In this document: piece by piece, positions 1-40,000 of the stretch
Position numbering within the stretch: the stretch's first letter is position 1
Layout of the letters: each line of letters begins with the position of its first letter
Origin: Planctomycetales bacterium
Lineage (GTDB): Bacteria > Planctomycetota > Planctomycetia > Isosphaerales > Isosphaeraceae
Assembly (NCBI GenBank): GCA_027451885.1
Contig: DAIDHX010000266.1
Location: 19,452 to 59,451, forward strand
Direction: 5' to 3'
Length of the DNA stretch: 40,000 bases
Translations under genes and position numbers: made by a program
The notes under the pieces: generated by a model
Seen by the model: the letters and a program-made list of their open reading frames with translations, nothing else
What the model was told of the DNA's origin: nothing
Databases searched by the model: none

Positions 1-124
1 TGAGAAAGTTGGTGCCGATGAGTGAAAACACCGCGATCTCGAGCGCGAGCACAACCGGCAGAACAAGCCGGCCCAGGGGCGCGGAGGCTGCCACGGCGGA
101 GCCTGGTGCTGCGGCTTCAGACAC
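1..124 (-). CDS. ABC sugar-transporter permease, N-terminal fragment (gene runs off the left edge)
   Basis: Not in the ORF track because it has no stop in the window. A minus-strand GTG at 124-122 lies 3 nt after the TAG (130-128) of the upstream permease and 9 nt after an AAGGAG. Hand translation gives VSEAAAPGSAVAASAPLGRLVLPVVLALEIAVFSLIGTNF, a hydrophobic TM1-like start typical of a second RbsC/RhaQ-type permease. Confidence 0.55.
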   Translation of the reverse strand, partial: MSEAAAPGSAVAASAPLGRLVLPVVLALEIAVFSLIGTNFL

Positions 125-127
125 CCT

Positions 128-1102
128 CTAGCGCTCCTTGCGCTCAAGCGCGTCGGTGGCCACGGCGGCCAGGATGATCAGACCTTGCACGGCTTTTTCC
201 CATTGCGGCCTGGCGTCGAGAAACACAAGCGCGGGGCCGATCGAGCCCAGAAGCGCAACACCGATCAAGGTGCCGATCAAACTTCCTCGCCCGCCCGAGA
301 TCGCCGTGCCGCCCACCACCACAGCCGCGATGACCTGGAGTTCAAGACCCGTGCCGGCGCTGGGATCAACCTCGGCAAAGCGCACCGCATTCAGGAGCGC
401 GGCCAACCCCCCCAGCATGCCCATCACGGTGAACACGCCGAAAACCACGCGTCGCGGTGGAATGCCCGCCAACCGCGCGGCCTCCGGATCGGAGCCCGAC
501 GCATAGACCGCCCGCCCCAGCGCCAGGTGTCCAAGCGACCACGCGAACACCGCAAAGAGCCCGAGCGCGATTCCCACGACCGCCGTTTGACCGAGCGCCT
601 GCCCCAGCCCCAGCCACTGAAAATCGAGCCCCAGATCGCGCACGAACTCCCCTTCACGCGCGTAGCGCATCGATTCGCGCCAGATGACCATGGTCGCGAG
701 CGTGGCCACAATCGAGGGGAGCCGCAGGCCGGCCACAAGCGCGCCATTCATCGCGCCCATGAGCCCGCCTGCCGCGATTGCGCCCGCCGCCGCAACCGGC
801 ACAGGCGCCCCCGCGCGGGACAACAAGCCGGCCGCCACGCCGCAGACGCTGTAAATCGAGCCGATCGAGACGTCGATCTGGCGGCACAGGATCACGAGCG
901 TCATGCCCACGGCCGCGACCAGAACCGAGGCGTTGGAAACCAGCAGCGCGCGGATCGGATCAGGGCGAAAGAATCGGGGTGCGGCGAGCGCGAGCACGAG
1001 GAGAAGCAAAACATACGCCGCCGCGGTCGAAAGCACGCGCCTGTGCTCGCGGAGCGCCTCCGCGAGTGTGCTCGACCCAGCCTCGGCCTCGTGCACGCTC
1101 AT
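128..1102 (-). CDS. ABC sugar-transporter permease (RbsC/RhaP-type)
   Basis: 324-aa multi-TM ORF. It has the C-terminal glycine-rich block GGTAISGGRGSLIGTLIGVALLG characteristic of monosaccharide ABC permeases. Its ATG (1102-1100) overlaps the stop of the upstream ATPase gene (ATGA at 1099-1102), indicating translational coupling. Confidence 0.9.
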   Translation of the reverse strand: MSVHEAEAGSSTLAEALREHRRVLSTAAAYVLLLLVLALAAPRFFRPDPIRALLVSNASVLVAAVGMTLVILCRQIDVSIGSIYSVCGVAAGLLSRAGAPVPVAAAGAIAAGGLMGAMNGALVAGLRLPSIVATLATMVIWRESMRYAREGEFVRDLGLDFQWLGLGQALGQTAVVGIALGLFAVFAWSLGHLALGRAVYASGSDPEAARLAGIPPRRVVFGVFTVMGMLGGLAALLNAVRFAEVDPSAGTGLELQVIAAVVVGGTAISGGRGSLIGTLIGVALLGSIGPALVFLDARPQWEKAVQGLIILAAVATDALERKER

Positions 1103-2598
1103 GAAGCCGCCCTCGTCTTGTGCCCAAGCGCCAGGTCGAGCACATGCTCGGCCGTGGCGTCGGCTCGGTCGAGCACGCCGGCGATCGCCCCAGCGCGCAT
1201 CACCGCGACCCGGTCGCTCATTCCCAGAATCTCGGGCAGCTCAGAGGAAATCATGAGCACCGCCACCCCCTGCGCAGCCAGCTCGCACATGAGCCGGTGG
1301 ATCTCGGCCTTGGCCCCCACGTCGACCCCTTGCGTGGGTTCGTCAAGGATCAAAAGCCTGGGCTGCGTGGCCAGCCAGCGCGACAGGGCGACCTTCTGCT
1401 GATTGCCTCCGGAAAGGTTGCCCACTGGCGTCTCGACCGACGGCGTCTTGATCCCCAGCCGGGAGACATAGGCACCCGCGAGCTCACGCTCCCGCGCGGC
1501 ATCCAGAAAGCCCAGCCGCGCGATCTCGTGCAAGGTGGCCAGCGTGGCATTGGCCGCGACCGACATCTCAAGTATCACGCCATGGCGGCGGCGATCCTCG
1601 GGCACATAGGCGATCCCGCTGCGCACCGCATCCCGCGGCGACCGGATCGCCACGGCCTTGCCCTGGATCGCGATTGAACCCGTATCGGCCGGCGTCAGCC
1701 CGAAAAGCACCCGCGCAAGCTCCGTACGCCCCGCTCCCACCAGCCCGGCCAGCCCCACGATCTCACCCGCCCGGACCTCGAGATCAATGCCGCGCACGCC
1801 CGACGCCCGGCAGCAAAGCCCTTGCACCCGGAGCACCACGGAGCCCGGCTCAACCAATGTCTTGGGAAACACCGCGTCAAGCGCGCGCCCGACCATCAGC
1901 CGGATCAGCTCCCCGCGCGAGGTCTCCCCCATCGCCCGCACCCCCGCCACAGACCCATCGCGCAGCGCGGTCACGCGATCGGCGATCCGCGGCAGCTCCT
2001 CAAGCCGGTGCGAAATGTAGATCACCCCCACGCCGCGGGCCTTGAGATCGAGAATGACCTGGAACAGGCGCTCGACCTCCTGATCCGACAACGACGCTGT
2101 CGGCTCGTCCATGATCAGGATGCGGGCATTCGCGCCCAGCGCCCGCGCAATCTCCACCAGTTGCTGTTCAGGCATCGAGAGCGTCTGCACGCGTCTGCGC
2201 GCATCCAGCCGCGCGCCCACGACATCGAGCAGCATTCGAGCCCGCGCGGCCCGCTCGCCCCAGCGCACCCTGCGCAATAGCCCGCCAGGCTCAAGCCCGA
2301 TCGCAATGTTTTCCGCGACAGTCAGCTCAGGAAAGAGCGCAGGCTGCTGATAGATCGCCGCCACGCCCAGCTCGCGGGCGCGGGTGGGGTTCATGCCGCC
2401 GACGTCCTGGCCGGAGATCCGGATCGTGCCCTCATCAGGCGCATGGGCGCCTGTGATCACCTTGATCAGGGTCGACTTCCCCGCGCCATTTTCCCCCACA
2501 AGCGCGTGCACCTCGCCCGCGCGGAGATCGAACGACACACCCCTCAGGGCCTGCACGCCGCCAAACGCCTTGCGTATGCCTTCAAGCTCGAGCAACAT
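1099..2598 (-). CDS. Sugar ABC transporter ATP-binding protein, duplicated ATPase (RbsA/MglA/RhaT-type)
   Basis: 499 aa with two nucleotide-binding halves. First half: Walker A GENGAGKST, signature LSMPEQQLVEIARAL, Walker B ILIMDEPTASL. Second half: GLVGAGRTE, LSGGNQQKVALSRWL, LLILDEPTQGVD. It sits directly downstream of rhaA on the same strand. Confidence 0.93.
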   Translation of the reverse strand: MLLELEGIRKAFGGVQALRGVSFDLRAGEVHALVGENGAGKSTLIKVITGAHAPDEGTIRISGQDVGGMNPTRARELGVAAIYQQPALFPELTVAENIAIGLEPGGLLRRVRWGERAARARMLLDVVGARLDARRRVQTLSMPEQQLVEIARALGANARILIMDEPTASLSDQEVERLFQVILDLKARGVGVIYISHRLEELPRIADRVTALRDGSVAGVRAMGETSRGELIRLMVGRALDAVFPKTLVEPGSVVLRVQGLCCRASGVRGIDLEVRAGEIVGLAGLVGAGRTELARVLFGLTPADTGSIAIQGKAVAIRSPRDAVRSGIAYVPEDRRRHGVILEMSVAANATLATLHEIARLGFLDAARERELAGAYVSRLGIKTPSVETPVGNLSGGNQQKVALSRWLATQPRLLILDEPTQGVDVGAKAEIHRLMCELAAQGVAVLMISSELPEILGMSDRVAVMRAGAIAGVLDRADATAEHVLDLALGHKTRAAS

Positions 2599-2618
2599 CG
2601 CGACCGCCCGCCGCCTCC

Positions 2619-3890
2619 CTAACGCCTGCGCTCGAGGCAGTCGCGTTCATACGCCCGCACCTCGTCGAGCCACATCCGCGAGAGAGGCACACCCATCGTT
2701 TCGCAGTAGTGGTCCCAAACCACGCCCAGGGGCAGCATCTTGACCTCTTCCAGATACGCCAGACGCGAGGTCAGATCGCCAGCCGATTCGTGATCGCGCA
2801 ACCGCGCTGTGGGCTCGAGCAAGGCGGCCAGAAGCGCCTTCAAAAACGCGCGGCAACCGATCACCCAGGCAGCGACGCGGTTGATGCTCGCGTCGAAGTA
2901 ATCAAGCCCGATCCGCGCGCGGTCCAGATAATGGCCCCGAACCAGCTCCTGAGCAATCGCCTGCGTCTCGTCCGAAAGGATCACCACATGATCACTATCC
3001 CAGCGCACGCCGCGGCTCACGTGCAACAGAATCTCGCTGAGATACTGAAGCACGGCGGAGATCTTGTCGGCGGTGGACTCAGTGGGATGGTAATGCCCCG
3101 AATCCAGGCAAAGCAAAACCCCGCGGGTGATCGCATAGCCGAAATAGAATTCGTGCGAGCCGGCGACGTAACTTTCGGAGCCGAGGCCGAAGAGCTTGCC
3201 CTCGACGGCGTCGCGGACGTGATCCCTGTCGAGCGGCTCCCTGAAGACCTCGTCGAGCGCGGCGGCGAGCCGCTCCCGCGGCGCCTTGCGATCGATCGGC
3301 GCGTCCTTCGATCCATCCGGAATCCAGACGTTCGTCACGCAGGCCGTACCGAGGGCCTGGCCCATCGCCGCGCCAATCCTGCGGCAAACCCGCCCGTGAT
3401 CGATCCAGAACTGGCGAATTCCCGCATCGGCATGGGCCAGCGTGTAGCCGCTCGCGGCCAGAGGATGCGCGAAGTACGTCGGATTGAAGTCGAGCCCAAT
3501 CCCATTAATCCGCGCCCAGTCGATCCAGCGCCCGAAGTGCGCGGGCTCAAGCGCATCACGCGCAACGGCCTTGCCGCTGGTCTCCGCGTAGCTCGCGTGC
3601 AAGTTCAGCCGGTGCTTGCCCGGTATCAGCCGGAACGCCACGTCCAGATCGTCACGCAGCTCGTCCGGCGTCCGCGCCTTGCCGGGATAAGCCCCCGTCA
3701 CCGCCAGTCCACCGCCGATCGCCTCGCCCGTATTCTCAAAACCGCCGACATCATCCCCCTGCCAGCAATGCAGTGAGATCGCCACCTTGCTCAGCAACCC
3801 AAGCGCGTGCCCCACATCCACGCCCCAGGCCGCATATTCTTCCCGAGCCCACTCAAAAACACGCTCACGACCCACGCTCGAAGGATTCAT
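2619..3890 (-). CDS. rhaA: L-rhamnose isomerase (E. coli RhaA type)
   Basis: Collinear with E. coli RhaA as I recall it. Shared blocks: [87 protein letters not shown]. Start placed at ATG 3890 (MNPSS...); the ORF stays open up to 3956. Confidence 0.93.
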
Positions 3891-4281
3891 ACGCGCCTCG
3901 CTGCCTCGAGCTCTCGCCGACCCTGTGCGTAATTGGACCACAATCCCCGCCCCCAATCGAGCCCCCCACGAAAACGCAGCAGCGCAAAGCCAACCTCACA
4001 CGAAAGACGCAATTCCGCATGCATGCATTTGCCTCGAATCTCAAGAGTTTTCACAAAGTGGGGAAGCTTCTTGCGGATTGGTGACGATTCCATAACGATG
4101 AAGAGATCCACGCCCACTCCGATCCCTGACAAACGTCGAAAAGTTATGGATCGGATTGATGTGCGGGATTAGACTTCGCTTACGAGCCGTGCCGGCAGCA
4201 AAACGAGGTGGATTTCTCGGCCGGCTCTTGCTCGACCCTGGTAGGCGATGTGTTCCCTGATTCTAGAAGGGGGCTAGGTGT

Positions 4282-5463
4282 ATGAAGGTTCGTCGCGGGT
4301 TCACGCTTGTCGAGCTTCTGGTTGTCATCGCGATTATTGCGATTCTGATTGCGCTTCTGCTGCCCGCGGTTCAGTCTGCGCGTGAGTCAGCGCGCCGCGC
4401 CCAGTGCATCAATAACCTGAAGCAGCTTGGGCTGGCCGCTCAGAATTACATCTCCCAGCAAGGCACGTTGCCGCCGCTGGTGCAGAACGGCAGCTTCAAT
4501 GTTTGGGGCAACACGTTTGGATCGAACGGGATCTATTTTGATCCCTGGCCGCTCGACTGGACGGCGTCGTTGCTGGGCCAGCTTGAGCAAATCACGCTGT
4601 TCAACCAGCTCAACTTCTTCGTCAGCTCCGGCTGGCTTGGGCCCACAACGCTGGGGTGGGACCCGCAAAACACCACGGTGCTTTCGACGCAGATCTCTGT
4701 GATGCTCTGCCCATCGGAAGACAAGAAGATCACGAACATCGGGCCAAGCACGCGCAAGAACTACGTGGCCAATTTTGGCGGTCCGGCGAATTTCATGGCG
4801 TGGAGCGGGGCGCTTGTGCCGCTCAGGGACAACCCGCCGCTTAGCTATGCCGGTGTATACTGGAATAGCAACAGCGGGTCGACCTTCGGCCTGGAAGGCT
4901 TCACCGACGGGACGTCGAACACGGCGATGTTCAGTGAGACGCTTCTGGGCTCGGGCCCCGCGTCGCCGGTTGCCCGCGCGGCGACCACGCGAACTGGTAC
5001 TTACCTCTGGCTGGTGCCGTATGCCAATCTCTGGGACCAGGGGCCGCAGGGAGGCGTCACCGCGCTTCTCTTTGTGCAGGCTTGCCGCTCGCTGCCTGGG
5101 ACCCAGCTTTCAGTGGGCAATTTGACGCCGGCCAACGGAAATATCTGGATCGCGGGCAATCCCGGCAACTCGCTGATGTGGGACGCCTATAACCACTACA
5201 TGCCGCCGAACAGTCTCGCCTGCGCGGCGCTGAACGATTTCAACATCAATCCTGGCGGTGCCGGCGGTACGGTAACGCTCGGCTTCGGCGGCTGGGGTGC
5301 GTTCATGGACGCGCTTCCCCCCACCTCGAACCATCCGGGTGGTGTGAATATCTGCTTCGCCGACGGCTCAGTGCACTTCATCCGCAACCAGGTGCAATAC
5401 CAGACCTGGTGGGCGCTTGGCACACGCAATGGCCAGGAAGCCTTGAGCTCTGACGCCTACTAG
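4282..5463 (+). CDS. DUF1559 protein with type IV pilin-like N-terminal cleavage/methylation signal
   Basis: N-terminus MKVRRG|[46 protein letters not shown] is the canonical planctomycete DUF1559 signature. The C-terminal [17 protein letters not shown] motif is also present. An AAGGGGG RBS lies 8 nt upstream of the ATG. Confidence 0.9.
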
Positions 5464-5599
5464 GCATTCTCGGCATGGCTCGCCGGGGGCGGTTCGACAG
5501 GCTCGCCCCCGGCAGCGGCCGTTGCAGAAAAGTCAGCAAGCCGCCGGCCGCAGGCGGTCCTGTGCATTCCAAAACATTCTGAGTCGGGAGATACTTTCC

Positions 5600-5848
5600 A
5601 TGCGTCGGCTTGGCCTGGGATTTGTGCTTCTCGCCGCAAGCGTTGTGGGTTGCGGTGAATCCGGACCATCGGAAGGCAGCGTTGAATTCAAGTCGGGCAA
5701 TGTCGACCAGATCGGCCCGGTTACGAATCAAATGATGGAAAATATGAAAAACAAGGCATACTTGAAATCCGCCTCGGCGGAAGAGAAGGCCAAGGCTGCC
5801 GGCGCTGCCAAGGCCGCCAGCGAAGCCACGAAGCCCGCGTCCAAGTAA
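5600..5848 (+). CDS. Small secreted lipoprotein, Lys/Ala-rich C-terminus (hypothetical)
   Basis: Internal ATG at 5600 with GGGAG 9 nt upstream. It gives MRRLGLGFVLLAASVVGC, a signal peptide plus lipobox cysteine. The gene follows the DUF1559 gene on the same strand, and a hairpin terminator follows it. Confidence 0.6.
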   Translation: MRRLGLGFVLLAASVVGCGESGPSEGSVEFKSGNVDQIGPVTNQMMENMKNKAYLKSASAEEKAKAAGAAKAASEATKPASK

Positions 5849-5893
5849 TTCGCTGAATCCAGGGCGCCGACGCTCGCTTTCGCGAAATAGAAA

Positions 5894-5921
5894 AAGCCCC
5901 ACCCGATCGCGGGCGGGGCTT
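5894..5921. terminator. Bidirectional intrinsic-terminator-like hairpin between convergent genes
   Basis: AAGCCCCACCC-GATCGC-GGGCGGGGCTT forms an 11-bp stem with one mismatch and a 6-nt loop. It is flanked by an A-run on the left (aaaaa) and ttcttg on the right. It lies between the stop at 5848 (+) and the stop at 5951 (-). Confidence 0.55.
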
Positions 5922-5950
5922 TCTTGCTGCGCTTTGAGCTCGCAACGAGC

Positions 5951-8900
5951 TCAATCACCAGGGGTCCTGGTTGCCGCGCCGCGGAGTTGTGCCAGATAGG
6001 CGATCAGGTCGCGCAGCTCGCGCTTCGTAAGCTTTTGCACCACGTCCATCGGCATGGCGGAAGGCCCGCGCTTGCGTTCCTCAACCTCATCCCTGGGGAT
6101 CACAAGAACCTTCCCCTCGGCGGTGACGAGGCGAATCGACTGGGCGTCCTCGCCTCGCAGCACGCCTGTCACCACCTGGCCGTCGGTCTTCTGGATCACA
6201 ACGGACTCGAATCCCTGCGCAATGGCCTGATTGGGCAGAACGATCGACTCGAGTAGCTTGTCGCGTTCGAGCCGCTTGCCCACGTCGGAGAGTTCAGGGC
6301 CAACTTCGCCGCCGCGGAGAACACCGGCCTCGCTCACCTTGTGACAGCGCTGGCAGGCTGCTTCACCGCTGGAAAAGAAGACCTCGCGTCCCTTGCGGGG
6401 ATCGCCCCCCGCGAGCGCGAGCCGATAGGGGGCGAGCGGGTCGCCGGCTGGGATCGACGACTTCAGATAGGCATCGAGCTTGTGCTTGATCGTGCTCGTT
6501 TTTTGCTTCGCCGCGGCATCGATGAGCTCGAGCGTGAGGGCCGGGTCGGCCTTGCCCTGAAAGAGCGGCTCGAGTGTGTGCTCAAGGAGCGTGTGGGATT
6601 TTTCGCCTGGCATGGCGGCGAGCACGGCAATTGCTCCCTGGCGTTCCAGGATCGAGCCATGTGCAAGCCGATCTTCGAGTGCGGTGATGGCCGCGGCGGG
6701 GTCGAGCTTTGCGATCAGGCGAAGCGCCTCGACGCGGGTCGCATCGCCCTGGAGTTTGAGAGCGGCGCGGGCGGTTTCAAGCTGGCGAGGATCCTCGAGC
6801 GCGGCGAGTGCCTGGAGGGCCATGCCGCGGGTGTCATCGGCCTGTGCGGGGTCGGCGGCGAGCCTGGCGAGCTGGGCGCCTGCGTCCTTGATGTCGAGTG
6901 CAGCCGCGGCACGCACGGCGGCCGATCGAATACTTCTCGATGCGTCGCTGCAAAGCGCTGGGAGATGGGGGCGAAGCGCTGCCGCGGCGGGGGCGGCGGG
7001 CCGCGGCTCAATTGGCCGCCAGAGTCCAACGACCGGATCGCGGCCGGATGGCCTTGCCCATTCGGCGAGCCTGGCAATCGCGAAGAACCGGACCGCTGTG
7101 GGCAGGCGGCGGTCGGCCGCCCACGCGGCGAGGCGAGATGCCTGCGCCTGGCCGCCCACGCGGGCGCTCGCGGAGATGACTCTGCGGGCAAGCGGGATGG
7201 GCGTTTTGTCGTCGATCTCGACCATTGCCAGCCTGTCCATGGCCTGGTTAATCGGGGCGTCGTGGATGGCGCGTGCGGCCTCGAGCCCAATCAAGGGATC
7301 GCGATCATGGAGAAACTCGGCCGCGGCAGGATCGCCGGTGCGGCGATCGGCGAGCAAAACTCCCATCCGCACCGAGGCTGACGCATCATTCGCGCCGGCC
7401 TTCCAGCTCGCCGCGGGCGTGCCGGCTAGCCCCATCACGGCGGCATGGCGCACAAAGGGATCGTTGCCCCTCGCACGCAAAAGCGCCAGCAGCGGAGCGC
7501 CTGCATCCGCACTCTTGAGCTTGCCAATCGCGATCGCCGCTGCGCTTTGCACACGCGGGTTCGAATCGCTCAAAAGCGTGATCAACCTGGGTGCGGAATC
7601 TGTGTCGCCGAGCTCACCCAGCATTTTCGCGGCTTGCACGCGGACCTCGGGCTCCGACTCCCCCAGAAGCGGGCGAAGCGCCACGATCGCCTGGGATTTC
7701 AGGCTACGATTCTGCCGCCCTGTCTGCCCCAAGCCCCAGATCGCGTGCAGCCGAGCCAGTTGATCCTTGGAGGCCCCAAACGCCTGCGCGAGCGCTTTGA
7801 GCCCTTGCTCACCCCGCGCGACAAGCGCCCACTGAGCCTCCAGCCGCACCCGGCGATCCGGATAGCCAAGGCGGGATTTCAGCTCCTCGAGCGTGGACGC
7901 GGCAAATCCCTTTCGGAGCATCTCGCGGACCTCGCGCACCTTCGGATCGGCCTTGCGAGCGGGGTCGAGCACGCGATACATCCGCCCCTTGCCGGTCTTG
8001 TTCCAGCCTTCAACCCAGTCACTGAAGTAGAGGCCGCCGTCGGGTCCAAAATCGACATCGGTGGCGAGCGCCCGCCACACAAACTGCTCGGAGTCGGTCA
8101 GGCGATAGGTCGCCCCAGCCGGCTCGAGAGCGAACGAGCGGATGCCGCTCTGCCCACTCGCGCCCCGAAAATCGACCAGGAAGAAGTGGCCGCGATAACG
8201 CTCGGGCAAGAGCGTCACGCCTGGGTTGAAGGCAAGCCCCGACGGTCCGTCGGAGATGTTTGCGAGCGGCGGCACGATGAACGCCGCCTGGCCCGGAAAG
8301 CTGGGATACCAGAGTCGTTCCTCATTCCATGGCCCGCGAGAATAGTCCCCCTCCATGAACTGGTAGCCGATGCGCCAGCCGCTATCGCCCCCTTCGAGCA
8401 GGTGAACCCAGCGCGCCCGGTCGCCGCTATCGGAATTGTTATCGCAGGAGAACAGGTCGCCCACCTCGTTAAACGCAAGCTCCTGCGGGTTGCGCAGGCC
8501 GGTGGCGAAGAGCTCAAGCTCGCTGCCGTCGGGCTCGCAGCGGAGCACCGATCCCGATTCGAGCGCTGTGAGCGTCTTGCCCTCGCGGGTTTTCACGTTC
8601 AGGGCCCGATCTCCGATGGAAAAATAAATCCGCCCGTCGGGCCCGAAGGTCAGGCCATGGAGGTCGTGGCCGAGAAATCCAACGTGCACGCCGTAGCCTT
8701 CATGGAGCAGCGTGGTTTTTTTGGCCCTGCCCTGCGGATCGACCCCGTCGTAACGATAGAGCCAGGGGATGCAGGCATACCACACGGTTTCACCGCGGGC
8801 GAGCAGGCCTGCACCAATGCCCGCGGCGGGGTCGCGGTAGCCTCCGACGAAAACATCCGCATGATCCGCCCGGCCGTCGCCATTGCGGTCGACGATGCGT

Positions 8901-9334
8901 CTGATGCGCTCTTCCTCGCGCCCCATGGCGGGGAAGCCGCTGCCGAGATACTTGCGATACATCGCCACACGATCGGCGACGGTGCGGCAGGCAAGGTCGT
9001 CATTGAGCCAGTTAAGATGGCCGCGGGTGTCGGGCACGCCGTCGGTATGGCGAAACGTCTCGGCGACAAAGAGCTCGCCGTGCTCGTTGAATACGAACGC
9101 GACGGGATTGGCCAAAAGCGGCTCCGCGGCGTAGACCTCCACTGCCAGGCCCTGTGGCCTGCGAAACGCCCTGGCCGCCATCTCGGCATCCGCGGCGGCG
9201 CGCGGCGGATTCCGCCTGCCCTGGCGCTTCGTTTTGGTCTGGGCGTCGCCAGACTCCTGGGCGCGCGCAGGAGCTGGGAATGGAACCGCCAGGGCCGCGA
9301 TCAGGGCCGCTGTCCAAAGGCGAAACGTACGCAT
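5951..9334 (-). CDS. PVC-type heme-binding CxxCH protein: membrane-bound-dehydrogenase-like beta-propeller + HEAT repeats + C-terminal cytochrome c domain
   Basis: Signal peptide MRTFRLWTAALIAALAVPFPAPARAQ at the internal ATG 9334. The N-terminal part resembles the glucose/sorbosone-dehydrogenase-like propeller. The centre carries HEAT-like repeats (RVQAAKMLGELGD, NPRVQSAAAIAIGKL, FVRHAAVMGLAG). A single C-terminal heme motif CQRCHKV is present. This architecture matches the Pirellula/Verrucomicrobium-type heme-binding family. Confidence 0.85.
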   Translation of the reverse strand: MRTFRLWTAALIAALAVPFPAPARAQESGDAQTKTKRQGRRNPPRAAADAEMAARAFRRPQGLAVEVYAAEPLLANPVAFVFNEHGELFVAETFRHTDGVPDTRGHLNWLNDDLACRTVADRVAMYRKYLGSGFPAMGREEERIRRIVDRNGDGRADHADVFVGGYRDPAAGIGAGLLARGETVWYACIPWLYRYDGVDPQGRAKKTTLLHEGYGVHVGFLGHDLHGLTFGPDGRIYFSIGDRALNVKTREGKTLTALESGSVLRCEPDGSELELFATGLRNPQELAFNEVGDLFSCDNNSDSGDRARWVHLLEGGDSGWRIGYQFMEGDYSRGPWNEERLWYPSFPGQAAFIVPPLANISDGPSGLAFNPGVTLLPERYRGHFFLVDFRGASGQSGIRSFALEPAGATYRLTDSEQFVWRALATDVDFGPDGGLYFSDWVEGWNKTGKGRMYRVLDPARKADPKVREVREMLRKGFAASTLEELKSRLGYPDRRVRLEAQWALVARGEQGLKALAQAFGASKDQLARLHAIWGLGQTGRQNRSLKSQAIVALRPLLGESEPEVRVQAAKMLGELGDTDSAPRLITLLSDSNPRVQSAAAIAIGKLKSADAGAPLLALLRARGNDPFVRHAAVMGLAGTPAASWKAGANDASASVRMGVLLADRRTGDPAAAEFLHDRDPLIGLEAARAIHDAPINQAMDRLAMVEIDDKTPIPLARRVISASARVGGQAQASRLAAWAADRRLPTAVRFFAIARLAEWARPSGRDPVVGLWRPIEPRPAAPAAAALRPHLPALCSDASRSIRSAAVRAAAALDIKDAGAQLARLAADPAQADDTRGMALQALAALEDPRQLETARAALKLQGDATRVEALRLIAKLDPAAAITALEDRLAHGSILERQGAIAVLAAMPGEKSHTLLEHTLEPLFQGKADPALTLELIDAAAKQKTSTIKHKLDAYLKSSIPAGDPLAPYRLALAGGDPRKGREVFFSSGEAACQRCHKVSEAGVLRGGEVGPELSDVGKRLERDKLLESIVLPNQAIAQGFESVVIQKTDGQVVTGVLRGEDAQSIRLVTAEGKVLVIPRDEVEERKRGPSAMPMDVVQKLTKRELRDLIAYLAQLRGAATRTPGD

Positions 9335-9556
9335 GGGGTCAATCTTCCGATCGCTGAGGAATGAGAGCCGGGCAAGCGGCAAGGCGCCGCGATCCATCGA
9401 TCCATTGTTCTGCTACTCCATGAAGATACGACGCCGCGAGCCTGACTGGGAAGACCAGCCGCCCTGGCCGCACCCCGCGCCTGGTTCCGCAAGCGGCCGG
9501 GTGCGGGTACGATGCCGGTTGTGAGTATGCAGCCACACAGAGAACGGAGCGGCTTG

Positions 9557-10510
9557 ATGGCTCTCTACCTGAACGCCCGGGCGCTGGACCTCGTCAAGGA
9601 GCTCGAGTCACGCACGAATGAGCTCAAGATCGCGATCCGCGACATCGACGGCGGCGGGCGATTTGTGGATTGCGGACTCGACGTGCGGGGCGGCCTGGCG
9701 GCGGGACTCGCGCTGGCCCGCGTCTGCCTGGCAGGGCTTGCGGAGATCGCCCTCGTACCGGGCTCAATCGGCGGCAACGGGCTGCCACACGTCGCCGTGA
9801 GCACCGATCATCCCATTCTCGCCTGCCTCGCCAGCCAGTACGCAGGCTGGGCGCTAAAGGACGGCAAGTTCTTTGCCATGGGGTCCGGGCCGATGCGGGC
9901 CGCCGCGGGGACCGAGCCCATTTTCGAAACAATCGGCCACCGCGAACAAGCATCGCGGGTGGTTGGCGTGCTGGAGACTCGCAAGCCCCCCACACCCGAG
10001 ATTGTGGCCAAAATCGCCGCCGCCTGCGGCGCTGAGCCCGCGAACGTTACGCTCCTCGCCGCGCCGACCGCCAGCCTGGCCGGCGGGCTCCAGATCGCCG
10101 CACGTTCAGTCGAGACCGCGATCCACAAACTCGCCGAGCTCAAGTTCGATCTAGGACGGATCGTCGCCGGGTACGGCGTCGCACCCTTGCCCCCGGTCGC
10201 GCACGACGACCTGGCCGCAATCGGGCGTACCAACGACGCCATCCTCTACGGCGCCCAGGTGACGCTCTACGTCACCGGCGATGAGGACAGCCTCGCCGCA
10301 ATCGCCCCACGCGTGCCTTCAGCCGCCTCGGCGGATTTTGGCGAGCCGTTCGCCTCCATCTTCGCCCGCTATCACCACGACTTCTACAAGATCGATCCCC
10401 TCCTCTTCAGCCCCGCGCAGGTCGCTTTGCAGAATCTCGACAGCGGGCGCACCCACCTTCACGGCCAGGTCGAGCCCGAAATCCTCGCACGCTCGTTCGG
10501 CCTCCCTTGA
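9557..10510 (+). CDS. mch: Methenyltetrahydromethanopterin cyclohydrolase
   Basis: Collinear with archaeal Mch as I recall it. Shared blocks: DCG, TDHP, AGW, FAMGSGPxRA, LLAAPTAS, GRTNDAILYG, DFGEPF, DFYKID, LFSPA, C-terminal SFGL. Start placed at ATG 9557 (MALYLN, 317 aa) with GGAG 8 nt upstream; the ORF is open from 9512. Confidence 0.93.
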   Translation: MALYLNARALDLVKELESRTNELKIAIRDIDGGGRFVDCGLDVRGGLAAGLALARVCLAGLAEIALVPGSIGGNGLPHVAVSTDHPILACLASQYAGWALKDGKFFAMGSGPMRAAAGTEPIFETIGHREQASRVVGVLETRKPPTPEIVAKIAAACGAEPANVTLLAAPTASLAGGLQIAARSVETAIHKLAELKFDLGRIVAGYGVAPLPPVAHDDLAAIGRTNDAILYGAQVTLYVTGDEDSLAAIAPRVPSAASADFGEPFASIFARYHHDFYKIDPLLFSPAQVALQNLDSGRTHLHGQVEPEILARSFGLP

Positions 10511-10530
10511 GGCTCACCCACTATATCATC

Positions 10531-11439
10531 ATGGCCACATATGTTGTTCTTACATCGGGAACTGGCTGGCACGTCGAGGATCTCAACCGCGCTGCGGGTA
10601 CGCTTGGAAAGGTGCTCATCCCCATCCCTTTTGATCAGATCACCGCGCGGCTTGGAGGCGGTCGCGGTTCCCGCGTCGGTGCCGGCGGCTTCAATTTGAC
10701 CGGGGCCGACGGAGTGCTCGTGCGGATGATGCCGCCTGGGAGCCTCGAGCAGGTCGTCTTTCGCATGGATGTACTGCACGAGCTTGCGGCGAGCGGCGTC
10801 CCCGTGCTGAACCCGCCCCGTGCGGTGGAGATCGCGGTCGACAAGTATCTGTCACTCGCGCTTCTCGATCGGGCGGGGCTTCCGGTTCCCGAAACCTGGG
10901 TCGCCCAGCGGGTGGCTGAGGCGCTCGACGCCTTCGATCGCCTGGGGGGCCAGGCGGTCGTCAAGCCGCTTTTCGGCTCGGAAGGACGGGGGCTGATTTA
11001 CCTCGACGATCGCGAGACGGCCTGGCGTGCCTTCCACGCGCTCGAGCGGCTTTCCGCCGTGCTTTACCTGCAACGTCCGGTGCGGCATCCAGGGTTTGAC
11101 ACGCGTGTGTTTGTCTTGCGGGGCGAGGTGCTAGGCGCGATGCGCAGGCGGCCCGCCGCGGGCGACTGGCGCACGAACGTGAGCCAGGGAGGGCATGCGG
11201 AATCCTGCCGGCTCGAGCCCGACCTTGCTCGTCTGGCGGTCTCAGCCGCGCGGGCGACCGCCGCGGAAATGGCCGGTGTCGACCTGATTCACGATCTCGA
11301 CCGCGATACTCCCGTGGTGCTCGAGGTCAACGCCGTGCCCGGCTGGCGGGCGCTCGCGCGCGTGACTGGAATCGACATCGCGGCCGCGATCCTGCAGGCG
11401 ATCGAATCAAGCCCCCACGCGCCCGGAGGAACGCGATGA
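10531..11439 (+). CDS. RimK-type ATP-grasp ligase (H4MPT-cluster Orf5/MptN-like)
   Basis: The layout is ATP-grasp (VLNPPRAVEIAVDKYLSLALL, VVKPLFGSEGRGL, GVDLI, LEVNAVPGW). It lies immediately downstream of mch. The start is either ATG 10531 or the TTG at 10507, which overlaps the mch stop. Confidence 0.8.
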   Translation: MATYVVLTSGTGWHVEDLNRAAGTLGKVLIPIPFDQITARLGGGRGSRVGAGGFNLTGADGVLVRMMPPGSLEQVVFRMDVLHELAASGVPVLNPPRAVEIAVDKYLSLALLDRAGLPVPETWVAQRVAEALDAFDRLGGQAVVKPLFGSEGRGLIYLDDRETAWRAFHALERLSAVLYLQRPVRHPGFDTRVFVLRGEVLGAMRRRPAAGDWRTNVSQGGHAESCRLEPDLARLAVSAARATAAEMAGVDLIHDLDRDTPVVLEVNAVPGWRALARVTGIDIAAAILQAIESSPHAPGGTR

Positions 11440-12368
11440 CTGTGCCCGCCATTCTTTTCGAGCCCCATGCGCTGCTTTCACCGGGCCGGCTCGCGCAGCT
11501 CGCATGCCTGATCGAGGCCACCGCGCGCAAGCCGGGCAACGTGCACCGCGAGCGCGACTTTCAGGATCTTACCTACTCAGAGCTGATCCTGGCCGCGAAG
11601 GCGATCGCGGTACCGCTGGATCGCGCTTCCGCGCATAGTCTGGGCCAGTCCGTGCTGGCCGCGATTCAGGCAACCAGGCAGGTTGTGCGTGGAAACCCCA
11701 ATCTAGGCATGGTGCTTTTGCTCGTGCCACTGGCCGCCGTGCCGCCCGCGGCTCCCCTGCGCCAGGGCATTCGCCCAATCCTGCGCGCGACCACGCTCAC
11801 CGACGCGGCACATGTCTATGAGGCGATTCGCCTGGCCCAGCCTGGCGGCCTGGGGCAGGTTCGCGACCAGGACGTCGCCGCCTCGCCAACGGCCACGCTT
11901 ACCGAGGTCATGGCGCTCGCAAGCGCGCGCGACCTGGTGGCGCGGCAGTATGCGACAGACTTTCTCGATCTGTTCGAGCTGGCGTTGCCCACGCTCGAGG
12001 CCGCGCTCGCGGAAGGGCGATCGCTTGAAACCGCGGTGATCGCTTGCCATCTCGCCATCCTGGCCGAACGGCCTGACACGCTCATCGCGCGGCGGTTCGG
12101 CCCTGAGCTGGCGATCCACGTCACGCAAGCCGCGCGCGACCTGCTCGCGGCCGGTTGGCCGGACCAGCCTGGCTCACACGAACGGCTGCTCGCCTTCGAT
12201 CGCTGGTTGTTCGATCCCGCCGGCGCTGCCGCACAGGGATCGGGACCAAACAGGCGAGTCAATCCCGGCGCAACGGCCGACCTTGTCGCGGCAGCCTTGT
12301 TCGCAGCGCTTCGAGATGGCAAGATCAAGCTGCCGCTCGATCGGCACGATTTCGAACAGCCCCGCTGA
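11436..12368 (+). CDS. Triphosphoribosyl-dephospho-CoA synthase (CitG/MdcB)-like protein (H4MPT-cluster Orf7-like)
   Basis: N-terminal EATARKPGNVHRERDF resembles the CitG-family KPG(L/N)V motif. The ATG overlaps the upstream stop (ATGA at 11436-11439), with GGAGGA 5 nt upstream. The genomic context is the C1-cofactor cluster. Confidence 0.7.
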   Translation: MTVPAILFEPHALLSPGRLAQLACLIEATARKPGNVHRERDFQDLTYSELILAAKAIAVPLDRASAHSLGQSVLAAIQATRQVVRGNPNLGMVLLLVPLAAVPPAAPLRQGIRPILRATTLTDAAHVYEAIRLAQPGGLGQVRDQDVAASPTATLTEVMALASARDLVARQYATDFLDLFELALPTLEAALAEGRSLETAVIACHLAILAERPDTLIARRFGPELAIHVTQAARDLLAAGWPDQPGSHERLLAFDRWLFDPAGAAAQGSGPNRRVNPGATADLVAAALFAALRDGKIKLPLDRHDFEQPR

Positions 12369-12406
12369 TTCAGGCGGCTGCTCGCCCCAGCTTGGACCTA
12401 CTCTCC

Positions 12407-12901
12407 ATGGCGCCGTCGCGTTATCAAGTTCGTGTCACCAAGGATTACCTTGTCTTTTGCGCAGGGCATTTCATCACCTATGATGGCGACCATTGCGAGC
12501 GCGTTCACGGCCACAATTACCGGGTGGCTGTTGAGGTCGAGGACGCGCTGGATCAGAACGCGTACGTGGTCGACTTTATCGCGCTCAAGGACATGACTTT
12601 GGCGCTCGTGAACGAGCTTGATCACCGCATGCTGCTGCCGACCACGAATCCGCGCATCACGCTCGAGGACGACGGCCCCAACGTGAAGGCAAGCTACAAG
12701 GGGCGTTACTGGAGCTTCCCGCGCGACGAATGCGTGCTTTTGCCAATTGCCAACACCACGGCCGAGCTGCTCGCGGAGTATCTCGGGACACGGCTGTGTC
12801 CCTCGCTCGAACGGATCATGGGCCGCATGCCTCAGGTGCTGCGGGTCGAGGTCGAGGAATGCTTCGGCCAGTCGGCCCGGGTGGAGTGGCAGCGTGGCTA
12901 G
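12407..12901 (+). CDS. 6-pyruvoyl-tetrahydropterin synthase / QueD-like protein
   Basis: The internal ATG 12407 gives a 164-aa product. It carries the PTPS-family catalytic pattern FCAGHF...CERVHGHNY...VDF and a downstream ELDHRML block. Confidence 0.85.
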   Translation: MAPSRYQVRVTKDYLVFCAGHFITYDGDHCERVHGHNYRVAVEVEDALDQNAYVVDFIALKDMTLALVNELDHRMLLPTTNPRITLEDDGPNVKASYKGRYWSFPRDECVLLPIANTTAELLAEYLGTRLCPSLERIMGRMPQVLRVEVEECFGQSARVEWQRG

Positions 12902-13675
12902 TCAGCTTGGACCGCCGCGCCCGGCGTCGCCCTTTAGCGCGTCGATTTCGTGGCGGCTGATGCGGCCGTCATGAAATGCGCTTGCAACGAGCACTCTCGA
13001 TGCGCCGGCGGATCGCGCGGCCAGAACATCCCGCACTGACGCGATCCCACCACCCACCGCGATCGACAGCTCCGGCTGCTCGAGCTTGAGCGTGCTCACC
13101 AGGGCGAGCGTGCCAGGTCCACGCCCGAGCCCCACGTGAGCCAGGTCGAGCACAAGAATCCGCGAGACCCCAAGGTCGGACGCAATGCGGGCAATTTCCA
13201 GAGGCGCTGCACCCGGCCAGCAGGACCGCGGAGACAGCCGAGGATTCCCTCCGACCAGATCGAGACTCAGGACGACACGATCGCATCCCGCGGCGCCAAC
13301 GAGCGCGGCGAGCGCCCGCGGCCCCGACAGCGATTCAAGCCCGGCAACAATGCTGCAATCGAGCTCGAGGAGCGGTTGAGCATCGCGAGATTCAACGAGC
13401 CCCGCGTCGATCCACAAATGCCCTGCCAAAGCGCGCACTCTCCTGTAGAGCTCGCGGTTCTGGCCGCGGCCTTCAATCGCATCCAGATCCGCGAGGTAAA
13501 TCGACTCCAGGCCAAGCTGGGCGCGATAGGCACGCGCGACCAGGATCGGATCTGGCTCGGGGTGCAAAATGCTGGCGAGCGGTCGATAATGTTGCCGCTC
13601 GCCTGCCACGGCGTGGACGGCCACTCCGCGCAGGATGTCGAGCACACCGAGCAGCTCGAACGTCGGGGAGGTCAT
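12902..13675 (-). CDS. HisA/HisF-family (beta/alpha)8 barrel protein (H4MPT-cluster Orf9-like)
   Basis: LLGVLDILRGVAVHAVAGERQHYRPL, IYLADLDAIEG and AVGGGIASVRDVLA resemble the phosphate-binding patterns of HisA/HisF-like barrels. It is the only minus-strand gene inside the cluster. Confidence 0.72.
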   Translation of the reverse strand: MTSPTFELLGVLDILRGVAVHAVAGERQHYRPLASILHPEPDPILVARAYRAQLGLESIYLADLDAIEGRGQNRELYRRVRALAGHLWIDAGLVESRDAQPLLELDCSIVAGLESLSGPRALAALVGAAGCDRVVLSLDLVGGNPRLSPRSCWPGAAPLEIARIASDLGVSRILVLDLAHVGLGRGPGTLALVSTLKLEQPELSIAVGGGIASVRDVLAARSAGASRVLVASAFHDGRISRHEIDALKGDAGRGGPS

Positions 13676-13680
13676 CGGTC

Positions 13681-14748
13681 TTGGGACGCCGGTTCTCGAT
13701 CCTGGTTTACGAATGGGTCACAGGGGGCGGCATGCGCGGGCTCGACAGACCCGTCTCGTGGGTCGAGGAAGGCCGCGCCATGCGCGAGGCGCTTGCCGCC
13801 GATTTTGCCAGCGCGCGGGTGTGCGGCGTATCCCCGCGCGTTGTCACGACTCTCGACGAGCGCGAGACCGGCAAGGCCCGCCAGGCGAGCGGAATCGAGT
13901 CGCTCGTGACAGGCTCTGATCACCTCGCCACGCTCTGCCGCGATTTTGATTGTATCGTGGCCGTCGCCCCCGAGACGAACGGAACGCTCGAGTCTGTCGC
14001 TCGTATCGCCATGAAGTTCGGCGGCAGGTGGCTGGGATCGAGTCCGGAGGCGATCGCGCTCGCCACCGACAAGTTGCGTCTGGCGCGGCACTGGCAGGAG
14101 CGTGGAATCCTCACGCCGCCGACCGAGCTCGTATCCACTTCCGGCACGCGTGCGGACGACTTCACATACCCCGTCGTGCTCAAACCCATCGATGGCGCGG
14201 GAGCGCTCGACACGTATCTGATTGAGCGGCCCTCGAGCCATGGCGCACAGATCGCCCCCAGCGCGCGGATGATTGTGCAACCGTGGATCGCGGGCACGCC
14301 CATGAGCGCAAGTGTGCTGATCGACGCCGGCGGCCGCGCGCATCTGCTTGCGCTCGGGCGCCAGCGCATGGCTGTGGAGAACAGCGCGATGGCATATCGT
14401 GGCGGCGTCTTGCCCGTCGTCTTTCCAGAAGCCGAGGCCCCCATTCGCGAGGCGGTCGAATGCGTGCCCGGTTTGCACGGATTTGTCGGCGTTGATTTCA
14501 TTCGCGATGAACGCAACGACCGCGTGTGGCTGCTCGAGATCAACCCGCGGCCCACCACGTCGTACGCAGGGCTGGTTCGCGTGCTGCCGCCAGGATTGCT
14601 CGCGACCGCGTGGCTCGCGGCCGCGGGAATCGAGGGCTCTGATCTTGCAGCCCTCGACAAAGTCCAGCGCAGTGCCGCCCTGAGCGCGCCGATCGCGTTC
14701 GATTGCTCGGGTCTTGCCGCTCCCTCGTTGAGAATTCAACACCCATGA
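13681..14748 (+). CDS. ATP-grasp ligase (MfnD / Orf17-like)
   Basis: Features: N-terminal ILVYEWVTGGG, an ATP-grasp core (DKLRLARHWQERGI, YPVVLKPIDGAGA) and C-terminal GFVGVDFI...LEINPRPTTS. The only possible start that keeps the conserved N-terminus is TTG 13681. Confidence 0.7.
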   Translation: MGRRFSILVYEWVTGGGMRGLDRPVSWVEEGRAMREALAADFASARVCGVSPRVVTTLDERETGKARQASGIESLVTGSDHLATLCRDFDCIVAVAPETNGTLESVARIAMKFGGRWLGSSPEAIALATDKLRLARHWQERGILTPPTELVSTSGTRADDFTYPVVLKPIDGAGALDTYLIERPSSHGAQIAPSARMIVQPWIAGTPMSASVLIDAGGRAHLLALGRQRMAVENSAMAYRGGVLPVVFPEAEAPIREAVECVPGLHGFVGVDFIRDERNDRVWLLEINPRPTTSYAGLVRVLPPGLLATAWLAAAGIEGSDLAALDKVQRSAALSAPIAFDCSGLAAPSLRIQHP

Positions 14749-15779
14749 AACAACCCGCATCCGAGCACGCCTGGCTTGGCATCGACGTGGGAGGTGCAAA
14801 CCTCAAGCTCGCGCACACCAGCGGCTGCGCGTGGAATATTCCGTTTGAGGTCTGGAAATACCCCGATCAACTGGCAACCGCGATCGCAACCGCCCTGCGC
14901 GACATCCCCGCTTTTGACGCGCTCGCGGTCACGATGACGGCCGAGCTTTGCGATTGCTACAGCACCAAGTCTCAAGGCGTGCGTGCCATTCTGAACGCGA
15001 TCGAAAGCGTGGCGCAGGGGCGTTCGATCGCCGTGTGGGGAGTCGATCGCCGCTTCCATTCCCTGGTTGACGCCCGCGCCCGCCCACACCTGATCGCCGC
15101 GGCGAACTGGCTTGCGCTCGCGGTCGCGGCAGGCCGGCTTGCGCCGCCTGGACCTGCGCTTTTGATCGACATCGGATCCACAACGACCGACCTGATTCCG
15201 CTCAGCCATGGCAACCCCGTCCCCCGGGGGTCGAGCGATCTCGAACGGCTCCAGGACGGCGAGCTGGTTTACGCGGGTGTACGCCGGACTCCCGTGTGCG
15301 CGCTCGCCGGCGATCTGCCCTATCGCGGTCGGGACGCGGGCACGGCGGCAGAGCTGTTCGCCACGACGCTCGATGTGTTTCTTACGCTCGGCGATCTTGC
15401 GGAAGACACGCGCGACCGCGGCACCGCCGACGGCAGACCCGCAACCCGCGCAGCCGCACGCGATCGTCTGGCACGCATGATCTGCGCGGATCGCGACACG
15501 TTCACCGAGGATGATGCACAGGTTCTCGCGCAATCTTGTGAGCACCTCTTGCTCGATCGGCTCATTCGTGCGGCCAAACGCGCGTGTGCGGAAACAGTCG
15601 GCCGGCCTCAAGCGGCCATTGTTGCCGGATCAGGCGAATTCCTGGCGCAGAGGGTTGCCCGGCGGTTGCTCCCTGACGGTGGGCGGATCGTGAGCCTGCG
15701 TGAGGCATGGGGCGCGGAGGCCACGGTCGCTGCTTGCGCATGGGCGCTCGTGGAGCTGGCGCGGGGATGGCAGCCATGA
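14745..15779 (+). CDS. Hydantoinase/oxoprolinase-like H4MPT-linked C1-transfer pathway protein (Orf20 / MfnF-like)
   Basis: ATG 14745 overlaps the upstream stop (ATGA). The N-terminal WLGIDVGGANLKLA and the later LIDIGSTTTDLIP are ASKHA/hydantoinase-type phosphate motifs. Confidence 0.75.
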   Translation: MKQPASEHAWLGIDVGGANLKLAHTSGCAWNIPFEVWKYPDQLATAIATALRDIPAFDALAVTMTAELCDCYSTKSQGVRAILNAIESVAQGRSIAVWGVDRRFHSLVDARARPHLIAAANWLALAVAAGRLAPPGPALLIDIGSTTTDLIPLSHGNPVPRGSSDLERLQDGELVYAGVRRTPVCALAGDLPYRGRDAGTAAELFATTLDVFLTLGDLAEDTRDRGTADGRPATRAAARDRLARMICADRDTFTEDDAQVLAQSCEHLLLDRLIRAAKRACAETVGRPQAAIVAGSGEFLAQRVARRLLPDGGRIVSLREAWGAEATVAACAWALVELARGWQP

Positions 15780-16426
15780 GCCCTGCGCCCTTCACCATCG
15801 TCAAGGTTGGGGGCAGCTTGCTCGACTTCGAGCACCTGCCCGCGCGGCTGGCGGAGCTGATTGACTCACTCAGTGGTCCGGTTGCGCTGCTCGCCGGCGG
15901 CGGGCCGGCCGTCGAGATCGTGCGCACGCTCGACCGCTTGCACGGACTGGGTGACGCCGCTGCGCACTGGCTGGCCATCGCGGGGCTCGACTACACCGCG
16001 TCCTTGCTCGCGGCCATTGTGCCAGGCGCAGTGGTCGCAGGCGGACTTGTGGACCTGGGTGATCTCCTGAAATCGCATCGCGCGGTTGTGATTCGCCCGC
16101 TGCGCTTGCTCCAGGATCACGACCTGCCTGAACCCAATGCGCTCCCCGCACGCTGGGAGGTTACCTCGGATTCCATCGCAGCGCGGATCACCATCATCGC
16201 GCGGGCGGAACGTCTCATACTGGCCAAGAGCGTCTCGATTGCGCCCGGTTCAACACGCCTGGACGCCGCCCGGCTGGGACTGGTCGACGCTTGCTTTCCC
16301 CAGGTTGCCGCCACGCTCGAGCGTGTCGAGCTGGCGAACTTGCGCGCGCCTCGGCTCGAACGCGTTGAGCTCGTGCGCGACCAGGAGCCGCATCTTGCTC
16401 CAGCCGCGATTCGTGGTTCAATGTGA
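15776..16426 (+). CDS. Amino-acid-kinase-family protein (Orf21 / MfnE-like)
   Basis: ATG 15776 overlaps the upstream stop (ATGA). The N-terminal FTIVKVGGSLL and LLAGGGP are typical of the aspartate/glutamate/uridylate kinase fold. Confidence 0.7.
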   Translation: MSPAPFTIVKVGGSLLDFEHLPARLAELIDSLSGPVALLAGGGPAVEIVRTLDRLHGLGDAAAHWLAIAGLDYTASLLAAIVPGAVVAGGLVDLGDLLKSHRAVVIRPLRLLQDHDLPEPNALPARWEVTSDSIAARITIIARAERLILAKSVSIAPGSTRLDAARLGLVDACFPQVAATLERVELANLRAPRLERVELVRDQEPHLAPAAIRGSM

Positions 16427-16472
16427 CTTTCCTGGGGAACATTCGCCCGGGCCAATTGCCCTTGAGGTCGCC

Positions 16473-16781
16473 ATGCCGCAGCCGCTTCTCATCGCCGTGG
16501 GCCGAGCCGAACTCGCACCGTTGCCGATCTCGCCGCGTCTCCGCGGTCAGCTTGTCTACTTCATGGCAAATCCCTCCCTTCCTGGCATCCCGCCGCTCGG
16601 CGAGAACGAGTACTTTTTCGCCAGGGCCGACGTCGAGCGCTGGCTTGCCGACGGCGTGTTCGAACTGGTGTCGCCGCTCGACACCGCGAACATGACAGAG
16701 GTCGAGATCAGCGAGGAACAGGAAACGCTCTTCGAGTGGTTGCGCGCTCACAACGTCGAGCACGTGCGGCTGCGGGTGTGA
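16473..16781 (+). CDS. Small conserved-looking hypothetical protein (102 aa), last gene of the C1-cofactor operon
   Basis: ATG 16473 lies 46 nt after the kinase-like gene, in the frame of ORF 16137..16781. The product is acidic and soluble (MPQPLLIAVGRAELAPLPISPRLRGQLVYF...EISEEQETLFEWLRAHNVEHVRLRV). I recognise no family. Confidence 0.5.
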   Translation: MPQPLLIAVGRAELAPLPISPRLRGQLVYFMANPSLPGIPPLGENEYFFARADVERWLADGVFELVSPLDTANMTEVEISEEQETLFEWLRAHNVEHVRLRV

Positions 16782-16796
16782 GCGGTGGGCCTGGGA

Positions 16797-18239
16797 TCAT
16801 GCCAGGATCGGCGTGATCAGCTCGCCGTGGACGTCGGTCAAGCGCATGTCGCGCCCGCCGAAGCGGTGTACGAGCCGCTTGTGATCGACCCCCAGCAGGT
16901 GCAGCATCGTGGCGTGCAGGTCATGGATTTCGACCTTGTTCTCGATGGCGTGATAGCCGTAGTCATCGGTCGCGCCGTGGATCACGCCCCCCTTGATCCC
17001 GCCGCCGGCAAGCCAGACCGTGAAGCCGTAGGGATTGTGATCGCGCCCGTCCGTTCCCTGCGCCATGGGAGTGCGCCCAAACTCGCCAGCCCAGAGCACA
17101 AGCGTGGAATCGAGCAGCCCGCGCGCCTTGAGATCCGTCAGCAGGCCGGCGATGGGCTGGTCAACGGCATGGGCGTTGCGCTCGTGGCCGACCTTGAGGC
17201 CGCCGTGCTGGTCCCAGCGGTCCGCACCCACGGCCGGGCAAAGCAGCTCAACGAAGCGCACTCCACGCTCGATGAGCCTGCGCGCCAGCAAACATTCCCG
17301 GGCGAAGATTTGCGTGGGCGGGAATGGATCGTCGAAGCCGTAAAGCGCGCGCGTTGAGCGAGATTCCTCGCGGATGTCCATGAGGTCTGGCACGGCGGTC
17401 TGCATGCGAAAGGCGAGCTCGGCGTTGGCGATCGCGGCCTCGACGGCGTCATGCGCGCCCACGCGGCCGAGGACTCCCTGGTCGAGCGCGCGCACAAGGT
17501 CGAGCTTGGTGCGCTGATCGGCCAGGGAGGGCTCACTGGGAGAAATATTGGCCACGGGTGCGCCCGTGGGCCGAAAGACCGAGCCCTGATAGGTCGCTGG
17601 CAAGAAACCGCTGCCGAAGCAATCGATACCACCGGGCGGGATCAGGCCGCCGTTCAGGACGACGAATCCTGGCAGGTCGCGCGACTCGCTCCCCAGGCCG
17701 TAAGTCACCCACGCGCCAGCGCTCGGGCGGCCCTGGAGTCCGCTGCCCGTGTGCAGGAAATAGTTCGCGGCCGTGTGCTCCGAGAAGTTGGAGACCATCG
17801 AGCGGATGATGGCCAGGTCGTCGACCATGCCGCCGACCCTGGGAAACAGGTCGGAGACGGGGATGCCGCTCGCGCCCCGGTTGCGGAACTTCCAGGGCGA
17901 GCCCAGCACATTGCCCACGTTGTTGAACTGGGTGGGGTGGGTCTTCACGGAGATCGGCTTGCCGTGCTCGCGCGTGAGCCTGGGCTTGGGATCGAACGTG
18001 TCCATCTGCGACGGGCCGCCGTCCATGAACAGAAAGATCACGTTGCGGGCGCGGGGCGGATGGTGGGGCAAGCCGGCTCGGCCGCTTGCGCCCGCGGGGC
18101 TGGGCGCTTCGCCGAGCATCTCGCCATGAGCCCTGTCGCTGAGAAGCGCGGCGAGCGCGAAGGCGCCAAAGCCATTGGCCGCGCGCAGCAAGAAATCCCT
18201 GCGCGTGGACCCGGGATCGAGATATCGGCGGCAGTGCAT
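16797..18239 (-). CDS. DUF1501 (sulfatase-like) protein with Tat signal
   Basis: Twin-arginine signal STRRDFLLRAANGFGAFALAAL. Canonical DUF1501 blocks NVIFLFMDGGPSQMDTFDPKP and DRWDQH, plus the C-terminal LHATMLHLLGVDH...RLTDVHG. Confidence 0.92.
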   Translation of the reverse strand: MHCRRYLDPGSTRRDFLLRAANGFGAFALAALLSDRAHGEMLGEAPSPAGASGRAGLPHHPPRARNVIFLFMDGGPSQMDTFDPKPRLTREHGKPISVKTHPTQFNNVGNVLGSPWKFRNRGASGIPVSDLFPRVGGMVDDLAIIRSMVSNFSEHTAANYFLHTGSGLQGRPSAGAWVTYGLGSESRDLPGFVVLNGGLIPPGGIDCFGSGFLPATYQGSVFRPTGAPVANISPSEPSLADQRTKLDLVRALDQGVLGRVGAHDAVEAAIANAELAFRMQTAVPDLMDIREESRSTRALYGFDDPFPPTQIFARECLLARRLIERGVRFVELLCPAVGADRWDQHGGLKVGHERNAHAVDQPIAGLLTDLKARGLLDSTLVLWAGEFGRTPMAQGTDGRDHNPYGFTVWLAGGGIKGGVIHGATDDYGYHAIENKVEIHDLHATMLHLLGVDHKRLVHRFGGRDMRLTDVHGELITPILA

Positions 18240-18258
18240 GCGACTGCTCCCTGGCGGC

Positions 18259-21200
18259 CTAGGGGACGAACAGGAATTCCTTGGTGTTCAAAAGCGCGTG
18301 GCAAAGGTCAGTCCACGCTGCCTGCGCCTGGGTGGGGTTTGAACCCATTCTGGCATCAAGATATCCAAGCGCGAGTGCGGCTTCGGCCTCCGAGGGCAGG
18401 CGGGCGAACGCGGTTTCATAGGCTCGATCAAGCCGCGCGCGATCGGATGCGGCGGGAGCAGACAGCGTGCGCATCGCCCAGATTCCAGCCTGCTCCTTGA
18501 TGAACGGGTCGTTGAGAAGCGCGAGCGCCTGGGCGGGCACGTTCGACCGGTTGCGCTTGCCCATGGGGGCGAACGGCACGGGCATGTCGAACGCGAGCAA
18601 GAATGGATTCAAAAAGTTGCGCCGCACGTTCAGATAGAGCGTGCGCCTGCCTGCCCCGTCGAGCGGCCCGGACACCGCCGGGCGACCACGCCCTTCCATG
18701 AACGCATCGAGATGCGTATGTACGCTCGGGCCTTCCATGCGCGTATTCAGCCGGCCGGAGACGGCGAGCACGGCATCGCGAATCGCCTCGGCCTCGAGCC
18801 TGCGGGGGTTCATCCGGTGCAGCAGCACGTTGCCGGGATCGCGTGACTCGGCCCCGGGGTCGAGCGCGCTCGACATGCGATAGGCGCTCGAGGCGACCAT
18901 GAGCCTGTGTAAATGCTTGAGCGACCAGCCGCTCGCGACGAGCTCGGAAGCAAGCCAGTCGAGCAGCTCTGGATGCGATGGGGGCCGGCCCATCTTGCCA
19001 AAGTCGTCGGGAGTGGCCACCAACCCCTCGCCGAAATGGTGCCGCCAGAGCCGGTTGGCGATCACCCGGGCGAGCAGCGGATTCGTGCCTGGATCGACCA
19101 TCCTCATGGCCAGGTCAAGCCGCGACTCCGCGCCTTCGTGGGTGGGCTCGGTCGCGCCTCCGAGCACCTGGAGAAACCGCCTGGGCACAAGCTCGCCCAG
19201 GTTCTTGTGGCTGCCGCGAATGTGCACATGCTCATCGGCGGGAGTACCGTCAGCGGCGGCGAGGGCGAACCGGGGGGGCTGGATCGCCTGATCGGCCAGG
19301 CGCGCGTCCGCGAGCCGCTCGCGCAGCCGTTTTGCCCGATCAGGCGCCACGGGGGCGAGCGCGGCGGCGACCGCGTTCAGATCAACGCTCGGTTCGACCG
19401 GGTCCGCCTGGATCGAGACGGGAGAACGATCGGATGCCGCGATCCAGTCGACCGCGAGATACCCGTTCGCATCATCAAGGGGCGCGGTCGTGTTGCCAAA
19501 GTCTGCCACCGCGCCGTCGGAGAGCTCCAGAAACGCCGTCTCCCCGCGCCACATGTCGAGGTCGAACGTCTCCACCCGCCAGTCGTCGTGTTGGATCCTG
19601 CGCGTGAGACCGCCGTAGATCGGATCGCGGATCTTCTCGAAATTGTCGATGACCACGGCGATGCGGCCTCCCTGGCCCCTGGCGCGCACATGCAGAAAAC
19701 GCGCGCGGATCGAGAACGTGGCCGAGCGGATCACGCCGGCCAGCCGGTTCGACACCAGGTTGCTTTGGACCGTTCCGGGCAGAACGGCTGCGAGGACAGG
19801 CGTGTCACCGTGCCAGTCGAGCCGCAGATCCCCCGCGCGGGTGGTGCGCTCGCAAAATGCATCGCCATTGCGATACCAGCCGTCGAGCGTGGGACGTGAG
19901 AAATCGTCAAGGAGCACAGCATCCGCGGTTGGGTTAGTCGTGCTCCCGGGTTTGGCGGGCGCGGCAATGGCGTCTAGCTTTTGCCGCAACGAACCGGACA
20001 GAAGCGTCCGGTCCGCGAGCGCAAGGGCGGCGGCCGCGTGATTGGCCTGCCCTGCCCGCCTGATGGCAGGCGCACGCGCCTCGGGGGCGTCGATCACCGC
20101 GTGCTGGATCCGCGTACCGTGCAAGAATCCGGCGAGTGCGTAATAGTCCCGGGTTGTGATCGGGTCGAATTTGTGATCGTGGCATCGCGCACAGGCGAGC
20201 GTGAGCCCCAGAAATGCCTTCGAGATCACGTCGATCTGGTTGTCGATCTTGCGCATTTCTTCTTCGCGCACATCGACTGGTGAATGTGTTCCTTCGCCCA
20301 GGTAGAGAAATCCCGTGGCGAGGATGGATTCGTTGGCGCCGTCGCCTTGCCTGCGCCTGGGAGTCGCGATCAGGTCGCCGGCCAGGTGCTCGACCACGAA
20401 GCGATCGTAAGGAATGTCGAGATTGAGCGCGCGGGTGACGTAATCGCGGTAACGGTAGGCATCGGCGATGTCGTAATCGAACTCGTGGCCAGCCGTCTCG
20501 GCGTAGCGGACGAGATCGAGCCAGTGCCTGGCCTGGCGTGCGCCGAAGTGGGGGCTGGCGAGCAGCCGTTCGATGAGCTGTTCGTAGGCGTCGGGGCGGG
20601 TGTCGGCCAGGAACGCGGCGACTTCCTCGGGCGTGGGAGGCAAACCGATCAGATCGAACGTGACGCGGCGGATCAAGGTGCGGCGGTCGGCCTCGGGCGC
20701 GGGAGCAAGATTTCGGGTCCCAAGCGCATGCAGCAAGAAGCGATCGATCGGGTTCCGGGCCCAGGAATCACGGCTGGTGACCGGCGGCTGCACGCGCTTG
20801 ACCGGCTGAAAGCTCCAGAAGCGCGCCCGCGCCTGGAACTCCTCCGCGTTCAGGCGATCGCCGCTCGCCGCCGCCGACCGCACGGGACCGCTGTCATGAC
20901 CCCAGGGTGCGCCTCGCTTCACCCAGTCGGTGAGCACGGCAACCTCGCTCGCCGGCAGTTTGGACTTCGGCGGCATCTGGTACGTTTCGCCGTAGTTGAT
21001 GGCGTCCACCAGCAGACTGTCCTCGGGCTTGCCCGGCACCACCGCCGGCCCCGAAGTCCCACCCGCCATCGCCCCCGCGCGCGAGTCGAGCCTCAAGCCC
21101 CCCTTGTGCCTGGCCGCGTCGTGGCAGCTCAGGCACCGCGTGGCCAGAATCGGTCGGATCGTCTTCTCGAAATACTCGACCGCGGCGGGATTCCGGGGCG

Positions 21201-21354
21201 GCATGTCCTCGCCGCCGCGAACCGGACCACCCAGGAACGCGATCGCCAGCCCCAGCCAGGGTATCACCCTCGCCGCGAACCGCGGGACCTCGTTCACATT
21301 CCGGGACCTGATCGAGGCCATGATCTGCCGCCCCCGGATCCGCTCGCCTTGCAC
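18259..21354 (-). CDS. PSCyt1/PSCyt2(DUF1549)/PSD1(DUF1553) protein, planctomycete cytochrome-c-like
   Basis: N-terminal heme-like motif CLSCHDAARHKGGLRLDS (PSCyt1). The DUF1549 region carries NPIDRFL and the CARCHDHKFDPIT motif. The C-terminus ends LLNTKEFLFVP, typical of PSD1. It sits 19 nt upstream of the DUF1501 partner gene. An alternative start is ATG 21321. Confidence 0.92.
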   Translation of the reverse strand: MQGERIRGRQIMASIRSRNVNEVPRFAARVIPWLGLAIAFLGGPVRGGEDMPPRNPAAVEYFEKTIRPILATRCLSCHDAARHKGGLRLDSRAGAMAGGTSGPAVVPGKPEDSLLVDAINYGETYQMPPKSKLPASEVAVLTDWVKRGAPWGHDSGPVRSAAASGDRLNAEEFQARARFWSFQPVKRVQPPVTSRDSWARNPIDRFLLHALGTRNLAPAPEADRRTLIRRVTFDLIGLPPTPEEVAAFLADTRPDAYEQLIERLLASPHFGARQARHWLDLVRYAETAGHEFDYDIADAYRYRDYVTRALNLDIPYDRFVVEHLAGDLIATPRRRQGDGANESILATGFLYLGEGTHSPVDVREEEMRKIDNQIDVISKAFLGLTLACARCHDHKFDPITTRDYYALAGFLHGTRIQHAVIDAPEARAPAIRRAGQANHAAAALALADRTLLSGSLRQKLDAIAAPAKPGSTTNPTADAVLLDDFSRPTLDGWYRNGDAFCERTTRAGDLRLDWHGDTPVLAAVLPGTVQSNLVSNRLAGVIRSATFSIRARFLHVRARGQGGRIAVVIDNFEKIRDPIYGGLTRRIQHDDWRVETFDLDMWRGETAFLELSDGAVADFGNTTAPLDDANGYLAVDWIAASDRSPVSIQADPVEPSVDLNAVAAALAPVAPDRAKRLRERLADARLADQAIQPPRFALAAADGTPADEHVHIRGSHKNLGELVPRRFLQVLGGATEPTHEGAESRLDLAMRMVDPGTNPLLARVIANRLWRHHFGEGLVATPDDFGKMGRPPSHPELLDWLASELVASGWSLKHLHRLMVASSAYRMSSALDPGAESRDPGNVLLHRMNPRRLEAEAIRDAVLAVSGRLNTRMEGPSVHTHLDAFMEGRGRPAVSGPLDGAGRRTLYLNVRRNFLNPFLLAFDMPVPFAPMGKRNRSNVPAQALALLNDPFIKEQAGIWAMRTLSAPAASDRARLDRAYETAFARLPSEAEAALALGYLDARMGSNPTQAQAAWTDLCHALLNTKEFLFVP

Positions 21355-21613
21355 GAGCCTCGCTCACTGTGGAACAACGGTTGAATTTTACACCAAAACC
21401 CAGGCGGCCACGAGGGGAAACGGGATTCCAAGGTCAGGAAAGGAATCCCGGCGGGATCGGCTGGCTCGTCCCGCTTCCGCTCAGCCCTTGACCCCTTACA
21501 ACGACGAAGCGCCAGTGGTTCCAGGCTGGGAGCTGCTCCCAGGACCGCCGGAGCTGCTCGAGCGCCTCGATGTCGCTCCATGCCTCTCCGTCGCACGCCC
21601 CGGCTCGCTTTCG

Positions 21614-22690
21614 CTAATACGAATCGATCAGCTCGCCGCCATTGCGCGTCGCGAGGGCCTGCCAGACCCCTCCCGAGCTCGCTGGATCAATCGGTCCCCC
21701 AAGCGTGGGGGAAAAACGCCACGTGCTGATCGTCTCCTTGACAAACCGGGCGCTCCCGTCCGCCATGAGAATGTTCAGCCCCCCCGGATGCAAGCTCGAC
21801 CCCGACGCGGCCCAAACATTCTCCTGACCAGGCGGCACCAATTTGAATGCGTTGGGAGGGTACCAGGCAGTCGCGAGCGTCTGGGTTACGTCGCCAATGA
21901 ACCACACGCCTGAGTCGAAGTACTCATGAGAGTCGAGATCCGCCCGCGCTCGCAGCGGACTGGTGGCTTTCTCCATGACGAGCATGGTCGTGCTCAGCCC
22001 GTCGGTGATCGAGGAGAAGCGGACGGGCGAGGTAAAACCGAGGCAACCATTGCTCGCCGGCGGGTGGGAGGCTGGCCCCAGGGACGTGCCGAAACGGCTC
22101 CCCTCACATCCCCCGTAGCTCGTGCGCGCGATGATCAAGGACGATCCGACAACGGGGGACGGATCGGGCCACGATCCCGATCCGTACGAGAGATAAAAGG
22201 GCCGGGGCGCGCGCGAATGAACGTCGTCGGGACAAACCAACGATCGCACAAGCATCGAGTAAACCGTGCTGTTGGCCACGCGATAGATCGATAGCGACTG
22301 GTTGATGGCGGCGTAGACGGGTTGCTGATCGAGAAACGGCAGAATCTGCGTGCAATAGCTTTTGTCGGGCAAGCCATACTCGATGATGGGGTCAATCATG
22401 AACATTCGCCCGGGAGGCAAGGAGCCGAGCGCCTCGTGATAACTCCCGAGCGCAAGTCCCAGCTCCCTGAGATTGTTCAGGCAACGGGTGCGCCTGGCCG
22501 CTTCCCTGGCCGATTGAACCGCGGGCAAGATCATGGCGAACAGGAGCGCAATCAGGCCCAGAACGGCCAGAACCTCGATCAGTGTGAAGCCGTCCCTGGC
22601 GCGGATGAACCCAGGCGCATGACGCCGGCTCGAGGACCCGTGGCGAACGGTCTCGGCTGACGGCGTCTGACTTACACACAGCAACTTCAT
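21614..22690 (-). CDS. DUF1559 protein with prepilin-type N-terminal signal
   Basis: G|[47 protein letters not shown] plus the C-terminal HPGGLNILMADGSARFV. Start set at ATG 22690 (MKLLCV) because GAGGAGGA lies 7 nt upstream and the upstream gene stops at 22714. The longer ORF to 22951 would overlap that gene. Confidence 0.88.
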   Translation of the reverse strand: MKLLCVSQTPSAETVRHGSSSRRHAPGFIRARDGFTLIEVLAVLGLIALLFAMILPAVQSAREAARRTRCLNNLRELGLALGSYHEALGSLPPGRMFMIDPIIEYGLPDKSYCTQILPFLDQQPVYAAINQSLSIYRVANSTVYSMLVRSLVCPDDVHSRAPRPFYLSYGSGSWPDPSPVVGSSLIIARTSYGGCEGSRFGTSLGPASHPPASNGCLGFTSPVRFSSITDGLSTTMLVMEKATSPLRARADLDSHEYFDSGVWFIGDVTQTLATAWYPPNAFKLVPPGQENVWAASGSSLHPGGLNILMADGSARFVKETISTWRFSPTLGGPIDPASSGGVWQALATRNGGELIDSY

Positions 22691-22713
22691 CAACCCATCC
22701 TCCTCAGGAGCAA

Positions 22714-23712
22714 TCAGCGATGAGACCCGGATTGTGACCCAGCCCGAACCCTCCAGAAGGCGAAGCCAACCCCGCAGGCGATACAGGCAATCAGGATCAA
22801 CCCGAGAATCAGGACCGCCGGCTGACCCTCTTCCGCTTTCAAAAGCTCCCTGGGCGACGGTGTCGATTCGGGATGAAAGTCGACCTTGTGGTATTCCGCG
22901 GTGAAAAAAGCCTGGTCGTACCTGTCCTGTGCCAGACCCTTGAAGCGGCAATCACGCGTCCGGCCCATGTGGTCTCGCAGTAAGACCCGGCTGGGCAGCA
23001 ACACACCCCCCGTCTCCTGGTATTCGACAGTCGCATCCCAGACCACTCGGTCGCCAAGCTGATGCGAAAAGAGCCTCGAGTGCGTGATTCCCCCGTCCAT
23101 CCCGCGATCGGCGGTAAGATCGTAGACGTCCCCCTGCTCGGTGGTGACCTTGATCGAGATCAAATCCCCCGCGCGGTTCGAGTTCGGTACATTCCCAACG
23201 ATCTCGACGCTCCTGGCGGGAATGGTATTCAGCAGGTTCTCGGGCGATATCCCCATCACGGAAAAGGGCGATTCCAGCAAGTCCCAGAACCCTCGCCAGA
23301 CTGCGCTCTTCACGACCTCGGAATCATCCCAGTTCTGGACGCGGAAGGGCTTTCCTGGGGATTCCGCTTGAAGGACCAACGTTCCCCTGCCTGCGTTAAT
23401 GTAGATAAGAGTTCCCAGTTTCTTGCTTGCGCGTGCTGGCCCCTCCGTCTGACTATACTTGTATCGCCCGTCGGTCACCCAGAACGACCCCTCCCGCACC
23501 ATGGCGGGACGTTCGGATTCTGATGAGGACGGGCGGATTTCGATCCGATAATCACCGTGCAGCGCGCTCATGCGGAGCTGCCACATCCTGGCGGCGGCAA
23601 CCAAGGCGGCGCGAGGGTCTTCCCCACCGCGGCACGCCGCCTCACCCGCCAGCCAGGCGACAAAGACACTCACGAACCCAATTCGAGCCGTCCCCAGGCC
23701 GCGTGTCGCCAT
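22714..23712 (-). CDS. Hypothetical exported protein with C-terminal TM anchor
   Basis: The internal ATG 23712 gives the signal-peptide-like MATRGLGTARIGFVSVFVAWLAGEAAC. A beta-rich soluble body follows, then a C-terminal helix PAVLILGLILIACIACGVGFAFW and a basic tail. It appears to be co-transcribed with the DUF1559 gene, 23 nt downstream. Confidence 0.6.
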   Translation of the reverse strand: MATRGLGTARIGFVSVFVAWLAGEAACRGGEDPRAALVAAARMWQLRMSALHGDYRIEIRPSSSESERPAMVREGSFWVTDGRYKYSQTEGPARASKKLGTLIYINAGRGTLVLQAESPGKPFRVQNWDDSEVVKSAVWRGFWDLLESPFSVMGISPENLLNTIPARSVEIVGNVPNSNRAGDLISIKVTTEQGDVYDLTADRGMDGGITHSRLFSHQLGDRVVWDATVEYQETGGVLLPSRVLLRDHMGRTRDCRFKGLAQDRYDQAFFTAEYHKVDFHPESTPSPRELLKAEEGQPAVLILGLILIACIACGVGFAFWRVRAGSQSGSHR

Positions 23713-24144
23713 GGTTCTCTCGTCTCGGCCCTCGGTTGGTTGCCATTGGGAACCAAATGCAACCCGCGGATCATGGACATGAGAGCAAACAATCACAAAA
23801 CGTGAAAGACTGTCCCACCTGGGGATCTGTCTCGATGACGGTGCAGCGCGTGCGACCTCGCATGGAGCGCTCGAGCGCGCTACGGTAATCGTATGAAAGA
23901 ACAATCACTGCTGCAATCCGCATGGGTTCATCTGTCCTGTAAATGATTGGACGGATGAGCGCGATAATACGTTTACAGATTATTGAGACGGCAAACCAGG
24001 CCGTTGACTGTTGATAGGATGAATACTACCAGACCTTCGAGGAACGTCAACACACGCACTGGATCGAGATCGCCACAGATCCACAGAGCGACCTGGCTTG
24101 GCTTGCCAAATCCGGGGGTTGCTTCAGCACCGCGATCATCGAGC

Positions 24145-25851
24145 TCAGCGCGATGGGCTGGGCTCGAGAATCACCACCCAGTCGTGGTTCCAGCCTTCGG
24201 CAGGCGCGAGCTGCGCATTGCCATTGGCTTCAACCTTGAGCAGCCCGAGCCTGGTCCGCGTGCCGCTTACCGGGTCGAAACGCGTAGCATGGGGAGGGTT
24301 TGCCGCGTCGAGCTGATGCAGCACAATCGGCCGCGCATCGGGCACGTAAGTGATGCGCACGGCGCCGGGGATGCCGGCGGAATAGGGTCGATCGTAGGAG
24401 TCGCGCCCCTTCATTTCGGAGGTTGCCCATTCCGGATGCGGCTTGAAGCGGTGCCAGGGATAGGAAACGAGGAACTCTTTCGCGCGTCCAAGCTGGCCCG
24501 AGCCAGGCAGGTTCATGGCGTCCTGCCATGAGATCGAGCCGTAATCCGTGCCGCTTGCTGACTTACCGTAGGGCGCGTTCTTGCCGTTGACTTGCCAGAT
24601 GCCGTTTGCGCCATAGGTATGGCCCGCCGCGCCTGAAAGCATGTCGGCCCAGAAGATGAGCCGGGGCACGTCGGCGGGGATTCGGCCGAGGAGGGCTTCA
24701 TAGCTGACCTCGCCGTTGACGACCGGCAGCGGCGGCCGGGCGGCCAGCGAAGCCTCGAGTGTGGCCAGGCTCGGGTGCACGACGTCGCGCCCGCCGTGCC
24801 CCGTCTGGAGCATGTCGAAGTCGAGCAACCCCTGGTCCTTGTAAAGCAAGCGCCCGGACAGCGGCGGCAGGCCCGTGGGATGCACCGTGATCGGCCGGTG
24901 AAAGCCGTCGAGGGTGCGCGTCTCGCGCAGGATCTCCTCCCACGCCCTGGCCTGCGGCTCGCCGCCGCGGGGAAAGCCCTTCTCACCATAAAACGGCAGG
25001 TTCACCTCGCCCGCCACACACCACACCACCGGAAATGCACCATAGCGCGCGATCACATACCGCGCGTGCCGCTTCATCGCCTCCGCACCCATCCACGGCA
25101 GATGATATCCCCATGCCATCACCACACAGGGTACGATTCCACGCTCGACGAGATGCTCGATCCGCCGGTCGGCCAGGTTGAAGTACTCCGGCTGAATGTG
25201 CTTGTAGTCCCTGTCCCAGGGAAAGCCCGCCTCATTGCGCCCGCGGTCATCAAAGGCGGCCATGTCGGGATAAAGCCCGGCCACGATCTGGACCACCGTG
25301 AAACCCTTTCGCACCCGATCCGCCGCGAGCGCTTGAAACTCATCCGGCCACGCGATGCGTTTGGTCAGACCCATCCACCAAGTATCGCCAAGCCAGAAGA
25401 ACGGCGTGCCGTCCGCATGTTCGAAATGACGCCGGTCCGCGGCGACCTGGATCGACCCGTGTGCGAAAAGCGGGTTTGATCCGCTGTATTTTCGCACTTC
25501 GATTCGTCCCTTCACCGCGTGCAAGCCCGTATCCTGGGAGTCAGAGCAGCGCGTGACGTACGTGTGCGTGCCAGTCTCAGGCGAGGCATACCGGGCCTTG
25601 AAACGCGTGCCACCGGCCCAGAACGCCGGCACACGCACACTCTTGCCTGAAGGGGCGGTGAATGTCACGTCGAGATCAAGCTCGCGGAAAGGATCCGCGT
25701 GCGCACGGGCCGAGTCAAACTCGATCTCGATCGCGCGATTCGCCTCGGTCACAACAACTTCGCTGTGTGCACAGGGCACCCAGGCGCCGAAGCTCAGCAC
25801 GACCGACCAGACGCGCAAGCCCCACGCATTCCGAGATCGACCCACCGTCAT
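24145..25851 (-). CDS. Glycoside hydrolase, DUF5060 + DUF4038 (GH140-like) + collagenase-type binding domain
   Basis: Signal peptide at ATG 25851 (MTVGRSRNAWGLRVWSVVLSFGAWVPCAHS). An N-terminal Ig-like DUF5060 pattern precedes the DUF4038 core HFEHADGTPFFWLGDTWWMG and the TIM-barrel GH-clan features. Confidence 0.82.
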   Translation of the reverse strand: MTVGRSRNAWGLRVWSVVLSFGAWVPCAHSEVVVTEANRAIEIEFDSARAHADPFRELDLDVTFTAPSGKSVRVPAFWAGGTRFKARYASPETGTHTYVTRCSDSQDTGLHAVKGRIEVRKYSGSNPLFAHGSIQVAADRRHFEHADGTPFFWLGDTWWMGLTKRIAWPDEFQALAADRVRKGFTVVQIVAGLYPDMAAFDDRGRNEAGFPWDRDYKHIQPEYFNLADRRIEHLVERGIVPCVVMAWGYHLPWMGAEAMKRHARYVIARYGAFPVVWCVAGEVNLPFYGEKGFPRGGEPQARAWEEILRETRTLDGFHRPITVHPTGLPPLSGRLLYKDQGLLDFDMLQTGHGGRDVVHPSLATLEASLAARPPLPVVNGEVSYEALLGRIPADVPRLIFWADMLSGAAGHTYGANGIWQVNGKNAPYGKSASGTDYGSISWQDAMNLPGSGQLGRAKEFLVSYPWHRFKPHPEWATSEMKGRDSYDRPYSAGIPGAVRITYVPDARPIVLHQLDAANPPHATRFDPVSGTRTRLGLLKVEANGNAQLAPAEGWNHDWVVILEPSPSR

Positions 25852-26006
25852 TCCGCACCCCCAACTTGCAACAGGGACGCAAGCGTGTTCAACAATGCTC
25901 AAACAGTATGAGAAGTTATCCCGTGCGTCGAGACAGGAGCGGGCCAGGAGCGAGGAATACGCGGTCCACGATCGGATCGGCGGGAGCGTGCCGCCGAACG
26001 CGGGCT

Positions 26007-27524
26007 CTAGCGTCCCCGTGCCAGAATCTGGGCGCGCCAGAGGGCAAGCGTGTCGGCATCGGCGGCGGAGACGAAGGGTCTGGCCTGCTCGACGACGTCG
26101 AGTGCGCGTTCGATGGATTCTTCGGCCAGGGCGCGGCGGATTCCTGGCGCGACCGCGTGGTGGACATTGATGATGAGGGTTCCCTCGCTCGAGTCGCGTG
26201 CCCGCAACCGCTCAAAAAGCGCCCTGGCCATGCGCTCGGTGCGGCGATCGTCGCGCAGGCCCGCGGCTGAAGCCACAGCCTCCACCAGCCGGGGCGCATC
26301 GAGCCCGGCAAGATCGAGTGCATCGAGCTCAGCACCTGACGCACAGGCGAGATCGAGCGGATCGACCTGGTCCGGGTCGAGCACGGGCAGGCCCAGCCTG
26401 CGCCTGAGTCGATCGAAGGGATATCCCTCGTACAGCCCGGCCGCGGCGGGACGGGCCGCAAGCTGCTCACGAAAGCGAATCGCCGCCGCCAGCCGTATCC
26501 GCGTGAATGCATCGTCCCGAGCGGCCGCTTCGAGCGGCGTTGCGCCTGAAAGGCTCACGCGCGGGACGTGGATCCACTGATCCTCGAAGTAATGCTCGAT
26601 TCGTTCGCGCCTGAGGATCGCCGCCTGGTCGGGCTCAATCTCACCTTCAATGCGGAACATCCACACCGCCGCGTCCAGGAAGGCGAGCGGCAGCGGCCGA
26701 GCTTCGCGGCTGGCACGTTCGCAGTCGAGCTCGAGCCGCTCGACAAGCATCTCCTCAGCCAGCTCGAGCCGCTCGCGCGCGGGGCTCGACAGCCGCAGTG
26801 CACCACCACCAAGAAACACCGTGGCAAGCTGGTCGCGCGCGATCCCGGCCGCAGCCGCGGACTCATCGGGAATCGATTCCAGCCAGATGCAGGCGCGGAC
26901 GTCCGCGCGCTCACCCACCGCCGCCTCGGCCGAGTGCGGCAGGTCCGCCGCCTTGATCTGCGGAAATGTCTCCAGCAGCCGCTCGGTCAGATCGGGTTTC
27001 CACGGGATCGAAAAGGAATACTGCAAATCGTCCGCCAGCTCTTCCGCGCCCGCTCCCTGGCGCAGGACCGCGGCCAGAATCCACGCCTCCTGCGCGCGCT
27101 CAGGCTCGTGCGCGGAGTCGAGCGCGACCGAGCGTTCCAGGCTACGCACCGCAAGTGCATTCTCCCCCTGCCAGGCCAAAAGAACCGCCCGGTTGAACCA
27201 GCAGGCCGGGTCCGCGGGAAAGCGCTCGCAGAGCGATGCGTAATACCCGGTCGCTTGCTCCAGATCGCCCAGGTCGACAGCCGCCTGGGCACGCGCCTGT
27301 GTTCCCAGCTCACGCAGCCGAGGAACAGCGAGCGCGGCGGCCGGCAGCTCGCGCGACCGTTCCAGGATCTCGAGCGCCTGCAAAGCCGCCCTGGATTCAG
27401 GCTCAAGCGCGCACGCCTGGCGGAACGACGACCACGCCGCCAGCGGGCGCTCCAGCCGCAAATGCGCCCACCCCGCATGCACCAGCCGGGTCACGCGATC
27501 GTCTCTTGCCTGTTCGTCAGTCAT
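26007..27524 (-). CDS. TPR-repeat protein with uncharacterised C-terminal domain
   Basis: Only the C-terminal ~506 aa of the 823-aa ORF are credible. The upstream part is antisense to the fucosidase gene. TPR-like helices include AWSSFRQACALEPESRAALQAL, ATGYYASLCERFPADPACWFNRAVLLAWQG and ALAVRSLERSVALD. The start is ATG 27524 or 27545. Confidence 0.62.
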   Translation of the reverse strand: MTDEQARDDRVTRLVHAGWAHLRLERPLAAWSSFRQACALEPESRAALQALEILERSRELPAAALAVPRLRELGTQARAQAAVDLGDLEQATGYYASLCERFPADPACWFNRAVLLAWQGENALAVRSLERSVALDSAHEPERAQEAWILAAVLRQGAGAEELADDLQYSFSIPWKPDLTERLLETFPQIKAADLPHSAEAAVGERADVRACIWLESIPDESAAAAGIARDQLATVFLGGGALRLSSPARERLELAEEMLVERLELDCERASREARPLPLAFLDAAVWMFRIEGEIEPDQAAILRRERIEHYFEDQWIHVPRVSLSGATPLEAAARDDAFTRIRLAAAIRFREQLAARPAAAGLYEGYPFDRLRRRLGLPVLDPDQVDPLDLACASGAELDALDLAGLDAPRLVEAVASAAGLRDDRRTERMARALFERLRARDSSEGTLIINVHHAVAPGIRRALAEESIERALDVVEQARPFVSAADADTLALWRAQILARGR

Positions 27525-27701
27525 GCACTCGGCCCGCCGTCCCATGATGGTGAAATCCCGCGCAGTCACTTTCCCGTAAACCCAGCGCGGCGTCCACTCC
27601 GCTCGCCCCCCGATGCGCTTGACAGCATCCCGCACGCAAACGCATCGTGAGAGGCGCGCCAATTGATCCGTCCAGATCTCCGCGCTGCCAAAGGAGGGCC
27701 C

Positions 27702-29048
27702 ATGTCCAGAGCCGCGATGCAAATCCGCTCGCTGACACTTCTCGGAATCGCCACCCTGAGCGCGTTTGCAATTCCCACCCCCGCACACGCGGGCGAACCA
27801 ACCCCGAATCGCGAAGCCCGTGCCTGGTTCCAGGACGCCAGGCTCGGCCTGTTCGTGCACTGGGGTGTCTACTCCCTGCTCGAGAAAGGGGAGTGGGTCA
27901 TGGAACACGACAGGCTGCCGATCAGCGAATACGCCAAGCTCCCTCCCCGTTTCACCGCCAGCAAGTTCGACGCTCAGGCCTGGGTGGCGCTCGCAAAAGC
28001 CGCGGGCGCGCGCTATCTCACCGTCACCGCCAAGCATCACGATGGCTTCTGCATGTTCGATAGCGCACTCACCGATTACGACGTCGTCGATTCCACACCA
28101 TTTCATACCGACCCGATCAAGGCGCTCGCGGAAGCCTGCCGCCAGCAAGACGTGAAGCTCTTTCTCTACTACTCGCTGCTTGATTGGCACCACCCCGACT
28201 ACGACCCTCGCGGCAAGACCGGGCACTTCGCCGGCCGGCAGCTCAAGGGAACCTGGAAGCATTACGTCGCCTACTACCAGGGGCAGGTGCGCGAGCTCTG
28301 CACCCGGTATGGCGCGATCGGGGGCATCTGGTTCGACGGCGAGTGGGACCGCCCCGGCGCCGACTGGGACCTCGCCGGCACCTACCGCATGATCCACGAG
28401 CTCCAGCCCCACGCGCTTGTCGCCAATAACCACCACGCCGCTCCCTTGCCCGGCGAAGACTTTCAGATCTTTGAACAAGACCTCCCCGGTGAAAACAAGG
28501 CCGGATTCAACAAGGCCCGAATCCAGCCTGGATTACCTCTCGAGACCTGCCTGACCATCAACTCGTCGTGGGGCTACAACGCCGCCGATGAGAACTACAA
28601 AAGCGTTTCCGACCTCGTCCACGCGCTGGCACGCGCCTCCGGCCGAGGCGCGAACCTGCTCCTGAACGTCGGTCCGCTGCCGGACGGCAGCATCAGCGCA
28701 ACCTCGGTGACACGCCTGCGCGAGCTCGGCCAATGGCTCACCGCGCACGAGGAATCCATCCGAGGCACCCACGCCGGGCCGATCCCCGAAAAGCCCTGGG
28801 GCGTCTCGACCGCCAGGGGGCCCGTGGACCATCCGACTGCCATCTATCTGCACGTCTTCCACCCTGGCCCCGATACGCCCATCGTCCTCGATCGCAACAC
28901 CCCCTGGCAGCCCCGCCTGCTCGGCCGCTCCGTTCTGCTGGAAACCCGCGCAACAAAGTCCGGCGCGGAAATCGTGATCCCCGATGACATCCGCGACCCC
29001 ATCGACACCGTCATCATGCTCGAGCCGAAACCCGCGGCGAACCGCTAG
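27702..29048 (+). CDS. Alpha-L-fucosidase (GH29)
   Basis: ATG 27702 is preceded by AAGGAGGG, and the product begins with a signal peptide (MSRAAMQIRSLTLLGIATLSAFAIPTPAHA). GH29 core: FGLFVHWGVYS, GARYLTVTAKHHDGFCMFDS, FLYYSLLDWHHPDY, GGIWFDGEW. Confidence 0.92.
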   Translation: MSRAAMQIRSLTLLGIATLSAFAIPTPAHAGEPTPNREARAWFQDARLGLFVHWGVYSLLEKGEWVMEHDRLPISEYAKLPPRFTASKFDAQAWVALAKAAGARYLTVTAKHHDGFCMFDSALTDYDVVDSTPFHTDPIKALAEACRQQDVKLFLYYSLLDWHHPDYDPRGKTGHFAGRQLKGTWKHYVAYYQGQVRELCTRYGAIGGIWFDGEWDRPGADWDLAGTYRMIHELQPHALVANNHHAAPLPGEDFQIFEQDLPGENKAGFNKARIQPGLPLETCLTINSSWGYNAADENYKSVSDLVHALARASGRGANLLLNVGPLPDGSISATSVTRLRELGQWLTAHEESIRGTHAGPIPEKPWGVSTARGPVDHPTAIYLHVFHPGPDTPIVLDRNTPWQPRLLGRSVLLETRATKSGAEIVIPDDIRDPIDTVIMLEPKPAANR

Positions 29049-29332
29049 TCCCAGAGCTCGGCCCGTGTAAGCAGGGCATGATGCGAATCAGTCTCCATGT
29101 TCCCGCGTTATCAATGAACGCATGCTCGTTTCTATAACATAATATCCATGACCGTGATTTGTGTACGGTATTGCCTTGCGAACGATTCGCGAATGTGTTG
29201 GAGTTGAGAAAGCTGGGGCCGGGCGTACGCAAGCTCGTCCCGGTTCGCGGCAGGTCGGCGCTCCCAGCCGGCGACGATTGTCGGGCGCAGCGCGGGGGGT
29301 CGACGGCAATCCCTCTCGTCGCGAGGCGGACC

Positions 29333-31288
29333 ATGTCCCCTGCTCTCACCCCGGTTCAGGAATCTCCTGCCGAAATACAGCCAGCCGGCTTTACTCCCTC
29401 GGTCAACGATCTGGCGATCAAGGTTGGCACGGTCAATGGCTCGGGGAGCCAGTCGGCCAACCTGGCCATTCTTCGCGCCCTGTATTCCATGGGCATCCCG
29501 TGCAGCGGCAAGAACGTCTTCCCCTCGAACATCGAGGGGTTGCCGACCTGGTTCCACCTCCGGGCAAGCGCACAAGGGTACGTCGGCCACGTGCTCGACC
29601 CCAGGATCCTCATTTGCATGAACGAGGCCACTGCGCGCGACGACGTGCTCGCGCTCAGGCCAGGCGCGCTTTGCGTTTATCGCGACGACTTCGATCTCGA
29701 CCCGCGCACGCTCCGCGGCGACATCCAATTCTTCCCGGTGCCGTTCTTGAAGCTCGTGCAAGAAGCCTATCCGCCGGATAAAACCGACAAGCTGTACCGT
29801 GACAGGCTCCGCAAGGTCGTCAACATGGTCTACGTCGGGGTGCTGGCCTCGATGTGCCAAATTGAGATGGAGGCGATCGAGTGGGGCATTCGCCGCGAGT
29901 TCCCCGGGCGCAAGGCCAGGGCCGGCGAGGTGAACATCAACGCGGCCGCAGCCGGGTTTCGCTGGGCCGAGGCCAGCTTGCCCCCGGAACGACCCTACAC
30001 GGTCGCGCGAATTCCGGGCTCCTGGAACAAGATTCTGATCGAGGGCAACAAGGCCGCTGCGCTCGGCGTGCTCTTCGGCGGCGCGAGCGTGCTCACCTGG
30101 TACCCAATCACGCCTTCGAGCAGCCTGGCCGAATATGCGGAAGACTTCCTCAAACACCATCGAGTCGACGCGAACGGTAAGTGCAGCTTTGCGATTGTGC
30201 AGGCGGAGGACGAGCTGGCCGCGATCGGCATGGCCGTTGGCGCGGGCTGGGCAGGCGCCCGGGCGCTCACCGCGACCTCCGGCCCCGGCACGTCGCTCAT
30301 GGCCGAATTCGTTGGGCTCGCATACTTCGCCGAGATCCCCGTCGTCATCATCGACGTTCAGCGCATGGGGCCTTCCACTGGCCTGCCCACCCGCACCAGC
30401 CAGGGAGACGTGCTCAAGCTGCATATGCTCGGTCACGGCGATTGCAGACATCTCGTGCTCCTGCCCGGTTCCGTCGAGGAATGTTACAGCTTCACCATCG
30501 AATCGCTCGACCTGGCGCAGCGGTTCCAGACGCCCGTCTTCATGGCCAGCGACCTTGACCTGGGCATGAATCTCTGGCTCACCGACCCGTTTCGCTACCC
30601 TGACCGCCCCCTCGCACGCGGCAAGGTGCTCACGAAGGAAGATCTCGACCGCCTCGGACGTTTCGAGCGCTATCGCGACGCCGATGGCGACGGCGTTTGC
30701 GAGCGCACCTTGCCTGGCACCGAGCACCCCCTGGCCGCGTACTTCACCCGCGGCACCGGCCATAACGAAAAGTCGGGCTACAGCGAACGGCCCGACGACT
30801 GGAAACGAAACCTCGATCGGCTCGCACGCAAGCTCCAAACAGCCCGCCCGCAGCTCCCCGCTCCCGTCGTTGACGACAATCCCCACGCCAGGGTCGGGCT
30901 CATCGCGTATGGCGGCACGCACTACGCTCTCGTCGAAGCGCGTGACCTGCTCGCGGCCGAGGGAATCGAGACCAGTTACTGCCGCGTGCGCGCCTTGCCG
31001 CTCGCCGACGCCGTGTTCCAGTTCATCGAGCGCCATGAACGCGTCTACGTCGTCGAGCAAAACCGCGACGCGCAGCTCCAAACCCTGCTGCACGCGGAGC
31101 TTTGCGGGACGCTCGCGAACCGGCTGATCCCCGTCAACCACTACAACGGCACGCCCATCGCCGCCGAGAACATCGTCCGCCCAATCCTGGCACGGGAACA
31201 GAGCCCGTGCACATCCGGCTGGCCCGTCGCTGAGAGCGCTCATGAAATCGACCGTGCGCATCCTTCGTGCGAGCCCTCCACTGAATGA
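29333..31288 (+). CDS. korA: 2-oxoacid:ferredoxin (acceptor) oxidoreductase, fused gamma-alpha subunit
   Basis: N-terminal gamma-domain pattern IKVGTVNGSGSQSANLAILRALYSMGIPCSGKNVFPSNIEG, followed by alpha-domain GAALGVLFGGASVLTWYPITPSS and LTATSGPGTSLMAEF. Start at ATG 29333 (651 aa). The 722-aa minus-strand ORF opposite it is a shadow ORF. Confidence 0.9.
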   Translation: MSPALTPVQESPAEIQPAGFTPSVNDLAIKVGTVNGSGSQSANLAILRALYSMGIPCSGKNVFPSNIEGLPTWFHLRASAQGYVGHVLDPRILICMNEATARDDVLALRPGALCVYRDDFDLDPRTLRGDIQFFPVPFLKLVQEAYPPDKTDKLYRDRLRKVVNMVYVGVLASMCQIEMEAIEWGIRREFPGRKARAGEVNINAAAAGFRWAEASLPPERPYTVARIPGSWNKILIEGNKAAALGVLFGGASVLTWYPITPSSSLAEYAEDFLKHHRVDANGKCSFAIVQAEDELAAIGMAVGAGWAGARALTATSGPGTSLMAEFVGLAYFAEIPVVIIDVQRMGPSTGLPTRTSQGDVLKLHMLGHGDCRHLVLLPGSVEECYSFTIESLDLAQRFQTPVFMASDLDLGMNLWLTDPFRYPDRPLARGKVLTKEDLDRLGRFERYRDADGDGVCERTLPGTEHPLAAYFTRGTGHNEKSGYSERPDDWKRNLDRLARKLQTARPQLPAPVVDDNPHARVGLIAYGGTHYALVEARDLLAAEGIETSYCRVRALPLADAVFQFIERHERVYVVEQNRDAQLQTLLHAELCGTLANRLIPVNHYNGTPIAAENIVRPILAREQSPCTSGWPVAESAHEIDRAHPSCEPSTE

Positions 31289-31331
31289 CACACCGCACAA
31301 GCAATTCGATCACTGGTAACGCGAGGAAGCC

Positions 31332-32384
31332 ATGCCCAACCCAGCCACGATCACCGTCCACGACAACGGACACAGCTTCAACCTGCCCACGCTCGCCTTT
31401 CAGGGCCTGCCCTCCACACTCTGCAAGGGCTGCGGCCATAACAGCATCACAAGCCACCTGATCGAAGCCTGCAAGTCGCTTGCGGTGAACCCATACAAAA
31501 CGATCAAGATGTCAGGCATCGGTTGTTCGAGCAAAACGCCAGCGTACTTTCTCTCCGCCAGCCATGGCTTCAATGCGCTCCACGGCCGCATGCCTTCCGT
31601 GGCCACGGGTGCGATGCTCGCCAACCACAAGCTCCTGTGCATCGGCATCAGCGGCGACGGCGATACCGCCAATATCGGCATGGGCCAGTTTATGCACATT
31701 TGCCGCCGCAATGTGCCAATCGTTTACATCATCGAAAACAACGGTTGTTACGGGCTGACGAAGGGGCAATTCTCGGCGACCGCGGATCTGCACGCCCATC
31801 TCCGCAGGCCAGGTGGAGAAGAAAACCAGGTTCCGCCCTTCGATCTGTGCGAGCAGGCGATCACCGCGGGCGCCAGCTTCGTGGCGCGGTCGTTCGCCGG
31901 CGACAAGAAACAAATGATCGCGCTGCTCAAGGCCGCGATCGCGCATCGCGGCACGGCCGTGCTCGATGTGATTAGCCCCTGCGTCACCTTCAACGATTTC
32001 GAAGGCTCGACCAAAAGCTGGGACTGGGCCAGGGCGCATGAATCTCCCCTGCATGAGCTGGGTTTCGTACCGCGTTTGCCGGAGATCGAGGTCGAGCAGA
32101 CGCCTGGCGAGCCTGTGCGTGTGCAGCTCCACGACGGCGCATGGATCACGCTCAAGGCCCTGCGGCATGAAGAGCACAACGTCTCCAGCCGCGCCAGTGC
32201 ACTTGCGCTCCTCGAAGAAAGCCACGAGAACGGAGAGTTTGTGACAGGCCTGCTCTATCTGAACACCACGACGCCTAACTTCACCGAACGGCTCACGCTC
32301 GTCGATACACCGCTTGCGCTTCTTAGCGAGGACATGCTGCGCCCGAAGCCGGAGGTCCTCGAGAAGATCATGCAGACGCTCTAG
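31332..32384 (+). CDS. korB: 2-oxoacid:ferredoxin oxidoreductase, beta (TPP-binding) subunit
   Basis: CKGCGHNSI, the GIGCSS pattern, and the TPP-binding GDGDTANIGMGQFMH...NNGCYGLTKGQ. It lies 43 nt downstream of korA with a GAGGAAG RBS. Confidence 0.92.
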   Translation: MPNPATITVHDNGHSFNLPTLAFQGLPSTLCKGCGHNSITSHLIEACKSLAVNPYKTIKMSGIGCSSKTPAYFLSASHGFNALHGRMPSVATGAMLANHKLLCIGISGDGDTANIGMGQFMHICRRNVPIVYIIENNGCYGLTKGQFSATADLHAHLRRPGGEENQVPPFDLCEQAITAGASFVARSFAGDKKQMIALLKAAIAHRGTAVLDVISPCVTFNDFEGSTKSWDWARAHESPLHELGFVPRLPEIEVEQTPGEPVRVQLHDGAWITLKALRHEEHNVSSRASALALLEESHENGEFVTGLLYLNTTTPNFTERLTLVDTPLALLSEDMLRPKPEVLEKIMQTL

Positions 32385-32404
32385 CGCTCGCCGCGCGGTC
32401 CCGG

Positions 32405-34741
32405 TCATTTCGGATGACTGGGCACGTGATCCTTCGCCACGCGAAGGTCGCACGTGGGCGGCACGTCGAGCTTGCGGATCGGATTGGCCAGCACGCGATC
32501 GCCCTCCCGCAGACCCTCCAGAATCTCGCTGATGCCGCTCCCAGAATCGCCGAGCTTCACCGCCCGCCATTCCAGCTCGCCGTCTCCCTTCCGCACCGCG
32601 ACCTGATAACCACCACCGTCATCGCCCACTGAATCGACCGCGGTGCGCGGAACCGCGAGCGCGCGTTTCTTGCGCAGGACGATCGACGCCTGGACCTTTT
32701 GACCCGGCCGGAACTTCGCCGGCGGCTTCTCGATCGCAATCGTGGTTGAATAGAACTTTCGCTTGTCCGAAAATATGTTGGTCGGATCAGGCACTGGCGC
32801 AATCTCAGAAACATGCCCGGTCGTTCGAAAGATACCCTCCCGTTGCTGGATCTCAAGCTCCACAGCGTTCGATTCGTGAACCTGCCTAACAGCGTATTCC
32901 GGCAGCTTCACCTTCACGACCGGGGGAGCATGGTCAACATCCTGAATAAACGCGATGATCTGCCGCTCACGGACAGTCGCTCCCTGGGCGATGTTGATCT
33001 TGCTCGGCCGATCGGGATCGTTGGCGTGGACCACAATCCCATCGCCAGGGGAGGTGACCTTGCACGCCTCGACCTGAGCCAGCAGTTTCTTTTCCCGGGC
33101 GCTCTCGATTTCGAGCGCACTCTGGCGGGTGATCTCGTCCCCGCGCGCTTTTCGGACCGCTGCCTCCAGCTCCCTGATCTTCCTGGGTCGCAGAATCTTC
33201 TCGAATTCGTCCTTCTTGATCTGAGCCTGCTCGTGCGCCAGCCTGTTCAGGTCGTGTTCCTTTCGAGCCTGTTCCAGACTGGCGCCGATCTCGACCGCGG
33301 CCTTGAGCTCCGCGAGCGTGGCCTGCCGATCCCGCCCGCCAATCAATCCCTGCGCCTGGCCCTCGATTTCCGAGACACGATCGAGCCACGCCTTGCTGCT
33401 ATCCATGATCCGCCTGGCCTGCTGGGCTCGAGCATCCAGGAGATGCTGCTCGTTCCTTGCCAGCGATTCCTGATAGTCCGCCAGTGCTCGCTCGGCGGTC
33501 TCGCGCGAAAGCCGAGCGCTGGCGAACCCAGCCTCGGCGGAACGGGCCCGCGCGCTTTGGGGCGTAAGCCTTTCCCTGAGCGGCCTGGCGTCCAGCCGTG
33601 CCACCACATCACCCTGCTTCACGCGAGTCCCTTCCTCGATCAGCCAGAGGATCCGATTCGTCCCTTCGACCCCGGATTGGGCGTATCTCGTTCGCCCCGC
33701 CGCGAGGTTCCCGGTCAGGTCGAGCCGCTGTTCAAGCCCTGTCATCTCCACGGTCACAAACAGGGGAATCCCATCGGCCTGTGGGGTCTTGCCCCCCGGC
33801 TTCGCAGCCTTCGTGGTTTGCTCATCGCGCCCGGTCAGGGCTCGACCCGGCGTATGATCAGGACCAGGTTTCTGAACTCCACCGATCGCAATCAAGCCAC
33901 CCGCGCCGACGCCCACGCCGAGACAGAGGATCGATCCAGCAACTGCAATCTTGCAAAGCCTTGTGATCGTCATGGACGTGAGGACTCCTCGCGCGAGCGC
34001 GGCGGCCGCACCGCCGGCAAGCGCCTTCGCTCTCGATTGCTGGAGCATGGCCTGAACAGCCGCCTGCGCAAGCGCAACAGGCACGCTCGAGCTAGATCCA
34101 GGGGGCAGGATCAGACCCTGCCCTGGCCCCGGCTCAAAACCTCGCCGTTTCAGACGCTCGCCCAGCCGCTGCCGCGCTCGCGATAGCCGGCTCTTGACCG
34201 TCCCCATCGGCCATCCGAGATTTCGCGACGCTTGCTCATGAGAACAACCTTCAAGATCACAAAGCACCACGGCCGCGCGCAGCCGCTCGGGCAACCGCGC
34301 GATCTCCTCGTGGACGATCGCGCAAAGCTCGTCAGCCGGCTCGGCTACGGTGTCAGTGGCAATCCGAGCAGCCAGGCGCTCATGGCGCCGCCGCCTCGCC
34401 GCCGTCGTTCGTGCGTGCATCGCGGTGCGCCTCGCAACCTCGAACAGCCACGGCCCGAGCGACTCGCGCGCCCAGAGCCCTCGCGCCTTGCGCAGCAAGA
34501 TGAGAAATGTCGCCTGAAACGCATCGTGTGCGTCGGCTTCGTCGTCGAGTACACTCTTGCAAACGCGCAAAACCAGCGGCCCATGGCGCTCGACCAGAAC
34601 GCCAAAGGCCGCCTCCGCCGCGTCGCCATCCTCTTGCGAGAAACGCTCGAGAAGCTGGCCGTCGCTCAGCTCGCGCACCACCCCCACGCTGAAGAGCGTG
34701 TGGATCGGCCTCAGAACCGCGCCCCGATTCGGTTTCCCCAT
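32405..34741 (-). CDS. Fusion protein: ECF (group 4) sigma-70 factor + single TM helix + HlyD-family periplasmic adaptor (membrane fusion protein) module
   Basis: Residues ~1-200 carry sigma region 2 (DAFQATFLILLRKARGLW...WLFEVARRTA) and a region 4 HTH (LPERLRAAVVLCDLEGCSHEQASRNLGWPMGTVKSRLSRARQRL). A TM helix follows (ITRLCKIAVAGSILCLGVGVGAGGLIAIG). Then come a lipoyl half (KQGDVVARLD), a long coiled coil, SPGDGIVV, a beta-barrel, and the C-terminal VKLGDSGSGISEILEGLREGDRV. GGAG lies 9 nt upstream of ATG 34741. Confidence 0.85.
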   Translation of the reverse strand: MGKPNRGAVLRPIHTLFSVGVVRELSDGQLLERFSQEDGDAAEAAFGVLVERHGPLVLRVCKSVLDDEADAHDAFQATFLILLRKARGLWARESLGPWLFEVARRTAMHARTTAARRRRHERLAARIATDTVAEPADELCAIVHEEIARLPERLRAAVVLCDLEGCSHEQASRNLGWPMGTVKSRLSRARQRLGERLKRRGFEPGPGQGLILPPGSSSSVPVALAQAAVQAMLQQSRAKALAGGAAAALARGVLTSMTITRLCKIAVAGSILCLGVGVGAGGLIAIGGVQKPGPDHTPGRALTGRDEQTTKAAKPGGKTPQADGIPLFVTVEMTGLEQRLDLTGNLAAGRTRYAQSGVEGTNRILWLIEEGTRVKQGDVVARLDARPLRERLTPQSARARSAEAGFASARLSRETAERALADYQESLARNEQHLLDARAQQARRIMDSSKAWLDRVSEIEGQAQGLIGGRDRQATLAELKAAVEIGASLEQARKEHDLNRLAHEQAQIKKDEFEKILRPRKIRELEAAVRKARGDEITRQSALEIESAREKKLLAQVEACKVTSPGDGIVVHANDPDRPSKINIAQGATVRERQIIAFIQDVDHAPPVVKVKLPEYAVRQVHESNAVELEIQQREGIFRTTGHVSEIAPVPDPTNIFSDKRKFYSTTIAIEKPPAKFRPGQKVQASIVLRKKRALAVPRTAVDSVGDDGGGYQVAVRKGDGELEWRAVKLGDSGSGISEILEGLREGDRVLANPIRKLDVPPTCDLRVAKDHVPSHPK

Positions 34742-34782
34742 CGCGTTGCTCCGCCGCTATTCGCCCTTGTGCCTCAAACGAC

Positions 34783-34823
34783 GGATAATGCCGCGCAGAG
34801 CCCCAGCGGTTCCAATTTTTTTT
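34783..34823 (-). promoter_or_regulatory. Candidate ECF-type (autoregulatory?) promoter upstream of the first sigma-HlyD gene
   Basis: Minus-strand reading: AAAAAAAATTGGAAC-N12-GCGCGGCATTATCC. The TGGAAC (34814-34809) and the 14-mer (34796-34783) are identical and identically spaced at 37143-37179, upstream of the paralog. GGAAC is the classical ECF -35 core. Confidence 0.45.
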
Positions 34824-34853
34824 GCAAGCAAGCCAAAATCATCGCTGGCAGCT

Positions 34854-37085
34854 TCACTGCATCCCAGCCGGCTGGTGCGCGATCGGGTACTCCGGCTCGG
34901 CATCCACCAGTACCGACTCGCCCACCTCGAGACCCTTTTTGACTTCCACCTCACCGACGCTCATCCGGCCCAGCTCCACCGTCCGGATCTCTACCCCTCC
35001 ACCCCGCTTTCGCACCAAAACCCAGGGCTCATTGTTCCTGCCCTTGCCCCTGTAGACCGCCGTGAGCGGAACACTCAATGTATTTTCAGATTCTGCTGTA
35101 ATAATCTTTACACCGGTTGAGTCGCCCGCCTTCAGGGTGAGGCCCGCTGGAAGGCGCTCGAATGGAAGGCGCTCGAACTCGATCATGACAGTATAGAGCA
35201 TCTCATCCCCTACCAGGTTTAGCGGCGAGAGCGCCTTGACTCGCCCCTCGACATGAAGGCCTCCGCCAGTCTCGACCAGCGCCCGCATCCCGGGCAGGAC
35301 TTCCTTGATCACGGACCGACGCGCCTGAACTGCCAGTTTCACTGCGCCCGGCTTGTGAACTTGCAGAATCGGACGGCCGGGGGGAACAACCGCACCCAGC
35401 ATCGGGGGGATCCCCGGTGAGTAGACCACCACCCCCTCGGCTGTCGCCCGCACAAGCGCGTTCTCAACCGCGCGTTTGCGGCGATCGAGCTCGCTTTGAA
35501 GCTGATTGACGTTCTCGTCTGCCCGCCGTACCACCTCCTGGGCTGCCGCGGCCTTGAGAGTCAGCTCCGCGACCGCGCGTGGGGCTGCGAACCGAGCATG
35601 GGCGGATTTTTTGGCCTTCAACTGCCTGAGCTCGATCTGATCCTGCGCGAGTGCGCGCCGCGCATCGACCGCGCGATCATTGATGTCGAGCAGTGACGCG
35701 ATTTCAACAGCCGAATCGAGCGACCTGCCCTCAACCTTTTTCTGCGCAGCCTCGACACGCTTGAGCCTCCCCTCGTCATCCTGAATCGCGGTCTCGGCTG
35801 CGCGGATTCTTGCATCGAAATCCGCCTCTTCCACCGTCGCGTTCTCGCGGGCTTCCGCCACCGCCAGCTCGGCAGACTTGAGAGCCGCGATGACCTTTTG
35901 CCGGTCAGCTCTTGATTCGTTGAGATTGATCTCGGCCTTCGTGACCAGATCGCGCTGACCCGACGCGTCGAGCTCGAAGAGAAGATCCCCCGGTTTCACA
36001 AGCGAACCGTCGGGCGCCAGCTTGAGGAATCGAGATCCGGTGTCGAGAGAGGAACGCACCACCTGGAGCACGACCGGAACGAATACTCCCTGAACCTCAA
36101 CCCGCAACTGGAACGTGCGAGGAACCAGCGTCAGCCAGCCGGGCTCGTTTTCCACGGCGTCCGCGGGCTTCTGCTGGGCGGGTTTCTGCTGGGCGGGCGC
36201 GTTCGGCGCCGCAGGCCCGTCCGGGGTGCGGCGCTGGGCGACTGCCGAGAGGCTAGTCATGCCGAGCCCGAGCAAGGCCACGGCGGCAACCTTGGCCAAA
36301 GAATGTAAGCTCATGGACGTGAGAACTCCTTGTGCAAGTGTGGCGGCAGCGCCGCCGGTCAGCGACTTGATCGAGGATTGATCGACAACGACTTCCACAG
36401 TGGCAGCCAGCAAGTGGGCGGGCATGGCGGCCGAGCCCGCTCCTGGATCGCCCAGGAGCACAAGACCCAGCTCCTGGCCATATCCAAGCTTGAGCAAGCG
36501 CGCACGCAGCCGTTCCCGAGCCCGGGAGAGCCGGCTCTTGGCCGTACCCACAGGGACACCCAGGCGCCTGGCGGCGTCTTCCTGGCTCAAGCCCTCCAGA
36601 TCGCAAAGCACGATGATGGAGCGAAACCGGTCGGGCAAGCGCGCGATCTCCTGATGGATGAGCGCAAGTCCGTCGCGACTCGCTTCCGTGCGCGCTTCGG
36701 GCCGCTCGCGTGCCGCTGCCTGTTCGTGCTTCTGTCTCCGCGCGTGCTTTGAGCGCGCATGGAGAGCAGTTCTGCGCGCAACCTGGAATAGCCAGGGACC
36801 AAGCGTTTCCCGGGTCCAGAGCGAGCGGCTTTTCCGCAATAGAATCAGGAACGTCGCCTGGAACGCATCCTGCGCGTCGCTTGCGTCGTGAAGTACGCCG
36901 CGGCACACGCGCAGGACCATCGGTCCATGCCGCTCGACAAGCGCCGAGAACGCTTGCCGGGCGATCTCATTCGAGCCGCTCGCGAACCGCTCCAGGAGTT
37001 GACCATCGGAAAGTCCGCGCGTCACTCCCAGGCGATAAAGCGACTCCAGGTCGCGCAAAACCGAGCCCCGGCCCTGGCTCGACAT
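34854..37085 (-). CDS. Fusion protein, paralog of 32405..34741: ECF sigma factor + TM helix + HlyD-family adaptor module
   Basis: The architecture is the same, and the sigma part is roughly 60% identical by eye (SDGQLLERF, VERHGPMVLRVC, DAFQATFLILLRK, GPWLFQVARRTA, VLCDLEGLSQEDAARRLGVPVGTAKSRLSRARERL). The TM helix is SLHSLAKVAAVALLGLGMTSLSAV. The HlyD part includes KPGDLLFELD, a coiled coil, ATAEGVVVYSPG and VELGRMSVGEVEVKKGLEVGESV. Start set at ATG 37085 (MSSQGRG...), which aligns with the paralog N-terminus and has GGGGAGG 8 nt upstream. The ORF is open to 37190. Confidence 0.85.
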   Translation of the reverse strand: MSSQGRGSVLRDLESLYRLGVTRGLSDGQLLERFASGSNEIARQAFSALVERHGPMVLRVCRGVLHDASDAQDAFQATFLILLRKSRSLWTRETLGPWLFQVARRTALHARSKHARRQKHEQAAARERPEARTEASRDGLALIHQEIARLPDRFRSIIVLCDLEGLSQEDAARRLGVPVGTAKSRLSRARERLRARLLKLGYGQELGLVLLGDPGAGSAAMPAHLLAATVEVVVDQSSIKSLTGGAAATLAQGVLTSMSLHSLAKVAAVALLGLGMTSLSAVAQRRTPDGPAAPNAPAQQKPAQQKPADAVENEPGWLTLVPRTFQLRVEVQGVFVPVVLQVVRSSLDTGSRFLKLAPDGSLVKPGDLLFELDASGQRDLVTKAEINLNESRADRQKVIAALKSAELAVAEARENATVEEADFDARIRAAETAIQDDEGRLKRVEAAQKKVEGRSLDSAVEIASLLDINDRAVDARRALAQDQIELRQLKAKKSAHARFAAPRAVAELTLKAAAAQEVVRRADENVNQLQSELDRRKRAVENALVRATAEGVVVYSPGIPPMLGAVVPPGRPILQVHKPGAVKLAVQARRSVIKEVLPGMRALVETGGGLHVEGRVKALSPLNLVGDEMLYTVMIEFERLPFERLPAGLTLKAGDSTGVKIITAESENTLSVPLTAVYRGKGRNNEPWVLVRKRGGGVEIRTVELGRMSVGEVEVKKGLEVGESVLVDAEPEYPIAHQPAGMQ
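35148..35177 (-). repeat. Perfect 15-bp in-frame tandem duplication inside the second sigma-HlyD gene
   Basis: TGGAAGGCGCTCGAA occurs at 35148-35162 and again at 35163-35177. On the minus strand this encodes FERLP-FERLP. Confidence 0.9.
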
Positions 37086-37142
37086 GGCGTTTACCTCCCC
37101 TCCACTCTCGCGGAAATCTCCCAAACCACGATGCCTCTCCCT

Positions 37143-37179
37143 GGATAATGCCGCGCCAGGGGCCGCGAGTTCCATTTTT
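37143..37179 (-). promoter_or_regulatory. Candidate ECF-type promoter upstream of the second sigma-HlyD gene
   Basis: Minus-strand reading: AAAAATGGAAC-N12-GCGCGGCATTATCC. TGGAAC lies at 37174-37169 and the 14-mer at 37156-37143. Spacing and sequence match the 34783-34823 site. It sits 58 nt upstream of ATG 37085. Confidence 0.45.
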
Positions 37180-37211
37180 GACCGAACCATTGCCTGCTCG
37201 CACGCCAGGTG

Positions 37212-38387
37212 CTACCGCCTACTCGCGCGGGAGTCGACCGCCACCACATCGCCGTCCTTCAGGCCCGCCTTGATCTCGACCCGGTCCTGACTCGTGAGAC
37301 CAGGGATCACCGGGCCATCCTCGATCGATCCCTTTGAGACCCGTACCCGAACGCACACCGATCCCGTCGAACTGCCGGAGCGGATGAGTGCTGCCTTCGG
37401 CACCGTGAGCACGTCGTTCAACTGCGCTGCCACGATGGCGGCCTGCACTCTCATCCCCGGCCGGAGCGCGGCAGGACGGCCATCGACCTCGACGATCGCG
37501 GTATAGTCAGGGCTTGCCAGCCCAGATAAACCGGACCTGCGCACAGGCGCAAGCGGCTGGACCGTGCCCTGACCCGCGTGTTCTGCCACGCCTGCCTGCT
37601 GAAGAACGGCCTTCGTTCCGGGCACAACCCCCTCGAGGTCGGAATCGGCCACCGTGCAAGTCATCCGAAGCGGCCCGTTCGCAGGATCGATCATCGCGAA
37701 CACAAGCTGGCCCTCGGCCAGGCGCGAACCCACATGAATCCCCGGCGCGGAATCCGAGAGCGAATCCGCATAAACGACCATGCCGTCGCACGGAGCAACC
37801 AGATTGGCGCCATCGAGTTTTCGCTTGAGACAACGTTCTTTCATGTGTGCACGCTCCAAATCCGCCTTGCGCTTGAGCTCCTCCGCGCGCTTTCTCAAGA
37901 TCCGCCTTCAGAGCCTGGATTCTGGCCCGACTTGTATACTGCTCGAGAATCCGCTTCTTCCCTTTCAACTGCTCCAGCCTGACCCGCGATTCCTGGAGCT
38001 TCGTATTCAGGGAGTCGACGCGTTCCTCCACTGAAAATGTGGCAGCAATTTCCGTGGGTGTCTGCACGACACCGGCCTTGAGCGCGTTGCGGACGACAGT
38101 TAGGCCCTTGCCAGCCTCATCAAGCCGGTCCTCGTTGTATCTGGCCCACTCGGCGGCCTGCTTTTCCTCGTTCGCGATCGCGCTGCGTCGATGACGAGCG
38201 TTCCCGGTTCGTACTCAAGGAGGTCGATCTCGGTGATTTCTCGGTTGAGCTGGGCATTCCTCGAAGCCACGGATGCGGACTGGGCGTCGATCGTTGCATG
38301 CGAAGTGAGCACGGATTCCTGGTGAGGCAGCGAGTCCGGGTCGTGGAATTGTCTCGCGCTCCGATCCTGCGTGCCAGATTCCAGCAC
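37212..38387 (-). pseudogene. Degraded HlyD-family adaptor gene: 5'-truncated (no sigma, TM or first beta domain) and broken by at least two frameshifts
   Basis: Three consecutive minus-strand ORF pieces lie in different frames and together read like one adaptor. Piece 1, 38387-38100: ...SVASRNAQLNREITEIDLLEYEPG. Piece 2 is a frame open from ~38210 to 37507: NEEKQAAEWARYNEDRLDEAGKGL...TKLQESRVRLEQLKGKKRILEQYTSRARIQALKADLEKAR. Piece 3, 37898-37212: AEELKRKADLERAH...LVAPCDGMVVYADS...beta-barrel...VEIKAGLKDGDVV. The shifts map near 38180 and near 37890, the latter in a GCGCGCGG run. Confidence 0.6.
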
Positions 38388-38402
38388 GAGGATTCTCGGA
38401 CT

Positions 38403-39884
38403 CTAGAGTTCCCAGAGCCGGCGGCCCTTGAGGAACATGGTCAGGTAGCCGTCCTCGCTGACCTTGAGAACGGGGCCGTGGAGCGAAGCCGCCTGACCGG
38501 CGAGGGTGCGCGCTCCCTGGAACGCGCGGCCAAGCTCGAGCGCCTCGGGCGCGATGCGCAGAATCGCGCCGAAGGTGAGCAGCCTGCCGTTCTGATCCAC
38601 GACCACCGCGCCATCGAGGCTTGCAATGGATTCGAGCACCGCCGGCGCGATCTCGGACAACTTTCGCCCGCGGACAACATGGTGCAGCGCTCGCTTGGCG
38701 TGCCGGGGCGAGAGATTCTCCGGATCCTCGGGATCGTCGAACGCTTCCTCGGCGGCAATCTGGTCGACAGGCGCGATGAGCTCGGGAACCGACTCCTCCG
38801 GGTCGCGCAGAACCACGAAAAGCGCTCCCGTGCGCGCCTCGCCCAGATTGAGCGCAGCCTCAAAGAGAGTGTCAGCAAGACCAGGCCAGCCGGTGGTTCC
38901 AATCGCTTCCTTCCAGACAGCGAACTTGCTCGGGATATCGAGCAAGCGCCAGCGGGCGTCGCTATAGCTGAACATCATGGTTCCCCGCGCGAAGACCTTG
39001 ATCTCCTGCGCGGGGGTGAGCACGGCCACAACGTGCCCCCCGGCCCGCGTGGCCTTGGCGTGGCTGACATATACCCGGGGACAAGGATGTTCAAGAGGCT
39101 CAGTGCCTTGCACCTCGTTCGCCCAGCTCGCGATGTCAATCATGCGTATCAGGTCGCCCTGGCGATCAACCAGAAAGACCGTCCGCACGCCGTCGCAAAG
39201 CCGGTGGAATCCCTTGATCCCCGTGAGACGGGCGTTGAACATCGGCGCGCCTTTGCGATCACCCGGAATCAGACCCGGAATCTGATCCTCTGTTCCCAGC
39301 AAGAGCGCGCCCGTGGAGACCCGGCGGTTCTCATACGTCGAAAGTGCCGCAACACGAAGCGCCTCGATCGCCGCCGGCAGACGATACGAATCGACCGTGT
39401 CCAGATAGTCGGCGACGATCAGGTCTTCGTTGGGATAGTGAAACCGGTCAAAGCGATGGGCCAGTTCCTGGTTGAACAGGCCGCGAAAGCGAATGTCGAT
39501 CGCACGCACGACGACCTCGATCATCCTCCGCTCGGTTGCAAGCAAGGGAGAAGCCGTGCCCGGCAGGAACGAGAGACGCGAGCCCAGCCACTCGATCTCA
39601 ACCCCGACCCCGTCGGAGTATTCATGCAGCCGGTAGTAGGTCTCGTCCGAGGAGAGATCCCAATCGATGAAGCTCCGATCACCCAGGAATTCCAGGCGTG
39701 CGTCAGGAAAGAAGTGCTCAAGCGCGCGGCGGAGCACCATCTGGTAAACGCCAACCACACGCGAGATCGGCGGTGGCTGACGATCCGGTCGGGCAGGATC
39801 GCTGGCGGCATGAAAATGATCGGGTTCCTGGACGCTGGCGATAGGTTCCCGCATCGATCGCTTGCTCCCGATCTCCAGACCCAT
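38403..39884 (-). CDS. Hypothetical protein with two tandem DisA_N (diadenylate cyclase)-like domains, catalytic motifs degenerate
   Basis: The 493-aa ORF has clean coding character. The C-terminal ~150 aa follow the DAC-domain order as I recall it from CdaA/DisA. TGALFVVLRD corresponds to GALIVIER, LDGAVVVDQNGRLLTFGAIL to HDGAVII...AA, QGARTLAGQAAS to GTRHRAA, and LKVSEDGYLTMF to IVVSEETG.IS. The middle region repeats the pattern more weakly (STGALLLG; CDGVRTVFLVDRQGDLIRMIDI; SHAKATRAGGHVVAVLTPAQEIKVF). An alternative start is ATG 39854, with GGGAG 10 nt upstream. Confidence 0.5.
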   Translation of the reverse strand: MGLEIGSKRSMREPIASVQEPDHFHAASDPARPDRQPPPISRVVGVYQMVLRRALEHFFPDARLEFLGDRSFIDWDLSSDETYYRLHEYSDGVGVEIEWLGSRLSFLPGTASPLLATERRMIEVVVRAIDIRFRGLFNQELAHRFDRFHYPNEDLIVADYLDTVDSYRLPAAIEALRVAALSTYENRRVSTGALLLGTEDQIPGLIPGDRKGAPMFNARLTGIKGFHRLCDGVRTVFLVDRQGDLIRMIDIASWANEVQGTEPLEHPCPRVYVSHAKATRAGGHVVAVLTPAQEIKVFARGTMMFSYSDARWRLLDIPSKFAVWKEAIGTTGWPGLADTLFEAALNLGEARTGALFVVLRDPEESVPELIAPVDQIAAEEAFDDPEDPENLSPRHAKRALHHVVRGRKLSEIAPAVLESIASLDGAVVVDQNGRLLTFGAILRIAPEALELGRAFQGARTLAGQAASLHGPVLKVSEDGYLTMFLKGRRLWEL

Positions 39885-40000
39885 TCCCGGCTTCCGGGAA
39901 CCAGAACGATTGTAGCGAGCAGGTCAAAAACCGGGGACGTGAGTTCTTCGGAAACAAGCACAATCGCTCCCTCTCACCGACTCTTTGGGAGCACCTCGGC

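Follow-up and report, generated by a model that had tools for sequence, protein, structure and literature searches.

Planctomycete genomes encode dozens of ECF sigma factors each. One group, ECF57, is represented by 5.3 copies per planctomycete genome (PMC7826278; Casas-Pastor et al., 2021) and its sigma2 and sigma4 domains each contain one conserved Cys; the mechanism proposed for it in review combines protein interaction with a Cys-mediated conformational switch, and not proteolysis (PMC8999054). Members of ECF57 were earlier treated under ECF01-Gob, and duplicated planctomycete ECFs with diverse C-terminal extensions have been analysed (Pinto and da Fonseca, 2020; PMC7671368). Outside this group, IutY of Pseudomonas putida (ECF243) is a sigma/anti-sigma hybrid that is freed when Prc and RseP cleave it, and in SCO4117 of Streptomyces coelicolor (ECF52) a Pro-rich extracytoplasmic spacer is followed by a sensor domain (PMC8999054). 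In both, a single polypeptide comprises an ECF sigma on the cytoplasmic side, a span through the membrane and an outside sensor, and a separate anti-sigma factor is lacking, as in the fusion proteins described here. Further parallels are the paralogous SigI/RsgI systems of Clostridium thermocellum, which differ mainly in their extracytoplasmic sensing module but whose sensor is a separate anti-sigma protein, and pro-sigmaK of Bacillus, a membrane-associated precursor that is activated by the site-2 protease SpoIVFB but loses only a short N-terminal pro-sequence; the fusion proteins differ from them in both respects. On the side of export, canonical periplasmic adaptors carry at the tip of their hairpin a conserved RLS motif through which the outer-membrane factor docks, and adaptor genes may be unlinked from their pumps, as in AcrAD-TolC (PMC8277102).

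The window (the whole stretch of 40,000 nucleotides analysed here), which contains the planctomycete marker genes PSCyt1/2, PSD1, DUF1501 and DUF1559, carries two neighbouring genes that join these two kinds of protein, with the following layout.

32405..34741, minus strand: copy 1, sigma-TM-adaptor gene, 778 aa (ORF, Pfam and NCBIfam matches, AF2 mean pLDDT 76.9)
34142..34684, minus strand: copy 1 ECF sigma core, residues 20-200 (sigma2, short linker, sigma4; Pfam, AF2, conservation)
33971..34141, minus strand: copy 1 cytoplasmic linker, residues 201-257 (variable stretch, helix 222-237, juxtamembrane block GGAAAALARGVLTSM)
33872..33970, minus strand: copy 1 Gly/Ala-rich transmembrane segment, residues 258-290 (Kyte-Doolittle)
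33761..33871, minus strand: copy 1 Pro/Ala/Lys-rich periplasmic spacer, residues 291-327 (length-variable, predicted disordered)
32474..33760, minus strand: copy 1 MacA/AcrA-like adaptor ectodomain, residues 328-756 (AF2, Foldseek, profile, TIGR01730)
34854..37085, minus strand: copy 2, sigma-TM-adaptor gene, 743 aa (ORF, domain matches, identical to database protein P0163)
36486-37028, minus strand: copy 2 sigma, residues ~20-200
36234-36326, minus strand: copy 2 TM, residues 254-284 (hydrophobicity)
34893-36137, minus strand: copy 2 adaptor, residues ~317-731

The two copies share 36% identity overall, copy 2 being highly diverged. The longest ORF of copy 2 spans 34854-37190, and the ATG at 37085 was taken as its true start because the family alignment starts there, a GGAGG ribosome-binding site lies just before this ATG, the gene call in the database (P0163) likewise gives 743 aa, and a promoter motif falls within the 5′ extension of the longer ORF. 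The last point ruled out a 778-aa reading of copy 2 starting at 37190.

Both proteins are ECF (group 4) sigma factors with only sigma2 and sigma4 domains. Sigma70_r2 (43.7 and 46.3 bits in the two proteins; cut-off 24) and Sigma70_r4_2 (56.8 and 60.6 bits; cut-off 25.7) match copy 1 at residues 49-116 and 142-193, respectively, TIGR02937 (sigma70-ECF) scores 68.8 and 82.1 bits (cut-off 42.9), and the Pfam and NCBIfam scan found neither region 3 nor region 1.1 in either protein. The sigma core of copy 1 is modelled by AF2 at pLDDT 82-95, with a column conservation of 0.85-0.86. The sigma core is followed by a cytoplasmic linker of ~58 residues, of which ~20 are poorly conserved and of low confidence. 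No Pfam or NCBIfam match to an anti-sigma domain was detected between sigma4 and the membrane (residues 200-260), where AF2 places only one ~16-residue helix and the juxtamembrane helix; IutY and SCO4117, by contrast, carry a FecR-like or zinc-finger anti-sigma domain at this point, and they differ further in their FecR-type or carbohydrate-binding ectodomains and in belonging to unrelated sigma groups. The linker helix (222-237) reached pLDDT 72-81 in the AF2 run with the deeper alignment, and docking of the linker on the sigma was not predicted with confidence (pLDDT <50 there in the first model, the second being more confident). In Foldseek comparisons with closed and open sigma conformations, aimed at a possible cis anti-sigma role of the linker, the model gave TM-scores of 0.41-0.53 to anti-sigma-bound sigma versus 0.30-0.46 to RNAP-bound sigma, all with high rmsd.

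Each protein has one hydrophobic segment (residues 258-290 in copy 1 and 254-284 in copy 2), called from 19-residue Kyte-Doolittle windows above 1.6, a value reached nowhere else in copy 1; residues 245-279 of copy 1 are predicted as one continuous helix in the second AF2 run. The spacer that follows comprises 40-60 residues, is disordered by prediction (pLDDT <50 in AF2) and forms the least conserved and most gapped columns of the family alignment (top-residue frequency 0.27 and 36% gaps at residues 281-327). In having a Pro-rich spacer ahead of the outside domain, the fusion proteins resemble SCO4117.

The ectodomain is predicted to have the complete four-domain fold of a membrane fusion protein, in the order of that family: in the AF2 model of copy 1, a lipoyl domain, a hairpin of two ~83-residue helices, a beta-barrel and a membrane-proximal domain follow one another, with residues 328-756 mostly at pLDDT 84-98. 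Foldseek matched this part to AcrA, MacA, MexA, EmrA and ZneB (E 1e-20 to 1e-15) over alignments spanning 430-494 columns, and the family profile found MacA as its best sequence match (3e-31). Individual profiles were less uniform: HlyD_3 scores 25.0 bits in copy 1, above its cut-off of 22.2, and 15.6 bits in copy 2, below it, and TIGR01730 (RND_mfp) matches the C-terminal ~450 aa with 86.9 bits (1e-24) in copy 1 and 74.6 bits (7e-21) in copy 2, both just under the curated cut-off of 94.9 bits.

Most of what a sequence-only reading of this locus had described is upheld by these data. The ORFs and domain matches bear out two adjacent minus-strand genes of 778 and 743 aa, and the Pfam scores lie above cut-off for a complete group 4 sigma factor with regions 2 and 4 in both copies. 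The hydrophobicity scan agrees with the single helix placed after the sigma part in both, and the AF2 fold, Foldseek matches and MacA profile match recover the full adaptor domain order. The succession of sigma, linker, one TM helix and adaptor likewise recurs in both copies, with the Pro-rich spacer as a further element, and the topology that had been predicted, a cytoplasmic sigma tethered to the membrane with an extracytoplasmic adaptor, agrees with the single hydrophobic segment and the domain order.

The fusion proteins share with MacA, YknX, AcrA and EmrA the same four-domain fold and order and, as in MacA, an N-terminal membrane helix, but they differ in adding a sigma of ~200 residues at the N-terminus and a disordered spacer of 40-60 residues after the TM. 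The likeness raises the question of whether the ectodomain is a working adaptor that forms a hexamer around a transporter of MacB type (or MFS/RND) whose gene lies elsewhere, and that extends to an outer-membrane channel, so that the sigma reports pump assembly or load and pump genes are among the other targets of its promoter. The four adaptor domains are intact and conserved (~0.6 top-residue frequency in all of them, with many invariant positions in the family alignment), and this speaks for such a role, as do the MacA match, YknX-type Pfam domains on relatives of the fusion proteins, EmrA as the fold match of lowest rmsd (6.8 A), and hairpin helices of ~83 residues, which we take to be the EmrA/HlyD length class. 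The hairpin tip (residues 469-475) argues the other way, since it is the least conserved adaptor segment (0.35 versus ~0.6) and its consensus (RLERTR.AR..L, a variable loop, then TP.DI) lacks the RLS docking pattern R-x3-L-x6-S, as judged by inspection, without structural superposition.

The neighbourhood of the genes bears on the same question. Neither the window nor eight homologous contexts contain an adjoining gene for an efflux pump or exporter (ABC/MacB, RND, MFS) or an outer-membrane factor, and an anti-sigma gene is likewise missing from the window ORFs scanned and from the eight contexts; the absence of both kinds of partner, claimed earlier for the window, therefore extends to its homologues. 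The ABC genes of the window belong only to a sugar importer beside rhamnose isomerase. An unrelated MatE gene lies upstream in the homologous locus L017. The flanks are, as had been read, the alpha and beta genes of a 2-oxoacid:ferredoxin oxidoreductase (korAB) and a DAC-like gene, the latter with a weak DAC-domain match. A 722-aa ORF at 29132-31300 was rejected, being the GC-rich antisense shadow of the gene for the oxidoreductase alpha subunit. A further member of the array sits between copy 2 and the DAC-like gene.

37221..38378, minus strand: third-copy pseudogene, adaptor part only (family profile positions 352-735; two frameshifts, 5′-truncated)

It is composed of three collinear profile pieces in two frames (38378-38165, E 1e-6; 38205-37880, E 1e-13; 37901-37221, E 1e-42), is also matched by TIGR01730 (2e-16) and by tblastn, and contains no sigma, linker or TM. 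The array that had been described as two copies thus holds two intact genes and, in addition, this decayed adaptor fragment. The absence of adjoining pump or outer-membrane factor genes across the nine contexts separates the fusion genes from those of the canonical adaptors and counts against the working-adaptor explanation, which can nevertheless appeal to adaptor genes that sit away from their pumps (PMC8277102).

The window genes are not isolated cases. A database search recovered at least 120 full-length homologues of the sigma-TM-adaptor protein; among the best 120 matches, lengths are 696-850 aa apart from one of 667 aa that covers just 54% of the query, sigma domains are present in all, and an adaptor-type Pfam domain is present in all except the window protein itself, according to precomputed annotation of sequences from NCBI, ENA, JGI and Logan assemblies. 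At a 90% identity threshold at least 120 clusters retain the fusion, and at 50% at least ~50 full-length clusters still do; the few homologues that bear names belong to Isosphaerales or Tundrisphaera, including the complete genome of Tundrisphaera lichenicola. A frameshift or missed stop that merged a sigma gene with an adaptor gene, as an error of assembly or sequencing, is refuted and has next to no probability left, given the uninterrupted architecture twice in the window, in at least 120 independent sequences and in the T. lichenicola genome.

Comparison within the family shows how the N-terminal module is used. Over residues 1 to ~290, which take in sigma, linker, juxtamembrane block and TM, identity is ~50% to proteins with other ectodomains, which include WD40, PD40, TPR, AhpC-TSA (thioredoxin-like), Poly_export/SLBB (Wza-like), CARDB/DUF11 and FG-GAP; the sister proteins P0215 and P0208 carry WD40 or PD40 on the shared module. 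Ectodomains of this kind are unrelated to pumps, a further point against a working adaptor. The juxtamembrane block noticed earlier as conserved between the copies is real (M257 invariant; L249, A250 and V253 at 90% or more in the family alignment), but it belongs to the whole sigma-module superfamily and is not specific to the adaptor fusion: sigma proteins whose ectodomains are unrelated conserve it too, along with the linker helix and the TM. Such conservation would be expected if the N-terminal module transduces and the ectodomain supplies the input.

The module itself fits the published group ECF57, as judged by shared features and by ~50% identity to sigma-WD40 proteins. Like ECF57, the fusion proteins are planctomycete, multi-copy and long in their C-terminal extension, with no anti-sigma gene nearby in the nine contexts. 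They also have the Cys pair, C61 in sigma2 and C161 in sigma4 (copy 1 numbering), of which C161 is invariant and C61 at least 90% conserved in both the fusion-family and the mixed-ectodomain alignments, and residues 1-290 are ~50% identical to sigma-TM-WD40 proteins such as P0215. The difference lies in the tail, since WD40-like repeats prevail in the ECF57 extension, whereas a complete MacA-like adaptor is found here. Because the module is shared and its Cys pair fits ECF57, the adaptor is one ectodomain among many on a common N-terminal part. The suggestion of an undescribed sigma class is accordingly not supported in that form, given the module shared with WD40 and TPR proteins, the ECF57 Cys pair, the long-tailed ECFs already published and the experimental precedent of IutY for a sigma, TM and periplasmic part in one polypeptide; a description of an adaptor as ECF ectodomain was not found in the literature searched, so that the tail would be a new variant within the known long-tailed planctomycete sigma proteins.

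The Cys pair also speaks for a sigma that acts unreleased, either by recruiting RNA polymerase while anchored (ToxR/CadC-like) or through a conformational, Cys or metal switch between sigma2 and sigma4 whose signal the ectodomain passes through the membrane. A sigma2-sigma4 Cys link has been proposed for ECF57 (PMC8999054), and the ~58-residue linker with its ~20 poorly conserved, low-confidence residues would suit such action. We nevertheless hold this to be quite improbable, since a single TM and a disordered spacer of 40-60 residues make a poor conformational conduit and the reviews consulted describe no tethered sigma factor.

In the local set, 165 of the 215 proteins with a sigma region match the adaptor profile at more than 100 bits, and for 160 of these 165 fusions the nearest sigma neighbour is another fusion; by this comparison, sigma sequence and ectodomain type co-segregate. 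Together with the domain-wide conservation and the invariant positions, the co-segregation suggests that selection acts on the ectodomain. It has also to be considered that the tail is an evolutionary passenger, left where a duplicated sigma module was inserted into the 5′ end of an adaptor gene and serving at most for anchoring or oligomerisation, with no sensing. Recent planctomycete ECF duplicates do gain unrelated C-terminal extensions by insertion (PMC7671368), and the array itself is changing, as the decayed third copy and the strongly diverged copy 2 show. Persistence of the fusion across the clusters counted above, invariant residues across the ectodomain and co-segregation of sigma and tail types are unlike a neutral passenger, and we give this explanation little credence.

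Upstream of each window gene lies an ECF-type promoter-like site, which the sequence-only reading had not noticed.

34786..34813, minus strand: copy 1 promoter-like site GGAAC-N18-CATTA, 44 nt before the ATG
37146..37173, minus strand: copy 2 promoter-like site GGAAC-N18-CATTA, 60 nt before the ATG at 37085

These are the two exact matches in the window, versus 0.04 expected. The motif occurs once per gene, 44-60 nt upstream, at both window genes and at seven homologous loci (L017-L023; six independent, since L019 and L020 encode the same protein), with no further match in about 0.5 Mb scanned. The consensus before all fusion genes examined is GGAAC-N18-CATTAY, and sister sigma genes carry GGAAC-N18-GACTAY instead. 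Because an ECF-type promoter precedes each fusion gene examined, the pattern points to autoregulation, each gene appearing to activate its own expression; cross-activation between the two copies is suggested by their almost identical promoters. An exact and relaxed motif scan of the window and 23 loci returned the sigma genes themselves as the only targets, and no pump gene with the motif was seen in about 0.5 Mb. Taking this together with the hairpin tip, the gene contexts and the sister ectodomains, we regard a working adaptor around a distant transporter as unlikely. Somewhat more doubtful is the related proposal that the fused adaptor is a true part of an envelope-spanning export machine encoded elsewhere, in which six sigmas would be held per assembled pump at the cytoplasmic face and freed or kept depending on substrate load or on assembly with either the transporter or the channel in the outer membrane.

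We tentatively favour, at a little under an even chance, a one-polypeptide, autoregulated transmembrane sigma in which the adaptor ectodomain is the sensor and, by analogy with IutY, the sigma is freed by proteolysis. The leading idea of the sequence-only reading, a repurposed adaptor fold with sigma release by regulated proteolysis, remains the explanation with the best support. In this model, an ECF57-like sigma in the cytoplasm would be linked via the juxtamembrane and membrane helices to a periplasmic MacA-like fold that replaces the WD40, TPR and other domains of the sister proteins, and tether and ectodomain would keep the sigma membrane-bound and inactive. Once the ectodomain sensed a change, with oligomerisation, ligand binding or contact with a partner in the envelope as candidate inputs, the exposed Pro-rich spacer would be cleaved, and an intramembrane cut by a site-2 protease would then release the sigma. 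The freed sigma would bind GGAAC-N18-CATTAY before its own gene, which would give positive feedback, and would presumably also act on other genomic targets. The Gly/Ala-rich, helix-destabilising TM and the predicted disorder of the Pro-rich spacer are compatible with such cleavage. Several points speak against the model: no anti-sigma domain is recognised by Pfam between sigma4 and the TM, AF2 does not dock the linker on the sigma with confidence, the mechanism proposed for ECF57 does not involve proteolysis (PMC8999054), adaptors may be encoded far from their pumps (PMC8277102), and the promoter scan returned no targets besides the sigma genes. Architecture, fold, family size, shared module, promoter motif and the lack of adjoining pumps are direct results of the analysis, whereas tethered inactivity, proteolytic release and the input sensed are inferred.

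To our knowledge, no member of the long-tailed planctomycete ECF group has been studied experimentally. The shared sigma-linker-TM module accepts very different ectodomains and the fusion genes have a sharply defined promoter of their own, so that the question posed by one abundant branch, which uses an intact pump-adaptor fold as its outer part, is a testable one: does the fold serve as a sensor, or does a pump talk directly to RNA polymerase? The promoter provides a ready reporter and a route to the regulon in complete genomes, and the modular design predicts that ectodomains are exchangeable. If the adaptor does belong to an export machine, transcription would respond directly to the physical state of a structure that spans the envelope, a coupling not known from any tripartite pump. 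Should release prove to be proteolytic, these proteins would be bacterial counterparts of SREBP or ATF6, a large and natural collection of membrane-tethered transcription factors, and a source of orthogonal one-protein transmembrane switches.

Three related units are arrayed on the minus strand at 32405-38378: two intact genes, each encoding an ECF sigma factor, a linker, a transmembrane (TM) helix and an adaptor ectodomain, and the remains of a third.

32405-34741, minus strand: copy 1, 778 aa, intact
34854-37085, minus strand: copy 2, 743 aa, intact, start at the ATG at 37085
37221-38378, minus strand: third-copy pseudogene, adaptor part only, family profile positions 352-735
38378-38165, minus strand: pseudogene piece, profile positions 352-420, E 1e-6
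38205-37880, minus strand: pseudogene piece, profile positions 408-516, E 1e-13
37901-37221, minus strand: pseudogene piece, profile positions 511-735, E 1e-42

The sequence-only reading had described two tandem paralogs; both genes are present, and the family profile adds a third, decayed member. The three pieces found by this profile are collinear and alternate between two reading frames, and the sigma, linker, TM and first lipoyl half are missing; 37221-38378 is thus what remains of a third copy, a 5′-truncated pseudogene with two frameshifts. TIGR01730 and tblastn matches agree with this. This remnant lies directly past the stop of a DAC-like gene ending at 38403. For copy 2, the start of the longest ORF (37190) was rejected in favor of 37085, because the family alignment starts there, a GGAGG ribosome-binding site lies 5′ of it, the promoter motif falls inside the 5′ extension, and the exact copy 2 protein is called in the database at 743 aa (P0163). 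Copies 1 and 2 share 36% identity overall, their tails being far less alike than their sigma halves, and the closest relative of copy 2 in the sigma region reaches at most 63% in a sample picked by likeness to copy 1. The array is in flux: a positional orthologue of copy 1 is found in L019/L020 (two loci encoding the same protein), where it adjoins the same block of fucosidase, TPR, apiosidase and PSCyt genes and a second copy is absent, and a separate tandem pair occurs in locus L023.

Among the neighboring genes, the 823-aa TPR ORF (26007-28478, minus) shares ~800 nt with the fucosidase gene (27663-29048, plus) and so probably begins further downstream; its syntenic counterpart in L019 is 567 aa. 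A 722-aa antisense ORF (29132-31300, minus), which spans the entire oxidoreductase alpha gene, was dismissed as a GC-rich shadow. Upstream of the array, the 493-aa gene at 38403-39884 (minus) matches DAC (diadenylate cyclase) at 27.1 bits against a cut-off of 27, over its last 150 residues only; no assignment covers the first ~340 residues. In L018 (19779-20396) and L023 (21541-22280), too, DacZ_P/DAC genes occur at 8-9 kb from the fusion genes, together with an RbsD_FucU gene, which could reflect plain synteny or a functional link.

The anatomy first read from the sequence, namely sigma factor, TM helix and periplasmic adaptor, is confirmed by the profile, structural and hydropathy evidence. 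Sigma70_r2 and Sigma70_r4_2 exceed the Pfam cut-offs in both copies, which also match the generic ECF model TIGR02937. HlyD_3 matches both tails, passing its cut-off in copy 1 only, and the adaptor model TIGR01730 matches the C-terminal ~450 residues at 1e-24 (86.9 bits, copy 1) and 7e-21 (74.6 bits, copy 2), both under the curated cut-off of 94.9 bits. In an AlphaFold2 model built on a 50-sequence family alignment (mean pLDDT 76.9), the sigma core (residues ~20-200) and the ectodomain (328-756) are confident, and residues 205-325, where one short helix (222-240) and one long hydrophobic helix (246-273) are modelled, are of low confidence. The ectodomain opens with beta strands and a hairpin whose two helices (386-468 and 476-559) are each ~83 residues long; further strands, a beta-barrel and, at the C-terminus, a membrane-proximal domain follow. 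In Foldseek, 430-494 columns of the model aligned to AcrA, MacA, MexA, TMexC, ZneB and EmrA (E 1e-20 to 1e-15); the family sequence profile, which also matched ECF sigma structures, had E. coli MacA as its best match (3e-31), and precomputed Pfam domains in relatives include Beta-barrel_YknX, YknX_C, Beta-barrel_RND_2 and CzcB_C. Hydropathy gives each protein a single, Gly/Ala-rich membrane segment (258-290 in copy 1, 254-284 in copy 2); as the sigma factor must be in the cytoplasm, the adaptor lies in the periplasm.

A search of 5.8 billion protein clusters yielded 1297 matches at E<=1e-5 among 8000 candidates scored. The best 120 of these (at least 455 bits, 667-850 aa) all carry sigma domains and, except for the window protein itself, precomputed adaptor domains. 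Homologues are named "sigma-70 family RNA polymerase sigma factor" by NCBI (Isosphaerales, Tundrisphaera lichenicola), and "HlyD family secretion protein" or "RND family efflux transporter MFP subunit" by JGI. In a library clustered at 50% identity, 13,717 representatives matched at E<=1e-30, ~50 of the best 150 aligning end to end. The fusion architecture is neither artefact nor rare, and it is scarcely conceivable that an assembly or sequencing error joined separate sigma and adaptor genes.

From about rank 85 of those best 150, the alignment covers only residues 1 to ~290 (~45-57% identity, proteins of 440-800 aa), and the tails beyond are unrelated to one another according to Pfam:

P0215: WD40
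P0208: PD40
P0194 and P0195: TPR
P0205: AhpC-TSA
P0261: Poly_export/SLBB (Wza-like)
P0253: CARDB/DUF11
P0236: FG-GAP

Aligning the first 340 residues of 17 proteins with mixed ectodomains revealed conservation beyond the sigma core in the sigma4 end (RL..L.RRG..P), a helix (vP..L...T), the juxtamembrane block (L..GV...M....L) and the hydrophobic span. The block noted earlier between the two copies is thus conserved, but as a feature of the whole superfamily, since sister proteins with unrelated tails share it. C61 (sigma2) and C161 (sigma4) are conserved in both this and the fusion-family alignment. ECF57 is the planctomycete group whose members have WD40-like extensions and in which two conserved cysteines link sigma2 to sigma4, the published example coming from Singulisphaera, an isosphaerad (PMC8999054); it averages 5.3 copies per planctomycete genome (PMC7826278); duplicated planctomycete ECFs have gained unrelated C-terminal extensions (Pinto & da Fonseca, PMC7671368). 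The present proteins likewise have a conserved cysteine in each sigma domain and a long C-terminal extension, although theirs is an adaptor rather than WD40-like. The shared module and tails match the published descriptions, from which we infer ECF57 membership. The proposed undescribed sigma-MFP class is therefore no new category but one branch within a known planctomycete ECF group whose extensions vary. The texts searched make no mention of an adaptor or HlyD tail; the adaptor as ectodomain, the promoter GGAAC-N18-CATTAY, and the size and conservation of the branch appear undescribed. Sister proteins in L001 (9860-12406) and L002 (9521-12358), from MAGs labelled Planctomycetaceae, combine the same sigma-linker-TM module with ~500-residue tails, which have a conserved block in common (GTVI.S.PEESL, AHTFKV) and are beta-rich toward the C-terminus; they may represent another ectodomain class.

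Within the fusion family, the top-residue frequency is ~0.6 in every adaptor domain, 0.85 in the sigma domains and 0.27 in the periplasmic spacer. Invariant or near-invariant residues are spread along the adaptor (e.g., consensus AREVAE.A..EY.EG, APxDGxVVYANDP, IEEGATVRERQ, VAPLPDP, KVYTT, LRPGM and EWR). Sigma sequence and tail type co-segregate: in a sample biased by choice for similarity to copy 1, the nearest sigma-region neighbor is another fusion for 160 of 165 fusions, and mean sigma-region identity is 0.70 within the class and 0.63 to others. Both observations argue against a neutral passenger tail, which is very unlikely.

The -35 element GGAAC is of the classic ECF type. In an alignment of the 260-nt upstream regions from nine fusion genes, eight had TGGAAC, 18 nt and CATTA(C/T), the motif stopping 44-60 nt short of the start codon and several having A-rich tracts 5′ of it. 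The window sites are:

34786-34813, minus strand: copy 1 promoter-like site, GGAAC-N18-CATTA
37146-37173, minus strand: copy 2 promoter-like site, GGAAC-N18-CATTA

These are the only exact matches in the window (~0.04 expected by chance; two reached in 0 of 100 shuffles), and one mismatch adds none. The exact motif occurs once per locus in L017-L023, always at the same upstream position, and is absent from the 16 other loci scanned; the second gene of the L023 pair has only a degenerate version. Relaxation to GGAAC-N18-NAYTAY gave 14 sites in 509 kb, among them the nine fusion-gene sites and three that precede sister sigma genes with different tails (L001, L002, L004) and read GACTAY, so that the -10 element appears to distinguish subgroups (CATTAY vs GACTAY). 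Such a motif is the expected signature of positive autoregulation, and since both window promoters have GCGCGGCATTATCC in common, cross-activation between the copies is likely. No targets other than sigma genes were seen in the window and loci (509 kb).

The remark that neither anti-sigma nor pump accompanies the genes holds for the window, and no exporter or outer-membrane factor gene adjoins the fusion genes in eight other contexts either (L017, L018, L019/L020, L021, L022, the P0025 contig, L023), their neighborhoods being otherwise variable. A still functional adaptor, acting with a pump whose genes lie elsewhere, would account for the complete fold, the very long hairpin and the closest sequence relatives being of the MacA/YknX type, and genes for adaptors need not be linked to those for their pumps (PMC8277102). 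However, besides this lack of adjacent partners, the hairpin tip, where canonical adaptors have a conserved RLS docking motif (PMC8277102), is conserved less than any other adaptor segment (0.35), is of variable length and lacks the R-x3-L-x6-S pattern in the family alignment; such coupling is unlikely. Two candidate partners in the window were rejected: a pair at 16797-21354 (minus) that resembles an RND pump and outer-membrane factor by size only is the planctomycete-specific PSCyt1/PSCyt2/PSD1 (1031 aa) and DUF1501 (480 aa) pair, which recurs near homologues (L019, P0025 contig), and the ABC genes at 128-3956 (minus), where L-rhamnose isomerase is followed by an ABC protein with two ATPase domains and a BPD_transp_2 permease, form a sugar importer. 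Elsewhere, 9512-16426 holds a cluster typical of tetrahydromethanopterin-linked C1 metabolism and cofactor synthesis (methenyl-H4MPT cyclohydrolase (MCH), RimK-like ATP-grasp, CitG-like, PTPS, His_biosynth-fold, Hydantoinase_A and amino-acid-kinase-fold genes). In three loci, a separate Sigma70_ECF gene paired with a ~900-1000-aa Ser/Thr kinase-TPR gene (L021 5300-8595, L022 5002-8405, L023 5311-8927), the kinase-associated planctomycete ECF type, lies 1-5 kb from the fusion gene.

Among precedents with experimental support, IutY comes closest: Prc and RseP release this sigma/anti-sigma hybrid, which becomes constitutively active upon truncation (PMC8999054). Comparable cleavage is inferred here: the disordered Pro-rich spacer and Gly/Ala-rich TM are compatible with site-1 and site-2 cleavage. 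A Pro-rich periplasmic spacer likewise precedes the sensor domain of SCO4117 (PMC8999054). Action without release, either tethered or by a conformational switch, is improbable; a partner- or Cys-dependent switch has been proposed for ECF57 (PMC8999054). As a test of the linker as a built-in anti-sigma, a deeper mixed alignment raised the linker helix and the juxtamembrane/TM helix to pLDDT 72-93, and comparison with anti-sigma-bound and polymerase-bound sigma structures favored neither state. Proteolytic freeing of the tethered sigma factor, with the adaptor as sensor, is a credible if tentative proposal; the earlier sensor or tether idea survives as the best reading, given the modular design and the IutY precedent. 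One conserved unit with many ectodomains, no separate regulator and its own promoter suggests a modular split, in which signal transduction would reside in the N-terminal sigma-linker-TM module and the ectodomain would provide the input.

Follow-up and report, generated by a model that had tools for sequence, protein, structure and literature searches.

The minus-strand gene at positions 38403-39884 of the window, the whole 40,000-nucleotide stretch of a Planctomycetales bacterium (Isosphaeraceae) that we analysed, encodes a soluble three-domain signalling protein, and this protein belongs to a large uncharacterised branch of the diadenylate cyclase (DAC) superfamily. The explanation that we favour, to which we give about an even chance judging from its conserved motifs, its predicted structure and the analogy with known systems, is that it is a sensor-regulated cyclic-dinucleotide synthase in which a dead copy of the DAC fold would play a regulatory part. 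For a long time DAC enzymes passed for a uniform, single-product family, and work from 2023 to 2026 has brought to light many unstudied DAC architectures, some of them producing other nucleotides or serving in phage defence. A comparable layout has already been described for the anti-phage CdaG/DS-2C proteins; the conserved planctomycete protein presented here is itself unstudied.

The reading frame comprises 493 codons plus a stop and has a GC content of 63.2% (64.7% in the window) and a GC3 of 75%. It is a real gene, as the earlier note had taken it to be, with orthologues at 60-79% identity. A scan for promoters and terminators around it gave nothing informative. AlphaFold2 (AF2) modelled the full protein with a pLDDT of 86.9 and a pTM of 0.86, folding the N-terminal 335 residues as two globular alpha/beta domains, and no hydrophobic helices were evident in the 493-residue sequence. 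Residues 1-35 (39780-39884, minus strand) form an N-terminal extension that is poorly conserved in our alignment A1, with a pLDDT below 50 at residues 1-28, and the start codon may truly lie farther downstream than the annotated residue 1. The first domain, residues 36-164 (39393-39779, minus strand), is predicted by AF2 to consist of a helix, four strands and three helices. It is conserved inside the Isosphaeraceae and variable among distant relatives, it has no Pfam or NCBIfam match, and a profile search with the DACNG, DACNV and DacZ_A models returned zero matches at the locus. We consider it a probable sensor or regulatory domain.

The C-terminal domain, residues 336-493 (38406-38879, minus strand), is a divergent DAC (DisA_N) domain according to Pfam, hhalign and Foldseek. 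The Pfam model DAC (PF02457) scored 27.1 bits (E 3.3e-6) over residues 342-485, which is marginal against its cut-off of 27, and it was matched by 30 of 57 family members at E <= 1. Profile comparison gave a clearer signal: the family profile of this domain aligned in register with 29 canonical planctomycete DACs over 122 columns (hhalign probability 95%, E 2.9e-8). When the full AF2 model was compared with the PDB using Foldseek, the top 50 matches were all DisA, CdaA, CdaS or CdaM, an assignment of fold made on a predicted model and not on an experimental structure. Sequence searches of the PDB, started from the protein and from a family profile of 20 sequences, found no DAC match and returned only chance hits to Ypd1 at E ~1. 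The strings that had been read as DAC blocks in this part of the protein (GALFVV, DGAVVVD, GARTLAG and LKVSEDGYLTMF) all occur where they had been placed.

The motifs of this domain can be followed residue by residue. D424-G425-A426 (38607-38615, minus strand) is the invariant DGA motif, preceded by Leu at the place of the canonical His. At the position of GTRHRAA stands G457-A458-R459-T460-L461-A462-G463 (38496-38516, minus strand), in which G457, R459 and A462 never vary and T460 hardly does. S476-E477-D478-G479 (38448-38459, minus strand), with S476 and D478 invariant, falls on the S222-E223-E224 stretch of Listeria monocytogenes CdaA. In the alignment to that protein D424, G425 and A426 correspond to D171, G172 and A173, and G457 and R459 to G201 and R203, while the pairing of the metal-binding acid depends on the reading: hhalign puts E477 on E224, and a gap-free reading puts D478 there. 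The equivalent of T202 is Ala. It had been proposed that DGA is retained and that GTRHRAA has become GARTLAG, and so it is; the further statement that the RHR motif is lost is right for the His and the second Arg, which are replaced, but not for the first Arg (R459), which is invariant together with the Gly that opens the motif. D-G-A, G-x-R and S-x-D are invariant in the 57 sequences of our alignment A3, whose identity goes down to 19%. Of the 274 full-length family members, 256 carry the motif set, with DGA in 250 of these 256. Among the same 256 sequences RHR is absent from every one, and its position carries the signature G-[AS]-R-T-[LKT], mostly as GARTL (116) or GSRTK (114).

Residues 165-335 (38880-39392, minus strand) make up the middle domain, a degenerate DAC fold or pseudo-DAC that we recognised by modelling this part alone with AF2 (pLDDT 79.5) and searching the model with Foldseek. 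Its top 47 PDB matches were all DAC chains, drawn from four DAC classes (E 2.8e-5 to 6e-3, TM-scores 0.41-0.54), and the next fold followed at E 0.13, a gap of more than 20-fold. In the AF2 model the middle and C-terminal domains arrange their helices and strands in one and the same order. At the level of sequence profiles, hhalign aligned the middle domain with the C-terminal one at a probability of only 11.8% and out of register, and with canonical DACs at 0.4%. As this similarity is undetectable by profile, the repeat is visible at the fold level only, and the tandem is thus seen in the predicted structure only. The earlier note had seen in this protein two tandem DAC domains, the first repeating the sequence pattern of the second more weakly. 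Two predicted DAC folds behind an unrelated N-terminal domain uphold the tandem, but the weaker repeat in sequence is not recovered by profile comparison, even though the strings cited for it (GALLLG, CDGVRTVFLVDRQGDL, SHAKATRAGG and VAVLTPAQEIKVF) are all at their claimed positions.

The pseudo-DAC has conserved residues of its own. It opens with the signature [ST]-Y-E-N, here Y184-E185-N186 (39327-39335, minus strand), of which Y184 and E185 vary neither among the 57 sequences of A3 nor in the plasmid-borne relatives. K224 is also invariant, as is D231-G232 (39189-39194, minus strand), the counterpart, in register, of the DG in DGA. Only this D-G is kept from DGA: SHAKAT occupies the position of GTRHRAA and T-P-A that of S-E-E, so that the phosphate-binding and metal-binding positions are gone.

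Within the window's order the gene occurs in 110 of 121 genomes and in 51 of 53 genera, and it is there a near-universal core gene passed on by vertical descent. The family as a whole extends much further, with 833 cluster representatives (at 50% identity) matching at E <= 0.001 and several phyla covered, Pseudomonadota included. A few of the distant relatives are plasmid-borne, and one, on an Agrobacterium vitis plasmid, adjoins a type II CBASS operon; PADLOC reported nothing for the protein itself. Paralogues at 43% identity have a middle domain that matches positions 33-87 of DACNK (PF21753, 'probable sensor domain DACNK') collinearly at 16-18 bits, below the cut-off of 27. The window protein itself did not match this model of DACNK-type DACs, and none of the 301 Planctomycetota genomes that were scanned with it rose above the cut-off. 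The same genome also encodes a canonical cyclase of DacZ_P-DAC type (contig C93, 312 aa; DacZ_P 115.6 bits, DAC 79 bits, motifs DGA and GTRHW), with which the window protein is related in BLASTP only at E 0.072. A canonical cyclase likewise co-occurs with a family member in a Phycisphaerae genome.

The closest known system is that of the CdaG/DS-2C proteins (NCBIfam NF053872), which have the architecture DACNG-DACNH-DAC, belong to the DS-2 'CBASS-DAC' anti-phage operons and go back to Galperin (2023) as cited in PMC13640721. They have in common with the window protein an N-terminal domain of unknown kind, a DAC-like domain without catalytic residues and a C-terminal DAC. DACNH has been reported as a DAC, though a very distant one devoid of catalytic residues (PMC13640721). 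NF053872 was the top NCBIfam match of the window protein and of five tested relatives, with a collinear alignment (DGA at about 424 here and about 425 in the model), but the scores, 10.4 bits here and 12-16 in the relatives, lie far below the equivalog cut-off of 630. The differences are several. Whole-genome scans with DACNG (PF21752) and DACNH (PF21750) gave no match at the locus; members of our family measure about 460-490 residues against about 550-575 in CdaG/DS-2C; R-T-L stands here at the RHR position; and the gene is a core chromosomal one of native GC content that does not lie beside a CD-NTase or CBASS.

The DAC domains of CdaA/DacA and DisA (PF02457; PDB 6HVL, 4RV7, 3C1Y, 9Y4S) share their fold with both halves of the tandem. 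Their DGA and G-x-R motifs, and probably their S-acidic motif, are in register with the C-terminal half, in which the equivalents of H204 and R205 are replaced. CdaA places three N-terminal transmembrane helices before its DAC, and there are none here. DisA has an N-terminal DAC, a linker and a C-terminal HhH, whereas the DAC is C-terminal in the window protein and was the only domain found in a Pfam scan at E <= 10. PanS, of the Panoptoo/PanDA system (PMC13640721), is a single domain of about 150 residues whose operon, located in defence islands, also encodes a 2TM-beta effector, and in all this it is unlike the window protein; it does illustrate that a DAC with non-canonical motifs can be active and that a DAC site, once altered, can yield another product. 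The earlier note had left room for the protein to be a member of a family already characterised. No characterised family claims it in our comparison, which covered CdaG/DS-2C, DACNK-type DACs, DisA, CdaA and PanS; Galperin is said to have defined 22 DAC families in 2023.

According to the mechanism we favour, the C-terminal domain would be an active nucleotidyl cyclase, and the C-terminal DACs of two molecules would probably pair head-to-head, as those of canonical DACs do. The product would be c-di-AMP or a related cyclic dinucleotide, and the dead copy and the N-terminal domain would together form a built-in regulatory module that gates this pairing upon some cue. PanS, an active DAC, produces cUA through the catalytic motifs DGF and GGR, which are instances of D-G and G-x-R, and loses synthesis when they are mutated (10.64898/2026.08.10.743927); D-G and G-x-R can therefore suffice. 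Because this same core survives in the C-terminal domain, along with S-x-D, the domain looks active and not dead. The proposed synthase would also parallel CdaG/DS-2C, a comparable layout in which DS-2C proteins synthesise c-di-AMP in vitro (10.64898/2026.08.10.743927). Against activity, only one RHR residue out of three is unchanged, and a second source of c-di-AMP is not obviously needed beside the canonical cyclase of the same genome. The Leu in place of the His of HDG, the marginal Pfam score, the failure of the PDB sequence searches to find a DAC and the two possible pairings of the metal-binding acid also weigh against it.

A different possibility, which we hold only tentatively, is that the changes at RHR have cost the protein its cyclase activity and left a non-catalytic nucleotide sensor, one that would bind ATP, ADP or the c-di-AMP made by the DacZ_P-DAC cyclase and relay the signal through the other domains. 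Degenerate GGDEF and EAL domains, which serve as receptors of c-di-GMP, offer an analogy, but we know of no receptor derived from a DAC. The replaced H204 and R205 equivalents, the change from T202 to Ala and from the His of HDG to Leu, the marginal Pfam score and the coexistence of a canonical cyclase here and in the Phycisphaerae genome all suit such a sensor. So do two earlier results: changing RHR to AAA in CdaS abolishes c-di-AMP synthesis (PMC4568413), and in DacA the Thr preceding RHR, an Ala in the window protein, contacts phosphate (PMC6368335). What speaks for catalysis instead is that D-G, which makes the ribose and metal contacts, G-x-R and the acidic S-x-D have stayed invariant over long evolutionary distances, as is typical of catalytic residues, and that the named catalytic motifs of the active PanS are only DG and GxR. 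The two DAC folds could also face each other within one chain, as in the intramolecular pseudo-dimer suggested by the earlier note, and form an asymmetric site with only one catalytic half. Its product would then not be c-di-AMP but an asymmetric dinucleotide or a linear one, for instance pppApA. This is unlikely in our view, although both folds do lie in one chain in a confidently predicted arrangement (the pTM given above), the invariant D231-G232, in register with DGA, suggests with Y184, E185 and K224 a conserved functional surface, and PanS shows that a broken symmetry of the DAC dimer alters the product. DS-2C proteins nevertheless make ordinary c-di-AMP with a pseudo-DAC in place, and the pseudo-DAC of our protein lacks the phosphate-binding and metal-binding positions. 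A more specific version, rather unlikely as well, would have the dead copy hold the acceptor nucleotide on its conserved surface of Y-E-N, K224 and D-G while the G-x-R-T of the live copy activates the donor, in a site of single-turnover type that yields a linear or mixed dinucleotide instead of c-di-AMP; if true, it would give c-di-AMP-making cells a second, independent DAC-derived signal.

That the middle domain is an unrelated alpha/beta domain which merely resembles a DAC fold, so that there is no tandem, would fit the failed profile comparisons and the modest TM-scores, but it is improbable given the 47 leading DAC matches from four classes and the gap that follows them, the shared order of helices and strands and the invariant D-G, which occupies the equivalent loop. 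In the paralogues, moreover, the middle domain has a weak match (18 bits) to DACNK, which in other DACs is an N-terminal domain, and DACNH provides a precedent for so distant a DAC (PMC13640721). The genomic context bears on another proposal, namely that the gene heads an operon of ECF-sigma/HlyD fusion genes and is functionally tied to them. In the window such elements do follow on the same strand, a remnant at 37212-38387 and then 34854-37190 and 32405-34741, and one related locus (L007) has the same arrangement. The other 79 of the 80 related loci do not, and korB/korA or unrelated genes follow there; no such neighbours surround the paralogues or the distant relatives, and the first downstream element is itself a decayed HlyD remnant. 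As the sigma-HlyD genes were inserted in a particular lineage, the regulatory link that had been suggested fails, and we regard the tie as highly improbable. The conserved neighbours are a divergent Y_phosphatase2 gene and a convergent korAB, with korB/korA directly downstream in 27 loci. In the window and around the orthologues the surroundings (Y_phosphatase2, GNAT, PMT_2, korAB) are housekeeping genes and no defence island. Two minus-strand ORFs, 31512-32570 and 29132-31300, had appeared by tblastn to be conserved operon partners and were rejected, as Pfam identified them as antisense shadows of the plus-strand korB and korA; the conserved relation to korAB is therefore convergent and not operonic.

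The family can be told by a distinctive signature, consisting of L-DGA, G-[AS]-R-T and S-x-DG in the C-terminal domain and [ST]-Y-E-N in the dead copy. It matters because it is large, spans several phyla and supplies a core gene to a whole planctomycete order. Its product or ligand, once shown, would establish what the DAC fold needs at the least for catalysis and would also reveal the role of a built-in pseudo-DAC, a question that it has in common with CdaG/DS-2C.

The minus-strand ORF at 38403-39884 encodes a 493-aa protein and belongs to a gene family whose architecture, residue conservation, phyletic pattern and synteny we established. By its GC content (63.2%; window, 64.7%) and its coding periodicity (GC3 75%) the gene looks native to its genome, and the strings that an earlier note had quoted from it were all found in their places. 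The sole Pfam domain was the diadenylate cyclase domain (DAC, PF02457; residues 342-485), which barely reached its cut-off (27.1 bits against 27); an NCBIfam scan gave no more than a faint match to DS2_3_antiphage (10.4 bits), PADLOC returned no match, and a PDB sequence search with the protein and the family profile as queries returned none either. When a profile of residues 333-493 was aligned with that of 29 canonical planctomycete DACs, 122 columns were covered with a probability of 95% (E-value 2.9e-8), and GALFVV, DGA, G-x-R and V-S-E/D-G were in register. On profile similarity, then, the C-terminal domain is a true DAC. Using the sequence of L. monocytogenes CdaA as a reference, D171/G172/A173 (here D424/G425/A426), G201 (G457), R203 (R459) and S222 (S476) are kept, T202, H204 and R205 are changed to A458, T460 and L461, and the acidic residue at E224 is retained as either D478 or E477, the exact pairing being ambiguous. 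The RHR motif, previously reported as lost, is thus replaced at its last two positions, but the equivalent of R203 and G457 remain. This half loss matters because the crystal structure of PanS, an active minimal DAC that makes cUA, shows D71, G72, G107 and R108 as the conserved contacts on the floor of its active site (10.64898/2026.08.10.743927), exactly the four positions retained here; the catalytic motifs of PanS are given as DGF and GGR (10.64898/2026.08.10.743927).

The rest of the protein was approached through structural models. In a confident full-length AlphaFold2 model (pLDDT 86.9, pTM 0.86), residues 168-314 and residues 336-492 show matching successions of helices and strands. Residues 165-335 were also modelled separately from their own alignment (pLDDT 79.5) and used in a structure search of the PDB, where the top 47 matches were all DAC domains (DisA, CdaA/DacA, CdaM and CdaS; E 2.8e-5 to 6e-3, TM-score 0.41-0.54) and the first non-DAC fold appeared at E 0.13. 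Profile-profile comparison of this middle domain with the C-terminal part gave a probability of 11.8% in an out-of-register alignment, and with the canonical DACs one of 0.4%; the middle domain of the paralogues matched Pfam DACNK weakly though collinearly (16-18 bits, cut-off 27). As modelled, the middle domain adopts the DAC fold but shows no sequence signal of it. The proposal of two tandem DAC domains therefore stands for the C-terminal copy by profile and for the middle copy by fold, but the middle repeat has no detectable profile-level sequence similarity. In the fold register D231-G232 occupies the DGA position, SHAKAT that of TRHRAA and T-P-A that of S-E-E, so this pseudo-DAC would retain the ribose-contacting D-G and lack the phosphate and metal positions. 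Ahead of it, residues 36-164 are modelled as one helix, a four-stranded sheet and three helices, with no Pfam or NCBIfam match; residues 1-35 are not conserved and have low model confidence.

Orthologues at 60-79% identity occur throughout the Isosphaeraceae, the only family of the order; a search of 121 genomes of the order, from 53 genera, detected the gene in 110 genomes and 51 genera. Genus g287 of the order had no match in its eight genomes, which are up to 98% complete, and many genomes of the order had two to five matches, either paralogues or fragments. A paralogue at about 43% identity is also present in many genomes; the order-wide search did not find it in the window's own. Over the phylum as a whole the gene is scattered, with matches at E <= 1e-10 in 7 of 301 genomes. 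An exhaustive search collected 833 cluster representatives at E <= 0.001, including a clade of proteins of about 455 aa at 19-25% identity, with records labelled Reyranella, Methylibium, Phycisphaerae and Riflebacteria among its members. Invariant in 57 sequences are Y184, E185, K224, D231, G232, T235, W312, R351 and G353, together with D424, G425, A426, G457, R459, A462, S476, D478 and G479 from the motifs of the C-terminal DAC. The signature [LIV]-DGA ... G-[ASG]-R-T-[LKT] ... S-x-D-G is carried by 256 of 274 full-length members, none of these 256 having RHR, and [ST]-Y-E-N lies upstream of it in nearly all cases.

A pseudo-DAC placed ahead of a DAC is a known design, since the anti-phage proteins CdaG/DS-2C are described as DACNG-DACNH-DAC in passages of two August 2026 preprints that cite Galperin (2023); DS-2C enzymes make c-di-AMP in vitro (10.64898/2026.08.10.743927). 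Arguing from sequence and by analogy, we give roughly even chances to a regulated cyclase, in which the C-terminal DAC would be active and the dead DAC and the N-terminal domain regulatory. The C-terminal domain would most likely still bind nucleotide and metal and catalyze phosphodiester formation, because D-G, G-x-R and S-x-D are invariant and PanS and DS-2C offer precedents, and the dead copy with the N-terminal domain would most likely control productive pairing between active domains. CdaS is inactive after DGA-to-AAA or RHR-to-AAA mutation (PMC4568413), which leaves some room, next to the PanS contacts that are retained, for a C-terminal DAC serving as a non-catalytic nucleotide sensor; we hold this to be rather unlikely. 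Less probable still is the intramolecular pseudo-dimer of the earlier note, with a hypothetical asymmetric site between the dead and live DACs of one chain and an altered product.

In the window, the DAC gene is followed on its 3′ side by a decayed HlyD remnant (37212-38387, minus strand) and two adjacent minus-strand ECF-sigma fusions of 778 aa each (34854-37190 and 32405-34741), in which Sigma70_r2 and r4_2 are joined to a long C-terminal extension that, in one of the two, contains an HlyD_3 domain. Within the remnant, a 228-aa ORF (37212-37898) that lacks an N-terminus aligns with the last two-thirds of TIGR01730 (RND/HlyD periplasmic adaptors, 59.8 bits). The suggested regulatory link to this block was not borne out, as the arrangement was seen only in one locus (L007) among 80 related loci. 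Plus-strand genes for korB-like (31332-32384, TPP_enzyme_C) and korA-like (29159-31288, POR and POR_N) 2-oxoacid:ferredoxin oxidoreductase lie beyond it; the long minus-strand ORFs 31512-32570 and 29132-31300 were rejected as genes, being antisense shadows of these two. Further along, an 823-aa minus-strand ORF (26007-28478) runs with its 5′ part into an alpha-L-fucosidase gene on the plus strand (27663-29048, 313.6 bits); the weak TPR matches of this ORF lie only in its middle, and its start is probably over-extended. The conserved order is PMT_2, GNAT and Y_phosphatase2 (upstream, opposite strand), the DAC gene, and convergent korB then korA; of the related loci, 63 had a divergent Y_phosphatase2, 51 had GNAT and 27 had korAB. 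Because korA/korB converge directly on the DAC gene in many relatives, the sigma-HlyD block is a lineage-specific insertion between the DAC gene and korB. Upstream of the DAC gene, a repeat array continues to the end of the contig (L083 4800-6676 on C266, just past window position 40000; L097 1-1100). It consists of units of about 334 bp, at least five of them and 60-90% identical, and of a 46-bp tandem repeat. The assembly's Y_phosphatase2 orthologue, the neighbour expected here, is on a different contig, C108, roughly 1 kb from its start, and the break in the assembly is therefore probably due to the repeats.

Five distant chromosomal relatives that were inspected stand alone among housekeeping genes, and no partner gene is common to the five. 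Among 72,556 plasmid records only three held a relative. On Agrobacterium vitis plasmid pRvVAT039d (NZ_AP023285.1 12390-18190), a 426-aa relative annotated only as "hypothetical protein" (Y-E ... DGA ... G-G-R-T ... S-Q-DG) directly adjoins, in convergent transcription, a complete type II CBASS operon (patatin, DncV-like CD-NTase, ThiF and MPN). The relative on a Bacillus megaplasmid neighbours HNH, AAA, NucS and recombinase genes, and that on a Paracoccus plasmid is truncated, with IS elements on either side. Y-E, W312 and DGA are common to all three, and G-x-R and S-x-DG also to the two full-length ones.

The one canonical cyclase of the window's genome is a 312-aa DacZ_P-DAC protein on another contig (C93; L001 1420-2358, minus strand; DacZ_P 115.6 bits, DAC 79 bits) that keeps DGA and in which RHR reads RHW (GTRHWAA). 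A Phycisphaerae genome with a family member likewise has a canonical DAC (133 bits), so in both genomes tested the family supplements a canonical cyclase instead of replacing it. DAC exceeded its cut-off in 114 of 121 sampled Planctomycetota genomes, mostly at about 120-149 bits in frames of about 250-330 aa; the window's class scored about 80 bits, like its DacZ_P-type cyclase. These scores suggest that the main cyclase type differs between this class and the other sampled Planctomycetota. With CdaG/DS-2C the family shares the same kind of layout, and the corresponding NF053872 is always its top NCBIfam match; unlike CdaG, it scores 10-16 bits there against a cut-off of 630, our protein has no DACNG or DACNH match, and its gene has no defence context. 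The family would thus be an undescribed variant of the pseudo-DAC/DAC design, though it may already have a letter name in Galperin (2023), with a distinct active-site signature and a housekeeping-like inheritance pattern as its own marks.
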